The translations under genes and the position numbers were made by a program. The notes under the pieces were generated by a model, which was not told the DNA's origin, did not search any database, and worked only from the letters and a program-made list of their open reading frames with translations. A stretch of 64,000 bases of DNA from Fibrobacteria bacterium. Its GTDB lineage: Bacteria > Fibrobacterota > Fibrobacteria > UBA11236. The stretch covers positions 1 through 64,000 of the forward strand of contig JAYTSD010000038.1 in NCBI GenBank assembly GCA_043745805.1, in the 5' to 3' direction. Below, in pieces: positions 1 through 64,000 of the stretch; position 1 is the first letter of the stretch, and each line of letters begins with the position of its first letter.

Positions 1-1
1 A

Positions 2-127
2 AAGCGCGGGTTCAAATTCATAGGGTCCACTATTTGTTATGCACATATGCAGGCTACGGGCATGGTGAATGATCATACGGTGCAATGTTTTCGGCATAAG
101 GAAGTGATGAATCAAATAAAAGGGTAA
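2..127 (+). CDS. tag: 3' end of DNA-3-methyladenine glycosylase I (partial)
   Basis: Frame 2 reads KRGFKFIGSTICYAHMQATGMVNDHTVQCFR...*, matching the conserved Tag C-terminus (GFKFVG..CYA.MQA.GMVNDH...C); not in the ORF track. Confidence 0.9.
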   Translation, partial: KRGFKFIGSTICYAHMQATGMVNDHTVQCFRHKEVMNQIKG

Positions 128-184
128 ATTGTTTTTTAGACGAAGATCACAGTGTAAATACGAAAAAAAAATAGAAGCTTTACT

Positions 185-958
185 TCAAAGTGCTTCAAAC
201 ATCGGCTTCGACACCACTTCATGCGTCAAACTACAAAGTATTTTACGATCCAATCCCCACGAAGTAATCACATCGCCAACACGAATCCGTGCATGAATTT
301 TAGGTAAAGCCAATAGGCCCCAAAAATGATCAGCAAAGGTTTGCATGCCAAACCAACAAATTCTTTTTTGTTCACTATCGCTCAAGGCATTCCCATTTCT
401 ATTGCAATACTCTAAGCGTATGGGTAACACACCAGTTTTTGCTCTTACTGCCGACTCGAAAAGCATAGGTTTAAAAGGCAAGATATTTAAGTCTGGACTT
501 GAAGTGCCTTCGGGAAAAAAAATAATAGCGCTGCCATGGCGCAATCCGCGCTCCATTAAATGTAAGGCAGTATAACTTTTGTTGCGTTGATCGCGATGGC
601 AAAATAAGCAACCAAAAATCCATGCCCATTGTCCAATCAAAGGCCAAAATCGTAATTCCGCTTTGGCAACAAATTGTGCGGGAATTAAAATATATAGTAA
701 TAGAACATCAAGGTAACTGCGATGATTTGCGGCGATAAGCAAACCTTGTGTTTGTTGCAATGCCTTGTAATTCCCTTCAACCTGAATATGTACGCCTAAT
801 AAAAGTCCAATACATTGCCCCACTTTATGTGCCAAAAAAGTAATGCAGCGAAAATGCAAAGTAGGACTTATCCAACGCAAAAAAATCCAACTCATTAATG
901 CAGGAATAGCAAATAGCATATTAAGGGCTACATAGCCCAAAAGTTTAACCAGCCTCAT
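185..958 (-). CDS. PlsC-family acyltransferase (OlsA-like candidate)
   Basis: NHRSYLD (HX4D), FVAKAE and FFPEGT motifs; hydrophobic N-terminus; starts 1 nt after the upstream stop. Confidence 0.88.
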   Translation of the reverse strand: MRLVKLLGYVALNMLFAIPALMSWIFLRWISPTLHFRCITFLAHKVGQCIGLLLGVHIQVEGNYKALQQTQGLLIAANHRSYLDVLLLYILIPAQFVAKAELRFWPLIGQWAWIFGCLFCHRDQRNKSYTALHLMERGLRHGSAIIFFPEGTSSPDLNILPFKPMLFESAVRAKTGVLPIRLEYCNRNGNALSDSEQKRICWFGMQTFADHFWGLLALPKIHARIRVGDVITSWGLDRKILCSLTHEVVSKPMFEAL

Positions 959-959
959 T

Positions 960-3734
960 TTAATTCATGAGTTCCATTAAGGTTTGGAAAAAATCTCCAT
1001 CGACCTTGGTTTTGGATTTCACTTCAGGAGCCTCATCCCAATCGGCAGAAAATAAGGTTTCCCCATTTTTGTCCAAGCCCACATCGCGCAATAAACGTTG
1101 CATAATAGGTCCCGGTGCATAGTTACGGGCGCGTTTAATCGCATAGCCTTGGAATAATTGTAAATAGGCAGGGAATTGCAAAAGTCGAATAGCATGTTCG
1201 GCCATCTCTTCGCATGTTTCTACTAAAAATCCGCTTTTTCCATCTTCAATTAAATCACGAGGACCCTTAGTATTATAAGCAATCACCGGAAGGCCACAAC
1301 TCATGGCTTCAAGCACGACGCAACCAAAAGTATCAAAGCGTGAAGGTAAGAGCAAGATTTGCGCGGAGGCATAAATGGCAGGTAACCTTTGAGTATCGAC
1401 CCACCCTAAAAATTCGGCATCAGGCAAGGCGGCTTTTAATTTTTCTTCGGCAGGCCCGGTACCCGCTAAAACTAAGCGTGCGCCAGGAATTTTGATGCGC
1501 ACTTGGGCAAGAACTTTAGGTAAGTCCATAACTCCTTTTTCTTCGCTTAAACGACCGGCGTATAATAATACGGGCGCTTCTAAGGTAGCCTTGGTCGAGG
1601 ATAAATCAGGACGTAACTCAGGAGTTACATCAGGAACAAAGCGTTCATGCGCCCAATGTGCGGTAAGGAAAATGTTTTCTCGTGGGATGCCCATGGCAGG
1701 ACTAGCTAGCCATTCTTTTTGTTCGGTATTTAATACAAAAATGCCATCAAACATTTTGTAAAAAGTTCTTAAGAAGCGACGCAATCTATCCATGGAAGCG
1801 GTATCAAAATTTAAAGTTCTTTGTGCGAAGTCTATCCAATCCGTATGCATGTAAAAATAAGCCGGTACACAAAACGCGTGCTTTAAATATAACGCATAAA
1901 AACCCATGGGAGCTTCGGTAGAGCAAATGATTCTATCATATCCGCCCTGCGCGAACGCTTCATGCAATTGTAATAAATCGGGAAGGCGAAAATTTTGGCC
2001 TTTATAAAATGGCAAAGTAAATTCGGAGATAGAAGGTAAAGCCAATAAATGTTCTTCGTTTTTTAAATTCGCACCGCAGGCTAAAAAATCAATGGGTAAA
2101 TCGCGGCGACGCACTTCTTCTAAATTTAACGAAAGCGCATGGGAAACACCATTTTTGTCACGTAACGTATCAGTTAACCATAGTAAGCGCTTGGGATGTT
2201 CTTGTTTCCCCAAAGCCGCAGCAAATTTATTTAGAAACGGTCTTTCGCCATACAATACTTTGGCGCTGGTAAAAGCTGCGCCGCCCATTACGGTAGCCGC
2301 GAGTAAGGGGAAAGATAAGCCATCGCTTAATTTACCAATATCCAAAGGTGTTTGATCGGGGCGACCTGTGCGTGAGGAGCTATCGAATAAGGCGCGCATT
2401 TGTGCTGGAATTTCTAAACGACGAATCCAGTCTTGTGAATTCCAACCTGTATGAGTTTGTTCAAAATTTTGAATTTTGTCGGTTACGCGCTCTGCTAAAA
2501 TTTTACTAAAGCGTGCAAACATAGCGGGCAAACGCTCGCGTAAAGTGATTAGCATGTCGTCAGGACCTTTTTGACGCGCAACTGCAATAGCATCGAGGTC
2601 ACTGATTAGAGGACGAAAGGTTTTGGAGGTAAACCAATGCGCAAAAATTCCTGGTTTTTCACCTTGTAAGCTTGCATGAAAGGCTTGTAAAAACCGTGAA
2701 GTTGTTTTATGTCGACGTAACTCCAACATGGCATTGGCAATTCCTAAAGCTAAAAGCTTTTCACTAGGTTCGCCGCGATGTAACATTAAACGTAATAGTC
2801 CAGGATCTTCCATGTGTAAAGCGACTTGGCAAAAATAATCTAAAAATGCAACGCGTAATCGTTCCTCTTCATGCGAGGATCCATATGGCGCCATCCGTCC
2901 GGCCTTCAAGGCCTCTAAGGCTAGTACCGATTTAGCTTCGGTTTTATTAGAAAGATTGGGAACATGTAATAATGTTCCAGTAGCTCCTGCAAAAATTCCC
3001 ATATGACAATCTGAACCTCCTGCGGCTAATTTGCGATAAGGATTTTTGCAAAAAGTATCCGCAGACAAACCGGTTCTTTTGGCCATCGCTTCAATCCGTT
3101 CGGGATTCATGCCTTCTAACCAAGTAGCGGTTAATAAATTTTGCCAAGTATCACGTTGGCCATTGACGCATTCAAAGCGTTCAAATAAAATTCCTAATCT
3201 ATCCATTAAGGCATTGGACGCATTATTGTCGGGGCAATAAAAATGCAAAGGATGCGCGAGTACGGTAACAATATCTTCACTACGGGTATATTCCAAAAAC
3301 TTGTAAATATCTTTGCGTAAGGTATTGAGGCGAGCCTCTTGTATTGGCGTGAAGCCATAGGTTAACACATGCACGCCTACATTAAAGTCGGGAAGGGTAC
3401 AGGAAAATTCGGCAGCAACTAATACATCTATTCCCTTTTCCAATAAACTCCAGCAGCTACGCGCATTATTATGATTGGTAATTGTTAAGACATCTGTTCC
3501 ATGACGTCGTAATGTGGCTGTTAAGGCTTCCGTGCGCAACCAAGTTTCTGGCAAACGCAATAAGCGTCCTAAGGTTTCATCGGGGACATCACTATTAAGA
3601 TCATGGCAATGTAAGTCGATTTTTAAAGTTTCTTCGGAAGGGAAGCCGGCGCTTTGTTGACGTAAAATAAAGTTACCTAATTCCGTTTGTAATCTTTCCC
3701 GAAAGGGTAAAGCAGAGGCATTTGAATTTATCAT
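960..3734 (-). CDS. PHP-like metallophosphoesterase domain fused to a GT4 glycosyltransferase
   Basis: N-terminal DLHCH, TITNHN, AHP, ECVNG, GGSDCH (PHP-type metal ligands); C-terminal TDT..NGV, YMHTDW, YAGRLSEEKG, PSRFDTFGCVVLEAMSCGLPV (GT4). Confidence 0.85.
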   Translation of the reverse strand: MINSNASALPFRERLQTELGNFILRQQSAGFPSEETLKIDLHCHDLNSDVPDETLGRLLRLPETWLRTEALTATLRRHGTDVLTITNHNNARSCWSLLEKGIDVLVAAEFSCTLPDFNVGVHVLTYGFTPIQEARLNTLRKDIYKFLEYTRSEDIVTVLAHPLHFYCPDNNASNALMDRLGILFERFECVNGQRDTWQNLLTATWLEGMNPERIEAMAKRTGLSADTFCKNPYRKLAAGGSDCHMGIFAGATGTLLHVPNLSNKTEAKSVLALEALKAGRMAPYGSSHEEERLRVAFLDYFCQVALHMEDPGLLRLMLHRGEPSEKLLALGIANAMLELRRHKTTSRFLQAFHASLQGEKPGIFAHWFTSKTFRPLISDLDAIAVARQKGPDDMLITLRERLPAMFARFSKILAERVTDKIQNFEQTHTGWNSQDWIRRLEIPAQMRALFDSSSRTGRPDQTPLDIGKLSDGLSFPLLAATVMGGAAFTSAKVLYGERPFLNKFAAALGKQEHPKRLLWLTDTLRDKNGVSHALSLNLEEVRRRDLPIDFLACGANLKNEEHLLALPSISEFTLPFYKGQNFRLPDLLQLHEAFAQGGYDRIICSTEAPMGFYALYLKHAFCVPAYFYMHTDWIDFAQRTLNFDTASMDRLRRFLRTFYKMFDGIFVLNTEQKEWLASPAMGIPRENIFLTAHWAHERFVPDVTPELRPDLSSTKATLEAPVLLYAGRLSEEKGVMDLPKVLAQVRIKIPGARLVLAGTGPAEEKLKAALPDAEFLGWVDTQRLPAIYASAQILLLPSRFDTFGCVVLEAMSCGLPVIAYNTKGPRDLIEDGKSGFLVETCEEMAEHAIRLLQFPAYLQLFQGYAIKRARNYAPGPIMQRLLRDVGLDKNGETLFSADWDEAPEVKSKTKVDGDFFQTLMELMN

Positions 3735-6217
3735 AGGTTATCCTGAGTAAGAGGAATAGTATTAAAAGGTTGTGGAGCTAAAGTCTCATGCCATGATTCG
3801 GCATGAGGAAGTGAAAAGAAAGTGAGGTGACCTTTGTTTTCTAGTAAGGGTATTTTTACCCGCTGGGATCCAATTTTATTTGTAGGCCCCATTTGATACG
3901 GTAACGATTGAGGCAGTAATAAATACAAAGGTGCAGAATCTTGATGTTGGCGACGATCAATATTCCAATTTAATTGTAAGGAGGTTTGATGTTGATGTAA
4001 TTTATAAGTTACGGTACCATATAATGTCGACGCCTGTTTAATTTCTAATTGTAATCCGGGAATAAACCATTCGGTGGGTACATTAGGAGCTAAAAGCAAT
4101 TCTCCCATTTGTTCCGTCACTAACATTTCGCGGGTAAGGCTTAAGAACTCAGCTGCTGACCAACCATGATCGCCATCGCCCATGCATCCTCCGTAAACCC
4201 TTGGATGTAAGGCTTCTGGCCAAGTATAAGTTTTCGTTGCACGCGCTTGTAAAGCTTGCATAATGGAAAACCAACGAGGATCTTGTACGCGCATCATGGC
4301 GCGTGCGAGTTGAATGGATAAATAAGGATTCAAACCGGTATGTACTATTTTTTGAAAAAACAATCCATCACGCATATTATTTTGCCAGAGATATTCAATG
4401 GTGTTTTTTACCCAGGGTTCATGAGGCGAGAATATATCTAAAGGTGAAATGGCTACTAAACCACCGATTGCTGAGGAATCCATCCAACGATATGGAGAGC
4501 TGGGTAAAGTTTCTTTCCCTACTTTATTGAAGGCCGATTGCATAGAGTGTAAAATATCAAGGCGATAGGTTTCCAAGGTATCGCTAATCCATGCAAGGTC
4601 TTTTTTCTTATTTAATTTCTGCGCGGCCCAAAGAGTTTCTTGAAAAGCGGCGAGACTCCAAAAATTATCCCAGTAATAATGATCATTGGGACCAAAATGT
4701 TCTGCCGAAAATCCAGCAGGTAATAATCCAAAATGTGGTGAAGGGGATTTTAAACTCGGTCCACGCATTTTTTCAATCCAATGCAATCCTTTGATTAATG
4801 CAGGATAAATTTTGTCTAAAATATCCAGATCGCCACCCATTCTTACATGGCGCACTAAGGTGAATATGGCTTGGCCATTGCTATCCCATTCACCTTTTTG
4901 GCTTTTGAAAAAACCATCCTTATCTTGTTGCGCCAAATAATTAGGCGCCTTGCTCTTAACCTTTTGTCCAAGACTCATATTTTCAAAAGCCAAAGCAATA
5001 AAAGCACTATCTCTAAACCAATGATGATGATAAAGAAACGTTCCTGGGGTAAAATATTTTCCATCGTCAAATACATGCAAATGATTTTTTACCGCATGAA
5101 AGGCTTCCGTAAGTTGCGGATCCGGTATGTTTATTTGCAAACCTTGTAAGGATTGTTCTATCCATTGTGATTTTTGCTTATCGCATGCAAGGAGCAAATT
5201 TTGCAGATTAATATTTTTGAATTTGGAAAGTGGGGAAATGGATAATCGTGAAAGCGTTCCCAAAGTTTGTAACTCCCACTTTTCACTTGGTGCCAGCTTT
5301 ACCGTAAATTCCGCAAGTCCTGTGGATATGCCAGAGCGGGAGCGTAAATATTTGCCAGAAAAAGCAGTAAGATCGTGACGTAAAGGATCCCCTTGATGCC
5401 TATCGGAGAGAATGATTTTATCGGGATCACTTAAGAGTAAAAGGCCTGGCTTATGATTTATGCGCCACAAACGATTTTTATATTGGATTTTATTAATATG
5501 CCCAATGGTTAAGGGGTTATAAGGACGCAAAGCTAAGCCGAAACATAGCTCAATATTTTTGTCGGACTGGTTTTCTAAATAATGTCCAAAGTGCATTAAC
5601 TCTTCGCCTTCAAGCGAAAGGGCTGAAGCTTCTGAGCGCCAAATTAATCCTGGTATACTTTGATATTCGGTAATTACGCAAGGCCAAAACCCATCTAAAA
5701 GTTTTTGCTTGACTAAACCATGCATTTCGGGTGGGGAAAATACCTTATGGGAAACTTTATTTGCAACCTTGTCGGTTACCCTCAAAAATGGAAATATCGA
5801 CCATCCATAAGGAGATAATGTTAACATGCCCACAGGATCCACCATACTCTCGCGTGGACTATCGGGCAAGCCTAGTGAGGTCCAATTACGTCCCGTCAAA
5901 TTAGTTTTGATTAAGTTAATGGCGGTGGGCATAAACTCTTCGCTGTCCGGTTGTATTTGGCGTTCAACCCAATAAGGCCAAACCCAATCTGGATTGCTTT
6001 GTATGGCCATGGTATTATTTAAACCTGAAAGCGCAATCGCCAAACCTTGCTCTAAAAGTTCATATGGAAACGCAATGGGTGCAGGACGCCCTAAATGAAT
6101 TAAACCATCCATAAAAGGAATGAGATAGTCCTTGCCAGCCCAAATTATGACTTTACGTGCTAACCATTCTAATCTAGAGGCGATTTGCATGGGACTAATT
6201 ATACACCTGATTGGCAT
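3731..6217 (-). CDS. Putative (alpha/alpha)6 six-hairpin glycosidase (GH15/GH63/GH78-like fold), function unknown
   Basis: HHWFRDSAF, GEWDSNGQ, SAEH, YWDNFW, WPEA and DHGW motifs; ATGA overlap with the next gene; alternative start ATG at 6190. Confidence 0.65.
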   Translation of the reverse strand: MPIRCIISPMQIASRLEWLARKVIIWAGKDYLIPFMDGLIHLGRPAPIAFPYELLEQGLAIALSGLNNTMAIQSNPDWVWPYWVERQIQPDSEEFMPTAINLIKTNLTGRNWTSLGLPDSPRESMVDPVGMLTLSPYGWSIFPFLRVTDKVANKVSHKVFSPPEMHGLVKQKLLDGFWPCVITEYQSIPGLIWRSEASALSLEGEELMHFGHYLENQSDKNIELCFGLALRPYNPLTIGHINKIQYKNRLWRINHKPGLLLLSDPDKIILSDRHQGDPLRHDLTAFSGKYLRSRSGISTGLAEFTVKLAPSEKWELQTLGTLSRLSISPLSKFKNINLQNLLLACDKQKSQWIEQSLQGLQINIPDPQLTEAFHAVKNHLHVFDDGKYFTPGTFLYHHHWFRDSAFIALAFENMSLGQKVKSKAPNYLAQQDKDGFFKSQKGEWDSNGQAIFTLVRHVRMGGDLDILDKIYPALIKGLHWIEKMRGPSLKSPSPHFGLLPAGFSAEHFGPNDHYYWDNFWSLAAFQETLWAAQKLNKKKDLAWISDTLETYRLDILHSMQSAFNKVGKETLPSSPYRWMDSSAIGGLVAISPLDIFSPHEPWVKNTIEYLWQNNMRDGLFFQKIVHTGLNPYLSIQLARAMMRVQDPRWFSIMQALQARATKTYTWPEALHPRVYGGCMGDGDHGWSAAEFLSLTREMLVTEQMGELLLAPNVPTEWFIPGLQLEIKQASTLYGTVTYKLHQHQTSLQLNWNIDRRQHQDSAPLYLLLPQSLPYQMGPTNKIGSQRVKIPLLENKGHLTFFSLPHAESWHETLAPQPFNTIPLTQDNL

Positions 6218-6240
6218 TAAAAAAAGGAACTAAGAGGTTA

Positions 6241-6257
6241 CGTAACAATTTTGTAAC
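6241..6257. promoter_or_regulatory. Pho-box-like 11-bp tandem repeat CGTAAC-N5-TGTAAC
   Basis: Hexamers at 6241 and 6252 in the divergent intergenic region; overlaps palindrome GTTACGTAAC (6237-6246). Confidence 0.5.
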
Positions 6258-6381
6258 AGGATAGGAATCGTTTTGCGACAAAATAAAATCGCGTGAAAAT
6301 ACTATAAGTGTTGTTTGGGTTTTTCACTCAAACGTCTCAACAAATTCCTGTACTCCAATTGCATGGCTATTGGGACGAGTT

Positions 6382-6414
6382 TGAAACGAATATGTAATCA
6401 AACATGGTTAATAT
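6382..6414 (+). promoter_or_regulatory. Pho-box-like repeat plus -10 element
   Basis: TGAAAC (6382) and TGTAAT (6393) 11 bp apart, then TAATAT 10 nt downstream (6409). Confidence 0.5.
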
Positions 6415-6442
6415 GTACACTAACCACAATATGGAGGACTTC

Positions 6443-6853
6443 ATGCGTAAAAAGATTTTTTTTAAAACTTTAATCTGTTTGCTATTGGGCTTGTGTTTTT
6501 TACACTGTAATCACTTACAATGTCGTACGGTGCTTTACCCTTCTGGTAACAAACAAGTTACTTATACTGTGATACAGGGAGAGTTTGAGGAAATTCCACA
6601 TGGATTGTATGTAACCTATTATGAAAATGGAATACATAAGTCTTTGACCGCTTATCGGAATGGACGCAAGGAAGGGTTTTTCATACAATGGTATACGAGT
6701 GGTAAGTTAAAATCAAGACAGGAATTTAGTGAAGGAGAGCCTTTGGGGCCCGAGGCATATTGGGATGAGACGGGCGCTTCATTAAATTGTTTAGCCAAAA
6801 GTGTTTCGAATAATGAGGAACGATTTTGTGAACTGGCTCAAGTTACGCGTTGA
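6443..6853 (+). CDS. Exported MORN-variant repeat protein (YwqK-like), possible lipoprotein
   Basis: GGAGG at 6433 before ATG 6443; signal peptide with Cys; repeats HGLYVTYYENG, EGFFIQWYTSG, GPEAYWDETG. Confidence 0.7.
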   Translation: MRKKIFFKTLICLLLGLCFLHCNHLQCRTVLYPSGNKQVTYTVIQGEFEEIPHGLYVTYYENGIHKSLTAYRNGRKEGFFIQWYTSGKLKSRQEFSEGEPLGPEAYWDETGASLNCLAKSVSNNEERFCELAQVTR

Positions 6854-6872
6854 TAAGTAACAACTTCTTTAC

Positions 6873-6949
6873 TTAAACAATTTCACAACCAAATTGTAAT
6901 AAGGCGCTAACCCAGTGAAAACTAATTTGTAATAGACTCTGGGTATTTT
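6873..6949 (+). promoter_or_regulatory. Six 11-bp-phased NNNAAY hexamers plus candidate -10, upstream of the olsB-like gene
   Basis: TTAAAC 6873, CACAAC 6884, TGTAAT 6895, GCTAAC 6906, GAAAAC 6917, TGTAAT 6928; TATTTT at 6944, 10 nt after the last unit. Confidence 0.5.
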
Positions 6950-7003
6950 ACTCACTAGGTCATTCAAATAAATCCTAAATGAAAAAATTAACTCGGAGTC
7001 TCC

Positions 7004-7798
7004 ATGTTTCCAGAAATCGAAAGCGGAAAGTTTCTTGTAAAAATTGCATCCACGGTTAACGAGCTTACGGCGGCTCAAAAATTTCGTTATGAAATTTTCC
7101 ATACTGATTCGGGCCTTACCAATGAAGACGGTATAGATGCCGATTATTATGATTCCTTTTGTGATCATCTATTAGTTATTGATAAGGAAAATGATGCTTT
7201 AGTGGGAACCTATAGGTTACATCCAGGTTATCGCTTGGAATCCTCACAAGGATTTTATTGCGAAAATGAATTTGAAATTGCGCATCTCCCAATGCAAAGA
7301 GAGCGCATATTAGAGTTGGGGCGTAGCTGCGTTCACCCTAATTATCGCGATGGCTCTATCATTCAATTATTATGGTTGGCTATTACTGCATATTTAGATG
7401 CAGGAAAATTCGAATTGTTAATGGGCGCAGCATCGGTTCCGCAATCTCAAGGAGCTATGATCAATGAAATGGCCGCTTATTTGTCTTATCAAGCGCCTGC
7501 ACCAGCTAACTATTTGGTGGATGTTAAGGAGCCTTATTGTATGACCTTTGGTTATCCACATTTGGCAGATTATCGTCGTTTAGGACATGCAGGTGATATC
7601 AGTATGCATGATTTTTTACCGCCTTTGCTCAAGGGTTATTTAAATCTTGGAGCATGGATTGCAAGCGCTCCGGCTTGGGATAAAGATTTTCAAACTTATG
7701 ATTTTTTAGTGTTATTGCATAAAGATCAAATACATCCCGGATATTTGAAAAGATTTCGTCGCATTTTGGCCCATATTGGATCTGAACAAAAGGTGTGA
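7004..7798 (+). CDS. olsB: OlsB-like GNAT N-acyltransferase (ornithine/amino-lipid synthesis)
   Basis: AQKFRYEIF, D.D.YD..CDHL, VGTYRL, FY.E.EF, LELGRSCVHPNYR, PPLLKGYL.LGA, D.DF.T.D motifs. Confidence 0.8.
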   Translation: MFPEIESGKFLVKIASTVNELTAAQKFRYEIFHTDSGLTNEDGIDADYYDSFCDHLLVIDKENDALVGTYRLHPGYRLESSQGFYCENEFEIAHLPMQRERILELGRSCVHPNYRDGSIIQLLWLAITAYLDAGKFELLMGAASVPQSQGAMINEMAAYLSYQAPAPANYLVDVKEPYCMTFGYPHLADYRRLGHAGDISMHDFLPPLLKGYLNLGAWIASAPAWDKDFQTYDFLVLLHKDQIHPGYLKRFRRILAHIGSEQKV

Positions 7799-7870
7799 TA
7801 ACAAGCAATTTGGTGTTTTTTAGGGTTTAAAAGCCAGTTTTTTTGTTCTAAGTTTTATCACGATAAAGAA

Positions 7871-7898
7871 TGAAACGTCTTTGAAATAGTTTAGAAAT
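7871..7898 (+). promoter_or_regulatory. Triple Pho-box-like repeat upstream of the porin-pst operon
   Basis: TGAAAC 7871, TGAAAT 7882, AGAAAT 7893, exact 11-bp period. Confidence 0.6.
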
Positions 7899-7951
7899 AT
7901 ACAAATCCTTTTATTTATCCCATGATTTTAAACAACCTGTATGGAGGAAAA

Positions 7952-9457
7952 ATGAAGAGATTTTTGTTATTACCATTAGTATTGCTACCCTTGGGTTTAG
8001 TCAATGCGCAAACCCCAGATTCCACTCAAAATGCAAAACCCGTAGATGAAGAATTCACAAAATTAAAAGGCACTGTTGAAGGTTTGAATGAAAGTTATAC
8101 CGACACTAAAAATACGGTGGACAAATTAAGTAAACTTAAAGTTGGTGGATACATTCAAGCTCAATGGCAACATGCAGACAGTAATGGTATCAGTTCTGCA
8201 GCCGGTGGTAACTTTCCTGGATCGTCTAATCAGCGTTTGCAGATCCGTCGCGGGCGTTTAAAAACATCGTATGATGCAGGTACAAGTCAGTATGTTTTGG
8301 AATTTGAAGTGCTCCCAAGTGGTGTTAGCATGAAAGATGCTGAGATTATTTTAAATGAGCCTTGGTTAAAAACATTTAGTTTAACGGCTGGGTTGATGGA
8401 TAGACCTTTTGGCTTTGAAATTCCCTATTCGTCTTCGGCTCATGAAGCACCTGAACGTACTCGCGTTTATCAAACTGTGTTTCCAGGTGAAAAAGATTTG
8501 GGTGTGAAATTGGAAATGAATCCAGGTGATGACATGGGATTCTTAAAGTATTTCAACTTGAAAGGTGGTTTGTATACTGGAACTGCTGGTGGTTCAACCC
8601 CAACGAATCCTGTTTCTCTCACCTCTACTAAACTAGTTGTTAAGGATAGTTTGGGTAAGGCAATCAAAGATACCGTAACAGCAAATATTCCGAATGGAAA
8701 AACTGCAGCAGCATCAAATGGCGATGAAGTGGATAGCACAATGGATTTCATTGGTCGAATTGGTTTCAAGGCACCCTTTCAAGAGCTAGGTTTAGCAATT
8801 GATGGAGGATATTCTGTTTATTTAGGTCAATCAATGAGCGGAAATGACACTGTTTATCAATTATCTGGTACTAATTCATTGGCAACAACTGGCAATAAAA
8901 ACAAAAAATTTGATCGCCAAGTATTTGGTGCGGATTTGCAAGCTTATTATGATTTGCCATATGTTGGCGGGCTTTCGATTCGCGGTGAATATTTGATGGG
9001 CACTATGCCTGGTACGATAGCAAGTAGTAAAAACTATGGCTCGTCTGGTGCAGCCGTGGGTAATGATTTCCCTAAGTCCTATATGGTAATGCGTAATTTT
9101 TCGGGATGGTATGTGTCTTGGATACAAAACCTTGGAAGCAAATTTCAAACAGTTGTGAAATATGATGTATACGATCCAAATTCAGATGTCAAAGGAAGTG
9201 CTGTTGGATTGGCTGCCAATGGAGCATTAAATGAACAAGATCTTCAATATCAAACATTGGGAATGGGTTTGATATACTATTGGGATGCTAATGTTAAAAT
9301 AACTGCTTATTATGACATGGTCACAAATGAAAAAACAAATTCAGCAACACCAGATTTCCTAGATGCACCGACCAATAAAAAACCAAACTCTCTCGCTTTG
9401 TACAAAAAAGATTTAAGCGATAATGTGTTTACACTTCGCTTGCAGGTAAAATTCTAA
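7952..9457 (+). CDS. Outer-membrane porin, phosphate-selective OprO/OprP-like
   Basis: GGAGG before ATG 7952; signal peptide; GYIQAQW, IRRGRLK, PFGFE motifs; C-terminal beta-signal LRLQVKF; directly upstream of pstS. Confidence 0.75.
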   Translation: MKRFLLLPLVLLPLGLVNAQTPDSTQNAKPVDEEFTKLKGTVEGLNESYTDTKNTVDKLSKLKVGGYIQAQWQHADSNGISSAAGGNFPGSSNQRLQIRRGRLKTSYDAGTSQYVLEFEVLPSGVSMKDAEIILNEPWLKTFSLTAGLMDRPFGFEIPYSSSAHEAPERTRVYQTVFPGEKDLGVKLEMNPGDDMGFLKYFNLKGGLYTGTAGGSTPTNPVSLTSTKLVVKDSLGKAIKDTVTANIPNGKTAAASNGDEVDSTMDFIGRIGFKAPFQELGLAIDGGYSVYLGQSMSGNDTVYQLSGTNSLATTGNKNKKFDRQVFGADLQAYYDLPYVGGLSIRGEYLMGTMPGTIASSKNYGSSGAAVGNDFPKSYMVMRNFSGWYVSWIQNLGSKFQTVVKYDVYDPNSDVKGSAVGLAANGALNEQDLQYQTLGMGLIYYWDANVKITAYYDMVTNEKTNSATPDFLDAPTNKKPNSLALYKKDLSDNVFTLRLQVKF

Positions 9458-9525
9458 GATTTTTCGCTCTCCTTTAAAGAGAGTATTTTTGAATTAAATG
9501 GAAATTAAAATTAGGAGAATAGATT

Positions 9526-10350
9526 ATGAAAACAAAAAGTTTAATCAGTAAATTAATACTTGGTTTAACCGTGAGCGCATTTGCTGGCGAAACCATTACT
9601 GTTAAAGGTTCGGACACCATGGTTATTATGGCACAACGTTGGGCTGAAGCCTATATGGGTTCACATCCTGAAGTTAACATTCAAGTTACAGGTGGCGGAT
9701 CCGGTACGGGTATTAGTGCTTTAATTAATGGTACTACCGATATTTGCGATGCCTCGCGCCCGATGAAATCGTCGGAAAGGGAAAGCTTAAAATCTCGTTT
9801 CAGTTCTTTAGGTGTAGAAATCAAAAGTGCAAAAGATGGTCTTGCGGTTTTTTTACATGAAAGTAATTCGGTAACCGAATTAACCCTCGGTCAAATCAAA
9901 GATATTTATACTGGTAAAATCAAAAACTGGAAAGAAATTGGTGGACCCGACGCGAAGATTATTATCTATGGTCGTGAAAATAATTCTGGTACCTATGTGT
10001 ATTTCCGTGACAATGTTTTGCAAGGTAAAGACTTCGTCGCGAGTATGCAAAGCATGCCAGGAACCGCAGCGGTAGTGAATGCCGTGTCTAAGGACAAAAT
10101 GGGTATTGGCTTTGGCGGCGCGGCTTATGGCAAAGGGATTAAATTCGCAAAAATAAAAAAAGATGCCAATTCCCCGGGTTATGAACCCAATTCGGAAACT
10201 GTGAAAAGTGGAACTTATCCAATTTCTCGCTATCTTTATATGTACACCAAAAGCCGTCCAACGGGCGAACTTAAGAAGTACATTGATTGGATTCTCAGCA
10301 ATGAAGGTCAAGCGATTGTCGAAAAAGTTGGTTATTTTTCTATTCGTTAA
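9526..10350 (+). CDS. pstS: Phosphate ABC transporter substrate-binding protein
   Basis: KGSDTM, GGGSGTGI, ASRPMK, GRENNSGTY, YPISRYLY; AGGAG RBS. Confidence 0.95.
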   Translation: MKTKSLISKLILGLTVSAFAGETITVKGSDTMVIMAQRWAEAYMGSHPEVNIQVTGGGSGTGISALINGTTDICDASRPMKSSERESLKSRFSSLGVEIKSAKDGLAVFLHESNSVTELTLGQIKDIYTGKIKNWKEIGGPDAKIIIYGRENNSGTYVYFRDNVLQGKDFVASMQSMPGTAAVVNAVSKDKMGIGFGGAAYGKGIKFAKIKKDANSPGYEPNSETVKSGTYPISRYLYMYTKSRPTGELKKYIDWILSNEGQAIVEKVGYFSIR

Positions 10351-10359
10351 AAAACATGT

Positions 10360-10380
10360 CGCATCCCTCAATGGGATGCG
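10360..10380 (+). other. Stable hairpin between pstS and pstC (likely mRNA-stabilising)
   Basis: CGCATCCC-TCAAT-GGGATGCG with no U-tract. Confidence 0.55.
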
Positions 10381-10397
10381 CACAACCCAAGAGTTAA

Positions 10398-11459
10398 ATG
10401 TTGGTTGATTTAAAAAAACAAAAACGCGAACCCCTTTCTTTAAAAAAACGCTTTCGGTTATCCGAGTTTTTGGCCGAAAAAATTATTACTTCTATTGCTT
10501 TTCTTTCTTTAGCTTTCATCGCTTTAATTTTTGTTTTCGTTTTTCGCGAAACTTACCCAATATTCCTTGAGCATAAATTTGCTGCATCGGCTAATCAAAC
10601 AACCGTGGGGGAGAGTGAGACTTATGGCGAAGAAGCCGCTGCTCCCGAGAGCAAAAATACAATGGAATCCGTGGTTACTCCTGAGGCCATTGAAAATGGA
10701 GTGGCCGCTTCTAATATATTTAGCACCGATTGGCAGCCAGTATCGCAACAACCAAAATATGGGATTTGGCCGTTAATTGCAGGTAGCTTTAAAGTTACCT
10801 TTGTGGCTATACTTATTGCTTTGCCGATGGGCGTTTTAGCAGCTTTATATACCTCTACTTTTGCCGCGAAGTGGGCTAAAGAATTAATGAAGCCGGCCAT
10901 TGAGATTCTGGCAGGATTTCCTTCTGTGGTTATTGGTTTTTTTGCCCTTATCGTGCTGGCTTCTCTTTGCCAAAAAATATTTGGTTATGAATATCGTCTC
11001 AATGCTTTTATTGGAGGCTTAGCGCTTTCGCTAGCGGTTATACCCATTATCTATACGCTTTCAGAAGATGCCCTTTCAGCAGTACCGAAGGTATTAACCG
11101 AGGCCAGCTTAGCCTTAGGTGCGACGCGCTGGGAAACCGCATTTTTTGTAGTGTTACCTGCGGCAACGCCGGGAATTTTTGCAGCCTCATTACTTGGGGT
11201 AGGCCGAGCTTTTGGGGAAACCATGATTGTACTTATGGCTACGGGTAATGCTGCCTTGTTATCTTTCCACCTATTTGAACCGGTACGTACCGTGTCGGCT
11301 ACTATCGGTGCTGAAATGGCCGAAGTGGTTTTTGGAGATACGCATTATCATGTATTATTCTTATTAGGATTAATGCTTTTTGTTTTCTCTTTTGCATTAA
11401 ATGCCATTGCGGAATTTTTAATTCGTCAAAAACTCATGAAGAAATTTAAGGGATTATAA
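10398..11459 (+). CDS. pstC: Phosphate ABC transporter permease PstC
   Basis: [41 protein letters not shown]. Confidence 0.95.
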   Translation: MLVDLKKQKREPLSLKKRFRLSEFLAEKIITSIAFLSLAFIALIFVFVFRETYPIFLEHKFAASANQTTVGESETYGEEAAAPESKNTMESVVTPEAIENGVAASNIFSTDWQPVSQQPKYGIWPLIAGSFKVTFVAILIALPMGVLAALYTSTFAAKWAKELMKPAIEILAGFPSVVIGFFALIVLASLCQKIFGYEYRLNAFIGGLALSLAVIPIIYTLSEDALSAVPKVLTEASLALGATRWETAFFVVLPAATPGIFAASLLGVGRAFGETMIVLMATGNAALLSFHLFEPVRTVSATIGAEMAEVVFGDTHYHVLFLLGLMLFVFSFALNAIAEFLIRQKLMKKFKGL

Positions 11460-12364
11460 TGACCTTGAAGAAAAAAATAACGGGACATCTTGTCGAATTG
11501 ATCACGGGAGCGAGTGCATTTCTAATTATCGCTGCGGTAGCTTGGGTGTTAATAGAAATATTTGTGGGTGGCCATAAAGATCTCACTTGGGTATTTTTAA
11601 CCCATGCTCCAGAAGAAGGCATGACGGGCGGAGGAATATTTCCAGCTATTGTCGGGACTTTTTTTTTAGTACTAATGATGTCTATTGCCGGTGTCCCCAT
11701 TGGCACGCTTACCGCGATTTATTTAAGTGAATATGTAAAGCAAGGATCTTGGATTGCTAAATGGATACGTTTCGCTGTAAATACACTTTCAGGAATTCCC
11801 GCTATTGTATTTGGTTTATTTGGCTTGGGATTTTTTGTGCAATTTGTTGGCGGTGGCATGGATAAGGCTTTTACGCCCGTCGGAAAATTGCATTGGGCGC
11901 AACCCAATTTATTATGGGCCAGCTTAACTATGGCTTTATTGACTTTGCCGGTAGTGATTGTTTCTGTAGAAGAAGCGATTAAAAATGTTCCACGTGATTT
12001 GCGAGAAGCGAGTTTAGCTTTAGGAGCAACCAAATGGCAAACTATTCTTAAAGTGGTTATCCCTAATTCTATGACAGGTATTTTAACCGGTGGGATTTTA
12101 GCCGTGAGTCGTGGGGCCGGCGAAGTAGCGCCTATTTTATTTACAGGGGCTGCCTATTTTTTGCCGCATTTACCGACCTCAACTTCCGATCAATTTATGG
12201 AACTAGGCTATCATATATACATCATGTCTACCCAAAGTGCTGATGTGGAAAAGACCCGTGGCATTCAGTATGCTACCACATTAGTTTTATTATTACTCAC
12301 ATTTACCCTAAACTTCTCAGCCATATTTATGCGTTATAAAATGCGTCGTCGTATGTTGGCTTAA
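11459..12364 (+). CDS. pstA: Phosphate ABC transporter permease PstA
   Basis: [41 protein letters not shown]. Confidence 0.95.
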
Positions 12365-12383
12365 GAATAAACAAGAGGATTTA

Positions 12384-13172
12384 ATGGCAACACTCGAAAT
12401 AAACGCCGCCGTTACGGCAACGGAAAAATTGAAAGTAGACAATTTTAATTTGTTTTATGGTCAAAAACATGCCTTGAAGAATGTGTCTTTAAAAATGCCT
12501 GAGCATAAAGTAACGGCTTTTATTGGTCCTTCGGGATGCGGTAAAAGTACCTTGATCCGTTCGTTAAATCGTATGAATGATTTAATTGAGAATGTAAAAA
12601 TTGAGGGTAAAGTCTTTGTCGACGGTATTGATATTTACGATAAAAAAGTCGATGAAGTGGAGCTACGAAAAAAAGTGGGAATGATTTTTCAAAAATCTAA
12701 CCCTTTTCCCAAATCTATTTACGAAAATGTGGCTTATGGTCCCCGTATTCATGGTTTAAAAGATAAAGCCGAAATGGATGTGATTGTAGAAAAATGTTTG
12801 CGTGGCGCTGCTTTGTGGGATGAAGTAAAAGATGATTTGAAAAAAAGCGCTTTAGCTTTATCGGGTGGTCAACAACAAAGACTTTGTATTGCCCGTGCCT
12901 TGGCTGTTAATCCCGAAGTATTATTAATGGATGAACCGGCTTCCGCATTGGATCCTATCGCTACGGCAAAAATCGAAGAATTGGTTTATGAATTAAAAGA
13001 TCATTATACTATTGTAATCGTTACGCATAATATGCAACAAGCGGCGCGAGTGAGTGATTTTACGGCCTTCTTTTATTTAGGCCAACTCATTGAAGTGGAT
13101 GCTACCGAAAAAATATTTACTTCACCAAAAGTAAAACAAACTGAAGACTATATAACGGGGAGATTTGGCTAA
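12384..13172 (+). CDS. pstB: Phosphate ABC transporter ATPase
   Basis: [53 protein letters not shown]. Confidence 0.97.
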
Positions 13173-13843
13173 TGGAAAGACATTTCGAAAAAGAATTAAA
13201 CAATTTAAAAGCGATGCTCCAAAAAATGGCGGGACTCGCGGAAGAGTCCTTAGCATTGTGTACCCGCGCTTTATTGGAAGGCAATAAAGAATATGCAGAG
13301 CAAACTTTTGCGAATGAGCGCTTAATTAATGCCTTAGAAATTGATATCGATCATCATGTAGCCGATTTCTTCGCCCTGCATCAGCCTGTGGCTATTGATT
13401 TGCGCTTTATGTTGGCTATCGAAAAGATTAATAATGATTTAGAGCGCATTGGCGATCATTGCGTGAACATCGCTCAATCTGCCATTAGTTATATCAGCTT
13501 TGCGGAAAAAAAAGATTTAATAGAATTGCCTAAAATGACGGTTATCGCCCGTTCGATGTTACACGATGCCGTAGAAAGTTTTTTTACAAAAAATGCTCAA
13601 TTGGCTCGCACGGTTTTGGAAACGGATGATATGATTGACGATTTAAATCGTTCCATGACTCGAGAAGTGATTAATCTGGCGAAGAGTGATAAGGCTTCTG
13701 TAGAATTAGCTTTTGAACTTTTGCGTGTGAGCAAAAATTTGGAACGCATTTCCGATTTATCAACCAATATTGCCGAAGAAATGATCTTTCATGTGCAAGC
13801 CCGTGTGGTTAAGCATCATGCAGAAGATTACAAAGATATTTAA
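13172..13843 (+). CDS. phoU: Phosphate signalling regulator PhoU
   Basis: QPVAIDLR, DLERIGDH, NLERISDLSTNIAE; last gene of the pst operon. Confidence 0.95.
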   Translation: MERHFEKELNNLKAMLQKMAGLAEESLALCTRALLEGNKEYAEQTFANERLINALEIDIDHHVADFFALHQPVAIDLRFMLAIEKINNDLERIGDHCVNIAQSAISYISFAEKKDLIELPKMTVIARSMLHDAVESFFTKNAQLARTVLETDDMIDDLNRSMTREVINLAKSDKASVELAFELLRVSKNLERISDLSTNIAEEMIFHVQARVVKHHAEDYKDI

Positions 13844-13866
13844 AACACATTATTTTTTTCACTTTT

Positions 13867-13894
13867 AAAAGACCTAATTTTTAGGTCTTTTTTT
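13867..13894. terminator. Bidirectional intrinsic terminator between phoU and ppk1
   Basis: AAAAGACCTAA-TTT-TTAGGTCTTTTTTT between convergent genes. Confidence 0.8.
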
Positions 13895-13902
13895 GTGCGA
13901 TT

Positions 13903-16056
13903 TTATTTTTGCTGGGCGTTTTCCGTGATCGGAAAATGTTCCGTTTTTATTTCTACTAATTTTCTTGTTTGAATTTTAAATTCGGCAAGGAAGGATGATG
14001 CTATGAGGGGCGGCTGGCTCATGAGAATTTTTTGCGCATCGATTTTATTTTTTTCCTCACGCCGCCATTTGTATTGCCCATCGCTTTGCATAGAGTGGGA
14101 TTTTGCTGTATCCGCCCAATACAATTCTAAAATAGCTTCCATTCTGGATTTTAAATCTGCCTGAGTAATGGGAACTAATACTTCAACTCTATCGCGTAAA
14201 TTTCGCTTCATCCAATCGGCGCTACCTAAAAATAATAATGGCTCACCTTGGTTACCGTAACAAAATATTCGACTATGCTCTAAATACCGACCGACCACGC
14301 TAATGACTTCTATATTCTCGCTTAAACCTTTAATGCCAGGCCTTAAAGAGCAAATGCCGCGTACAATTAAGCGAATTGTTACTCCAGCTTGCGAGGCGGC
14401 ATACAGGGCTTCGATTAACTCGGCATCCACCAAGGCATTCATTTTTGCCATAATGAGTGTGGGCTTATTTTCTTTAGCCCATTCAGTTTCCGCTTTGATT
14501 AAACGTAAGGTTTCGTTTAATAAATTAACCGGCGCTACCAATAGGGATTTGAAATCGGGAAAATTGGAATAGGCACTGAGGAAATTAAATACATCACCCA
14601 CTCCAGCGGTGATTTCTTCAGCACAAGTAAAAAAACTTAAGTCGGTATAAAATTTAGCAGTATCGGGATTGTAATTGCCGGTTCCAATATGCGCGTATAT
14701 TCTTAGCTCCGATCCTTCACGTCTCGTGATCAAAGTTATTTTACAATGAGTTTTGTAGCCCACCACACCATAAAGTACCGTGCCGCCTTTTTCCTCTAAT
14801 TGTCGCGCCCAGTTAATATTGGATTTCTCATCGAAACGTGCTTGTAATTCAACAATGGCCACCACTTCCTTTTCTTGTTCGGCAGCACTTTGTAAGGCAC
14901 GCATAATAGGAGATTCTAAACTGGTGCGATAAAGCGTTTGTTTAATCGCCAGCACGGTGGGATCTTTTGCAGCACTTTTAATAAATTCCACAACGGGATC
15001 ATAGGATTCAAAAGGATGATGTAACAGAATATCATTTTGTTTGATCTGCTCAAAAATACCCAATGATGAAGGGCTTAAAGTATTAATTGGTATATGAATA
15101 GGATATTTTAAATGGCCTGAGGAGAGGGCTTGATATAGGCCCATTAAGCGATTAAGATTTACTGGACCATTCACCCGAAAAACCAAAAAAGGCACTAAAT
15201 CAAGTTTAGCCATTAATGCTTCAATGAGCAGCTCGGGAGCATCTTTTTCAATTTCTAAGCGCACAACATCGCCTTTACGCCTATCGTGGACTACGCTTTC
15301 AACGGCTTCTATTAAATTTTCATTATCGTCCGAGTCGAGGTAAAGGTTGCTGTTGCGGGTAATTCTAAAGGAGGTGCAGTATTGAATCGAATATCCTTTA
15401 AACAATTCTTGCACAAAATGACGAATAATTTCATATAAAAAAATAAACGAGGTTTGCGAATTATTTCCTGGAATTCGAATGAGTCGCGGTAAGCTGCGAG
15501 GTACGGTGATAATCCCTAAGCTTTCCGCAGGAGCTTGGCTGTCCGTCCCCAAAAACACCGCCATACACAAAGCTTTATTTAATAAGCGCGGAAAAGGATG
15601 TGCGGGATCGACTTTAATGGGTGTGAGTAAGGGATAAACTTCATGCAAGAAATAATGTTGTAATGCAGCGGTTTCATGCGCATGTAAATCCGAAAAATCT
15701 TTGATACGAATATTCTCTGCTTCGAGCAGAGGTAACAGCTCTTCATTCCAACATTGATATTGTTGGGCGTTGAGGCGATTTATTCTTTGCAATAATAGCT
15801 TTAGTTTTTCCGAACAATCCATTTCTGCGATGCCATCCGCAGGTATAGCAAATTCAATTTTTTGCAAGAGTGCTGCAATGCGGACTTCGAAAAATTCATC
15901 CATATTGTTGGCCACAATAGAGAGAAATTTAATGCGCTCCAATAATGGATTTTCATCGTTACGAGACTCACAAAATACGCGTTCATTAAAGGCTAACCAA
16001 GAAAAATCTCGGTCAATGTATCGACTATGCTTTTTTTGATCTGATAGTGTTACCAA
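13903..16056 (-). CDS. ppk1: Polyphosphate kinase 1
   Basis: RDFSWLAFNERV, NMDEFFEVR, HPFP, LLHHPFESY, IKQTLYRT, KTHCK, GTGNYN, GRYLEHSR, GSADWM.RN; TTG start. Confidence 0.97.
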   Translation of the reverse strand: MVTLSDQKKHSRYIDRDFSWLAFNERVFCESRNDENPLLERIKFLSIVANNMDEFFEVRIAALLQKIEFAIPADGIAEMDCSEKLKLLLQRINRLNAQQYQCWNEELLPLLEAENIRIKDFSDLHAHETAALQHYFLHEVYPLLTPIKVDPAHPFPRLLNKALCMAVFLGTDSQAPAESLGIITVPRSLPRLIRIPGNNSQTSFIFLYEIIRHFVQELFKGYSIQYCTSFRITRNSNLYLDSDDNENLIEAVESVVHDRRKGDVVRLEIEKDAPELLIEALMAKLDLVPFLVFRVNGPVNLNRLMGLYQALSSGHLKYPIHIPINTLSPSSLGIFEQIKQNDILLHHPFESYDPVVEFIKSAAKDPTVLAIKQTLYRTSLESPIMRALQSAAEQEKEVVAIVELQARFDEKSNINWARQLEEKGGTVLYGVVGYKTHCKITLITRREGSELRIYAHIGTGNYNPDTAKFYTDLSFFTCAEEITAGVGDVFNFLSAYSNFPDFKSLLVAPVNLLNETLRLIKAETEWAKENKPTLIMAKMNALVDAELIEALYAASQAGVTIRLIVRGICSLRPGIKGLSENIEVISVVGRYLEHSRIFCYGNQGEPLLFLGSADWMKRNLRDRVEVLVPITQADLKSRMEAILELYWADTAKSHSMQSDGQYKWRREEKNKIDAQKILMSQPPLIASSFLAEFKIQTRKLVEIKTEHFPITENAQQK

Positions 16057-16205
16057 TCTTCCTCATCCTCTTCTTCATCAGGTCGAGGTTCTTCATCAGG
16101 TTCGGGAAGTCCTTCAATATCATAATCATTTATAGTAAACGTTGGGTTTTTGCAAGACGATAAACCCTGTTTGTCTAGCGAATAGTAAATTCGAGTTGTA
16201 GACAT
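16050..16205 (-). CDS. 51-aa acidic microprotein overlapping the ppk1 start
   Basis: AGGAG 5 nt before ATG 16205; MSTTRIYYSL...PEPDEEPRPDEEEDEEDW; last 7 nt (TTGGTAA) overlap the ppk1 start. Confidence 0.65.
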   Translation of the reverse strand: MSTTRIYYSLDKQGLSSCKNPTFTINDYDIEGLPEPDEEPRPDEEEDEEDW

Positions 16206-16273
16206 AAAAACTCCTGTTTTAAAGGGATTTTGCCTCAAAAAGGACCAAAATCACTCGTCTTATTTCTGTATTC

Positions 16274-16329
16274 ATTATAAGAACTAAGGTAATAGCGAGT
16301 TTTTTCATGGCAGTTACAAATGGGTTTCG
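16274..16329 (-). promoter_or_regulatory. Activator-type promoter for microprotein-ppk1
   Basis: Minus-strand TATAAT (16279-16274) with no recognisable -35; minus-strand CGAAAC, TGTAAC, TGAAAA at + positions 16324, 16313, 16302 (11-bp period). Confidence 0.6.
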
Positions 16330-16335
16330 TTTTAT

Positions 16336-16367
16336 TTATCCACAATTCTACTAACAGGTGTGAATAG
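16336..16367. promoter_or_regulatory. Pair of oppositely oriented DnaA-box-like nonamers
   Basis: TTATCCACA (16336-16344, perfect) and TGTGAATAG (16359-16367, one mismatch to TGTGNATAA). Confidence 0.35.
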
Positions 16368-16597
16368 TTATGAAATTAATAGGAATGGCTAAGTTACGCC
16401 ACTTACACGATGCGGAAACTTCAATGTAACCTTTAGGTATTCCTTTAAGTATAGATTTTATAGGGCTAAAGCGATTTTATGAATTTAACATCAAATTGTA
16501 ACAGATTAGACATTTTCTAGAAAATCGTTGCTAGCTCAAATGCAATATCATAAGAGTAAATTAAGCTTAAAGAATTTTAGCACAAGCGAAGGTAACT

Positions 16598-16792
16598 ATG
16601 AAAACTCTTTATCCTCTTCGATCGTTTAGTCGAGCATTAAGCGGGCATGAAGAAAATCAAAATGACTCGTCACTAATTTTGGCCTATAAACGGTTTTTAG
16701 CCGACGATGAGTTTAATCTCGAAGATCTTCAATTATTTCGGCAAGCATTTGGATCGAGCGAAGATGCACAAACCCGCTCCCGCCATCATTAA
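16598..16792 (+). CDS. Hypothetical 64-aa protein
   Basis: GAAGG before ATG; fills an otherwise empty intergenic gap; no recognised domain. Confidence 0.45.
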   Translation: MKTLYPLRSFSRALSGHEENQNDSSLILAYKRFLADDEFNLEDLQLFRQAFGSSEDAQTRSRHH

Positions 16793-16919
16793 TTTTTTTT
16801 TGAAAAAGTGCTGTTTCTAGGGCATTACTAGCATAAATCGCAATAAGGCATCGATCATCTTGTCGGGATGGCAACGGTTGCGATGATTTTTGTTAATTTC
16901 TCTTTATAGGAGAATAACT

Positions 16920-17858
16920 GTGAAAATTTATTTAGCATCCCCTAGAGGTTTTTGTGCTGGTGTGGATAGAGCCATCAGCATTGTCGAAAAGGCAATTGAA
17001 AAATTTGGGGCGCCCGTATATGTGCGCCATGAAATAGTGCATAATCAAGCAGTAGTTTCTCGCCTCAAAGAAATTGGTGCCATTTTCGTTGAAGAATTAT
17101 CGGAAGTACCCAATGGAGCAGTAGCAATTTTCTCTGCCCATGGCGTGCCTAAAGCCGTTTATCACGATGCCTCTTCGCGCCAATTATTAACGGTAGATGC
17201 GACTTGCCCTTTAGTGAAAAAAGTTCATTCAGCGGTAATGCGTTATAGTAAAAATGAAATGCAGATTATTCTTATCGGGCATCGCGGACATCCAGAAGTG
17301 GTGGGGACTATGGGGCAATTACAAGAAGGCCGCATGTTATTAGTGGAAAAACCGGAAGATGTTTGGAAATTGGAAAATATTGATGAAAATCATTTAGCCT
17401 ATACCACGCAAACCACTTTGTCTATTGGTGAAACCAAGGAAATCATTGACGCCTTACGTGAACGCTTTCCAAATATTAAAGGTCCTGAAAAAGGGGACCT
17501 CTGTTATGCCACTACCAATCGCCAACAAGCGGTAATGGAAATGGTGCAAAAGGTGGATTTATTATTAGTTGTAGGATCGTCTAATAGTTCTAACTCTAAT
17601 CGATTGCGTGAATTAGGGGAGAGAATGGGGAAACCTTCTTATTTGATAGATGGCCCGCAAAATGTTCAGCGAGAATGGTTTGAAGGCGTTGAATTTGTTG
17701 GGATTTCTTCTGGCGCATCGGCTCCTGAGGATTTGGTACAAGATGTGGTGAAGTGGATTCAAAAAGAATTTCCAGGAACACCTTCCGAAGATTTCATTAT
17801 CTTGGAAGAGAATGTGCGTTTTTCTCTACCCGATATTTTAAACAAAGCCATTGCTTAA
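16920..17858 (+). CDS. ispH: 4-hydroxy-3-methylbut-2-enyl diphosphate reductase
   Basis: PRGFCAGVDRA, HEIVHN, FSAHG, DATCPLV.KVH, GH.GHPEV, TQTTLS, CYATTNRQ, SSNSNRL; AGGAG before GTG 16920. Confidence 0.97.
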   Translation: MKIYLASPRGFCAGVDRAISIVEKAIEKFGAPVYVRHEIVHNQAVVSRLKEIGAIFVEELSEVPNGAVAIFSAHGVPKAVYHDASSRQLLTVDATCPLVKKVHSAVMRYSKNEMQIILIGHRGHPEVVGTMGQLQEGRMLLVEKPEDVWKLENIDENHLAYTTQTTLSIGETKEIIDALRERFPNIKGPEKGDLCYATTNRQQAVMEMVQKVDLLLVVGSSNSSNSNRLRELGERMGKPSYLIDGPQNVQREWFEGVEFVGISSGASAPEDLVQDVVKWIQKEFPGTPSEDFIILEENVRFSLPDILNKAIA

Positions 17859-18924
17859 AGCGCCACGCCATTTAGCTTTTTTTATTACCGGACATGGTTT
17901 TGGGCATGGAGTGCGCGAAAGCAGTTTAATTAATGCCTTGCCTCCTGAAATAAATGTCACGATTTTTACCTCGCTTCCCGAACTTTTTTTTCGCGAAGAA
18001 TTAAAAAATCCTTTTACCTATGAATATTGTGAAATCGATTGTGGTTGTATACAACGTAACACTATTGAAGTAGATATTATTGCCACTTTAGAAGCGTATC
18101 AAAAGATCAATGCACAACGTGATGAATTGATAGCTCATTATTCGCAACGATTAAAAGACATTGCTGCCGAGGGAGTGATAGGTGATATTCCTCCTTTGGC
18201 TTTTCCAATTGCCCAGGCGGCTAATCTTTCTTCATGGGCGATAGGGAATTTTTCTTGGGCGGAAATTTATGCCCCTTATATCGAAGCTCATCCACAATAT
18301 GCGGCTTTACTCGTCGCAATCAAAGCAGACTATGCTTTGGCCACGCAACATTTTTATTTACATCCAGGCTTTCCGCAGCAATCTTTTCCTCAAAGCCTAA
18401 ACATTGGCATATTGGCGCGTCAGGGCGAAAGTCGTCGGCACCAATTGGCTGAACGCTTTGGTTTAAACAACCATAAAAAATGGTGCTTAGTGTATATGGG
18501 GAATTATGGATTAGACGGCGTGGTATGGAAAAAACTTGCTGAGCTTTCTGAATGGGAATTCTTCGGGCTTTATGCCTTAGCAGGAGCGGCAGCCAATTAC
18601 CATATTTTGCAAAAAGATGCCGATTATAGCTATGCCGATTTAACCGCAAGCTGTGATTTGGTACTCGGGAAATTGGGCTATGGCTTAGTTTCGGAATGCT
18701 TAGCTTATGCTAAACCGGTACTATTTTTGGGTCGCCGCGATTTTTGTGAATTCGAAGCTTTAAAAAGTCTTTTGGAGAAAAAGGGCCAAGGTTTGGAAAT
18801 AAGCTGGGAGAAGCTGCAAAATTTGCAAATTAGTACGGAAATGGGGCAGTTAATGCAGGCCAATGTAACTCCTGAACCCGCTCATGGCGTAGCAAATTTT
18901 TTATCGGCTATGGGATATAAATAG
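17851..18924 (+). CDS. GT-B fold glycosyltransferase resembling the N-terminal domain of plant L-arabinokinase
   Basis: FITGHGFGH, DIPPLAF, NFSW.EIY, KLGYGLVSEC motifs; overlaps the ispH stop. Confidence 0.7.
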   Translation: MLKAPRHLAFFITGHGFGHGVRESSLINALPPEINVTIFTSLPELFFREELKNPFTYEYCEIDCGCIQRNTIEVDIIATLEAYQKINAQRDELIAHYSQRLKDIAAEGVIGDIPPLAFPIAQAANLSSWAIGNFSWAEIYAPYIEAHPQYAALLVAIKADYALATQHFYLHPGFPQQSFPQSLNIGILARQGESRRHQLAERFGLNNHKKWCLVYMGNYGLDGVVWKKLAELSEWEFFGLYALAGAAANYHILQKDADYSYADLTASCDLVLGKLGYGLVSECLAYAKPVLFLGRRDFCEFEALKSLLEKKGQGLEISWEKLQNLQISTEMGQLMQANVTPEPAHGVANFLSAMGYK

Positions 18925-18939
18925 ATAAGATTAATACCC

Positions 18940-18968
18940 TAGAAAATATCCCACAATAATATTACCTT
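18940..18968 (+). promoter_or_regulatory. Sigma70-type promoter of rpmB
   Basis: TAGAAA-N17-TACCTT; same -10 hexamer as the rpsF promoter. Confidence 0.45.
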
Positions 18969-19000
18969 AGCACTTTCATTTTTAAAAAGTTCGAGGATGT

Positions 19001-19231
19001 ATGAGCCGTAGATGTGAAGTGACCGGAAAGACCAGACAAAGAGGCAATCAGGTTTCGCATGCCATGAATCATACGCGTAAATTCTTCAATGTGAATTTAC
19101 ACAAAAAAAGATTTTGGATTCCTGAAGAAAAACGCTGGGTAACGCTTAAAATTTCTGGTGCGGGCTTACGCTATATTGCTAAAAATGGCATTTCTGCTGC
19201 GCTAAAACATGCGGCAGAACTCGTTAAATAG
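19001..19231 (+). CDS. rpmB: 50S ribosomal protein L28
   Basis: MSRRCEVTGK...GNQVSHA.NHTRK.F.VNL.KKRFW. Confidence 0.97.
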   Translation: MSRRCEVTGKTRQRGNQVSHAMNHTRKFFNVNLHKKRFWIPEEKRWVTLKISGAGLRYIAKNGISAALKHAAELVK

Positions 19232-19280
19232 TTTTTACTTATAAAATTGTCCGATGGCTGTAAAAAGCTTTCGACCATAA

Positions 19281-19318
19281 ATAAAAAAAGCCGACTTAAT
19301 TAAGTCGGCTTTTTTTAT
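19281..19318. terminator. Bidirectional terminator (perfect 38-bp palindrome)
   Basis: ATAAAAAAAGCCGACTTAA|TTAAGTCGGCTTTTTTTAT between convergent rpmB and the two-component cluster. Confidence 0.85.
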
Positions 19319-19347
19319 GGTTTTAATTTGACCACTGCTCAGTTTGA

Positions 19348-19474
19348 AACCCACCCCCTGCCCCAAAGCAATAGGGATTAAGGGAAGTAAAACCCTTTCG
19401 CCTTGTAGGCTTTTTCGCAGGCACATATCCGCTTGATTGGACAGCAAGAGGATGGCGAAAATCAGGGGTGGGTT
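19348..19474 (-). repeat. GC-rich structured intergenic element with terminal inverted repeats
   Basis: AACCCACCCCCTG (19348) / CAGGGGTGGGTT (19463); internal TTTCGCC (19396) / GGCGAAA (19454). Confidence 0.55.
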
Positions 19475-19479
19475 AATTC

Positions 19480-19863
19480 TTAGGCAGGTGTGGCAACCCC
19501 TTTTACAAGTGAAAGGATGGTCTTTCCCAGCGTTCGGGTATTGATAGGTTTATACAAAAAACCTTGTATAGCCCCTTCAGTCAATAAAACGGGGTTTTTA
19601 TATTTTCCTGATCGAATAGCTAAAATGCGTAGGTCGGGTACTTTTTCTTCGACGCGTACTTTTTCGATAAAATCTATTGCGTCAAATGTGATCATTTCTA
19701 AATCGATAATCAATACTTTGGGCTTTTGTGTTTCTATTAAATTAAAAGCTTGATAGGGTTGATAAGCGGTCAAAACCTCAAAACCTTCGCTCTCAAGGAC
19801 TATGCGACTAAGCTTTAGCCCGTAAGGATTATCATCTACAATTAATATTTTTTCACTTAACAT
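19480..19863 (-). CDS. Single-domain response regulator
   Basis: ILIVDDN, LIIDLEM, FLYKPI. Confidence 0.85.
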   Translation of the reverse strand: MLSEKILIVDDNPYGLKLSRIVLESEGFEVLTAYQPYQAFNLIETQKPKVLIIDLEMITFDAIDFIEKVRVEEKVPDLRILAIRSGKYKNPVLLTEGAIQGFLYKPINTRTLGKTILSLVKGVATPA

Positions 19864-20761
19864 AAGCGTAATTTTCGGAGGGTTGGGTTTTGCTTAATTC
19901 AAGAGAGGCATTTTCCAAACATGACCGTAAATCTTTTAAGGTGATGGGTTTATTTAATACGGCTTTGAAAAGTGTATTGGGTGAAGACATCTCAGGGTTT
20001 TCAGATAATAACAAAAATTGTATCGCTAGTTCGGAGTGTTTCTGACGTAAAGTATCTATTAATTGCGAGGCCTTCATATCAGGAAGTTTTTCATTTATAA
20101 AAATTAAGGAAAAGGGCATGGTATTCATAATAGCTAAGGCCTCTTGCGCACTTTCAACTCTTTCAGTAGCATAATTTGCGGATCGTAAAGTACGCGTAAG
20201 GTAACGTCCATGTTGCGGATCGGGATCCACTACTAAAATCTTTAATGCGGCCTGTGCGTCTTTATGATCCGCATCTACAAGCATAGGGCCTATATTGCCA
20301 AGTGCTTCAGAGGAAATGCGACTCTTTGTGGGGACAAGCTTCGTTGGGATAGGCATCATAGGAATGACTGCGGTGTTTATTTCGCGCGCCATTAAACTAT
20401 AGCCTAAAAGTTGCCCTTCAGCATCATGCCGTAAAATCACTAAAACCAAAGTACTAAGGGTTTCACCATTGCTACATCGTTGGCGTATTTGCCCTTTCCA
20501 ACGCCCATTGCGATGCACTTGGGTAAGAATACTTTGTACTAAACCTGAACTTATATCTTCCGGATGAAAAAGTACGGAGCAGTTATTTCCCAATAAGGTG
20601 AATTCATCCGTTTGGTACATTTTAAGTGCACGATTATTCCAAGAAAGGATTAAGCCCTGTTCATCTAATGCAAATACCGAATATTCCCATAAAGAATCCA
20701 AAATAGAATTCAACACTGAAGAGGAATCTTTAGGTAATGTACTTACACGATTTGCATCCAT
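19853..20761 (-). CDS. PAS domain plus atypical receiver domain protein
   Basis: PAS (ALDEQGLILSWN, FHPED, GRWKG); receiver LVVDPD...LIFINEKL...LNKPI with N at the phospho-Asp position. Confidence 0.75.
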   Translation of the reverse strand: MDANRVSTLPKDSSSVLNSILDSLWEYSVFALDEQGLILSWNNRALKMYQTDEFTLLGNNCSVLFHPEDISSGLVQSILTQVHRNGRWKGQIRQRCSNGETLSTLVLVILRHDAEGQLLGYSLMAREINTAVIPMMPIPTKLVPTKSRISSEALGNIGPMLVDADHKDAQAALKILVVDPDPQHGRYLTRTLRSANYATERVESAQEALAIMNTMPFSLIFINEKLPDMKASQLIDTLRQKHSELAIQFLLLSENPEMSSPNTLFKAVLNKPITLKDLRSCLENASLELSKTQPSENYAYVK

Positions 20762-20894
20762 AAATTATTCCTTTTTTGCGTGCTGGCATAATTCAAATAT
20801 GCTTTTTCGCTGTTGGAATAAGTATAGAAGCGAGATGGTTAAATCAGAGGCAAATAGAAGTCAAATTAGAGTAAAATTTTTGAAGATTAAGTAT

Positions 20895-21275
20895 TTAATG
20901 CTTGCGCGCAGCTAAAAAAAGCGCGATTTTTTGAGGTAACTTACGTGTTTCTATGGGCTTAGTGATATAATCCTCACAACCCGCATCTAAGGCTATTTGT
21001 TGATCGCCTTTCATGGCAAAAGCGGTTAGGGCAATAATGGGAATATGCCGAGTCATTTGATTTTCTTTGAGCTGTCTCGTTAAAGTCAAACCATCAATTC
21101 CAGGTAAAGCAATATCCATGAGAATTAGATCGGGCTGAATAGTCTGCAATAAATTTATGGCACTTTCTGCATTTTCCGCTTGATCCACGATATAGTTTTC
21201 ACTCTCCAATAAATTCACCATGAGTTTTAAATTCACAGGATGATCTTCTATCACTAAAATGCGTTGGGGTTTCAT
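20895..21275 (-). CDS. DivK-like single-domain response regulator
   Basis: ILVIED..NLKL, DLILMDIALPGIDG, IPIIALTAFAMKGD, AGCEDYITKPI. Confidence 0.9.
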   Translation of the reverse strand: MKPQRILVIEDHPVNLKLMVNLLESENYIVDQAENAESAINLLQTIQPDLILMDIALPGIDGLTLTRQLKENQMTRHIPIIALTAFAMKGDQQIALDAGCEDYITKPIETRKLPQKIALFLAARKH

Positions 21276-22642
21276 GTTACCTTTAGTGTCGACAAGGGTA
21301 GGGTAATAGTAAATGTGCTACCTAAACCAAATTCGCTTTCTACCGCGATAGTTCCTTCTTGCAACTCAACTAATTTTTTGGTTAGCGATAAACCTAAGCC
21401 TGTACCTTGAAATCGGCGTGTCATCCCCGCTTCGAGCTGCTGAAATTCATTAAACAATTTTGACAAATCTTCTGTGCGAATTCCTATGCCAAAATCTTGT
21501 ATGGAGAGAGTCATTTTTTCTGTGGATATTTTTTCTACCCGAATATTAATTAGGCTATCGGTCTTAGAAAATTTAATCGCATTGGAAATAAGATTGTATA
21601 GAATTTGCTTAAACTTTTGCACATCCAGAATAATTTCTAAAGCCATATCGCCTTTGGTATTAAGTGAGATATTTCTTTTTTCTAAAAGAGGTGCAAGACT
21701 CATGCACACCTCATTTAGTGTATCGGCCACAATAAAGGGCTCGGGAAAAAATTCCATTTTTCCTGCTTCTATTTTAGCGAGATCCAACATATCATTGATA
21801 AGACGAAGTAAGTGCATACCACTATTTAAAATATCTTGAAGGTATTCACTTTGTTTAGCATTTAAATTTCCGGCTTTTTGGTCAATTAAAAATTCGGTAA
21901 AACCAATTACTGCATTTAAAGGTGTTCTTAATTCATGCGACATATGAGCAAGAAATTCATTTTTCAATTGATTGGCTAATTGTATTTGTTGATTTTGCAA
22001 AGACAATTCCAAGTTGTGTTGATGCATTAATTGCGCTTGCTTTTGCTTGGTAATATCACGCAAAATCACTTGCACGGCAAATTCACCGGCATCCGAAAAA
22101 GGTGCGGCCGCAACTTCAACATCGACACTATTACCATCAAAGCGCAATATTTTTTCTTCAACAACCGGGAGAGGTATTCCAGTTTGACGTAATTGGATAA
22201 TTCTATTGATTACTAATTCACGAAAATCGGGATGAATAAAGTCAATTGGATTTTTTCCTAAAACTTGTTCTAGATGTGTGCCGCCCACAAGTTTTATGCA
22301 TTGCTGATTGGCAAAAATAATTTTGTTACCTCTATATGCCATAATCGCATCAGGCGAAAGTTCTACTAAACTGCGAAACCGTTCTTCGCTTTCTTGAGCT
22401 TTGCTTTCAATGTTACGCCTTCGCTTCCATTCCCATTCAATTAAGCAATAAATAATAATCGAACTAAGTAATACAAATCCCCAGCCTTTTAGGGTTTGCC
22501 ATTTGGAAAGTTCATGGGGATCGGTAAAAAAATATAAGAGGAGGTGATCGCTAAAGGCAATCCACATAAAAGAAAAAAAGCCGTAGATGATAGCGACCTT
22601 TAAACTGGGGCTTACTTTAACTTTATGACCCCGTACTGACAT
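21272..22642 (-). CDS. Membrane PAS sensor histidine kinase
   Basis: Two N-terminal TM helices, PAS (DFIHPDF), MSHELRTPLN, NLISNAIKF, D.GIGI, GTGLGL, GSTF. Confidence 0.93.
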   Translation of the reverse strand: MSVRGHKVKVSPSLKVAIIYGFFSFMWIAFSDHLLLYFFTDPHELSKWQTLKGWGFVLLSSIIIYCLIEWEWKRRRNIESKAQESEERFRSLVELSPDAIMAYRGNKIIFANQQCIKLVGGTHLEQVLGKNPIDFIHPDFRELVINRIIQLRQTGIPLPVVEEKILRFDGNSVDVEVAAAPFSDAGEFAVQVILRDITKQKQAQLMHQHNLELSLQNQQIQLANQLKNEFLAHMSHELRTPLNAVIGFTEFLIDQKAGNLNAKQSEYLQDILNSGMHLLRLINDMLDLAKIEAGKMEFFPEPFIVADTLNEVCMSLAPLLEKRNISLNTKGDMALEIILDVQKFKQILYNLISNAIKFSKTDSLINIRVEKISTEKMTLSIQDFGIGIRTEDLSKLFNEFQQLEAGMTRRFQGTGLGLSLTKKLVELQEGTIAVESEFGLGSTFTITLPLSTLKVT

Positions 22643-22658
22643 TGAATGAAGGACCTAA

Positions 22659-23351
22659 TTAGCCTTCGAAACGATAGCCTAAGCCTGGAACATTCACGAT
22701 TTTAGACCCTAGCATAGGCCCTAACTTTCCTCGTAATGAAGAAACATGAACTTTCACCGTATGCGAATCGATGTCAATTTCTGGACCATAGCCCCAAATG
22801 CTGCGGAATAAATGCGAGACATAAACTACTTGGCCTTTTTTTTGCAAAAGCGTAGTGATCAAATCAAACTCTTTGCGCGTAAGGGCTACGGCATTTCCTT
22901 CCAAAGTTACTTTACGAGCTTTTACATCCAAAGTAAGCCCTTCCGATTTTAAAATGTCGGAAAGTTCTTCGGGCGAGGCATAGCGACGTAACACAGCCTT
23001 TACCTTCGCTAAAAGCATTTCATTGGAAACCGGCTTGAGTAAATAGTCATCGGCGCCTTCTTCCAAACCCTGTAATTGATCTTCTTCGCGAATACGATTA
23101 CCCGAAATTAAAATGACAGGTATGCTAGCGGTTTCTTTTTGTGATTTAATTTTTTGACATAAATCGATTCCGCTGGAACCCTCTAAAACCACATCAGTTA
23201 AAATGAGTTTTGGATTTTCATGGGAGGCAAAATAAAGGCCCTCAGCTAAATTATGTCCCGAAATAACTTCGTAGCCCTCACCTTCGAGAACCACTCGTAG
23301 AAGCTTTTGAAAATCTGCATTGTCTTCGACAATGAGTATCTTATCCTTCAA
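22659..23351 (-). CDS. OmpR/PhoB-family response regulator
   Basis: ILIVED, LILTD, GADDYLLKP; winged helix LTRKEFDL...IWG...TVKVHVSSLRGKL...VPGLGYRF. Confidence 0.92.
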   Translation of the reverse strand: MKDKILIVEDNADFQKLLRVVLEGEGYEVISGHNLAEGLYFASHENPKLILTDVVLEGSSGIDLCQKIKSQKETASIPVILISGNRIREEDQLQGLEEGADDYLLKPVSNEMLLAKVKAVLRRYASPEELSDILKSEGLTLDVKARKVTLEGNAVALTRKEFDLITTLLQKKGQVVYVSHLFRSIWGYGPEIDIDSHTVKVHVSSLRGKLGPMLGSKIVNVPGLGYRFEG

Positions 23352-23439
23352 GTAAAGTCCCCTTTGAAAGAAAATCCAGGCTCATTCAATAATCGAGAAA
23401 AATTCAATGCATTAAAACTAATAATATCAAAGGCATAAA

Positions 23440-25542
23440 TTATTTTTGGTTCTGAGAATCTCCAGCAAGTTCCAAACGATTTAAGTTTTGCGAATAATTT
23501 GGATTCTTAGGATCAATTTGTACGGCCTCTTTATATAGCACTAGAGCTTGGTCGCGATTACCATCCTGTTCGGCAAATTGACCGGACCAAAAAAGTGCAT
23601 AATGATTGCGTTTATTCTGCTCCATTAAATAATTTAAAATTGAAGCCGACATTTCTTTGGCGCCTTCAAGTCGATACGCGCGGGCTCTACCTACCATAAC
23701 TTCATTTTGTAAATCACCCAAATCGATAGCCTTTTGCAAAATTGGTCCTGCTTCCCCAATTTTATCCAGTGCTAATAGACATAATCCATAATCAGTCCAA
23801 TGCGCCGCTTGATTATCGTCTTCACTTAACCCCTTACTAAAATTCTCGGCACTTTCAGCATATTGTTGTTTTGCAAATTGTTGCAAGGCTAAAGCTAAAG
23901 TGGTTGCTTTATTATCGGGTTCTAGTTTAGCGATTAAAGCCAAAGCTTTTTCGCTCTCGGTGGTTTGATTCAGTTTTTTACTTAACTCCAAACGCTTGCG
24001 CGCCATAGCTAAATCATTATCTCCATTTGCCGTATTTGCATAGGCGGATAAGGCTTCTTTCCAATGTTGTTTGGAATACTGTATATCCCCTAAGGCTTTC
24101 CATGCAAGAGAGTTGTTTTGCGATTTTAAAGCTGGTGTAAGGTGGGTTAAGGCTTTTGCCCAATCCTGTTTAGCATAATAAAGCATTCCTAGTTGCATTT
24201 GTTCCGCACTTCGTTTTGGATTTTTAGATAGCACTTTTTCTAAAAGTACTATCGCCTGTGAGGTGTCATTGGTCTTTAAGCAATGTGAGACAAGGTAAAC
24301 ATTTAATTCCTCGCCATTGGCATCGGGCTTTTCGATAAGCGCCTGAGTTGCTATATCATCGCTATCCAAGGCCGAGGGCATGGCCCGATAGTATTCTGCA
24401 TAAAGCATAGCGGAATGGCTCATATCTTTATTTAAAGCATAAGCCTTGGCCATTTTTTTAAGCTGCTCGGGAGTTACATTTTTCTTTTGCTCAAAAAATT
24501 CTTTTAAGGGCTGCAAATTATCTTGTAATTGTTGCTCGGTTTGGAGCAATTCAGGCAGTAAAGCCAAATATTCGCTGCGATGAGGATCCATTTTCAAAGC
24601 CAAGTGAAGTTGTGTATAAGCAGTATCCAAATGCCCTTGCTGAGCCGCTAATTTTGCCCAAGCAAAATGCCATTCCGATTTTTCTTGCGTGGCAAGAACT
24701 TTATTTAAAGTGGCAATGCTCAGACTTGGATTGCCAATTTTTTCGATAGCTGCAAGCCAGTTTGCACGAGCCTCAAGATTTTTAGCATTGAGATTAAATA
24801 CCTGCTCCCAAGCGCTTGCGGCTTCAGGGAGTTGATTGATTTGCGTATAAAGATTTGCAAGTGCTAAAAGTATTTCTTCACTCGCTGGAAAATTTTCTCT
24901 TGCCTTGGAATATAAGTTTATAGCATCACTTGGGCGGCTCGATTTGGTGATTAAGCTTCCTGCATGCAAGGTGTTTTCCAAGTTTTGTGAGATAAAAATA
25001 TATTCTTGGGCATAAATTTGTCCGGCTTCCACAAATCGATTTTGTTTTTCTAAGCCTTTAGCCATCATGATTTTGACATTGATATCGTTGGGTTTTATTT
25101 CCAAATATTTTCGAAAATTAGAAGTGGAAAAACTTTCTTCGGGTAAATAAGCTTGCGCGGTTTTTAAATACCATTCTGCGGCTTCATACTTATCCCCTTT
25201 ATGCATGGTGCATTCTGCAATCATGCCGAGTATTGCGGGACTAGTACCTTTTAGTTTTTGAAAAAAAATGTAGGCTTTGTTCCATTCGCCTTGCACAAAA
25301 TAAATGCGCCCTTGGGCCTCTATTAAGGCCGGAGAGTCGCTTTCGCCCCATTTTACTTTTTCTTCAATTTTTAGCAAAAGAGAATCTAAATTCACATTTT
25401 GTGTATGCCCAATTAATAGCTCTTGCACTTGATTTGTAAACAAGGAGTCATTCTCTGTAGCCTCGGAAGCATATGCACCAAAGGCAAAACTAAGGCTAAA
25501 AGTAAAAGCCACGGGCAAAGAAAAAAAAGCTTTATGGTGCAT
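23440..25542 (-). CDS. Exported tetratricopeptide-repeat protein
   Basis: Signal peptide; many TPR-like units (ALKMDP, LGMLYY..QDW.KA, AWKALGD, AVQIDP.N). Confidence 0.8.
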   Translation of the reverse strand: MHHKAFFSLPVAFTFSLSFAFGAYASEATENDSLFTNQVQELLIGHTQNVNLDSLLLKIEEKVKWGESDSPALIEAQGRIYFVQGEWNKAYIFFQKLKGTSPAILGMIAECTMHKGDKYEAAEWYLKTAQAYLPEESFSTSNFRKYLEIKPNDINVKIMMAKGLEKQNRFVEAGQIYAQEYIFISQNLENTLHAGSLITKSSRPSDAINLYSKARENFPASEEILLALANLYTQINQLPEAASAWEQVFNLNAKNLEARANWLAAIEKIGNPSLSIATLNKVLATQEKSEWHFAWAKLAAQQGHLDTAYTQLHLALKMDPHRSEYLALLPELLQTEQQLQDNLQPLKEFFEQKKNVTPEQLKKMAKAYALNKDMSHSAMLYAEYYRAMPSALDSDDIATQALIEKPDANGEELNVYLVSHCLKTNDTSQAIVLLEKVLSKNPKRSAEQMQLGMLYYAKQDWAKALTHLTPALKSQNNSLAWKALGDIQYSKQHWKEALSAYANTANGDNDLAMARKRLELSKKLNQTTESEKALALIAKLEPDNKATTLALALQQFAKQQYAESAENFSKGLSEDDNQAAHWTDYGLCLLALDKIGEAGPILQKAIDLGDLQNEVMVGRARAYRLEGAKEMSASILNYLMEQNKRNHYALFWSGQFAEQDGNRDQALVLYKEAVQIDPKNPNYSQNLNRLELAGDSQNQK

Positions 25543-25884
25543 AGAATTTCCCCCTAAAATGGAAAAAAGGGTGCTTAATAGGAATTATTTTCGCATACAA
25601 CCCAATTAAACTCAATGTTATAATAATAAGCAAATAAGTGGTTGTGCAGGTTTTCACACTTTCTGAATTATCGGTATACTTTTGTATTTTTGGGTTTGAA
25701 TGCGTATAAGAATCCGACATGTTGAGATCAGGTAATCGTCATTATACTACAGGCTAAAAAAGAAATACTTTAAAGTAGCTTTCAGGTTACTTAGGCTTTC
25801 ATGCTTTTAGATCAGCATAAAAATGCCATGAAATACCCAGAAAAGCTCGGGTCCGATTTATATTTCCAACAAAGTGAGGTTAAA

Positions 25885-26256
25885 GTGGATAAACGGAAAG
25901 TCATAATTTTAGGGGCTTCGGATAAATCGGATAGAACTAGCAATTTGCTCTTGAAGCGCTTGCAAGCCGAAGGTGATTTCGAAATTTACCCAATCAATCC
26001 GGCATTAAAAGAAATAGCAGGGGTTCCGGTCTTACCTGATTTGGAATCAGCTCCTAAAAAGGCTGATATTTTGACTATTTATTTAAATGATAAGCGCAGT
26101 CAAGCTTTAGAAAATGAAATTTTAAGCAGTGGCGCCAAAAAAGCCATATTCAATCCGGGTGCCGAAAATCCGGTTTTAATGGCTAAGCTGAAATCAAATG
26201 GCATGGAAGTGGAAGAAGCTTGTTCTTTGGTATTGCACAGTATGGATAAGTTTTAG
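25885..26256 (+). CDS. CoA-binding protein (YccU-like)
   Basis: ILGAS.K.DR.S, IYPINP, IFNPGAEN, EACSLV; GAGG before GTG 25885 (ORF track starts at 25801). Confidence 0.85.
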   Translation: MDKRKVIILGASDKSDRTSNLLLKRLQAEGDFEIYPINPALKEIAGVPVLPDLESAPKKADILTIYLNDKRSQALENEILSSGAKKAIFNPGAENPVLMAKLKSNGMEVEEACSLVLHSMDKF

Positions 26257-26972
26257 TGATCCAATTTTTTGAGGCTTGGCATGAAATTGTTTTAACCGAT
26301 AAAATTGTCCTCGATTTATGGATATACGGATTCAGCTTCTTAGCTTTTGCTTTTTTACCTAAACAACTTGGAAAGTATATTTGGTGGGCATTAGCTTGGT
26401 TTTGCCTACTAAATATTTTACTGATTATGCAGCTCCCTTGGCTGACCCCTTGGACGAGTACAGTAATTTTCTTTTTGTTTAGTCAGCTTCCGTGGATAGT
26501 GTTTTTAGGGTCTTTACGCTTTCCTAAAAGCGTAACTCGTAAATGCATAGAGTTGCCCATGAGGCAAATTTTATTTTGGCATATTACTCGATTAATGGGT
26601 TTTCATTTTGCAGCCGCGCTTTGGGGTGGTTATGTGCATGAAGAGTTTGGATTAGGCGTGGGATTAAGCGAAACACTTACCGGCTTGGGAGCGCTTATTT
26701 TATTGGCTTTTTATCGACCGGAGCAAAACTTTTTTCGCTTATTGCTTTTATTTTGGAACACTTATGGATTAACCTCGGTTATTTCGGCTTTATACAAAGG
26801 TTTTTTTTCCAATCCAAATTTGCCAATGAATATGTATTCGCGAGAAATTTTCCGATATATTTGTGATTTCCCGCAGGCCTGGGATTATTTCTTTTGGTTT
26901 CCCATGGCGGTAATTTTTCACCTCGCCTTATTTTTTAAATTATATTCCGGAAAAGAAAAGGCTTGGACATGA
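26256..26972 (+). CDS. Hypothetical integral membrane protein
   Basis: Multiple hydrophobic helices; overlaps both neighbours. Confidence 0.7.
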   Translation: MIQFFEAWHEIVLTDKIVLDLWIYGFSFLAFAFLPKQLGKYIWWALAWFCLLNILLIMQLPWLTPWTSTVIFFLFSQLPWIVFLGSLRFPKSVTRKCIELPMRQILFWHITRLMGFHFAAALWGGYVHEEFGLGVGLSETLTGLGALILLAFYRPEQNFFRLLLLFWNTYGLTSVISALYKGFFSNPNLPMNMYSREIFRYICDFPQAWDYFFWFPMAVIFHLALFFKLYSGKEKAWT

Positions 26973-27805
26973 AATTTTTACAAATTCGACATTTACTCCC
27001 CTTCCTATTAGCTTGCCCTTTATTGATGCACTGCTCTTGTGATGTATTTGGAACGGCCGGATCCTTATTGGTTTCCGAAGATGACGAAACAAAATTGGGT
27101 GCGGAATTCAATGCACACTTACGCGATAGTGCAAAAGTGGAATTTCCTCTTTATGTGGCTAAGACCGCACAAGATACCGTTTTTCAAAATTATGTGACAG
27201 GGATAGCCAAAGAGATTGTGGCTGCTATTCCTGCCGATGAAAAACCCAGTTATGGCTTTACTTTTACCATCATTGATAAGAATGTGGAAAATGCTTTTGC
27301 AGTCCCTGGCGGTTACGTATATATCTATACCGGTATCATCAAAAAAATGCAGGATGAAAGTGAATTAACTGGAGTACTCGGTCATGAAATTGCGCATGTG
27401 ACACAACATCATTACCGGGCACAAATGGCGAAGCAAGCTGGACTTTCCACTTTGATTCAAGTTTTGGTAGGGAATCAGCCTGGTCAGTTGACGCAACTAG
27501 TAGCAGGTAGTTTTTTCCAATTGGCAGGACTCAAAATGTCTCGTGAAAATGAAGCCGATGCGGATTCCCATGGAACGGATTATGAGGGTTTAGTGAAACG
27601 TAATCCACTTGGCATTGCGAAATATTTTTCGCGAGTGGATCCCACCTCTACTTGGTTTTCTACGCATCCTTCCCCCGATACACGTGTTGCGGATATTACA
27701 GCTGAAGTAAACTCTAGCGCTACTTTAAAGGCTTTAGCGGCTGATTCCACCACGAATAATTACACCACAAAATTTTTACAAAATACGGCAGCTATTCGTA
27801 AATAG
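26963..27805 (+). CDS. M48-family zinc metallopeptidase, probable lipoprotein
   Basis: NAFAVPGG, VLGHEIAHV, SRENEADAD, STHP..R; Cys after the signal peptide. Confidence 0.9.
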   Translation: MDMKFLQIRHLLPFLLACPLLMHCSCDVFGTAGSLLVSEDDETKLGAEFNAHLRDSAKVEFPLYVAKTAQDTVFQNYVTGIAKEIVAAIPADEKPSYGFTFTIIDKNVENAFAVPGGYVYIYTGIIKKMQDESELTGVLGHEIAHVTQHHYRAQMAKQAGLSTLIQVLVGNQPGQLTQLVAGSFFQLAGLKMSRENEADADSHGTDYEGLVKRNPLGIAKYFSRVDPTSTWFSTHPSPDTRVADITAEVNSSATLKALAADSTTNNYTTKFLQNTAAIRK

Positions 27806-27832
27806 AGAATAAATTAGAGGACGGAAACGTCC

Positions 27833-28966
27833 TTACTCCAAATAGATTTTCTCAATTTTTGCTATGGAATTTTTCCAAAGAAACTTTTCAGAGCGGGCAA
27901 CTCCGTGTTCCATTTTAGTTTGCCGATAACTTTGATCGTTCAGTAATTTCAAAATTTCCATTTTCCAAATAACTGCATTTTCTAAATCGTATGTCGTAAA
28001 TGCCTCTCCAACGATTTCCTTAATCGAGGGTATACTGGACGTTACCACCGGACAACCTGCGCGCATAGCCTCTAGCACGGGATTGCCAAAGCCTTCTTTG
28101 GTCGATGGAAACAATAAACAAACTGCATGTTGATAATAAGCCTTTAATTCTTGGGCGCTAATTTTTTCCAAAATTTTAATCCAGGCAAACTTTGTAAGGT
28201 CTATGTTTATCGCAGTGAATTGCGAAATGATATTTGTGGGCGAGCCAATAATGATCCAGTGAAGATCGATAGCGGTCTCTTTGAGAGCCAATAATATTTT
28301 AAAAGCAAAGGACAAATTTTTATTGGCCGTATCGCCAATGGAGAGTATAAATCCTTGTGATTCCGAAATGGACGCTGCGGGTAAAAGGTCATATTGATCG
28401 CAGCCTAAGGGAACGGTAATTATTTTTTTTGTGGAGTCCGTGGAGCACAAATATTTAAGGGTTTCGGTGCGACCATGTTCTGAAATAACAATAATCTTAT
28501 AGGCCCATGGAAGCCCAAATTTTTGTAAACGAATACGCCAAGTCTGGCGATAAAATTGTTCTATCGCGGTGGCGTCTTCGTCAAACATATGCCAGTCTAA
28601 AATTGTAAGAAGGGATCGCTTTGCAAAAAGTACCGGATAGGAAATTTCGGGCAAGGGACCTAGAGCCACAAAATTATGCAGTCGATAAATACGTTTACTC
28701 CACAATAAAAACGCTAATACCGTTTGATCCCAAAGCCATGGCCTTTTGCGGTAGGGCATGCGATAAAAAACGGGGAGTTGGGGAAGCGGATGCGGGCTAT
28801 TTTCCATTATCAGCGCCAATAATTGATAAGGAAAATTCGGTTTTTGAGAAATATAAGCATAAACTCGGCTAGCTAATTCTCGGGTATTAAAGCCAATACC
28901 GCGCATGGCATAGCTAGTTTGCAGGGGACGTAAGTCCAAAACCACTTTTTTTTTGTTACTCTTCAT
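27833..28966 (-). CDS. GT4 glycosyltransferase (MtfB/WbpY-like)
   Basis: RGIG, FPSTKEGFGNPVLEAM.AGCPV. Confidence 0.85.
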   Translation of the reverse strand: MKSNKKKVVLDLRPLQTSYAMRGIGFNTRELASRVYAYISQKPNFPYQLLALIMENSPHPLPQLPVFYRMPYRKRPWLWDQTVLAFLLWSKRIYRLHNFVALGPLPEISYPVLFAKRSLLTILDWHMFDEDATAIEQFYRQTWRIRLQKFGLPWAYKIIVISEHGRTETLKYLCSTDSTKKIITVPLGCDQYDLLPAASISESQGFILSIGDTANKNLSFAFKILLALKETAIDLHWIIIGSPTNIISQFTAINIDLTKFAWIKILEKISAQELKAYYQHAVCLLFPSTKEGFGNPVLEAMRAGCPVVTSSIPSIKEIVGEAFTTYDLENAVIWKMEILKLLNDQSYRQTKMEHGVARSEKFLWKNSIAKIEKIYLE

Positions 28967-29092
28967 CGACTCAACTAGTTTTTTTTGACTATTCCATATT
29001 ATTATTCTTTAACCTAGAGTTCTAAGAATACTTCAAAAAAGGTTTTTTACTTTTAAAGAACAGTGGATATTCTCTCTTAAGGAAAAAAGCAT

Positions 29093-30364
29093 ATGCTTAA
29101 AGTGGCCGCCATAGAATCCGAATCCGATGCTTATAAGGCAGGATTAAAACCCGGCGACAAAATTTTAAAAATCAATGGAGAAGAAGTTCGCGATCGTTTG
29201 GATTTCGAATTTTATCGTACCGAAGATTTTTTAGAGATGGAAGTTATGCGAGGAGAAAAGCTTCTGCAAATGGAAGTGGAACGCACCGAAGGTCAAGTTT
29301 TAGGCATTGAACCTGAAGTCATGAAAATTCATTTATGCAAAAATAATTGCGTATTTTGTTTTGTACATCAAACACCACGCGGCATGCGGAAATCGCTGTA
29401 TGTGAAAGATGAAGATTATCGCTATTCTTTTTTAGATGGTCATTTTACCACTTTGTCGAATATGACAGAAAAAGAATGGGATAGAGTTTTAGATCAAAGA
29501 TTATCGCCTCTATATATATCCGTGCATTGCACGGATGTACAGCGTCGCGCTGATATGCTTAAGAATGATAAGATCGAACCTATTTTAGAGCGACTAGCTT
29601 GGTTGCGCGATCATGATATTGATTTTCATACGCAATTAGTAATTGTTCCGGAATGGAATGATAAAGAATTTTTAGAAAAATCATTAGCGGACTTGCGTAG
29701 CTTTTGGCCGAGTATGCTTTCCATTTCTGTAGTCCCAATTGGATTGACGGCGCATCGTAAGAATTTACCCGATCTACGTTCTTTTATTTATGAAGATGCT
29801 GTCGATTGTTTAGAGAAAGTAGAGCGCCACGCACGCGAAACGAAAGCCGAAACAGGCGAACAATTTATTTACCCTTCCGATGAGTTGTATGTACTTGCTA
29901 AAAGAGAAATGCCACCGTCTGAGTTTTATGGAGACTTTAATCAATATGAAAATGGCGTGGGTACTTTGCGTGCCTTGATGGATGACTTTCAAAGAGAATT
30001 ACCCTTTTTGCCGCAAGCAAAAAATGATTGGGATGTAACAGTATTAACCGCGCCTATCGCTTCGGAAACAGTTAAAGGACTTTTGGAAGAATTGCGTTTA
30101 AAAAAAGGCCTGCAATACGAAATGATTATTTGTGAAAACTTCACTTTTGGATCAATGGTTACCGTAACCGGCCTATTATGTGGAAAAGATTTTGCTAAGG
30201 CCTTAGAAAAAAGTAAGGGTAAGGGTCCTATTTTACTTCCGCCCAATAGTGTCAATCGCGAAAATATTTTCCTAGATGACATGACTCCTGCCGATTTAGA
30301 AAAACGTTTTGGTCGCAAGGTAATTATTCCCAATGGCTTTCGTGATTATTTCCCACAGGGGTAA
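29093..30364 (+). CDS. PDZ + DUF512 radical-SAM-like Fe-S protein
   Basis: AGLKPGDKI (PDZ), CKNNCVFC, KDEDYRYSFL, QYENGVG, TVTGLL.GKD. Confidence 0.88.
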   Translation: MLKVAAIESESDAYKAGLKPGDKILKINGEEVRDRLDFEFYRTEDFLEMEVMRGEKLLQMEVERTEGQVLGIEPEVMKIHLCKNNCVFCFVHQTPRGMRKSLYVKDEDYRYSFLDGHFTTLSNMTEKEWDRVLDQRLSPLYISVHCTDVQRRADMLKNDKIEPILERLAWLRDHDIDFHTQLVIVPEWNDKEFLEKSLADLRSFWPSMLSISVVPIGLTAHRKNLPDLRSFIYEDAVDCLEKVERHARETKAETGEQFIYPSDELYVLAKREMPPSEFYGDFNQYENGVGTLRALMDDFQRELPFLPQAKNDWDVTVLTAPIASETVKGLLEELRLKKGLQYEMIICENFTFGSMVTVTGLLCGKDFAKALEKSKGKGPILLPPNSVNRENIFLDDMTPADLEKRFGRKVIIPNGFRDYFPQG

Positions 30365-30365
30365 T

Positions 30366-31142
30366 ATGCGTGTTATGATTAAGCTTTGTGTTTTAATAGG
30401 CTTAGCTCTATTATCTTATGCGCAAGCTGAAGGGGAAACCGATTCTTCCGATACACCTCCCATTCGAATTCCTGAAATTTCCGGCCCCGTTTATCAAGTG
30501 GTACGCTCCATCCCTTATCCAAGCCGCAGTGTATATGTGGCTAAGGGGATTTTGGGAGGCATTGGTTTTGGTAAAACGCAAAATATCGCCGACACCGGCT
30601 CCTTATTTTTGTGGCAAGGAGAAATGAGTTATTTTTACAAGCCCTATTTTTCGGCGGGATTAGGTGGTAAAATTGCAGCTGGCGAACCTTCTAACAGTGT
30701 ACAAGTGGTGCAAAATCGTTATTTTATTTTTGGACGATTTCACCTGAATGGTTCCCAATTTGCAGCTTTTTTAGGACCTCAAATTGGATTAGATAATTTG
30801 AATATTTTTAATGGCAAAACAGATACTGCCTTGCACAACTCGGATTTAGATCAAAGTACGGATTTAGGTTTGGGATTACAAAGTGGTTTTGGCTGGAAGT
30901 TTAGTCGCTGGGCGGGTTTAACTGGAGGTGGTAGCTTAGAATACACCACAGGCGATCAAACCTTAAATTTGCTCTTTAATCCGGGCTTAGCTATCGATAT
31001 TTTGTCCTTCTTTAATAAGATGCGTGAACAAGTTCCGGCCTGTTATTTTTTTTCCGAATATGAATTTCGCTATTTGAGTTTAGCCAAGCCAGGCCACCGC
31101 GATGTTAGGGCTTTTATCTTTGGTTTGGGCGTGGCATTTTAG
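30366..31142 (+). CDS. Hypothetical outer-membrane beta-barrel protein
   Basis: Signal peptide after ATG 30366; alternating Gly/aromatic strands; C-terminal GLGVAF. Confidence 0.65.
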   Translation: MRVMIKLCVLIGLALLSYAQAEGETDSSDTPPIRIPEISGPVYQVVRSIPYPSRSVYVAKGILGGIGFGKTQNIADTGSLFLWQGEMSYFYKPYFSAGLGGKIAAGEPSNSVQVVQNRYFIFGRFHLNGSQFAAFLGPQIGLDNLNIFNGKTDTALHNSDLDQSTDLGLGLQSGFGWKFSRWAGLTGGGSLEYTTGDQTLNLLFNPGLAIDILSFFNKMREQVPACYFFSEYEFRYLSLAKPGHRDVRAFIFGLGVAF

Positions 31143-31154
31143 CCGGCTTAACTC

Positions 31155-31291
31155 TTGCAAAAACAGACACTTCTAAATACCTTTGCCGCTCCTGTTTGAG
31201 TTCTAAAGGTTCTTAAACAGTTTTCACATCAACCTGTCCCGTAAAAGTCGGGACCGAAGCGTGAAGAACGCGGGGCCAAAGGAAGGTACAC
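31155..31291 (+). promoter_or_regulatory. rpsF promoter and structured 5' leader (candidate S6:S18 autoregulatory RNA)
   Basis: TTGCAA-N17-TACCTT; hairpins CTGTTTGAG/CTTAAACAG, GTCCCG/CGGGAC, GCGT/ACGC; ACCT can pair with AGGT of the SD region. Confidence 0.55.
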
Positions 31292-31654
31292 TTGAATAAT
31301 ACTTATGAAACAGTAGTTGTCGTCGATGCGATGATTCCTGATGAAAGCATTCAATCCGAATTCGATGCCATTTCCAAATTGATCGAATCACAAGGCAAAC
31401 TCATTCGCATGGATCGTTGGGGCAAGCGTCGTTTAGCTTATTCCATTCGTAGAAAATCGCATGGGGAATATGCCGTATTTTATTATGAAGTAGGCAGCGC
31501 TTTGCCTGCGGAGCTCGAAAAACGTTTTCGTATCAATGAAAACATTTTGCGTTGGTTGACTATTGCCGACAATCCAGCGGGCATTCCCGAATTAAAAAGC
31601 GAATCTGTAGTAGATGCTATCGAAGCAAATGCTGAGAAAAAAGGAGAACTATAA
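31292..31654 (+). CDS. rpsF: 30S ribosomal protein S6
   Basis: [24 protein letters not shown] start. Confidence 0.95.
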
Positions 31655-31905
31655 TGATGGACGCAAGAGGCGGTAAAGAAGCCAAATCCAAAAAGAAGAA
31701 AATCTGTTATTTTACCGAAAACAAAATTCCTTATATCGATTATAAGGACGAAAAACTTTTACGCAAATTTGTAAATGAACGCGGTAAAATCGTTTCCCGT
31801 AAGCTTTCCGGTACATCCGCAAGCTATCAACGTCAATTAGCCACCGCCATTAAACGTGCTCGTCATTTGGCTTTACTGCCATATGTCGCCGAGAATATGC
31901 GCTAG
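31654..31905 (+). CDS. rpsR: 30S ribosomal protein S18
   Basis: IDYKD..LLRKF..ERGKI, QRQLA.AIKRAR.LALLPY. Confidence 0.97.
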
Positions 31906-31914
31906 GAGAGAATC

Positions 31915-32367
31915 ATGGAAGTTATCTTAAAAGAAGAAATTCAAGGTTTAGGAAAAGCCCTAGAAGTTGTTAAAGTTAAAAATGGCTTTGCACACAACTT
32001 TTTGTTTCCCCGCAATAAAGCTGTTTTAGCCACGAGCACTTCCAAAAAAACTTTGGAAGTAGAACGTGTTAGAGCCGCCAAACGTTATGCAGGTGAACTT
32101 GCAGCTATCGGCGTATTAGCAGAAAAAATGAAAGATATTTCTCTCACTATCGCTGCTAAAGTGCATGAAGGTGAAAAGTTATATGGTTCTATTCAAGCTT
32201 CCGATATTTCCGCCAAGCTCAAAGAGATTGGCTATGATGTCGACAAACGTGCAGTATTATTGGCCGAACCGATTAAGCAACTTGGAATGTATACTTTGAA
32301 AATTCAATTGCATAAAGAAATTGAAACCAAGGTTAAACTCTGGGTTATTAACGACGAAAGCAAATAA
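31915..32367 (+). CDS. rplI: 50S ribosomal protein L9
   Basis: MEVILKE.I.GLG...VKVKNGFA.NFL.P, KLYGSI, PIKQLG. Confidence 0.97.
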   Translation: MEVILKEEIQGLGKALEVVKVKNGFAHNFLFPRNKAVLATSTSKKTLEVERVRAAKRYAGELAAIGVLAEKMKDISLTIAAKVHEGEKLYGSIQASDISAKLKEIGYDVDKRAVLLAEPIKQLGMYTLKIQLHKEIETKVKLWVINDESK

Positions 32368-32384
32368 AGCAAATTTGTTAAATC

Positions 32385-33194
32385 ATGCCTGCTGTTAATA
32401 TCATTGTGCTTGGCCCCAAGGGGCGCATGGGACAAATGGTACTTTCAGCATGTGCAAAAATTTTGCAAAAAAATCCTACGGCATTAAAAGTCGTCGGTGC
32501 AATTTCCTCCCCCAATTCTTCGACGATTGGTCAAAGTGTTGGGGTAGAAGGCTTAGATTTAAAAATTTCCGGTGATTTGGAAGCTGTACTTACTCCGAAC
32601 TCCGTGATTATTGATTTTACTAGTCCGCAAACTTCCTTACAAACCTTAGCTTTAGCCGAAAAAAAAGGTGCAGGCGTGGTGCTTTGTACTACGGGTTTTA
32701 CTGATGCGGAAAAAGAAATTATTCAAGCGACCGCTAAAAAAATCCCCATAGTTTTTTCTCCCAATATGAGTATTGGGGTAAACTTGATGTTTAAAATTAC
32801 CGAAATGGTTGCTCTCGCCTTAGGTGATGATTTCGACGCAGAAATAATTGAAGCGCATCACAATCAAAAAAAAGATTCTCCTAGCGGTACGGCTTTTGGT
32901 TTCGCGGAAGCTATTGCTCGCGGTCGAAACATTAAACTTTCCGAAAAAACTAATTATGGCCGTGAGGGTTTAGTGGGTGCAAGACCAAGAGGCGAAATTG
33001 GTATTCACGCCGTGCGAGGTGGGGATATTGTGGGTGACCACACCATTTTATTTGCAGGCGATGGTGAACGCATTGAATTAAAACATATGGCACACAGTCG
33101 CCAAACCTTTGCTCAAGGTGCCGTAAAAGCCGCATTATTTTTAAAAGATAAAGGCCCTGGAATTTATTCCATGTCCAATGTCTTAGGGCTTTAA
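32385..33194 (+). CDS. dapB: 4-hydroxy-tetrahydrodipicolinate reductase
   Basis: GRMG, IDFT.P, TTG, PNMSIGVN, EAHH.QKKDSPSGTA, RGGDIVGDH. Confidence 0.96.
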   Translation: MPAVNIIVLGPKGRMGQMVLSACAKILQKNPTALKVVGAISSPNSSTIGQSVGVEGLDLKISGDLEAVLTPNSVIIDFTSPQTSLQTLALAEKKGAGVVLCTTGFTDAEKEIIQATAKKIPIVFSPNMSIGVNLMFKITEMVALALGDDFDAEIIEAHHNQKKDSPSGTAFGFAEAIARGRNIKLSEKTNYGREGLVGARPRGEIGIHAVRGGDIVGDHTILFAGDGERIELKHMAHSRQTFAQGAVKAALFLKDKGPGIYSMSNVLGL

Positions 33195-33313
33195 ACAAAA
33201 ATCCTTGTTTTTATCGCTTTCCCAAGCCATACTTCTTGTTGAACTGTACATACTCTTGTATATTCCCAGAAATAGATTCATTCCAGCCATGGGCTGCTTT
33301 TTAGAGGTCTAGT

Positions 33314-34513
33314 TTGAGTAGTAAAAAATCCGTTTCCGGCATTTTGTTTTTATCGGCTTTAAGTTTAGCCGTGTTAAAAATCCATGCGGCCGATGCACCG
33401 GTTATTAATACCGTTTCCGCATCTCCCAATAAAACGATCGCAGTCGATAGTGCATCAATGCCAAAGCGCATAGAGCCCGCAAAAGTGATTGTTTCCGTCG
33501 ACAGTAACAAGAACGTCACGACTGCGGCGAAGCCCGATACCACAAAAATTTTATCAGATAACGGTCCCGCTAAACCGGATTCACTAATGCACAGTAGTGG
33601 AAATACTATTGCTAAAAATGATTCTTTAATAAAAGTTGATTCTGTGGCGGCGGCAACGCCTAAAAAACGTGCTCGCATAGTGCGTGAAACCACGGTTAAT
33701 ACTATAGATGAACTCAAAGGAAAATACCGTTCACCCAAAAAAGCCTTGTTTATGTCCTTAGTTATTCCTGGTCTTGGGCAGGCTTATGTTGGAAGCTATG
33801 CGCGAGGTATAGCTTATGCTGCGATTGATGTGGGGCTTATGATAGGTTGGCATCATTATGTGGTCACGAAATACGATAGGCAAGTGTCCCGCTACCAAGT
33901 TTTTGCCGATAGCAATTGGAGACAAAGTCGTTACGAAACGGAGATTACGCAAAATCCCAAGACCGCAGGAAAAACTCCTGCGGAATTTAAAAAGATGAGT
34001 GAGCATCGTGAATCTTATTGTGACGCCATTCAAATCGGGTCCTCTAGTGATCTTAAAAAAGCGTGTACGGATTTAAATATGCAAAGTTTTAAAGAATATA
34101 ATGATGCGAATATCTCCACCGATTCGGTTTCCCAATTGCGTAGTAATTTCAAAGATACCAGAGGATTTTATGAACTAATCGGTAAAGATCAAGAGTTTTT
34201 TGCAGGTTGGTCGGATGTTAAAAATATTGTCTATACCGACTCTTCTATCTCAGGATCCAGTGACTTACGTGATACCTATGTTTCTATGCGTAAAACAGCT
34301 ACGGATTATTCGCGACTACAAGCTTATTTTTTAGGTGGGATTGTGATAAATCATATTGTTTCGGCGATTGACGCTGGGCTTTCCGCTCATTATCACAATA
34401 AGGCTCTTTATCAAACGGAAGTGCGCTGGTATGATAAAATTCGGCTCCAAAGTTATTTGGCTTGGGAGGGAAACCTTCCCACACCAACCGTCAACGCAAC
34501 CTTAACTTTTTAA
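33314..34513 (+). CDS. DUF5683-like exported/membrane protein
   Basis: Signal peptide, Pro/Ala/Lys/Asp-rich linker, SPKKALFMSLVIPGLGQAY, N..VSAIDA, C-terminal F. Confidence 0.6.
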   Translation: MSSKKSVSGILFLSALSLAVLKIHAADAPVINTVSASPNKTIAVDSASMPKRIEPAKVIVSVDSNKNVTTAAKPDTTKILSDNGPAKPDSLMHSSGNTIAKNDSLIKVDSVAAATPKKRARIVRETTVNTIDELKGKYRSPKKALFMSLVIPGLGQAYVGSYARGIAYAAIDVGLMIGWHHYVVTKYDRQVSRYQVFADSNWRQSRYETEITQNPKTAGKTPAEFKKMSEHRESYCDAIQIGSSSDLKKACTDLNMQSFKEYNDANISTDSVSQLRSNFKDTRGFYELIGKDQEFFAGWSDVKNIVYTDSSISGSSDLRDTYVSMRKTATDYSRLQAYFLGGIVINHIVSAIDAGLSAHYHNKALYQTEVRWYDKIRLQSYLAWEGNLPTPTVNATLTF

Positions 34514-34514
34514 C

Positions 34515-35264
34515 ATGTTTCGCATCCTCTTTTTGCTTTTGGCTTTAGGGTTAGCCCAAAGCAAAGTAAACGCACAAGTTATCTTAGAAAACCCTTCTCT
34601 GGATAATGATAGTGATGGTCTCACCATTGAAGTGGATCAAAGTAAAAGTAAAAACGAAGGTAAATCACTCGGCATAGCGATGGCATTATCCGCTATTTTG
34701 CCCGGTGGTGGTGAATACTATTTACAAAATAAAACGCGAGCTAAAGTTTTCTTCTTAACCGAAACTGGATTTTGGGCTTCATTATATGTGTCTTGGATGA
34801 CTAAACAATCGTATTTGCAAAGCGCACGTAATTATGCTTCGGCTTATGCGGGCATTGATGCCAGTCATAAAGGGGAAGCATTTTTGGAATTAATGGCGAA
34901 TTACCGTTCCTATTTGGAAAAACAGCATCGCCAAGACAGTTATGAAATCGCGCAAGAACTGAGCAGCAAAACGCCTTCTGAATTTGAGTTTGCTCCAGTC
35001 CCAGAAAATTATTGGGATTTTGGGAGTTCGAATACACCAGAAAATACAGCGCATTGGAAAACTTATCAGCATACTTTGCGTTATTATCGTGGATCTAAAG
35101 TGGCCATGTCTTTTGCAATAGGGGCTTTAGCTTTAAACCGATTATCTTCTTTAATTAGCACTTTAAATCTTTATAAAAGAACTAGTGTGAGAACAGTGGC
35201 TTTGGATTTTATACCCGAATTAGGCCCCGAAAGCACTGGGGCTAGGTTAACCTTGACTTTTTGA
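34515..35264 (+). CDS. Second DUF5683-like protein
   Basis: KSLGIAMALSAILPGGGEYY, LNRLSS, C-terminal LTLTF. Confidence 0.55.
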   Translation: MFRILFLLLALGLAQSKVNAQVILENPSLDNDSDGLTIEVDQSKSKNEGKSLGIAMALSAILPGGGEYYLQNKTRAKVFFLTETGFWASLYVSWMTKQSYLQSARNYASAYAGIDASHKGEAFLELMANYRSYLEKQHRQDSYEIAQELSSKTPSEFEFAPVPENYWDFGSSNTPENTAHWKTYQHTLRYYRGSKVAMSFAIGALALNRLSSLISTLNLYKRTSVRTVALDFIPELGPESTGARLTLTF

Positions 35265-35306
35265 ATAACCCTTGTTTTTTTTTGTGGGTTGAGTTATTAT
35301 AAAATT

Positions 35307-35366
35307 ATGTTTACAACACAACAGTCACAACTATTACTCTCGCTGCTTTTTAGGAACTCTAGGTAA
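35307..35366 (+). CDS. leuL: leuA attenuator leader peptide MFTTQQSQLLLSLLFRNSR
   Basis: Five Leu codons (CTA TTA CTC, CTG CTT) in 19 aa, directly before a terminator and leuA; promoter TTGTTT-N17-TATTAT at 35272-35300. Confidence 0.85.
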   Translation: MFTTQQSQLLLSLLFRNSR

Positions 35367-35390
35367 AGAGGAGTGTTCGTGTTTTGTTTT

Positions 35391-35420
35391 AAAGCCCGCT
35401 CCTAGGAGTGGGCTTTTTTT
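35391..35420 (+). terminator. Attenuator terminator upstream of leuA
   Basis: AAAGCCCGCTC-CTAG-GAGTGGGCTTTTTTT. Confidence 0.85.
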
Positions 35421-35461
35421 ATTTCTCAATATTTTTTCAAGGTTCAATTGAAAGGTTCATT

Positions 35462-37021
35462 ATGTCAAACGAGTCAAAAAATCGAAAACCTTTTTTCTAT
35501 GACGTAACTTTACGCGATGGAAACCAAGCTTTACGTCATCCCTGGAATGTGAATGAAAAAGAATTGGTATTTAAACAATTACTCAAATTAGGTGTGCAGG
35601 GCATTGAAGTGAGTTATCCTGGCGCTAGTGAAATGGATTTTGCCGCAGCGCAGCATTTGGCAAGATTGGCACCCGATGACGTGGTAGTTGCAGGTTTGGC
35701 GCGCGCCGTAGAACGCGATATATCCATGGCTTGGGAGGCTATTCAAGATGCTCCTCAACCACGCATTCATATATTTTTAGCCACTAGCCCTTTTGCCATG
35801 GAAAATGTTTTGCGCATGGAGCCACAAAAAGTAAAGGCCAAAGCGATAGAAGCGATTGTCTATGCCAAGTCCTTGATGAAGGGTAAGGGTAGTATTCAGT
35901 TTTCCGCGGAACATTTTGGGGATTGTCGTGAAAATATGGATTTTGTAATTGACGTTTTTCATGAGGTAACGCGTGCGGGAGCTACGGTTATTAATTTACC
36001 CAATACGGTTGAGCGCTATCGCCCTCAAATATTTGTAGACATGGTTAGGCAAGTGGTATTGGCATTGCCTTCGGAAGTTACCGTAGCGGTGCATACGCAT
36101 AATGATTTGGGTATGGCTACTGCGACTACTGTCGAAAGCTTTTTTGCGGGTGCGACGCAATTGGAATGTGCTTTAAACGGTTTGGGAGAACGTGCGGGAA
36201 ATACCAATATTTATGAAGTAGCCATGGCTTTATATAACTGCGAAGTCTCTATGCCTTTGCGTATGGAAGAAATTTATGAAACAGCTTTATTGGTTTCGGA
36301 ATGGTCAAAAGTAGCACTTTATGAAAAAGCACCCTTAGTGGGTGCCGATGTAGTGGCACATCGCAGTGGCATACATCAAGATGGGGCGACCAAAACTAAG
36401 GGTATGAAAAAAGGGGCTTATCGCGCCTTTGAAGGTGATATTATTGGGCGTAAAGAAGCGGATCGCCTTGTTTTTACGAGTCAATCGGGTAAATCGGCTG
36501 TGTATGAAATTGTGAAAAGCTTGGGGTTACCTATTACTCTTGAAGAAGCCGCTAGGCTTCAGCCGGTTTTGAAGAAAATTTCGGAAGAAACGCAGGGTGA
36601 ATTAAATGACACGGAAATTTTACAAGCCTATGATCAGGAAATATTAAATGTGGCGGGGCCTTTATTTTTGAAAGATATTCGGGTGGACATAAGGGAAAAA
36701 GAGTTTGTGTTTTCCTTTACTTATCAAGGCAAGGATCATGAATTAAAAGGTCAGGGTACAGGGCCTATCGACGCTTGTATGAATGTCTTAGAGCAGATTG
36801 GATTGTATTTTCATTTATTGGAATACACACAAATTGCCATGGATATAGAGCATTTGGATTTCGCGGCATATGCACTTTCCGAAATTAAATTACAAAGGAA
36901 GGTTTCGGCACAAGGTCAAAGCGAAGGACCAATTGTTATTGGCCGCAGTAAAGATTTGGATACTTTAAAAGCAAATGTTCGAGCCTTATTTCATGGGGTC
37001 AATCGCTTATTACAAGGGTAA
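35462..37021 (+). CDS. leuA: 2-isopropylmalate synthase
   Basis: DVTLRDGNQ, HTHNDLG, GLGERAGN, H.SGIHQDG, C-terminal G.GPIDA regulatory domain; Leu attenuator upstream; start ATG 35462. Confidence 0.9.
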   Translation: MSNESKNRKPFFYDVTLRDGNQALRHPWNVNEKELVFKQLLKLGVQGIEVSYPGASEMDFAAAQHLARLAPDDVVVAGLARAVERDISMAWEAIQDAPQPRIHIFLATSPFAMENVLRMEPQKVKAKAIEAIVYAKSLMKGKGSIQFSAEHFGDCRENMDFVIDVFHEVTRAGATVINLPNTVERYRPQIFVDMVRQVVLALPSEVTVAVHTHNDLGMATATTVESFFAGATQLECALNGLGERAGNTNIYEVAMALYNCEVSMPLRMEEIYETALLVSEWSKVALYEKAPLVGADVVAHRSGIHQDGATKTKGMKKGAYRAFEGDIIGRKEADRLVFTSQSGKSAVYEIVKSLGLPITLEEAARLQPVLKKISEETQGELNDTEILQAYDQEILNVAGPLFLKDIRVDIREKEFVFSFTYQGKDHELKGQGTGPIDACMNVLEQIGLYFHLLEYTQIAMDIEHLDFAAYALSEIKLQRKVSAQGQSEGPIVIGRSKDLDTLKANVRALFHGVNRLLQG

Positions 37022-37034
37022 CTTGTAATCTAGT

Positions 37035-37067
37035 CTTGAGATCTGGAGGTTAACTCTGGGTCTCAAG
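37035..37067 (+). other. 14-bp RNA hairpin downstream of leuA
   Basis: CTTGAGATCTGGAG-GTTAA-CTCTGGGTCTCAAG; all three non-Watson-Crick positions are G-U on the + strand. Confidence 0.55.
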
Positions 37068-37124
37068 TTAAGTCGAAACATCTACAAGACTGTAACATAG
37101 ATAAGCCGTCCCTTGAAAAATCTC

Positions 37125-37153
37125 TTGACGTGGGTTAACCTATGAGTTAACAT
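37125..37153 (+). promoter_or_regulatory. Sigma70 promoter overlapped by a candidate operator
   Basis: TTGACG-N17-TAACAT containing GTTAAC-N6-GTTAAC (37134-37151). Confidence 0.65.
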
Positions 37154-37241
37154 TTGAGAGAACACGAGAATTTTCTGCTCAGTGCAGAGATTTTAGCGTT
37201 AACACTGGGGACTTTCCCCTTAACCCAATTTAGGAGATATT

Positions 37242-37565
37242 ATGTCAAAGGCAAAAAAATCCAAAGCTGCTCCCGCAAAAAAAGTGGCCGCCAAAAAACC
37301 TGCTAAAGCTGCGAAGCCTGCTAAAGCTGCTCCAGCCAAAGCTAGCGCTGCAAAATCTGCTGGTCCAGCAAAAGGATCCGTTGGCGAATTGATTCGTAAA
37401 TCCCGCGAAGCTGCAGGTATTTCACAAGAACAATTGGCTGATAAATTAAACACCAAACGCACAGCTATTTCGCGCATCGAAAACCATGCTGATGATATTA
37501 AACTTTCCACTTTGGAACGTATTTCCAAAGCTTTGGGCAAGGAATTGAAAATTAAAATCGGCTAA
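37242..37565 (+). CDS. XRE-family HTH protein with histone-H1-like Lys/Ala/Pro N-terminal tail
   Basis: AGGAG RBS; MSKAKKSKAAPAKKVAAKKPAKAAKPAKAAP... then IRKSREAAGISQEQLADKLNTKRTAISRIEN...LSTLERISKALG. Confidence 0.88.
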   Translation: MSKAKKSKAAPAKKVAAKKPAKAAKPAKAAPAKASAAKSAGPAKGSVGELIRKSREAAGISQEQLADKLNTKRTAISRIENHADDIKLSTLERISKALGKELKIKIG

Positions 37566-37574
37566 GAGCTTCAA

Positions 37575-38279
37575 TTGCTACCCAGCATTTTGATTCCCTT
37601 ATTAAATAGTTTGCTGCGTTTGCGGCAAACTATTTCTTTTTCTGTATTTCCATCTATAATTTTAGTGCTCATTTCGCTTTTCACTTTACCCCATGCAGAA
37701 CGAAAGCCGGTGGCTTTTGGCTTACTTGGCGGCCTCGGCGGAACTAGTTTTTGGGGAAATGATGTGCATGATTTTGCCATGGACATAGCTCCTACTGCAG
37801 GATTCACTTTAACTGGACATTTACCTGAATTCATAGGCATAGAAATAGACGCTTTGTATTCCGTGAAAACGGGTTCATTTCGTAAATTTTTGAATGACAA
37901 GCAAACGCAAGTATCTAGCGTTAAAATTCACTATCTCGAATTTCCATTATTATTAAAAATTACAGCTCCTACTGAAGGGGAAGTACATCCTATTTTCTTT
38001 GGAGGACCGGCTTTAAGTCGTGCCATAATTAAAAAAAGTAATACGGATCTAATTAGCATTGGATCGGGTGGCATAATTTCACCTGAGACTTTGGAACCAG
38101 AAATTAAAAAAGAAAATATCGACGATTTTGATTTTAGCTTAATGGTTGGTGGAGGTTTGGAGTGGGGATTGGGAACTTTTCAGCTACGCTTAGATTTGGG
38201 TGAACATTCCATTGATAAAACCAAAGCTTTGGACATAAAGACTTTTCACGTTGTTATGATAGCCGGCTTTATTTTTTGA
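37575..38279 (+). CDS. Outer-membrane beta-barrel protein (PorT/OmpA-like porin family)
   Basis: Signal peptide, FGLLGG, YLEFPLLLK, FFGGP, DFSLMVGGG, terminal F; start uncertain. Confidence 0.7.
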   Translation: MLPSILIPLLNSLLRLRQTISFSVFPSIILVLISLFTLPHAERKPVAFGLLGGLGGTSFWGNDVHDFAMDIAPTAGFTLTGHLPEFIGIEIDALYSVKTGSFRKFLNDKQTQVSSVKIHYLEFPLLLKITAPTEGEVHPIFFGGPALSRAIIKKSNTDLISIGSGGIISPETLEPEIKKENIDDFDFSLMVGGGLEWGLGTFQLRLDLGEHSIDKTKALDIKTFHVVMIAGFIF

Positions 38280-38394
38280 TTCTCCATTTTTGTTCTAGCT
38301 TTGGAGTTTTTCAACGCTATTTTGCAGCTTAATGCTTTTTAGCATAGTCAAGTTTGCAAACTAAGGATATAATTTCCTAAAACCTTGGAGCAGG

Positions 38395-38562
38395 ATGAAT
38401 CGAATTACCCGACTGCTAATTCTTGTTTTTATCCTAGTGGGAGTAATAATAGGAATGATGCAATGCGCACAAAAATCTATGCATAAGCGAAAAAAACCTA
38501 TTGATGCAAATCCACAGGGAAATTCTTTGCTCGAAATGCATCCCTTACAGATCAATGCTTAA
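38395..38562 (+). CDS. 55-aa membrane-anchored microprotein upstream of thiL (not in ORF track)
   Basis: GGAG at 38387; MNRITRLLILVFILVGVIIGMMQCAQKSMHKRKKP...; TAGTCA-N17-TATAAT at 38345-38373. Confidence 0.6.
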   Translation: MNRITRLLILVFILVGVIIGMMQCAQKSMHKRKKPIDANPQGNSLLEMHPLQINA

Positions 38563-38584
38563 TTTCCTGGAAGTTGTTTAAAAC

Positions 38585-39562
38585 ATGAATCAATTTTTTG
38601 CTGAGGGTGCTGAATTTTCATGGATAGAAACGCTGTTTACTCGCAAGCACTTTTCGCGTGATGGGCAAGGGTTAGGCGATGATGGCTATCTATGGCAAAC
38701 TAGTGGGGACCATGTTTATGTTATTTCCACCGATACCAGTGTGGAAAATATCCACTTTGATTTGCAATGGGTAAAGCCAGAAATGGCTTTGGAAAAAGCT
38801 TTGCTCAGTAATTTATCGGATATCAATGCTATGGGCGGCAAAACCGAAAAAGTATTTTTGAATCTTTGCATAAAAAAAACTTGGGATTTAAATCAAGCCA
38901 AAATCATGGGTGAAACTTTACAGTGTATGGAAGAGGACCAAGGCTTTCGTATTTGTGGTGGCGATACGGTACGTGCTGAGGGAAATTGTTTTTTTGCCTT
39001 CACGGTAATTGGTATGATTAAAGGGAATGCACTTTTGCGCAGTAATGCAAAGCCTGGTGATAAAATTTATGTAAGTGGTTGTCTTGGCGGCTCTGCCGCA
39101 GGATTAACCCTTTTACAAAAGGGTCAAAAATTGGGGACTGAAAAATCTCTCGAGCCCTTATTGAGAGCCCATGTGCAACCGCAGCCGCCTTTAGGCTTAG
39201 GGCCAAAGCTGGCCGAGTTTGAGCGTGTAGCGGCTATGGATATTAGTGATGGATTGTCGTCTGAATTATGGCATTTGTCAAAGCAATCGCAATGCGCTTT
39301 TAAAATTGATTGGGAAAAAATTCCCATGCATTCTGCTTTGCCCTTGGTGGGGGATGCGCAGCAAATCCGCGATTGGGTTTTGCATGGTGGGGAAGAATAT
39401 CAACTATTATTTACAGGTAAGTTTTCTGCAACGGAACTGGATCAATTACAGGTTTTCTCTTTGATTACCGAAATTGGGGAGGTTCGAGCTGGAGAAGGCG
39501 TGTATATTTGTGAACCAAATGGTGATGAAGAATTATTAAACGCTAAAGGTTGGGTGCACTGA
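38585..39562 (+). CDS. thiL: Thiamine-monophosphate kinase
   Basis: GLGDD, STD..VE.IHF, NLSDI.AMG, GGDT, MDISDGL, GGEEYQLLF. Confidence 0.93.
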   Translation: MNQFFAEGAEFSWIETLFTRKHFSRDGQGLGDDGYLWQTSGDHVYVISTDTSVENIHFDLQWVKPEMALEKALLSNLSDINAMGGKTEKVFLNLCIKKTWDLNQAKIMGETLQCMEEDQGFRICGGDTVRAEGNCFFAFTVIGMIKGNALLRSNAKPGDKIYVSGCLGGSAAGLTLLQKGQKLGTEKSLEPLLRAHVQPQPPLGLGPKLAEFERVAAMDISDGLSSELWHLSKQSQCAFKIDWEKIPMHSALPLVGDAQQIRDWVLHGGEEYQLLFTGKFSATELDQLQVFSLITEIGEVRAGEGVYICEPNGDEELLNAKGWVH

Positions 39563-39564
39563 AT

Positions 39565-41478
39565 ATGGCTGTGACGCAAGTTAAGCGCAAACGTAAAGTC
39601 GGTGAAATTTTATTGTCGCAAGGCTATATCACCGCAGAGCAATTAGATAAAGCTTTGGCTGAGCATCAAAGCACTGGAATTAGTTTAGGAACCATTTTAG
39701 TTAAGCTGGGATTCATCGATGATGAAACGCTCAGTAATGTGCTTGGCAAGCAATTGGAACTATCGTATCGCAAACGCATTGGCGAAATTTTGGTGGATCA
39801 AGGTTATATCCGCCAAGAGCAATTGGAAGAGGGTCTCAAGCAGCAAAAAGTTTGGGGCATGCAACTCGGTAAGTGCTTAGTCAAATTGGGTTACCTCGAT
39901 GAAGGTAAAATTCTCGATGTATTGGCTGCGCAATTGGATTTGCAGCATGTAGTATTAGAAAATTTTAAATTTGAACAAAGTGCTTTAGCTTTTATCTCAG
40001 AAGAAATGGCACGCTCCTATCGCTTGCTTCCGCTTTATGAAAAAGAGGGCGTACTCACAGTAGCGATGGTGGATCCCACCAATTTACGTTCCCTCGATCA
40101 TATCAAATTCAAAACCGGCAAAGATGTCGAACCTATGATTGCGACGGAAATCGAAATCATGCAGGCCATTGAACGCGCTTACATTGGAAATCAAAATCGA
40201 TTAAGTGATTTATTAGGTCGCGAGGACAAAGACGAATTGGTATTGGTCAAAGCAGCCATTGTCGAAGACGACGATGATGATATTCCCATGGCCGATGAAG
40301 AAGGTCGGCAAATTGTTAAAATCGTAAATTTGATTTTAACTGAAGCCATTCGCCAGGGGGCTTCGGATATTCATCTGGAACCCCAAGAAAAAAATCTGCG
40401 CATTCGCTATCGCGTGGATGGTGAATTATTAGAGCAAAACCCGATACCGGGGCGCCTGATGTCACAAATTGTTTCACGCCTAAAAGTTTTAGGTGGAATG
40501 GATATTGCCGAAAAAAGACGTCCTTTGGATGGACGGGCGCATATTCAGTATAAAGGCAAAGAAGTTGATTTACGTTTGTCAACCTTCCCAACCTTGTTAC
40601 GTGGCCGCGGGGTAACTGAAAAAATGGTGATTCGTATTATCGATCCCAATTTGACCTTACTCTCGTTGGATAAAATGAATCTCGCTCCCGAAGTGTATGA
40701 AAGCTTTGTTCGCACAATTGATATGCCCGATGGTATTGTACTTGTTACGGGTCCAACCGGTAGCGGTAAATCCAGCACTCTATATGCCTGTATCAAGCAG
40801 GTTTCTTCTCCAGAAGTCAATATTGTTACCATGGAAGATCCTGTTGAACGTAATTTAGAGGGTATTTCACAAGGCCAAATCAATGTAGGTGCAGGTTTTT
40901 CCTTTGCAGCAGGTATGCGCGCAATTTTACGGCAAGATCCCGATATTATTATGTTGGGAGAAATGCGAGATAAAGAAACCGCGGAAATGGCTATTCAATC
41001 GGCTCTTACAGGGCATATGGTGTTTAGTACACTACATACCAATGATGCCGCAGGCGCATTTACGCGCTTACTCGATATGGGCGTAGAACCTTTTTTGGTT
41101 ACCTCTTGCGTCAAAGGAGTTTTAGCGCAGCGCTTGGTTCGGAAAATCTGTGAAAAATGTCGTCAGCAAGTTGTTATTGCCGATGCCATTTTAGAGCGGA
41201 TTGGTATTGTGCCCGGTACTCCATTTTTTCAAGGTTCAGGTTGCAATGCTTGTAATCGTTCCGGCTATCGTGGCCGTATAGCTTTATTTGAGTTTTTGGT
41301 TCCCGATGTGGAAATCTTCAAAATGATTTTGGAACATAAGAGCAGTGCGGAAATTAGCCGACATGCCGTTAATGTTTGTGGAATGAAGTCTTTGCGCCGC
41401 GATGGATTGGAAAAAGCCTTATCTGGCCTTACCACCATCGAACAGGTCGTTTCTGTGTCGCAAGACGATAGAGGATAA
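39565..41478 (+). CDS. PilB/GspE-family ATPase with tandem MshEN-like domains
   Basis: ASDIHLEP, GPTGSGKS, LRQDPDIIMLGEMRD, STLHTNDA, CEKC/CNAC; two N-terminal (R/K)(V/I)GEIL..QGYI..EQL units; ATG 39565. Confidence 0.92.
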   Translation: MAVTQVKRKRKVGEILLSQGYITAEQLDKALAEHQSTGISLGTILVKLGFIDDETLSNVLGKQLELSYRKRIGEILVDQGYIRQEQLEEGLKQQKVWGMQLGKCLVKLGYLDEGKILDVLAAQLDLQHVVLENFKFEQSALAFISEEMARSYRLLPLYEKEGVLTVAMVDPTNLRSLDHIKFKTGKDVEPMIATEIEIMQAIERAYIGNQNRLSDLLGREDKDELVLVKAAIVEDDDDDIPMADEEGRQIVKIVNLILTEAIRQGASDIHLEPQEKNLRIRYRVDGELLEQNPIPGRLMSQIVSRLKVLGGMDIAEKRRPLDGRAHIQYKGKEVDLRLSTFPTLLRGRGVTEKMVIRIIDPNLTLLSLDKMNLAPEVYESFVRTIDMPDGIVLVTGPTGSGKSSTLYACIKQVSSPEVNIVTMEDPVERNLEGISQGQINVGAGFSFAAGMRAILRQDPDIIMLGEMRDKETAEMAIQSALTGHMVFSTLHTNDAAGAFTRLLDMGVEPFLVTSCVKGVLAQRLVRKICEKCRQQVVIADAILERIGIVPGTPFFQGSGCNACNRSGYRGRIALFEFLVPDVEIFKMILEHKSSAEISRHAVNVCGMKSLRRDGLEKALSGLTTIEQVVSVSQDDRG

Positions 41479-41552
41479 ATTATCTCAAAAAAACTCTAGT
41501 TTGCTAATTTGCCGCCCAGCGTTACAATACTCTAGGGGTTAAGTTAGTCTAC

Positions 41553-43595
41553 ATGAAACAAGCTTTATTATTACTCAGCCTTATTTATCTACTGAGGCCT
41601 TTGATTGATGCTGAGGATTTGCAGGGTACGGTAATCGATGAGTTACAGAATACCATTGCTAACGTACAAATCACTTTGCAGTATGCCGATTTTTTAAAGC
41701 CCGAATACCCTTTTCAACTTTTTACCCATAGTGATAAATCAGGCGCTTTTATTTTTAAAGGCTTACAACCCAGTAAACAAAATGATTTTCGCATTTTTGC
41801 CTCGTACAAAAAACTTTCTTTAGCCTTGAAAACAAGTAATAGAGTGATGGGTCAAAGCGTTGAACATTTGGATAAACGGCTTTTGTTAACACTGCAACCT
41901 GCGCATGATATTTACGTGCAATTTAAAATGCCCAAGAATCAAAACAAAGAGCTAAATAAAAACCAAATTGAATTGCACGGCGTAATGAATATTGATGAAG
42001 ACAATGCTTGGTTTCCTCTATCGAAAGATGAAAATATTTTACGCGAATTGCCTTTCCGAAAAGTGGGAGTTAAATATCAAACCGCACTCAATGGCCAGGG
42101 TACTTTTTTTATTCAACCAGATTCTTTGGGAGCGAAAGACACGCTCATTTATTTGGAGGCTAAAGAATGGATTGAGGGACGAGTATTAGATAGCATGGGT
42201 TTGCCTATTCCTGGAGTTTTATATAAAACCGAAAATGCATTTCGCCTGCTGGGATTAACGGATAGTGGAGGTGTCTTTCGCATACAAAAACCTCGTCATG
42301 GAGGGGTAACTTTATTGTTACGACATTTTGATTATAAAGATACTGTATTTTCTACGGAAACTTTTCCTCTGACTAGACCGCTGGCTATTACCTTGGCGCG
42401 AGGAAAAATAGTACAAACCCATTTAACCAATTATACTAGCGATTTTTTGCGAAGCTGTCAAATGCAAGCTCGGCCCTTGGAATTCGATAGTAATTTCGCA
42501 AAATGGAAGTTTCCTGGAGGTTCGACGCGTCGTGCCATAGCGGATTCATCGGGTCAGTTTTTTATGGCGGGACTAAGAGATGGAAATTATGTTGTGAAAA
42601 TAGGCTGCGAAGCTACGGAAACAAGGGAAGATACGTTAAGGCCAGATAAAAATCTTCCAGAAGAAATTGTTTTGCGTAAAGGTTTTAAGGTTACGTATAA
42701 AATCCAAGAAAAAATAAATTCACTTTTAGCTCCTACAAATTTAACTAGGGTTTCTCCAATTGTTGGGGCTAAAATAAAAGTTCGTAAAGTATTAGAAAAG
42801 TCACTTCTTCGCCAAGGGGAAACCGATTCTGATGGTCAGTTGTTATTTACCGCTTTACCAGAGGGAAATTATGTAATACTAATTCGCGAAGCTGGACATA
42901 TAGCCTTAAAACAAACTTTGCATATTAGTAAAGATACGCTCATAGAACTTTCGCTTGAACAAGGCTTGAGTATTAACGGCCAGGTTACTCAAAGCGATGG
43001 AAGTCTAGCGCAAGATTTACGTGTTTTCGCATTACCTGACTCATTAGTTAAGGAAAATGATAAAACGCATTTTATAGCTTCGGAGCCAATGGTTTTGCGA
43101 CAGGGAGAATGGTCACTCACAGGTTTACCCGAAGGTTTATATACACTTGGTATTGCAGCACCATGGACTAAGACAAATCCATTCATGCCGCTTTTTAGAG
43201 TGGATCGGATCCATGCTGGAGAACAAAATGTTAAAATTCATTTACCGACGATGCGAGGTTTAAGTCTTCAGCCATTTTGTGGAGATAGCGCAAGCCTCGA
43301 TACTTTTCAGATTTACGTTTTGTTACCTAGTCAAGATTCTCTACCTAGGTTGTCTCTTGGTCATGCGATGAGTCAGGTCCCTATGCAAGGTGAATATAAT
43401 GTAAATGCTTTTGTTGGTATAAAATATATTATTCATATGGAAAACCCTAAATACTTGACAGTGAATGAACTTATTCAAATTCCCGAAGGGGAAGGACGGT
43501 ATATTAAAAAAATGGCCCTCACTTTGAAAGTTGAAAAGGTAGTGGAATTGCCTATTGCGAATAAAAGTATTCTGAAGGTAAATAAGCTTCATTAA
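41553..43595 (+). CDS. Exported protein with carboxypeptidase-regulatory-like/CnaB-type beta-sandwich repeats
   Basis: Signal peptide; repeated G.V.D...PI, TD..G.F and LPEG.Y units. Confidence 0.7.
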   Translation: MKQALLLLSLIYLLRPLIDAEDLQGTVIDELQNTIANVQITLQYADFLKPEYPFQLFTHSDKSGAFIFKGLQPSKQNDFRIFASYKKLSLALKTSNRVMGQSVEHLDKRLLLTLQPAHDIYVQFKMPKNQNKELNKNQIELHGVMNIDEDNAWFPLSKDENILRELPFRKVGVKYQTALNGQGTFFIQPDSLGAKDTLIYLEAKEWIEGRVLDSMGLPIPGVLYKTENAFRLLGLTDSGGVFRIQKPRHGGVTLLLRHFDYKDTVFSTETFPLTRPLAITLARGKIVQTHLTNYTSDFLRSCQMQARPLEFDSNFAKWKFPGGSTRRAIADSSGQFFMAGLRDGNYVVKIGCEATETREDTLRPDKNLPEEIVLRKGFKVTYKIQEKINSLLAPTNLTRVSPIVGAKIKVRKVLEKSLLRQGETDSDGQLLFTALPEGNYVILIREAGHIALKQTLHISKDTLIELSLEQGLSINGQVTQSDGSLAQDLRVFALPDSLVKENDKTHFIASEPMVLRQGEWSLTGLPEGLYTLGIAAPWTKTNPFMPLFRVDRIHAGEQNVKIHLPTMRGLSLQPFCGDSASLDTFQIYVLLPSQDSLPRLSLGHAMSQVPMQGEYNVNAFVGIKYIIHMENPKYLTVNELIQIPEGEGRYIKKMALTLKVEKVVELPIANKSILKVNKLH

Positions 43596-43663
43596 ATAAT
43601 CATGTTTTTTACATGCGATAAGTTTTGGATTTCCCTCATAATAGTATTAATTCTATTTAAATA

Positions 43664-44815
43664 TCAATACGCGGCTCTATACACCGCCAGCATATTTTCC
43701 TTATCTACAGGAATGATGTTCGTCGCATGACAAGTGTCATGCATAGCATCTTGAGCAAGCATTTCCAAATCACTTTCCGGTACATTATGATTTCGCAAAC
43801 CGAAGGGAATATCTAAGCTTTGCAAAAAATGGCGACAGGAATCTGACAAACAGGACCTTGCTATTCCTGCTTCATGAAACAGGCTTTGCACCTTTTTAAA
43901 TTTACTGCGTGCTTCCGGCTTTAAATCGCTGACTTCTAAGAAGGTTAACGCATCAGGTAACAAAAGCGCATTGGCTAATCCATGATGTGTATTATAGTGT
44001 GCGGATAAAGGATGCGCTAAAGAATGAATCATACCCAAGCCTTTTTGAAAAGCCGTAGCACCCATAGCAGCAGCCATTTGCACGGAGCCTCTGGCGATTA
44101 AATCATTACCCTGTGTATAAGCCTTAGGTAAATACCGCAAAACTAAGCGCATGCCTTCTAAGGCAATGCCATCGGCCATGGGATGAAAGGAAGGGGTAAA
44201 GAAAGCTTCGAGGCAATGGGTGAAGGCATCAATACCCGTAGCGGCGGTGATACGAGGTGGCAAGCCTGCGGTAAGATTAGGTTGTAGCACGGCAATGTCG
44301 GGGATAAGGCGTGGATGAAAGAATATGGTTTTTTTTCCAGTAGCACGGAGAATAATTACTCCAGAACGGCCAACTTCGCTACCGGTTCCGGAAGTAGTGG
44401 GAATGGCATACAGCGGTGGCATGGCATTGAGAATTAATTTGTCGCCCCCTTTGGCATCATCATATTGTGCTAAGGGTCCGGGATGACAAACCATAAAGCG
44501 TATTACTTTGGCTACATCGATGGGACTGCCGCCTCCAACGGCAATTAAGGCATCACAGTGAGCGGCTTGATAAGCCTCAACACCTTTTTCTACATCTTCT
44601 TCTAAGGGATTGGGATGTGTCGCATCAAATACCGTAACCTGTATTCCCGCAGCGCGTAAGGGTTGTAATACACTTTCCACCAATCCAGTTTTGACAAGAT
44701 TAGCATCGGTTACCAAAAGGGCATGCTTGATTTGTAAGGCAATTAATCGCTGCGTCAAAGCAGTTAAGGCATCGTCACCAAAAAAAATAACGGTAGGGTA
44801 ATTGAATTGTTGCAT
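43664..44815 (-). CDS. Iron-containing alcohol dehydrogenase
   Basis: GGGSPID, PTTSGTGSE, GIDAFTHCLE, GMIHSLAH, HHGLAN. Confidence 0.93.
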   Translation of the reverse strand: MQQFNYPTVIFFGDDALTALTQRLIALQIKHALLVTDANLVKTGLVESVLQPLRAAGIQVTVFDATHPNPLEEDVEKGVEAYQAAHCDALIAVGGGSPIDVAKVIRFMVCHPGPLAQYDDAKGGDKLILNAMPPLYAIPTTSGTGSEVGRSGVIILRATGKKTIFFHPRLIPDIAVLQPNLTAGLPPRITAATGIDAFTHCLEAFFTPSFHPMADGIALEGMRLVLRYLPKAYTQGNDLIARGSVQMAAAMGATAFQKGLGMIHSLAHPLSAHYNTHHGLANALLLPDALTFLEVSDLKPEARSKFKKVQSLFHEAGIARSCLSDSCRHFLQSLDIPFGLRNHNVPESDLEMLAQDAMHDTCHATNIIPVDKENMLAVYRAAY

Positions 44816-44824
44816 AAACTTTCC

Positions 44825-46234
44825 TTAAATAATTTCAAAATAGCGTTGTAATTGCCAGTCAGTAATAGTCTTTTCATATTCGCGCACTTCCCAGTCGCGA
44901 GTATTGGCAAAGTGATCAACAAAATCGGCTCCAAATACTTCAACCGCTTCACCGGATGCACGAAAATTTCGTGTGGAATCACGTAAGTTACTTGGTAACC
45001 GTAAGGCTTCCGGTAATGTATCTTGGACATCATAGGCACTGGCTTTTACTGGTTCGCCTAATTTTAATTTTTGTTCTATACCTAGAAGTCCAGCGGCAAT
45101 GCAGGCTGCAGACACTAAATAAGGATTGCCATCTGCGGCGCCTAAACGAAATTCCACCCGTTGTGATTTTTCACTGCCAGGGATAACGCGTAAGGCCGTG
45201 GTACGATTCTCTACGCCCCACGTGGAACTAGTAGGGGCCCAAGCTCCTTTTACTAAACGCGTATAACTATTGATAGTTGGGGCGCACATAACTAAAAAAG
45301 GTTTCAAATATTTTTGCATACCCGCCACATAATTTTCCATCAAAGGACTCATACCTGCGCGTCCATTGGCTTTATGGAATATAGGTTCTCCGCTATTTAA
45401 GCGGAATAAGCTTTGATGTAAATGTCCACTTTGGCCAGGAAAGTTTTGATTCCATTTAGCCATGAAGGTGGTCATTTTATTTTCCTTTTGAAAAAAAACT
45501 TTGGTAAAGGTTTTGAAAATAACCGCTTTATCTGCTTCGTGTAATGCTTCATCGGCTGCCAATGCAGCCTCCCAAACACCTGGCCCTGTTTCGCAATGTA
45601 GTCCTTCTATGGGGCAATCTAAAGTAAGGCAATAATCTTGTAAAGCAATAAATAAATCCGATTCTGAGGAACACCGTAACATAGAATATCCAAAGTTACC
45701 TGGCGTTAGTGGTTTCAAATTTCGATAGTTTTTTTCACGCACGGAATGTGGGGTTTCATCAAAGACAAAAAATTCATATTCGATTCCGGTTTTGGCTCCA
45801 AGACCCATACCCTTAGCGCGTTCTAATATTTTTTGTAAAAGACTGCGTGGGCAAAGTGGGTGGCGACCTTCGCCTTTAGGATTAGTAAACTCGCCCAGAA
45901 AAAACGGAATATCCCCTTCATCCACTAATTGGCGTTCCGTGGATAAATCCAAACGAAAGGGAGCATCGGGAAAAGCAGTATGCCAACCGGTATAGGCGAC
46001 ATTATCATATAATTTATCATCGACATCCCAACCCAAGACACAATCACAAAAAGCGCCACCGCTTTTAATCACGGAAGCGAATTTATCCAGCGACAAATAT
46101 TTTCCACGCATCACCCCGTCAATATCGGTTAAGCCTATTTTAACTCGATGAATACCTTGTTCATGCCAGTTTTTGAGACGGAGTGAAAGTTCATTTGCAG
46201 AATTTTCTTTTTTAGTATTGATTTTTGCTTTCAC
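44825..46234 (-). CDS. Glutamine-synthetase-like gamma-glutamyl ligase (PuuA/GlnA4 type)
   Basis: DIDGVMRGK, EYEFF, H.ETGPGVWE, FMAK, GHLHQS, PTINSY.R, WG.ENRT, EFR..ADGNPY. Confidence 0.88.
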   Translation of the reverse strand: MKAKINTKKENSANELSLRLKNWHEQGIHRVKIGLTDIDGVMRGKYLSLDKFASVIKSGGAFCDCVLGWDVDDKLYDNVAYTGWHTAFPDAPFRLDLSTERQLVDEGDIPFFLGEFTNPKGEGRHPLCPRSLLQKILERAKGMGLGAKTGIEYEFFVFDETPHSVREKNYRNLKPLTPGNFGYSMLRCSSESDLFIALQDYCLTLDCPIEGLHCETGPGVWEAALAADEALHEADKAVIFKTFTKVFFQKENKMTTFMAKWNQNFPGQSGHLHQSLFRLNSGEPIFHKANGRAGMSPLMENYVAGMQKYLKPFLVMCAPTINSYTRLVKGAWAPTSSTWGVENRTTALRVIPGSEKSQRVEFRLGAADGNPYLVSAACIAAGLLGIEQKLKLGEPVKASAYDVQDTLPEALRLPSNLRDSTRNFRASGEAVEVFGADFVDHFANTRDWEVREYEKTITDWQLQRYFEII

Positions 46235-46244
46235 AGTTTTCCTT

Positions 46245-47642
46245 TCAAGGAAGTCGGAAATGAATGGCCTTGCGGCGGGTTAAACCATAAAATCCATATT
46301 TGGATAAAGTTGTTCCACGTCCGCTATCGCGTACACCCGTCCACGGTAAAGCCGGATCCAAATAATCACAACGATTTAAAAACACCGTACCTGTATGCAT
46401 TTCGCGAGCAAAGTGTTCGGCTCTTTCTATGGAGCTAGAATAAAGGACTGCGGTTAAACCATATGGGGTATCATTCATGTAACTTATGGCTTGCTCATCA
46501 TTATCTACGGCTAAGATTGGCAAGAGGGGACCAAAATTTTCTTCCTGCATGATGCGCATAGCATTATTGACATTGATGATTAGGGTCGGTTCAAAAAATG
46601 TTGCTTGGCCTATTTTTTTTATTTGTCCACCAGCTAAAATACGCGCTCCCTGCGCCTGCGCTTCGGCAATTTGTATTTGCATTTCTTGGGCAGCATTGGC
46701 TGAGGAGAGTGGGCCTAAATTGGTTTTTCTATCCATAGGATCACCCAGCACATAGTCTGCAATTAGGGCTTTACATTTTTCTACAAATTCCAAGAAAAGA
46801 CTTTTGTGTACATAAACTCTTTCAATACCGCAGCACGATTGGCCAGCATTATACATGGCACCATCAACTAAATCTTCAGCGGCTTTATTCAAATCCGCAT
46901 CCTCCGCAACATACGCTCCATCTTTTCCACCCAATTCCAAATTAGCATCGATGAAATGAGGGAGGGTATTAATTCGATTTGCTAGGCAGCTCTGTACTCT
47001 ATGTCCAGCGGCTACCGAACCCGTAAATACGACATGATTAATATTACCTTCGGAAATAATCTTTTCGGTTGTACCATGATCGGTGACAATGTTTTGCAAA
47101 ATATTTTCACAATTTCCCAAACATCCAAAGGCTTTGGCAAAGTGTTCGCCAATGGCAGGTGTAAGGCTGCTATGTTTGAGAAGAACGGTATTGCCTGCTA
47201 AAAGTGCCGTAACAATACCGTTACCTGCAGTTAGCAGAGGATAATTCCACGGGGCAATAACAAAGACGACTCCTAAGGGTTCATGTTCTATGCGGCGTTG
47301 AAATCCAGGCTTAGGAGGTAAAATTTCTGGATTTAAAGTGGCTTCGGCAATAGATAATAAATATTCACTACGCTCCAAAAATCCTTTGATTTCATTTTCT
47401 GCTTGAGAAATAGGTTTTCCCATTTGTCGGGTGATATCCTCTGCGATTTCGGATTTATGCTGATGGAAATATTGCAATGCGACTTGTATTTGCTTTACTC
47501 TTTGCGCTACGGCTAATTGTCGCCAAATTTTAAAATTCGTATGTAAGTCGACTATAAGTCCAGTAACAGTTGCAAAATCTTGTAGGGGATATTCGCCAGC
47601 ACTGACTAAAGTGAAGGGGTTTAAAGGTTGTAAAAGCTTCAC
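46245..47642 (-). CDS. Aldehyde dehydrogenase
   Basis: PWNYP, FTGS, LELGGKD, NAGQSCC, EENFGP, YGLTA. Confidence 0.93.
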   Translation of the reverse strand: MKLLQPLNPFTLVSAGEYPLQDFATVTGLIVDLHTNFKIWRQLAVAQRVKQIQVALQYFHQHKSEIAEDITRQMGKPISQAENEIKGFLERSEYLLSIAEATLNPEILPPKPGFQRRIEHEPLGVVFVIAPWNYPLLTAGNGIVTALLAGNTVLLKHSSLTPAIGEHFAKAFGCLGNCENILQNIVTDHGTTEKIISEGNINHVVFTGSVAAGHRVQSCLANRINTLPHFIDANLELGGKDGAYVAEDADLNKAAEDLVDGAMYNAGQSCCGIERVYVHKSLFLEFVEKCKALIADYVLGDPMDRKTNLGPLSSANAAQEMQIQIAEAQAQGARILAGGQIKKIGQATFFEPTLIINVNNAMRIMQEENFGPLLPILAVDNDEQAISYMNDTPYGLTAVLYSSSIERAEHFAREMHTGTVFLNRCDYLDPALPWTGVRDSGRGTTLSKYGFYGLTRRKAIHFRLP

Positions 47643-47663
47643 GGCGTCTCCACTTTAGGATAT

Positions 47664-47692
47664 TAAATTGTGAAATTATTCCTCACAATTTA
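47664..47692. promoter_or_regulatory. Inverted repeat (candidate operator) upstream of the ALDH-GS-ADH operon
   Basis: TAAATTGTGA-N9-TCACAATTTA, perfect 10-bp arms. Confidence 0.5.
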
Positions 47693-47747
47693 GTTTACCG
47701 TTACCCCATTGCTAAAGGCAATGAAATGAAGTCGAAACATTTATTTT

Positions 47748-49703
47748 TTAAGAATTCAGCAATTCAATTTTGGTTATCAAACGTTTATATAAACCCGATT
47801 CTCTTTGGATTTTTTGTTTTAAGGCTGATTTTAAAGCTTCTTCGGGCCCAAAAATGCCCACAAATTTTTTGGCTCTAGTGATGCCGGTATACAAAATCTC
47901 CTTGCATAAAAGCGGATGCTCCGCTTCGGGTAAAATTAATACTACATAATCAAATTCGGATCCTTGACTTTTATGCACGGTCATGGCAAATGCAAATTCA
48001 AAGGCAGGAAGACTATGTATAGGAAGAGAAATAATGGTATTGCCTTTTTTAAAAAGGGCAAAATAGTTTTCAGCAAATTGGAGTATAATGCCAAAGTCTC
48101 CATTAAATAAACCTTGGGTATAATCGTTTTCCAAAATGAGAATGGGTGCCCCATTAAAATAATATTTCGCTTCGCTTGAAGGGTCCCAAATTTTTCGCAA
48201 TCGCATTTGCATCCAGGCATTAATTGCTTCGGATCCGCACCAAAGTTTTCGCGTAAAGGTGAGTAGGCGTGGTTTACTAATAAAATCAAATGCTTGTTGT
48301 ATTAGGTCTTGCAATGGCAAATTTTGCTCGGAGAGTTGCGAAACATTATATTTTTTTATGGAGTTTAACACAGTTAAATATGTGGATGAAGCTAAGTAAT
48401 GTACATTACTCCATGCTTGCAGAAGAGTGTCTCGACTTGTTTTGAAACTCGTAGAAGCCGCCAATCGAATGCAGCCTTCTGCTAAAAAAATCGCTTCCTT
48501 AATTTCTTTTTCTATGCCCAAGTTGAATAAGACCGCTGCAATGTCCTGACTATTAATAGCGGCGGCTACTTGGAGAATTTGTGCATTAGAACGATGGCTT
48601 TGATTTAATCGCAATATATGATTTTCAAGCAATGATTTTTCCGAATTAGGTAACAAATCGGCTAATAATGCGCCAGCCTCAATAGAAGGCAATTGATCTC
48701 TATCACCCACTAAAATTAAAGCGGCTGATGGAGGTAAAGCATTTAATAAACGGGACATTAAAAATATATTGGCCATGCTGGCTTCATCGATAATTACTAA
48801 ATCGGCAGGAATTGGATTTAACTTATTATAAATAAAGCTTCCTTCTTGACGATTAAAACGTAGGAGGCGATGCAAGGTTTCGCCTTTTAATTCTAAGAGT
48901 TGAGCATCGATAGCTTTTTCCTGAGCCCCATTTTCTCGATTATAGTCAATACTTGTTAAGCCTTGTTGTAAAGCCTCCGAAAGCCTATCCGCAGCGCGTC
49001 CCGTGGGTGCGGCTAGTTTTATGCGTTCGGGTTTCAAATGTCGCGATCGCAAAACCCCGCGTAAAATATTAGTGGTTAGCGCCGTTTTTCCTGTGCCAGG
49101 TCCACCGGATATTAAAAAAAATGGCTTGATTAAACTTTGAGTTAAGGCCTCTATTTGCAAAGGGTGAAAAACTAAAGGTTGATTAGCGGAATCCTTTTTT
49201 CTTAAGGGAAATTGAATTAATAGTATGTCGAGTAACGCAGATAAAGGTTTCGTTAGGGGGAAAGTATAATCACTTTTTTGTAATAAGGTTGCAAGTGCCT
49301 GCGCGGATTTATTTTCTGCGGCAAAATATTTTTGAAAATAAAGCGCCTGATCTTCATAAATTAAAGGTTTAAATTCATGCGCTTGCCCTAATATTGTCAC
49401 ATAATTTCCGGCATGTAATTTTTCTTGAAAGCCAAAAAAAATCATGTCCGCGGAGTATTTTTCCATGGCTAAAAATTTTAAGTAAAGATTTAATTCTGAC
49501 AAACAAGTTTCGGTCTGCAAAGCCAATCTCAAGCTACCTTGGCGCATACGCCTACAGAGTAAAGCTAAAATTAAATGAAGTTCTATATCGTTTTGGAAAT
49601 TGTCCTCACAAAGGAGGTCAATTAATTTAATGTCCAGCAAAAACAATTCTTCTTGTTGTAAGGCAGAGGAATAAAAATTCTGAAAAATCACATTTGCACT
49701 CAT
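47748..49703 (-). CDS. recD: Exodeoxyribonuclease V alpha subunit
   Basis: GGPGTGKT, APTGRAA.RL, TLHRLL, IDEASM, GD.DQLPS, AMTVHKSQGSEF, LYTGITRA. Confidence 0.95.
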   Translation of the reverse strand: MSANVIFQNFYSSALQQEELFLLDIKLIDLLCEDNFQNDIELHLILALLCRRMRQGSLRLALQTETCLSELNLYLKFLAMEKYSADMIFFGFQEKLHAGNYVTILGQAHEFKPLIYEDQALYFQKYFAAENKSAQALATLLQKSDYTFPLTKPLSALLDILLIQFPLRKKDSANQPLVFHPLQIEALTQSLIKPFFLISGGPGTGKTALTTNILRGVLRSRHLKPERIKLAAPTGRAADRLSEALQQGLTSIDYNRENGAQEKAIDAQLLELKGETLHRLLRFNRQEGSFIYNKLNPIPADLVIIDEASMANIFLMSRLLNALPPSAALILVGDRDQLPSIEAGALLADLLPNSEKSLLENHILRLNQSHRSNAQILQVAAAINSQDIAAVLFNLGIEKEIKEAIFLAEGCIRLAASTSFKTSRDTLLQAWSNVHYLASSTYLTVLNSIKKYNVSQLSEQNLPLQDLIQQAFDFISKPRLLTFTRKLWCGSEAINAWMQMRLRKIWDPSSEAKYYFNGAPILILENDYTQGLFNGDFGIILQFAENYFALFKKGNTIISLPIHSLPAFEFAFAMTVHKSQGSEFDYVVLILPEAEHPLLCKEILYTGITRAKKFVGIFGPEEALKSALKQKIQRESGLYKRLITKIELLNS

Positions 49704-52700
49704 AATATACTCACTGTATTTTTGTTTTTGCCCAGTGACAATAATTCATGCAGATATGCGGGGTAGGTTTTTTCTAATTGCTCTAAGTTGGGGCGATGAG
49801 TAAAAATACCCATGGAATTCTCTTCCTGCATGCCACGCAAATAAAAATAATAGACGCCGCCAAAATGCTTTTCAAAATTATAATCAGCCAGCGTGCTCTT
49901 CAACCATTTATGCAAAGCTAAACTATAAAGCATGATTTGCAAATCATACTTGCTCGATACAACACTATGCTTAAGGCTTTCGGGTAGATAATTCTCCAGC
50001 GTATTCGATTTCCAGTCCGCTAAATAATAAACTCCTTCAATGCGAAAAACCAAATCAATATATCCCCATAAAAAACCCTTTTGGGGAAACGTATCAGGAA
50101 TAATTTCTCCTCGCATTTCCGAATCTGCACCTTGGAAGGGAAATAGAAATTCCATTTCATGGATGCGTTCTTGAATGGAGCAAAGTGAAAATGTGGAAGG
50201 ATTGGAATGGTTATGGAGTTTGGGAATAGGGCATTTAAGAGTATTCCACAATAGACGTAACAAGGACGTTTCGTATTTGCTGGGCAAAACATATTCTCGC
50301 ATTTTCGCACGAACTAATCTGAGAAAAGATGTGTTTTCTAAAACCAAAATAAATTCAGACCAGGTTTTTACGGATTCAGTTATTTGAAAATCTACACCTT
50401 CTAAAATATCATGCAATAAATTTCCGGTATCAGCTCCGCGCGGCAATACTTCCTCGATATCGGAAGTAAAGGTATTTTCCCAAGGTGGCAAGTCATCTTT
50501 TTGTAAACGTTCTCCTTCCAATTCTGAACTGGCTTGGCTTTGATGTTTAAAAGCCAAATGTGAATACGACTCCACACGTAAACGCCTTAAAGCAAAAGGA
50601 TAAAAATGCTTAGGTAATAAATCCTTTGGGGGAGGCGAAATAGTAAAATCAGTAGTGACATTAGTTAAACTAGATAATGAACTTATGGCAGGGAGAGTAT
50701 TTTTTGCAAGCAATAATTCTTCATCACGTTGGTAAAACAGCTGTGGATATTTGGCTTTAGCATTAATTAAGGCTTCGCGCAAAAATGTTCCCAAAGGACC
50801 AATTTTGACTCTAGTATATTCTTGACCAATAGTGGGAATATAAAGTCGGTATTTAGCGCGCGTGCAAGCTACATAAAAAAGTCTTTTGTCCTCATTGTCT
50901 AATTCTTCATCATGCAATTCTTTCCAAGACACATGCTTTTTGTCCAAAGCATAAACCTTATTTTCTCCCGAATGAAATGAAAGATATTTGGGTGCAAGTG
51001 CCTTTCCACCTTTGCCATAGCCACCGGCAATGAACACAATGGGAAATTCTAAACCTTTGCTAATATGCATAGTCATAATGCGAATTTTTTGTTTTTCACT
51101 CGCTATGCGTTCAAGATCTTTTTCTTCGGATTGGGAACTATTAGTTTGTAAGCGCTTTTGTTGTAAATGCTTATACAAGCGCGACAAATCTAAATGCAAA
51201 CGCAAAGCATCGACTTCTAACTCTTGCGCTAGATGTTTAAAATTCATCAGTCGTCTATCTCTATCGGGAGCTAAACTCAGGCGATAAACCAAACCCGAAT
51301 CATTTAATACGCTGTTAAAAAATTCTGGCCAAAGTCTTGCCTCTGCTAATTCTCGCCATCGGGAAAATGTTTTTTGCAAAATATGATCAGGTGAAATTTC
51401 TTTTAAGCCTGCAACATTTTCAGGAGGCAAATCACAAAATGCGGAAAGTAAAGCTTTGGTCCACAAGGCTATATCAGAGGGCTTTTCTAACGCTGCTAAT
51501 AAAATGGAAAACTGCAAAGCTTCGACACCTTGATATAAGCCCGATTTTTTATAGGCAGCGTAAGGAATACCTGCTTCACGCAATAAAATTTCTAGACCAC
51601 GACGATCCGAGGCATCACGGACTAAAATACAAATGTCTCCAGCTAATAATGGACGAGTATTTTTTTCGGTATCTAATGGAATGGCAAAGTTTTCAGGCGC
51701 TTGTAAAAGCAATTTGATTTCATTCACTATCCATTGACGACTGCTGCGCTTGACTTCGGATAATTTGGTTAGGGAGGAAAAATCTTTGATAATGATAGGG
51801 GGTAAATCATCCTTTGTTTTAAACCCGCTTTGCGTGAATGTGCCTCCACAATCAACGGGAGTATAGCTTAAGCCCTTTTCAAAAAGAGGTAATTTCCATG
51901 TAACGGTCAATGGAATTGATTTTTTGAGGGTAACATTTTCATTTTCCGAGGATTCATCTAAGGTTTGGGCTTTAAGTAAAGGCTCAAACCAAAGGGGATG
52001 AGAAAATAGCCCATTAAAGGCTTGTAATAATTCTGGACTTGAGCGATAGCTTGTTCCTAAACCTTGGGCTTGCGCGAATCCTTTTTGTGCTAATGCATAT
52101 AAGCTATGGCGTGCCGAAAAATAAGTTTCAATGTCTCCGCCTCGAAAGGCATAAATAGCCTGCTTTGGATCGCCAATCAAATATAAAGGATGCGTATTAT
52201 TTTCCTCGAGAAAAAGCGTTTTTAATATGCCCCATTGTAATCCGTCGGTATCTTGAAATTCATCGACCATACAATACTTATACTGAATACGTAATAGATC
52301 GACTAATTCGGGACGAGAGTTAATAGTTTTATGCACATTACGAATCAAATCGTCAAAACTCAATAAACCTTTTTCTTCTTTATAAACCTTAATGCGCTGC
52401 TGAATGGATTTTATAGCTTCAATCTGAGGTATAAAAGTCATTGCTTTTTCGGCCTCGGCAATAGGATCAAGGAGTGTCTGAGCCGTTTTTACCAATGACA
52501 CAAATTCTTGTAATGCCTGAGAATTTTTCGCATCGGGAGAGTTTAAGTAAAAAATATCCCAGCCATTATCCTTTAAGGTTTTTACCGAAGCTAAATCATC
52601 CACATGAATAAGAAATTCTTTTTGAGATGAAATGTCAAAGTCATTTGTTTTCCATTTTGAAAAATCAGATAAAATAAGAGCTATATATTTTAAAAAAGTG

Positions 52701-53374
52701 GCTTTTGCGTTTATATCCGTTTTTATTTTTTTATAACTCAAATAAAAAGCATGTTCTTTCGCTTCATTAACATCACCAAAAATATTCCCTAAGGATTTTA
52801 ATATTTCTTGAACTTCTGTATTTAATCTTTCGCATAATTCGAAATCCGGTTCTGGCCAAAGTAAATCGCCCACTTGCGGATTATATTTTTGTGCGATTTC
52901 AAGTAATGGCTCCCAATGACTGTCTTCATTTAAAATACGCGCTCTGGCTAAAGGTTGTTTGCGCATTTCCTCAGCTAAAAGTTGTTGATAAAGTGTTTTG
53001 TCATCAACCAATTCAAAACTAAAAAGTGCCTGATTTTCAAAAGCGAACTGTTTTAAAATTTTTTTACAAAAACTATGTAAGGTGAAAATACTCGCTTGAT
53101 CATAGCGCAATAAGCATGCTTTGAAATGCTGTCTATCTTTGGCGGAACGATTTTCATCTTTAGAAGCTTCGTGAAGCCGCCTTTCAATTTTTTCTCTTAA
53201 CTCACCAGCGGCCTTGTCGGTAAAGGTGAGGATAAGAATTTGGGATAGATCGGGAGGATCGTATTGTGTCAAAAGACGCAATAAAATTTGCTCAATGGTA
53301 TAAGTCTTACCCGTACCGGCCGAGGCTTCGATCAAGCCATGTTGTTGTAAATTCCAAGAACTAATTAAATCCAT
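49700..53374 (-). CDS. recB: Exodeoxyribonuclease V beta subunit
   Basis: IEASAGTGKT, TFT..AA.EL, DEFQDTD, IGDPKQAIYAFRG, SKGLEF, YVA.TRA, nuclease GYIDLVF...DWKSN. Confidence 0.95.
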   Translation of the reverse strand: MDLISSWNLQQHGLIEASAGTGKTYTIEQILLRLLTQYDPPDLSQILILTFTDKAAGELREKIERRLHEASKDENRSAKDRQHFKACLLRYDQASIFTLHSFCKKILKQFAFENQALFSFELVDDKTLYQQLLAEEMRKQPLARARILNEDSHWEPLLEIAQKYNPQVGDLLWPEPDFELCERLNTEVQEILKSLGNIFGDVNEAKEHAFYLSYKKIKTDINAKATFLKYIALILSDFSKWKTNDFDISSQKEFLIHVDDLASVKTLKDNGWDIFYLNSPDAKNSQALQEFVSLVKTAQTLLDPIAEAEKAMTFIPQIEAIKSIQQRIKVYKEEKGLLSFDDLIRNVHKTINSRPELVDLLRIQYKYCMVDEFQDTDGLQWGILKTLFLEENNTHPLYLIGDPKQAIYAFRGGDIETYFSARHSLYALAQKGFAQAQGLGTSYRSSPELLQAFNGLFSHPLWFEPLLKAQTLDESSENENVTLKKSIPLTVTWKLPLFEKGLSYTPVDCGGTFTQSGFKTKDDLPPIIIKDFSSLTKLSEVKRSSRQWIVNEIKLLLQAPENFAIPLDTEKNTRPLLAGDICILVRDASDRRGLEILLREAGIPYAAYKKSGLYQGVEALQFSILLAALEKPSDIALWTKALLSAFCDLPPENVAGLKEISPDHILQKTFSRWRELAEARLWPEFFNSVLNDSGLVYRLSLAPDRDRRLMNFKHLAQELEVDALRLHLDLSRLYKHLQQKRLQTNSSQSEEKDLERIASEKQKIRIMTMHISKGLEFPIVFIAGGYGKGGKALAPKYLSFHSGENKVYALDKKHVSWKELHDEELDNEDKRLFYVACTRAKYRLYIPTIGQEYTRVKIGPLGTFLREALINAKAKYPQLFYQRDEELLLAKNTLPAISSLSSLTNVTTDFTISPPPKDLLPKHFYPFALRRLRVESYSHLAFKHQSQASSELEGERLQKDDLPPWENTFTSDIEEVLPRGADTGNLLHDILEGVDFQITESVKTWSEFILVLENTSFLRLVRAKMREYVLPSKYETSLLRLLWNTLKCPIPKLHNHSNPSTFSLCSIQERIHEMEFLFPFQGADSEMRGEIIPDTFPQKGFLWGYIDLVFRIEGVYYLADWKSNTLENYLPESLKHSVVSSKYDLQIMLYSLALHKWLKSTLADYNFEKHFGGVYYFYLRGMQEENSMGIFTHRPNLEQLEKTYPAYLHELLSLGKNKNTVSIL

Positions 53375-53384
53375 TTATGACCTA

Positions 53385-56300
53385 TCAAAGATTTAATAAA
53401 AGACTAAAGCGTGCCTGGATTTTTTTAAAAGCATCAGCAGGAATTTCTTGATTTAATAAATCTTCGAATTTTAGATTTTGAACTCTTTCATCCTTGTTTT
53501 GTGTTTCTTCCAGCTTTTGTAATGCTTCGTATGGGTAAAGCCAAAAATTTTCATTCAATTCTTTTTGGAATTCTTTTAAGTAAAGCCAATCCAAATCTAA
53601 GGGCTTATCCATGTCGGTTAATAAAGATTGCAAATAAAGCTTTGCCTCTTGTGCGGAAATATGCCAAGCCTTCCATGTTTTGTAAAAATATTTATTCTCC
53701 TTCCAGCAAAGCGTATGCGCTTCAAAAGGATGCGTTTGCAAGGTTATTGAGTAAGGACTTTCTTTTTGCAAAGCAAATAAATAAAAGAGAAACGGTTTAA
53801 GCACTGTCATGGCACTCAATTCATATTTTGAAAGGGTCAGAGAAATAAACGGCAATGGATTTTTTTCCAAATTCGCTGGAATGTACAATAAGGGAATGGA
53901 GCCATGCAATTGCCATGCTTTTTCCTCCGTCACAAGTGTGATACGCGGAAAAGCATTTTCGGGTGCAACTTGTGTTCCTCGAGCAGGTATTCCAAATGTC
54001 GGATGCCAATGTAAATTATATTCTTGGCCTAATTTTTGAGTAAACTGTTGTAACCCTTCGAAGCCTTCTTCAATCAATTTTTCTAATTGTTCGAGAGCGA
54101 TACCCTGATATATTCCTTCAGGTGTTAAGCCTTGTAATTTCATTAAATTATACTTGGTTTTTAAAAAGCGTTTCGCTGTAGTGATATCCACTCTATTAGC
54201 TTGTAAACAATCCATTAATATGGCTTCAATTAATCGTTTTTCTTGATCGGAAGTTAATTGAAAAGGTTCATTTTCATTTTGTGTGACATCCTCTTCGCCT
54301 TCCCAGGGAAGGTTCCATCGGTTTCTGAGAGTAAATCGTAAAGGATTAATAAGATATTTTTCGAGATCCGGTAACTTATATGTTTCCCTTACCATTTTTG
54401 TTACCGGGATGGAAATTTGACCAAAAGGGTGAATGAGGAATTGCCAAGATGCAGGCATGTCTAGATTGAAATCACTGCTACATTCTTGCTGTAATTGCGC
54501 GAGGCGTGCATCCACTTGATTAAAACTTTGGGGGGAGTCAAATATTTTGTTTTTTTCGTGAACAAATAATTCGGAACTATAAGAGAGCAGAGGTGCGTAG
54601 ACTACTTGATAAGGCTTATTTTCTAAGGGTAAAAGGCATTCGGCTAAATAATCGATTAATTCTTTGAGGACAGGACTCATGGGCAATTCACGATCTTCGC
54701 GAATATCACGATGTACATAACTCAGTACTAATTTTTCCTTTACACTCAGTAGCATTTCTAAAAATTGATATTTACTGCGTGCGGTATGATCTAAATCACC
54801 AATGACTCGGCGGTATTGCCGTAGGTCTAAAGCTGAACTTTGATTTTGTCCAGGAAAATCGGATTCACCTAATCCGAGTACATAAACTTTTCGGAAAGGA
54901 ATAATTCGCAAGGCGTTCATATCTGCAACATGAACGGCACCAAGAAAAAAAGGCGTATTCCCTAAGGATAAACGGGATAAAGCTAATCCAGCAGCTTCTA
55001 CAATATCGGAAAGCGAAATATTCGAAGCGGGATTATTGCTATTTACATTATTTATGGACATTACTTTTTGTAAAACATCTAAATCTTGTAAACCTTGCCA
55101 TTCCCTAATTAACATAGTGCGGGCATGGGCTTCTTGAGGAAATTCTGGCGGCACGGTTAAATTGTTTTCTAAAAGATTTTGCAACATCGATGCAGCAATG
55201 GACCAATGCGAAAAAATTTGTTTACGAAAAACTTTAATAGTTTGAAATAGTGACTCTAAGGTATGAATGAATTTTGCTAGAGATTCTTTATTCTCGGAAT
55301 AACCATCAGCATAAGGCAATATTTCAGTAATAGTATTTTCATAAACTTGTGCCTCGCCATCATGGGGGCTTTCCAAGACGGTACCCCAAAGTAAACGCTG
55401 CAATCCCCATTCCCAAGTATGTAGATTATCTTCTAAATAACCCTGATCATTTTTGTGTTCGGCATTTAAACTGTGGAAAATATGCAAATGCTCTATCCAA
55501 TGTATCCATAATTGAATTTGCGTTTCATCCAAATCATGCTTAGTTTTAAAGCAGGGATTTTTGACAAAATCTAAAACCTCTTTGCGAGTGCATTTGCCAG
55601 TTAATAATTGCAATAGCGATAAAGCACCTTGTCCATAAAGACTGTCACTGCCTGTTACCGTATCGCAGATGTTTAGGTTTATACGTGCGGGATTTGTTTT
55701 GTCTAATTGTTCAAAAACGGAAGTTAAAAAAGGTTTATATTTTTTTAAATCTGGAATAAAAAGCGCGATATCGTCTAAGCATAAAGTTTTGTCTTCCAAT
55801 AAATCAGCGACTAAGCTATGATAAACGGTTTCAACTTCACGCCTAATTTCTGGACAGGCGATAATTTGTAAGGACTTGTCTTGGAAAATTCTTTCTACCG
55901 CTGGTAAAATTTCACGTCGGTTTAATACGCTTTCTTGTAAAACCGATAATAAGCAATGTCGATTCGGTTCCGCGAAACATTCATAAAAATCATAATCAGT
56001 AATTTGATTCCATAGCTGTACAATTTCACGACCCGGTTTTCCCCAAATACTTAATAAACGATTTTCCTCTTCTCCTGCATTTAATTCTTCTGCCTCTATT
56101 TCTTGTTGAGAAATGCTAAGTAGACTTTTTTCTTCATCCGCTAATTTTCTCCACGCCGCATATTGTTGATCGCGCAGTAAATGCAACTGTTGCTGGCGCT
56201 TTTCTTTGGGGGTTAATAAATCTTCCCAATAAGTTGCACAAGGATTTAGGGTATAAATCAAAAAATGCGCTTCGCGTCCAGGTAACTTCTTTTCATCGCT

Positions 56301-57080
56301 TAAAGCTTGAATTAAAGAGCGATGAAAAGGAGATATTTGTGAGAGTCCGAATAAATGATAAACAGGTGCCGTTTCTATTTTCAATTCCCGTTTTTGATTT
56401 AATACCATTTCCGCATATTGTGGCAAAGTGTAATAATATTGACCGCTTTCTACGCCTAAGCGATCGCGCAAGCCATGGAGGCCAAAAATTTCATGGTACA
56501 ATGTCTTTTGCCAAGCTTCTAAACGCATCGCTCTTTCCCGTGCATTCCCCACGAGCGATTTGGGCAATAATGGGGTAAAACAAGCCTGATTATCTTTCCA
56601 TAAAAAGGTTAATGATTCGCGACCATGTTCTTGCACGCGACTGTATTCATATTCACGAAATAAACGCGCAACTTGTTCAGCCAATTGAAAGCTACGAGTA
56701 GAAAATAGATTACTATTATCATTTACTTCGCTGGTATGTAAATATTTTTGGATTTCCTCAGGAGCCTTTTGTTGAAAAACCATCATGAGCATATATTGCA
56801 ATTTGCGCTCATCTAATAATTCAGCAGATAATCTTTCTTTCGCTTGCCGATACAAATCCAAATCTGCTAAACGACTCCACAAAGTTTTTTCCAGTAAAGC
56901 AAATGAATAATTCGCAACGATACCTTTTTTTTCAGCCAAGGCAGCTTGTACCCAAGTTTTTAAACTGACATTTGGAGTGGCAATAGAGGGCGGAGAAAAT
57001 GGATCGACGTAAACCAAGTTCTCCGACAATTTGTCGAGCAATACCGTGAGTGAATTACTGAAATACAGTTGAGCTGACAT
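53385..57080 (-). CDS. recC: Exodeoxyribonuclease V gamma subunit
   Basis: LYFSNSL, NPC..YWED, LL..WGK.GRE, RREVE, LR.IPFR.V.VLGL, FLE.LLS; AGGAG before ATG 57080. Confidence 0.9.
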   Translation of the reverse strand: MSAQLYFSNSLTVLLDKLSENLVYVDPFSPPSIATPNVSLKTWVQAALAEKKGIVANYSFALLEKTLWSRLADLDLYRQAKERLSAELLDERKLQYMLMMVFQQKAPEEIQKYLHTSEVNDNSNLFSTRSFQLAEQVARLFREYEYSRVQEHGRESLTFLWKDNQACFTPLLPKSLVGNARERAMRLEAWQKTLYHEIFGLHGLRDRLGVESGQYYYTLPQYAEMVLNQKRELKIETAPVYHLFGLSQISPFHRSLIQALSDEKKLPGREAHFLIYTLNPCATYWEDLLTPKEKRQQQLHLLRDQQYAAWRKLADEEKSLLSISQQEIEAEELNAGEEENRLLSIWGKPGREIVQLWNQITDYDFYECFAEPNRHCLLSVLQESVLNRREILPAVERIFQDKSLQIIACPEIRREVETVYHSLVADLLEDKTLCLDDIALFIPDLKKYKPFLTSVFEQLDKTNPARINLNICDTVTGSDSLYGQGALSLLQLLTGKCTRKEVLDFVKNPCFKTKHDLDETQIQLWIHWIEHLHIFHSLNAEHKNDQGYLEDNLHTWEWGLQRLLWGTVLESPHDGEAQVYENTITEILPYADGYSENKESLAKFIHTLESLFQTIKVFRKQIFSHWSIAASMLQNLLENNLTVPPEFPQEAHARTMLIREWQGLQDLDVLQKVMSINNVNSNNPASNISLSDIVEAAGLALSRLSLGNTPFFLGAVHVADMNALRIIPFRKVYVLGLGESDFPGQNQSSALDLRQYRRVIGDLDHTARSKYQFLEMLLSVKEKLVLSYVHRDIREDRELPMSPVLKELIDYLAECLLPLENKPYQVVYAPLLSYSSELFVHEKNKIFDSPQSFNQVDARLAQLQQECSSDFNLDMPASWQFLIHPFGQISIPVTKMVRETYKLPDLEKYLINPLRFTLRNRWNLPWEGEEDVTQNENEPFQLTSDQEKRLIEAILMDCLQANRVDITTAKRFLKTKYNLMKLQGLTPEGIYQGIALEQLEKLIEEGFEGLQQFTQKLGQEYNLHWHPTFGIPARGTQVAPENAFPRITLVTEEKAWQLHGSIPLLYIPANLEKNPLPFISLTLSKYELSAMTVLKPFLFYLFALQKESPYSITLQTHPFEAHTLCWKENKYFYKTWKAWHISAQEAKLYLQSLLTDMDKPLDLDWLYLKEFQKELNENFWLYPYEALQKLEETQNKDERVQNLKFEDLLNQEIPADAFKKIQARFSLLLNL

Positions 57081-57190
57081 AATCTCCTTACCCCATAAAA
57101 GGTAAATAGATTGAGAAATGATACTTGCCACAAATGGCAAGAGAACCTTATTTGAAGGTATATTGTGGAGTACACAGGGGAGAATTAAAA

Positions 57191-58183
57191 GTGACCGACG
57201 AAAAGGACCGCACGGGCAAGAAAATTTATTTTCGCATTCTTGGTTATGTGCTTAAACTCGCATTTGGCGCAGGAATTATAGGATGGTTAATTCATTCTCA
57301 TGCATTACAACCACAATTGATTGCCCAGGCTTTTCGCAGTCATAGCATGGTTTTATTGGCCGCGATGGGGATATATGCAGTTGTGGTATTTTGTTCTGGG
57401 TTGCGTTGGTTTATTTTATTGAGAGCGGCCGGACTAAAGATTGGTTTTGCCCGAGTGTTCAGTCTGCATATGATAGGAATTTTTTTTACGTGCCTTATGC
57501 CGGGAGGCACGGGAGGAGATCTGGTCAAGGGGTATTATTTGTTTCGCGAGGCAGGGTCACAACGCATACTGGGTTTATTTTCTCTGGCGATGGATAGAGT
57601 AATAGGCCTGTTTGGTTTATTAGGTATTGGTGCTTTAATGTCGCTGCTTAATTATTCCTTTATCGCGCAGCAGCCATTATTGCGTTGGAGCAGTTTGGTA
57701 TATGGCGCCGTATTTGTGGGGACTATTTTCGTTTTCTTGTTTTTTATCTCTCCATTTTCTCAACCGTTAATCCTTTACTTGCAGCGTTTGCGTTTCGCAA
57801 AAAAAATCATTACCCCTTTGGTCGAAGCCCTGCAGGTATACCGCGCTTGTTCAGGAAGTTTAATAGTAACCTTCCTGTTAACCATGTTGCTTCATATCGG
57901 TTTGATTGGTGTGTTTGCCTTAAGCGCTTATGCTTTGGATTTGCATTTGCCTTTTCTTCGTCATGGTTTCTTAGGACCCACTTTAACCATGATTAATGGT
58001 TTACCCATTGCTCCTGCGGGCATCGGGGTCGGTGAAGCTGCAGGTAAGGTGCTTTATAAGATGATGGGTTTAGCGCAAGGCGGTGGGGAAATTTTAGCCT
58101 TATATCATGTATGCGTATTGTCGGTTTCGCTATTCGGAGCCCCTTTTTATTTTCTCTTTCGTCCTAACAAAAGTAAAGTATAG
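57191..58183 (+). CDS. Lysylphosphatidylglycerol-synthase TM-region / UPF0104 flippase-like membrane protein
   Basis: RW..LL, PGGTGGDLVK, DRVIGL, LPIAPAGIGVGE; likely GTG start after AGGGGAG. Confidence 0.8.
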   Translation: MTDEKDRTGKKIYFRILGYVLKLAFGAGIIGWLIHSHALQPQLIAQAFRSHSMVLLAAMGIYAVVVFCSGLRWFILLRAAGLKIGFARVFSLHMIGIFFTCLMPGGTGGDLVKGYYLFREAGSQRILGLFSLAMDRVIGLFGLLGIGALMSLLNYSFIAQQPLLRWSSLVYGAVFVGTIFVFLFFISPFSQPLILYLQRLRFAKKIITPLVEALQVYRACSGSLIVTFLLTMLLHIGLIGVFALSAYALDLHLPFLRHGFLGPTLTMINGLPIAPAGIGVGEAAGKVLYKMMGLAQGGGEILALYHVCVLSVSLFGAPFYFLFRPNKSKV

Positions 58184-58190
58184 GGAATTT

Positions 58191-58919
58191 TTAGCTAAAA
58201 CCCAGTCCCATCAATTTACCACAAGCCAATAAGGGCGCATGAATAGCACGCAAACGTGTCTCTCCCAAACCCAACCAATAAGCTAAGGTATCCTGCTTAA
58301 AACCATCGATTTCCCTTGGGGAAAATCCACCTTCGGATCCTATGAGTAAATAGTAAAGATCATTTTTGTTTTCGGGAAGTTTATCGGATCCTGGATGCGC
58401 AATAATTAATGGTCTTTGGGTATTCTGTTCTCGCCAACTTGATAAACTAATCGGTTCTAAAATTTCCGTGAGCCACGCTTTCTTTGCTTGCTTTAAGGCA
58501 ACTAAAGATTTTTGCTTCAAACGTTCAACGGCCTTTGCGTAATTTTGATCTTTGAATTCTTGCGTATAATCCGAGAACACCAAATGAATTTGAGCAATAG
58601 TGAGCTGGCATAAGCCTTCAATAGGAATTTCTAAATCCTTCCCCTTTAGCCAACACAAAACCAAATTTAAAGCGGGGGGATTAATTATTTCTTGAACTTT
58701 TTCTAAAGCTTCAAAATGTAATTGCTTGCCTAGTTGATTGAGTTTGCAAAGGAAAACCGTACCCATTCCATTACTCACTAAAACTTCCGTGCCAATACTT
58801 AAGCGCAATACCCGTAACATATGTGTTTCTTCGGTTTCGGGTACAGAAATCAATTCCCCCACGTTTTTTAAGGGCGCATAAAACCAAGTTTCATCAAAAA
58901 GTTTTGCTTCGGCGGTCAT
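58191..58919 (-). CDS. rsmE: 16S rRNA m3U1498 methyltransferase
   Basis: HMLRVLRL, IGSEGGFS..E, LG..RLR. Confidence 0.8.
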   Translation of the reverse strand: MTAEAKLFDETWFYAPLKNVGELISVPETEETHMLRVLRLSIGTEVLVSNGMGTVFLCKLNQLGKQLHFEALEKVQEIINPPALNLVLCWLKGKDLEIPIEGLCQLTIAQIHLVFSDYTQEFKDQNYAKAVERLKQKSLVALKQAKKAWLTEILEPISLSSWREQNTQRPLIIAHPGSDKLPENKNDLYYLLIGSEGGFSPREIDGFKQDTLAYWLGLGETRLRAIHAPLLACGKLMGLGFS

Positions 58920-59236
58920 GACAATTTTAAAAACCGTTTCATGACTTCAAAAAAACCATTTTCACGACTCAACCAATAAAGACAATAACCTTGAGCACCA
59001 GTAAAGAGCAAACCTAAAAGAAGATTGATTAAAAAGACAAACCATTTTATTTCGGCTTTAAATACAGCTGAAAAACTGAGTAACAAAAGGGTAACACAGG
59101 AAAAAAACAAGCCACAAAAACTGGTAAAAAGTATGGCTTGATAATCCATAAAGTCGGGGTTACGCCAATAGAGATAGCCGGATCCCAATAATAGCAGGGT
59201 ATTAATAGCTTGTAAAAAACCAATTGTTAAAGGCAT
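58916..59236 (-). CDS. Small hypothetical membrane protein
   Basis: Three hydrophobic helices; overlaps both neighbours. Confidence 0.6.
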   Translation of the reverse strand: MPLTIGFLQAINTLLLLGSGYLYWRNPDFMDYQAILFTSFCGLFFSCVTLLLLSFSAVFKAEIKWFVFLINLLLGLLFTGAQGYCLYWLSRENGFFEVMKRFLKLS

Positions 59237-60111
59237 TAGTTTCCTATTCCATATACAGTCGCGGTAAGCGCTGTTTCCGTGTTTATTCGATTACATAAAT
59301 GTTCTAAAAAATCGTTTTCAATGGGCGTACAAAAAACCTCTGAAGGTTGTCGCGCCAAAGTATAAAGTTGTACTTCCCGAATTTTAGCGCCACTAGCGTG
59401 AATGCGATTTAAGCGTTGTAAATAGGCTTGAATTTCTTTTTCATGCGGAGTCATTCCTTCTAAGCGACAAAAAAAAGATTGCATCACAAAGGGAAAATTT
59501 TGACCTAAGACAATTAAATTCTGTTCAATTTGATCTAAAGAAATTTTAGAGACATTAATTTTCTGAAACCATTCTTCTGTTCCCGCATCGAGCTTGGCCC
59601 AGATTTCTCCGCGATGAGATAAGAGATGTTTAATTCCAGCTAAAACTTTTGGCCGATTAAGCAAGGTTGCATTGGTGATGAGTAAAAGTTGAAAATCTTT
59701 TTTATGATGTTGGTTCTGAAATTTTTCCAATAAAGCACATACGGCTTCGAATTCAGGGACCATGGTGGGTTCACCATCTCCGCTAATGGCGATGTCTTTT
59801 AATATTTTTTGTTTAGCGGGAATATCGGCAAATTTTTCTAAACCCGAAGCACCTTTTTCATCGAGTGTAGCGAAAAAAGATTGTAATTCCTGTTCAATTT
59901 CGTGCACGTCGATATTTTGTTTAAGTTTGTCACCCGTTCTATTCACTTGGCAGTAAGGGCAATCAAAATTGCAGGCTTTATCTAAGTTGAGATTAATGCC
60001 TAAAGACAAGCCTTGCGAGCGACGGGAAATGACCGGATAAATGTATTTGTAGTTTGCATAAATACGGGGATGATGAGATTGAGCATTATGCAAAGATTCA
60101 GATGACGACAT
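59236..60111 (-). CDS. Radical SAM protein (COG0731-like), function unknown
   Basis: YPVISRRS.GLSLGINL, CNFDCPYC, SGDGEPT, LITNAT, KLDAG. Confidence 0.85.
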   Translation of the reverse strand: MSSSESLHNAQSHHPRIYANYKYIYPVISRRSQGLSLGINLNLDKACNFDCPYCQVNRTGDKLKQNIDVHEIEQELQSFFATLDEKGASGLEKFADIPAKQKILKDIAISGDGEPTMVPEFEAVCALLEKFQNQHHKKDFQLLLITNATLLNRPKVLAGIKHLLSHRGEIWAKLDAGTEEWFQKINVSKISLDQIEQNLIVLGQNFPFVMQSFFCRLEGMTPHEKEIQAYLQRLNRIHASGAKIREVQLYTLARQPSEVFCTPIENDFLEHLCNRINTETALTATVYGIGN

Positions 60112-60164
60112 TGTAGAGTAAAATATATTAGAATTCCTAAGAAACAGTTTAGTTGGAATTAATT

Positions 60165-61289
60165 ATGTCTAAAGTTAAGCCAAAGGTAAATTCTAAAAGC
60201 GAGGAAAAATGGTCGAAGCGTGATCGTCATTTTATGTCCTTGGCATTTGCCGAAGCCCAAAAAGCCCGAGGTAAAACTTTACCCAACCCTGCTGTGGGCG
60301 CTGTGCTAGTGCAAAAGGGTAAAATTATTGGCCGTGGATTTACCCAACCCTCTGGTCAAGCGCATGCGGAAATTATGGCTTTGAGGGATGCTGGACCTAA
60401 AGCAAAAGGGGCAATACTATTTGTGACTTTGGAGCCTTGTAGTCATTTCGGACGGACTCCGCCTTGTGCAAATGCCATTATCGCCGCAGGAATTAGTGAA
60501 GTGGTAGTAGCTATTCGTGATCCCAATCCTAAAGTAGGCGGACAAGGTTTACGAAATTTGCGAGCGGCAGGAATTAAGGTTCGACTCGGCTTAATGGAGG
60601 AGTATGCGGCGATTTGGTATGCTCCATTTTTCTTTTATATCAAGCATGGACGTCCGCAAATTATATTGAAAATTGCGCAAAGTTTGGATGGTAACATTAA
60701 TGCTAACCCTGGCCAAGAGACGGCTATTACAGGTTTAGAAGCCCAGCTCTTTACCCATGAATTACGAACTAATGTGGATGCCGTGCTCATTGGGGGGAAA
60801 ACTTTTCGCGTGGATAATCCCCAGCTTACGCCGCGTTTGGTAAAAGGACCCGTACCTGATGCGTTGATATTAAGTCGAGGAGACCATAAGGATGCTTGGC
60901 CCATTACGCATTATTTGCTAGCCGGAAAACGCGAAGGCCGAACGGTATTACTTACTCCCGCATTAAAAAACACACCTCAGCATGCGATTCATGAAGTGAT
61001 TCCACTAAAAGCTTCCGCGCAAATATTGATGCAAGCATTGGAAACGATTTTTCAAAGCCGAGGTTATCACTCCATTTTGATTGAGGGTGGAGCTGAAATA
61101 TGGAATTTATTTTTGCAAACCGGACATTGGGATGATTTGTATTTATTAACTGCACCCAAGTTTTTACCGAATGGTCAATGCTGGCATGACAAGTTGGCAG
61201 TTGACATTGGAAAGCATTGGGTTTTTGATAAGTTTGTTCCCGTAGGGCAAGATATTTTGCTAAAAATTAAAAATACCAGAAAGCATTAA
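60165..61289 (+). CDS. ribD: Riboflavin biosynthesis deaminase/reductase
   Basis: PNPAVGA, HAE, TLEPCSH.GRTPPC, DPNP, SLDG, DNP.LT.R, IEGG. Confidence 0.95.
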   Translation: MSKVKPKVNSKSEEKWSKRDRHFMSLAFAEAQKARGKTLPNPAVGAVLVQKGKIIGRGFTQPSGQAHAEIMALRDAGPKAKGAILFVTLEPCSHFGRTPPCANAIIAAGISEVVVAIRDPNPKVGGQGLRNLRAAGIKVRLGLMEEYAAIWYAPFFFYIKHGRPQIILKIAQSLDGNINANPGQETAITGLEAQLFTHELRTNVDAVLIGGKTFRVDNPQLTPRLVKGPVPDALILSRGDHKDAWPITHYLLAGKREGRTVLLTPALKNTPQHAIHEVIPLKASAQILMQALETIFQSRGYHSILIEGGAEIWNLFLQTGHWDDLYLLTAPKFLPNGQCWHDKLAVDIGKHWVFDKFVPVGQDILLKIKNTRKH

Positions 61290-61291
61290 TT

Positions 61292-61966
61292 ATGTTCACG
61301 GGCATTATTCAAGAAATAGGCGAAGTCCTGCAAATTCAAGCAGGAGCGGATGCTAAAACCTTTACACTAAAGGCTCCTAAGAGTCGCCCGCTTTTAAAAA
61401 TTGGGGATAGTATTGCTTGCAATGGGGTGTGTTTAACTGCTACACAAATTACCGCGAATGGATTTACGGCTACTGCCGTTGCGGAGACTTTAGCTAAAAC
61501 GAATTTAGGGCAATGGAAAAATGGAATTTCAATTAACCTCGAGTTAGCGGCAACACCACAAACCCCACTAGGCGGCCATTATGTTATGGGTCATATTGAT
61601 GGGGTAGTCGAGGTGTTACGTTGGAGAGAAATGGGTGGCGCAGGTGGTGGTAAAGAATTAACGGTAGGACTTCCCAAACCATTTGCCAAATATTGCGTGG
61701 CCAAAGGCTCATTCGGATTGAATGGTGTAAGCCTTACTATTGCAAAAATTGAAAATACGGAATTGACTTTTGCTTTGATTCCGCATACTCTGGAGCAAAC
61801 CAATTTAGGCAAGGCTCTTCTCGGAGACACTTTTAATTTTGAAGTGGATATACTGGGAAAATATGTAGAGAAATTATTGCGATCTTCGCAAGAGGACGAT
61901 TCACAAAGAAATAATGAAAAATCGATACAAAAATCACAAATAGAAAAGTGGGGCTATGGGTTTTAA
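61292..61966 (+). CDS. ribE: Riboflavin synthase
   Basis: MFTGII, GDSIACNGVCLT, GGH.V.GHID, KGS..LNGVSLT, IPHT, EVDILGKYV. Confidence 0.96.
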   Translation: MFTGIIQEIGEVLQIQAGADAKTFTLKAPKSRPLLKIGDSIACNGVCLTATQITANGFTATAVAETLAKTNLGQWKNGISINLELAATPQTPLGGHYVMGHIDGVVEVLRWREMGGAGGGKELTVGLPKPFAKYCVAKGSFGLNGVSLTIAKIENTELTFALIPHTLEQTNLGKALLGDTFNFEVDILGKYVEKLLRSSQEDDSQRNNEKSIQKSQIEKWGYGF

Positions 61967-63128
61967 TAAAATACCAGAAGCAATTGCGGATATTAAAAAA
62001 GGCAAACTCATACTTGTCGTCGATGATAAAAGTCGCGAAAATGAAGGCGATATTGTTTTTGCCGCCAGTAAATCAACTCCTGCAAAAATCAATTTTTTGG
62101 CAAAGTATGCCCGTGGTTTGATTTGCGTGGCGATGTCCGCGGAACGAGTTGATGCCCTTAAACTCGCGCCCATGGTAGAAAATAATTCCAGTGTGCATGA
62201 AACGGCATTTACGGTTTCCGTAGAAGCTAAAACTGGAACCACGACGGGCATATCGGCATCCGATCGCAGTCTCACTGCGAAATTATTAGCGGATGAAAAA
62301 TCCGGTCCCCAGGATTTTGTAAGTCCCGGCCATGTTTTTCCTTTGAAGGCTAAAAGGGGAGGTGTGCTCGTGAGAGCCGGTCATACCGAAGCTGCCGTGG
62401 ATTTAGTGGCGATGGCAGGATTGGGTTCCGCGGGCGTAATATGCGAAGTCATGAATGAAAATGGCACTATGGCGCGCTTGCGCGATAATATGCTTTTTGC
62501 CAAAAAACATGGGCTTAAAATCATTTCCGTAGAAGATTTGATTTCTTATCGGCGTTTACAAGAAAAATTAATTAAACCTCTTTGTTCTCCGCTTATGCCT
62601 ACCAAACATGGGAACTTTCAATCCTTTGTGTATGAGGATTTAATTCATGGTAGACGACATATTGCTTTGGTGCGTGGTGCGATTCGGGCGGACAAACCCG
62701 TGCTGGTGCGTGTACATTCGGAATGTGTAATGGGTGACGTTTTTGCTTCTCAGCGCTGTGATTGCGGAATGCTTTTGCAACAAGGGATGGAAGCCGTAGC
62801 GCGTCAGGGTGGCGTATTGCTTTATATGCGGCAACTTGATCCCGAAGCCAATTTTTTGCAGAAGATGGAAGGTTATGTTGAAGAAGACAAACGCACAAAA
62901 GCTAATGCTAAGCTAGGTGAAAATACTTCTAAGCAACATCACCCTAGTCTTATGGATTCGCGTACCTATGGCATTGGAGCCCAAATTTTATTTGATTTAG
63001 GCGTGCGTCAATTACACCTTTTGACCAATAATCCCAAACGCATTCAAGGTTTGGAAGGGTATGGTTTAAAAATCATTAATCAAATTCCGCTTGGTCGGGA
63101 AGTAAAATCACGCAAAAAGGTGACCTAA
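61956..63128 (+). CDS. ribBA: DHBP synthase fused to a partly degenerate GTP cyclohydrolase II domain
   Basis: RENEGD, GLIC, TAFTVS, GISA.DR, PGH.FPL, RAGHTEA intact; GCH II keeps RVHSEC..CDC but lacks QEGRGIG. Confidence 0.9.
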   Translation: MGFNKIPEAIADIKKGKLILVVDDKSRENEGDIVFAASKSTPAKINFLAKYARGLICVAMSAERVDALKLAPMVENNSSVHETAFTVSVEAKTGTTTGISASDRSLTAKLLADEKSGPQDFVSPGHVFPLKAKRGGVLVRAGHTEAAVDLVAMAGLGSAGVICEVMNENGTMARLRDNMLFAKKHGLKIISVEDLISYRRLQEKLIKPLCSPLMPTKHGNFQSFVYEDLIHGRRHIALVRGAIRADKPVLVRVHSECVMGDVFASQRCDCGMLLQQGMEAVARQGGVLLYMRQLDPEANFLQKMEGYVEEDKRTKANAKLGENTSKQHHPSLMDSRTYGIGAQILFDLGVRQLHLLTNNPKRIQGLEGYGLKIINQIPLGREVKSRKKVT

Positions 63129-63209
63129 AAAAAGCTTAATTGCCGGAATATTGCTAAATTCGTTCCTCCTTTTTAAAACTGGAATAAATCCAGGAAAGCA
63201 GGAGATTTT

Positions 63210-63674
63210 ATGGCCATCATTGAAGGTAAATTGTCGGCGCAAAACTTAAAGGCAGCAATTATTGTTTCCCGATTTAACGCATTAGTTACCAAAGAATTAT
63301 TAGCAGGTGCCCTCGACTGTTTTGTGCGCCATGGTGGCGTGGAAAAAGATTTAACCATCATCTGGGTTCCAGGTGCTTTTGAAATAGCGCAGGTCGCGCA
63401 AAAAATAGTGAAAATCGGTAAAGTAAATGCGGTCATTACTTTGGGCGCAGTTATTCGTGGAAGTACACCGCACTTTGATCAAGTGGCAAACGCAGTAACC
63501 AAAGGTGTGGCGGACATTGCCCTGCATGCTTCTATCCCCGTAGTATTTGGTGTATTAACTACGGATAATTTAGAACAAGCTTTAGAGAGAGCCGGTTCCA
63601 AGGCTGGTAATAAAGGCTGGGATGCAATGCTCACAGCAATTGAAATGGCGGACTTATTGGATAAATTGAAATGA
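63210..63674 (+). CDS. ribH: Lumazine synthase
   Basis: SRFN, VPGAFE, GAVIRG.TPHF, FGVLTT, QA.ERAG.KAGNKG. Confidence 0.97.
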
Positions 63675-64000
63675 ATTCACGTAGAAAAGGGCGTGAATAT
63701 GGAATGCAATTACTCTATGCCATGGAAGTAGGTAATCAAAGTTTTGGAGCAGCCTCCTCAGCGGTTCCAGGCGATGAAGAGTTTAGTGAAGAGGCTAAAC
63801 AATATGGCGCTTTATTAGCCGAAAAAGTTATGTCACAAATGGAAGATATTGATGCGCGCATTAAAGAAGCTTCCAGTAATTGGGAAATGGAAAGAATCGC
63901 CGTAGTGGATAAAATTATTATCCGTTGCAGCGTAGCGGAAATGCTCTATTTCAAAGATATCCCTGTGCGTGTAAGTATTAATGAAGCTATTGACATCGCC
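63671..64000 (+). CDS. nusB: Transcription antitermination factor NusB (partial, runs off the window)
   Basis: [17 protein letters not shown]...[16 protein letters not shown]...[18 protein letters not shown] overlap with ribH. Confidence 0.93.

Follow-up and report, generated by a model that had tools for sequence, protein, structure and literature searches.

A PHP-GT4 fusion and its glycosidase-like partner beside the pst operon of a Fibrobacteria bacterium: a probable phosphorus-sparing module

The operon described here encodes a fusion of a predicted PHP phosphoesterase and a GT4 glycosyltransferase together with a glycosidase-like partner, which we consider an uncharacterised two-enzyme module. 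Its probable role is to economise on phosphorus, with sugar-lipid synthesis as the most likely means. No description of a PHP-GT4 fusion was found in a literature search. The operon lies at the start of a window (the whole stretch of DNA that was analysed, 64,000 nt) that derives from a sediment bacterium. The relevant genes and domains are:

185–958, minus strand: OlsA-like acyltransferase of the PlsC family (257 aa), encoded by the operon's last visible gene
960–3734, minus strand: fusion of PHP phosphoesterase, helical linker and GT4 glycosyltransferase (924 aa, P0001)
1095–2177, minus strand: GT4 domain, about residues 520–880 of P0001 (Pfam)
2865–3632, minus strand: PHP-fold domain, about residues 35–290 of P0001 (predicted fold)
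3731–6217, minus strand: the operon's first gene, for a six-hairpin glycosidase-fold protein of 828 aa (P0002)
6404–6853, plus strand: MORN-like small secreted protein (149 aa)
7004–7798, plus strand: OlsB-like N-acyl amino acid synthase (264 aa, PF13444)
7922–9457, plus strand: probable phosphate-selective outer-membrane porin
9526–13843, plus strand: pstS-pstC-pstA-pstB-phoU (Pfam and NCBIfam)
13903–16056, minus strand: polyphosphate kinase 1, ppk1 (four PPK1 Pfam domains)

Re-checking of the open reading frames bore out the gene calls of an earlier sequence-only reading, as well as its claim of a tight operon. The 828-aa gene overlaps the 924-aa gene in an ATGA, and a gap of 1 nt lies between the 924-aa stop and the plsC start, so the three genes are translationally coupled. 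The 3' end of the operon is only partly visible because no more than 184 nt lie between the plsC stop and the contig end at which the window begins. The operon is divergent from the MORN-like and OlsB-like genes and adjoins porin-pstSCAB-phoU and the convergent ppk1. The same reading had joined all of the latter genes into one unit; the order porin-pstSCAB-phoU stands, while ppk1 falls outside the pst operon since it is encoded on the opposite strand and converges with phoU. True start codons are probably at 6190 for the six-hairpin gene, giving a protein of 819 aa that is present in this version in the database, and at 7952 for the porin gene. PstS matched TIGR02136 over the cut-off (247.8 bits), and Pfam assigned BPD_transp_1 (twice), ABC_tran and PhoU to the pst operon. 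The putative porin, whose gene is kept upstream of pstS in relatives, had no Pfam or NCBIfam match; its nearest language-model Atlas clusters are Porin_O_P ('phosphate-selective porin O and P', score 0.98), and these clusters alone provide its identity, as a lead.

The PHP label given to the fusion holds at the level of predicted fold, with no Pfam, NCBIfam or PDB sequence match to its first 520 residues. A model of the PHP domain (m846073f5c753, pLDDT 85.8) was matched by Foldseek to the PHP domain of RNase AM (7ug9, E 6.7e-7, TM to target 0.60) and further to PsfC (7rty) and TM0559 (2anu), and these structural matches are nucleases and small-molecule phosphoesterases. The catalytic residues are intact: nine residues of metal-ligand type (H42, H44, D45, H88, E109, H122, H161, D242, and H244) do not vary across the 22 aligned sequences. 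Residues 520–880 belong to GT4 Pfam families (PF13692, 114 bits; PF00534, 109 bits; PF13439, 40 bits). The donor half of this domain is conserved and PDB profile matches, which include sucrose-phosphate synthase (6kih) and TreT, are restricted to it; the same search matched no characterised enzyme in the acceptor half. NCBIfam matches include LPS, teichuronic-acid, and exopolysaccharide transferases, and the only model aligning over both halves, weakly, is NF053787 (GlcNAc-phosphatidylglycerol synthase; 62.5 bits, far under its 480-bit cut-off). The Mgs model scored just 40.6 bits on the fusion itself. A conserved hydrophobic helix (residues 474–495), borderline by hand-computed hydropathy, lies between the two domains, and no clear transmembrane segment was found.

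Likewise, the six-hairpin protein is glycosidase-like by predicted fold only and lacks Pfam, NCBIfam, or PDB sequence matches. Its model (pLDDT 85.5) was placed closest to GH94 phosphorylases by Foldseek (E 4e-18) and to a GH15-type dextran dextrinase (Z 28.6) followed by a bacterial glucoamylase (Z 27.2) by VIA-align, in whose list GH100 invertase had the highest sequence identity (14–17%). Two further six-hairpin genes in this genome each lie beside a GT4 gene. Both of these GT4s have alpha-monoglucosyl-diacylglycerol synthase as best NCBIfam match, over the full length and with 145 and 161 bits (cut-off 400), and one of the two paralogous modules also has an NPP/EEP phosphoesterase.

We surveyed 77 loci from at least six phyla that hold the fusion (homologues with 43–58% identity to P0001; flanks totalling 1.02 Mb, neighbours counted within 10 kb). 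The fusion is partnered by a six-hairpin protein in 19 loci and by a non-homologous GH13 alpha-glucosidase in 16, and among the 50 loci whose flanks are long enough, 24 have neither glycosidase adjoining it. In Bacteroidota, the GH13 alpha-glucosidase is found in place of the six-hairpin protein. In NCBIfam, the GH13 partner is matched best by an Agrobacterium 'BglA' model (519.6 bits against a cut-off of 900), with TreC and TreS next; it is of the oligo-1,6-glucosidase/TreC kind, and the six-hairpin protein is GH15- or GH100-like. Genes for pst are linked to the fusion in 10 of the 77 loci (Fibrobacteria, n = 4; Bacteroidota, n = 3; a Gammaproteobacterium, a record titled Deltaproteobacteria, and Fibrimonadales, n = 1 each), and OlsB, PlsC (OlsA) or OlsF genes in 13 (Fibrobacteria, n = 6; Gammaproteobacteria, n = 3; Bacteroidota, n = 3; Leptospira, n = 1). 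By an estimate that assumes 1–2 such loci in a 4-Mb genome, the flanks would contain well under one of each by chance. L031 has a true OlsF as neighbour (802 bits, cut-off 620), a Leptospira MAG (L076) carries the fusion and the GH13 gene in the same direction as olsB and a weak hydrolase-like gene, and in two Nitrincola loci phosphonate ABC transporter genes are encoded divergently from the fusion. At least five separate lineages, whose gene orders differ, show the fusion linked to pst or phosphonate-transporter genes. In other genomes, too, the five families lie near one another and near Pho genes, across several phyla; the sequence-only reading had staked its proposal on such co-location.

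These observations are compatible with a Pho-controlled phosphorus-sparing island in which an amino-lipid pair stands beside a fused PlcP-Agt analogue that converts phospholipid into glycolipid, an explanation that we favour tentatively and at slightly less than even confidence. As part of the Pho regulon, the island would spare phosphorus in the cell envelope by two lipid pathways in parallel. In one, the OlsB-like N-acyltransferase would form a lyso-amino-lipid and the OlsA-like PlsC would O-acylate it to an ornithine-lipid-type amino-lipid free of phosphorus. The OlsB-like protein, the sole copy detected in the genome by tblastn, matched PF13444 (100.9 bits) and the NCBIfam OlsB models (146.2 and 140.1 bits; cut-offs 320 and 350), with 18.8 bits for GlsB. 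The PlsC-like protein has the HX4D (NHRSYLD) and FPEGT motifs, matched PF01553 (83.5 bits), and is best matched in NCBIfam by lyso-ornithine-lipid O-acyltransferases OlsA (113.5 and 95.5 bits; cut-offs 300). The earlier assignment of both genes to amino-lipid synthesis is reasonable, although both score under the OlsB/OlsA equivalog cut-offs and their matches therefore do not fix the amino acid used.

In the second pathway, the PHP-GT4 fusion would be a single-polypeptide counterpart of PlcP-Agt, which is a pair of separate enzymes. Its intact, presumably trinuclear-metal PHP domain would cleave the phosphorylated head group off a glycerophospholipid, or dephosphorylate a lipid phosphate, and so release phosphorus for reuse; we know of no PHP-family enzyme shown to act on lipids. 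The GT4 domain would move a sugar from a nucleotide sugar to the freed diacylglycerol, yielding an alpha-glycosyl lipid. The six-hairpin protein, as glycosidase, transglycosylase, or phosphorylase, may trim, extend, or later recycle the sugar head group, a role that the GH13 alpha-glucosidase would take in Bacteroidota. Two studies describe lipid remodelling by PlcP and a glycosyltransferase under phosphorus deficiency (PMC4796936) and the joint replacement of phospholipids by glycolipids and ornithine lipids in Desulfovibrio alaskensis (PMC5193443).

We infer the glycolipid product, and a soluble alpha-glucoside would suit the glycosidase partners about as well. Synthesis and recycling of such a glucoside is the main competing explanation, unlikely overall yet deserving serious consideration. 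Here the GT4 would glycosylate a small acceptor that carries phosphate, for example glycerol-3-phosphate, phosphoglycerate, or a sugar phosphate; the PHP domain would take the phosphate off, as in SPS-SPP or TPS-TPP, and the six-hairpin or GH13 partner would hydrolyse or phosphorolyse the resulting glucoside. Under Pho control, such a cycle would reclaim phosphate from the pool of sugar phosphates or put carbon into storage while growth is phosphorus-limited. To our knowledge, all known fusions of a glycosyltransferase and a phosphatase make soluble glycosides. Sucrose-phosphate synthase and TreT among the GT4 matches, partners that both belong to enzyme classes degrading small alpha-glucosides and typical of soluble sugar metabolism, and the failure to find a signal peptide or clear transmembrane helix point the same way. 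Against it speak the recurrence of amino-lipid synthase genes near the fusion, in some cases within one operon, the resemblance of the paralogous modules' GT4s to diacylglycerol glucosyltransferases, the conserved helix between the fusion's domains, and the weak but unique alignment of the GlcNAc-phosphatidylglycerol synthase model over both GT4 halves. In addition, no described Pho-regulated soluble-glucoside pathway turned up in a literature search aimed at other questions.

Pho control of the island is suggested by promoter repeats of the unit [GA]T[TA][TA]C with a period of 11 nt:

6242–6258, operon strand: Pho-box-like direct repeat TGTTAC-N5-TGTTAC (GTTAC-N6-GTTAC at 6242–6257), exact match, preceding the operon by 25 nt (ATG at 6217) or 52 nt (alternative start 6190)
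6383–6398, minus strand: two-unit repeat ATTAC-N6-GTTTC with 11-nt spacing in the divergent intergenic region, weak alone
7872–7898, minus strand: three-unit array ATTTC-N6-ATTTC-N6-GTTTC ahead of the porin-pst operon, at a distance of 54 nt from the probable porin start 7952
16313–16328, plus strand, and 16415–16430, minus strand: 11-nt-spaced GTTWC pairs upstream of ppk1

The promoter repeats had been described as shared by the operon with porin-pstSCAB-phoU-ppk1; they precede the operon, the porin gene, and ppk1, and a search of the MORN–olsB and porin–pstS intervals gave no unit. Twelve non-redundant upstream regions of Fibrobacteria contain 28 GT[TA][TA]C pairs at 11-nt spacing and 0–8 at other spacings from 5 to 24 nt (runners-up 17 and 22 nt, 8 each). 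Genome-wide, GTT[TA]C pairs number 94 at spacing 11 (19 intergenic, three of them in this 17-kb region, including the two pairs ahead of ppk1) and 14–48 (2–7 intergenic) at other spacings of 7–16 nt, and TGTTAC-N5-TGTTAC has four exact copies where about 0.8 are expected, all for a unit that was defined after inspecting these promoters. Two of the eight intergenic arrays of at least three units precede the genome's two pst operons, in both cases with the unit in degenerate form. A point against the favoured explanation is that, in relatives, the unit ahead of the operon is oriented, relative to the gene, opposite to the units at this genome's pst operons. The 11-nt-periodic repeat links the operon promoter with those of the pst operons. 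Among RNA runs, none was found to contain this DNA.

It is improbable that the operon lies near pst merely by shared ancestry of gene order, outside phosphate regulation, and that the repeats bind an unrelated regulator. The two-unit pattern does occur upstream of unrelated genes (TonB-dependent receptor, E2 acyltransferase, YidC, and others), one exact TGTTAC-N5-TGTTAC copy lies upstream of an rsmE-like gene, and the relatives are non-independent samples; the linkage in separate lineages with different gene orders and the singling out of both pst operons by the longer arrays argue against coincidence.

Still less probable is envelope glycan editing, whereby the fusion would dephosphorylate an envelope precursor (lipid A or LPS core, a polyprenyl-phosphate-linked or teichoic-like unit) and cap the freed position with a sugar, exchanging outer-membrane phosphate for sugar during starvation. 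Some bacteria replace envelope phosphate by sugars, and the Pho context and the GT4 matches to envelope-polysaccharide transferases would agree with this; however, LPS or polysaccharide genes are not conserved beside the fusion in the 77 loci, and the partner glycosidases and amino-lipid genes would be left unexplained. A glycosylated amino-lipid, raised as a possibility by the sequence-only reading and made by GT4 decoration of the OlsB/OlsA product, is very improbable: plsC appears co-transcribed with the fusion in the window and olsB is co-directional with it in the Leptospira MAG, but 64 of 77 loci have no amino-lipid gene in the flank seen, the close relative G004 has the six-hairpin gene adjoining the fusion (L003) and no match to this OlsB-like query, the OlsB and OlsA-like genes of the close relative G008 are on a different contig, and such an amino-lipid, being free of phosphorus, would offer the PHP phosphoesterase neither a role nor an obvious substrate. 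The plsC-fusion coupling was seen in neither of these two genomes, the closest that were searched, and only this genome shows it among the close relatives checked.

The MORN label of the small protein upstream of olsB reflects a MORN_2 match that scores under the cut-off (23.5 versus 29.6 bits). The gene probably starts at 6443, behind GGAGGA, and the protein has a hydrophobic N-terminus. Weak MORN-like homologues (26–30% identity) lie between olsB and ppk1 in two other loci, L038 and L043.

The six-hairpin gene, the PHP-GT4 fusion gene and the plsC-like gene form an operon in which an ATGA overlap joins the 828-aa and 924-aa genes and 1 base lies between the 924-aa and 257-aa genes. The operon stands at the start of the window, which is also the end of contig C38 in this 3.95-Mb, 99% complete genome (G000); the features of this region are listed below.

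185–958, minus strand: ORF, 257-aa plsC-like gene
960–3734, minus strand: ORF, 924-aa PHP-GT4 fusion gene
3731–6217, minus strand: ORF, 828-aa six-hairpin gene
6404–6853, plus strand: ORF, 149-aa MORN-like gene
7004–7798, plus strand: ORF, 264-aa OlsB-like gene
7922–9457, plus strand: ORF, 511-aa probable porin gene, with a probable start 54 nt past a repeat array at 7872–7898
9526–13843, plus strand: pstS, pstC, pstA, pstB and phoU, all co-directional
13903–16056, minus strand: ppk1, convergent with phoU

PstS was recognized by TIGR02136 with 247.8 bits, which exceeds the cut-off of 206.6. The sequence-only reading had included ppk1 in the pst block; the two are adjacent, but ppk1, being encoded on the minus strand and convergent with phoU, does not belong to the pst operon. 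A second ppk1 of the genome (C37:23208–25157) is 59% identical to the window copy. A generic scan for sigma-70 promoters and terminators returned sites no more numerous than in shuffled sequence. The stretch is contained in four DNA runs, all from a single sediment-metagenome study, and no RNA runs were among the matches.

By sequence, the 257-aa and 264-aa proteins fit a two-step amino-lipid synthesis of the OlsB/OlsA type. The 257-aa protein belongs to the PlsC family (PF01553, motifs NHRSYLD [HX4D] and FPEGT); its highest NCBIfam scores are with the models for OlsA, the lyso-ornithine-lipid O-acyltransferase (113.5 and 95.5 bits, cut-off 300). The 264-aa protein matches PF13444 at 100.9 bits; the OlsB models NF052555 and NF052554 give it 146 and 140 bits (cut-offs 320 and 350, respectively), and GlsB, the glycine-lipid model, gives 18.8 bits. 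It is encoded by the only OlsB-like gene in the genome (tblastn), and among 40 relatives a close orthologue was present in genome G008 only (61% identity), the rest having 31–37% identity. Like OlsB and OlsA, and like the fused enzyme OlsF, the pair combines a PF13444 N-acyltransferase with a PlsC-family O-acyltransferase carrying HX4D. Unlike OlsB and OlsA, both proteins score below half of the equivalog cut-offs, and their genes lie on opposite strands with a 5-kb operon between them. In other bacteria, a link between ornithine-lipid synthesis and the Pho system is established, according to references cited in PMC12722247. Another membrane-lipid-related gene, encoding a lysyl-phosphatidylglycerol-synthase transmembrane domain (PF03706), is located at 57125–58183 on the plus strand of the window.

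Residues 520–880 of the fusion constitute a GT4 glycosyltransferase domain, with PF13692 (114 bits), PF00534 (109 bits) and PF13439 (40 bits) all over their cut-offs. Its donor half resembles many GT4 enzymes. A profile of the domain matched PDB sequences in this donor-binding half alone, with no match for the acceptor half, and is therefore uninformative on the acceptor; the Mgs model scored 40.6 bits against a cut-off of 400. Residues 1–520 had no match among PDB sequences searched with a profile of the PHP region, and a Pfam search of this region in 22 homologues at E ≤ 10 gave only stray matches and none for the window protein, the best of the 22 missing the PF02811 threshold with E 0.12 (1/22). 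Nine residues (H42, H44, D45, H88, E109, H122, H161, D242, and H244) are nevertheless invariant in 22/22 aligned homologues, and from their order we take them to be the canonical PHP ligand motifs (HxH, H, E, H, H, DxH). The AlphaFold model of the N-terminal part (pLDDT 85.8) is predicted to adopt a distorted TIM-barrel PHP fold, which Foldseek matched to the RNase AM PHP domain (7ug9, E 6.7e-7, TM to target 0.60) and also to PsfC (7rty), TM0559 (2anu), and 3e38. Past the barrel, a helical region (~290–470) is followed by a strongly conserved hydrophobic helix (474–495) that is borderline as a membrane segment by hand-computed hydropathy. The domain thus shares fold and the full His/Asp/Glu metal-ligand set with the PHP family (RNase AM/TrpH, TM0559, PsfC, histidinol phosphatase), and its active site looks intact. 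It differs from known PHP enzymes in being too divergent for the Pfam PHP model, in its added helical domain and hydrophobic helix, and in being joined to a GT4. No HAD family was found in the fusion by Pfam, its phosphatase-like domain being N-terminal and of PHP fold, and Metallophos families had no Pfam match in any operon protein. No description of a PHP-glycosyltransferase fusion in phosphate limitation was found in the full-text literature, supplements (e.g. of PMC8115612) aside, and a search within PMC12722247 turned up no mention of PHP. In the ESM Atlas, Actinomycetota clusters of ~574–648 aa combine canonical PF02811 PHP and PHP_C with Glyco_transf_4, and a recognizable PHP-GT4 fusion therefore also occurs in Actinomycetota.

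The 828-aa six-hairpin protein had no match in Pfam, NCBIfam or PDB sequences (phmmer). All 120 of the homologues among the matches listed were without a Pfam domain, and all names given to them were 'hypothetical' or 'uncharacterized protein', in a family with 330 representative clusters when the threshold is E ≤ 1e-30 and 2058 when it is E ≤ 1e-3. The database version of the protein has 819 aa and begins nine residues later, which points to 6190 as the likely start codon. In the structural model (pLDDT 85.5), an (alpha/alpha)6 barrel stands between two beta-sandwiches. Foldseek placed GH94 phosphorylases at the top (1v7v, E 4e-18, TM ~0.55), while the best VIA-align matches were the GH15-type dextran dextrinase 9ju0 (Z 28.6), a bacterial glucoamylase (1lf6, Z 27.2) and glucodextranase (Z 27.0), with GH65, GH116, and GH100 invertases close behind. 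The protein shares with GH15 (glucoamylase, glucodextranase, dextran dextrinase), GH94, GH65, and GH116 enzymes the three-domain architecture with an N-terminal beta-sandwich and an (alpha/alpha)6 barrel, and it aligns to GH15-type enzymes with Z 27–29 over ~550 residues. Its sequence identity to these enzymes is 9–12%, however, and it has its own set of invariant acidic residues (e.g. E443, D445, E506, D512, D517, E668, D681, D683, and E690). Two calls of the sequence-only reading thereby hold at the level of predicted fold: 'glycosidase-like' for this protein is confirmed by the Foldseek and VIA-align matches, and 'PHP-GT4' for the fusion is right given the residues invariant in 22 homologues, the Foldseek matches to PHP phosphoesterases and the GT4 Pfam domains.

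Two further six-hairpin genes with 30–34% identity were detected in the genome by tblastn, each within a paralogous module.

C39:25561–29246 (L088): sigma-70-family gene, 801-aa six-hairpin gene, 426-aa GT4 gene
C11:37704–42801 (L089): sigma-70-family gene, 485-aa six-hairpin gene, 426-aa GT4 gene, 787-aa phosphoesterase gene

For both paralogous GT4s the top NCBIfam model is alpha-monoglucosyl-diacylglycerol synthase, matched over the full length with 145 and 161 bits (cut-off 400), followed by GlcNAc-phosphatidylglycerol synthase. The 787-aa protein that ends the C11 module combines nucleotide-pyrophosphatase (NPP)-type and EEP-type phosphoesterase domains. The trio of six-hairpin protein, GT4 and phosphoesterase thus recurs with another phosphoesterase fold and with a transferase that appears lipid-directed, and this is the strongest indirect argument for favouring a lipid product.

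A scan for the fusion with one genome per species recovered 210 relatives, of which the best 80 were kept, corresponding to 77 distinct loci. Nitrincola tibetensis, Nitrincola alkalisediminis and Dysgonomonas sp. BGC7 are among the carriers recorded as named strains. By record title, these 77 best loci derived from Bacteroidota (46), Fibrobacteria (14, including L033, which is titled Bifidobacteriales and was placed by similarity), Gammaproteobacteria (5), Fibrimonadales (3), Acidobacteriota (2), and single records of Lambdaproteobacteria, Magnetobacteriaceae, Deltaproteobacteria, Leptospira, and a spirochaete. By tblastn, 19/77 best loci have a six-hairpin gene directly upstream of the fusion (17 of the 19 were also seen by ORF-based blastp), and 16/77 have a GH13 gene no more than 1 kb downstream of it. 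The GH13 partner matches PF00128 with 468 bits, and its top NCBIfam model is Agrobacterium 'BglA' (519.6, cut-off 900), followed by TreC and TreS. The two partners were found together in none of the 77 best loci, and neither adjoins the fusion in 24 of the 50 best loci whose flanks reach 2.5 kb or more upstream and 2 kb or more downstream. That two non-homologous glycosidase-type partners occupy the same place argues that a glycoside-cleaving or -transferring step is part of the system, though not always as an adjacent gene.

Gene-neighbourhood co-occurrence, proposed as a check alongside the sequence-only reading, bore out the link to phosphate and amino-lipid genes: among the 77 loci from the best 80 of 210 relatives, pst genes are present in the flanks of ten (Fibrobacteria 4, Bacteroidota 3, Nitrincola 1, 'Deltaproteobacteria' 1, Fibrimonadales 1) and OlsB-like, PlsC-like or OlsF genes in those of 13. 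In both Nitrincola genomes, a phosphonate-type ABC transporter (PF12974) is encoded divergently from the fusion. A genuine OlsF (802 bits, cut-off 620) is encoded 2 kb downstream of the fusion in a gammaproteobacterial MAG, and a Leptospira MAG has co-directional olsB, a weak hydrolase-like gene, the fusion, and GH13. Coincidental neighbourhood is a minor alternative. The flanks of the 77 loci sum to 1.02 Mb, in which fewer than one of each linkage would be expected by chance, by our own estimate at one or two such loci per genome and with related genomes not being independent. Six-hairpin and OlsB-like genes share one contig in six relatives (G002, G006, G011, G013, G015, and G027), and in loci L038 and L043 the fusion is followed by olsB, a MORN-like gene and ppk1, from which the whole gene set is a recurring island that is subject to rearrangement. 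The sequence-only reading had also proposed a glycosylated amino-lipid. This product is a minor alternative. Against a single pathway shared by the amino-lipid genes and the fusion, the direct coupling of plsC to the fusion was not seen in G008 and G004, the two closest genomes searched. In G008 the OlsB orthologue and an OlsA-like gene lie 1.5 kb apart on another contig, and G004, where a six-hairpin gene is present with the fusion adjoining (locus L003), had no OlsB match with the window OlsB-like protein as query.

Replacement of phospholipids by phosphorus-free lipids is a major microbial answer to phosphate scarcity and shapes the lipid biomarkers of sediment and water. To our knowledge, of the bacterial routes to the glycolipids among them, only the one through PlcP and Agt has been studied well. 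Phosphate-starved bacteria swap phospholipids for glycolipids via PlcP and a glycosyltransferase, and the PlcP-Agt pair is reported for SAR11, Phaeobacter, Agrobacterium, and Pseudomonas (PMC4796936). Desulfovibrio alaskensis combines glycolipids with ornithine lipids (PMC5193443), and in Flavobacterium PlcP, listed as the calcineurin-like metallophosphoesterase pf12850, and a glycosyltransferase are induced on phosphate depletion (PMC8115612). The system described here resembles PlcP-Agt in pairing a phosphoesterase with a GT4-type transferase, in its linkage to phosphate-starvation genes and in the parallel presence of amino-lipid genes. Unlike calcineurin-like PlcP, its phosphoesterase has a PHP fold, is extended by ~220 helical residues and forms one chain with the transferase, and its action on lipids is a prediction. 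We know of no glycosidase-fold partner, as is present here, in PlcP-Agt systems.

We tentatively favour, at a little under an even chance, an island that carries both surrogate-lipid routes: amino-lipid and glycolipid synthesis would take place side by side, the PHP-GT4 fusion would be a non-homologous, fused stand-in for PlcP-Agt, and the sugar head group of the glycolipid would be the task of the six-hairpin protein. A more specific version, possible but doubtful, is head-group swapping on a single chain, in which PHP-GT4 would remove the phosphate-bearing head group of a membrane phospholipid and at once glycosylate the resulting diacylglycerol, its partner being a dedicated glycosidase, transglycosylase or phosphorylase of a Pfam-less family; this would constitute PlcP-independent lipid renovation under phosphate starvation in at least six phyla. 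The main rival, which we regard as rather unlikely, is a cycle in which a soluble alpha-glucoside would be made as in SPS-SPP or TPS-TPP systems and degraded by the partner. In those systems, as here, one polypeptide comprises a retaining glycosyltransferase and a phosphatase, and product-degrading enzymes (GH13 or six-hairpin invertase- or trehalase-like) are encoded nearby. In contrast to them, the phosphatase here is N-terminal and of PHP rather than HAD fold, the acceptor half of the GT4 differs from that of SPS or TreT, and the genomic context is phosphate uptake and lipid synthesis. A soluble cycle accounts better for the partner types and worse for the linkage to lipid genes. Envelope-glycan editing is a minor alternative.

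Four elements are new in this window: a family of six-hairpin partners, an operon that also takes in an OlsA-like gene, a putative Pho island of Fibrobacterota marked by periodic repeats, and paralogous modules whose GT4s resemble diacylglycerol glucosyltransferases. Carriers of the fusion are common among Fibrobacterota, Bacteroidota, Acidobacteriota, several lineages of proteobacteria, and spirochaetes, and the fusion is repeatedly a neighbour of genes for phosphate uptake and amino-lipid synthesis. Should it act on lipids, it would represent a second, unrecognized renovation pathway and give a function to two large unannotated families; if it makes a soluble glucoside, it would point to a phosphate-recycling sugar pathway under Pho control, of which we know none in bacteria.

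Good circumstantial evidence identifies an 11-nt-periodic repeat as the putative Pho box of this lineage. An exact TGTTAC-N5-TGTTAC is located upstream of the operon (6242–6258), 52 nt before its likely start codon (6190). We compared 12 non-redundant Fibrobacteria regions upstream of the six-hairpin gene, among them L006 from the unpublished genome G021, after removal of four duplicates, four short or ill-placed regions and eight non-Fibrobacteria loci. GT[TA][TA]C pairs occur 28 times at 11-nt spacing and 0–8 times at other spacings of 5–24 nt (next best 17 and 22 nt, 8 pairs each), a between-spacing comparison that is the sole control because the unit was chosen after viewing these sequences. 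Genome-wide, spacing 11 accounts for 94 GTT[TA]C pairs (of which 19 are intergenic on a crude ORF map), as compared to 14–48 (2–7 intergenic) at other spacings of 7–16, and three of the 19 intergenic pairs (6242, 16313, and 16415) fall inside the 17-kb region. With the looser unit [GA]T[TA][TA]C, eight intergenic arrays of at least three units were found at seven places in the genome. One is the array before the probable porin gene, and a three-unit ATTTC array of 11-nt period (C1:203395–203421) precedes by 58 nt a second phosphate operon (C1:195205–203421 with the array) encoding a PhoB-like regulator (C1:202651–203337), a PhoR/PnpS-like kinase, pstS2, pstC, pstA, pstB, and phoU; the regulator scores 199 and 195 bits on PhoB models, under their cut-offs. 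The promoter repeats that the first reading took to be shared are present, as 11-nt-periodic units, upstream of the operon, porin-pst and ppk1, but the intergenic region between the MORN-like and OlsB-like genes has no such site.

Two-unit sites also occur upstream of unrelated genes. Of the genes flanking the 19 sites, the 12 inspected beyond the window mostly have no relation to phosphate, so that the two-unit pattern by itself lacks specificity. Relatives and G000 also disagree in how the unit is oriented with respect to its gene. A second exact TGTTAC-N5-TGTTAC in the window (59080–59096) precedes, by ~160 nt, an rsmE-like gene for an RNA methyltransferase; this gene is without obvious phosphate link. 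A generic repeat search of 6200–10000 gave chance-like families only and did not reveal the periodic motif. We discarded TGTTAC-N5-TGTTAC with up to one mismatch as a genome-wide marker; it occurs 55 times against about 29 expected, and many occurrences are really the palindrome TGTAACA-N3-TGTTACA, which is probably the site of a different regulator. The palindrome recurs throughout the genome (e.g. C14:114694, C28:67728, C46:5953, and C38:86689). An OmpR-family regulator (top model PhoB, 186 bits, cut-off 296) and a PAS histidine kinase are encoded at 21272–23351 on the minus strand of the window, 7.4 kb from phoU. Periodic arrays were found neither upstream of this pair nor directly upstream of pstS2 within the C1 operon. 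Beyond the window, C38:82504–82552 holds the genome's longest array, with five units in phase at an 11-nt period, 52 nt upstream of the gene for a 282-aa protein without NCBIfam match.
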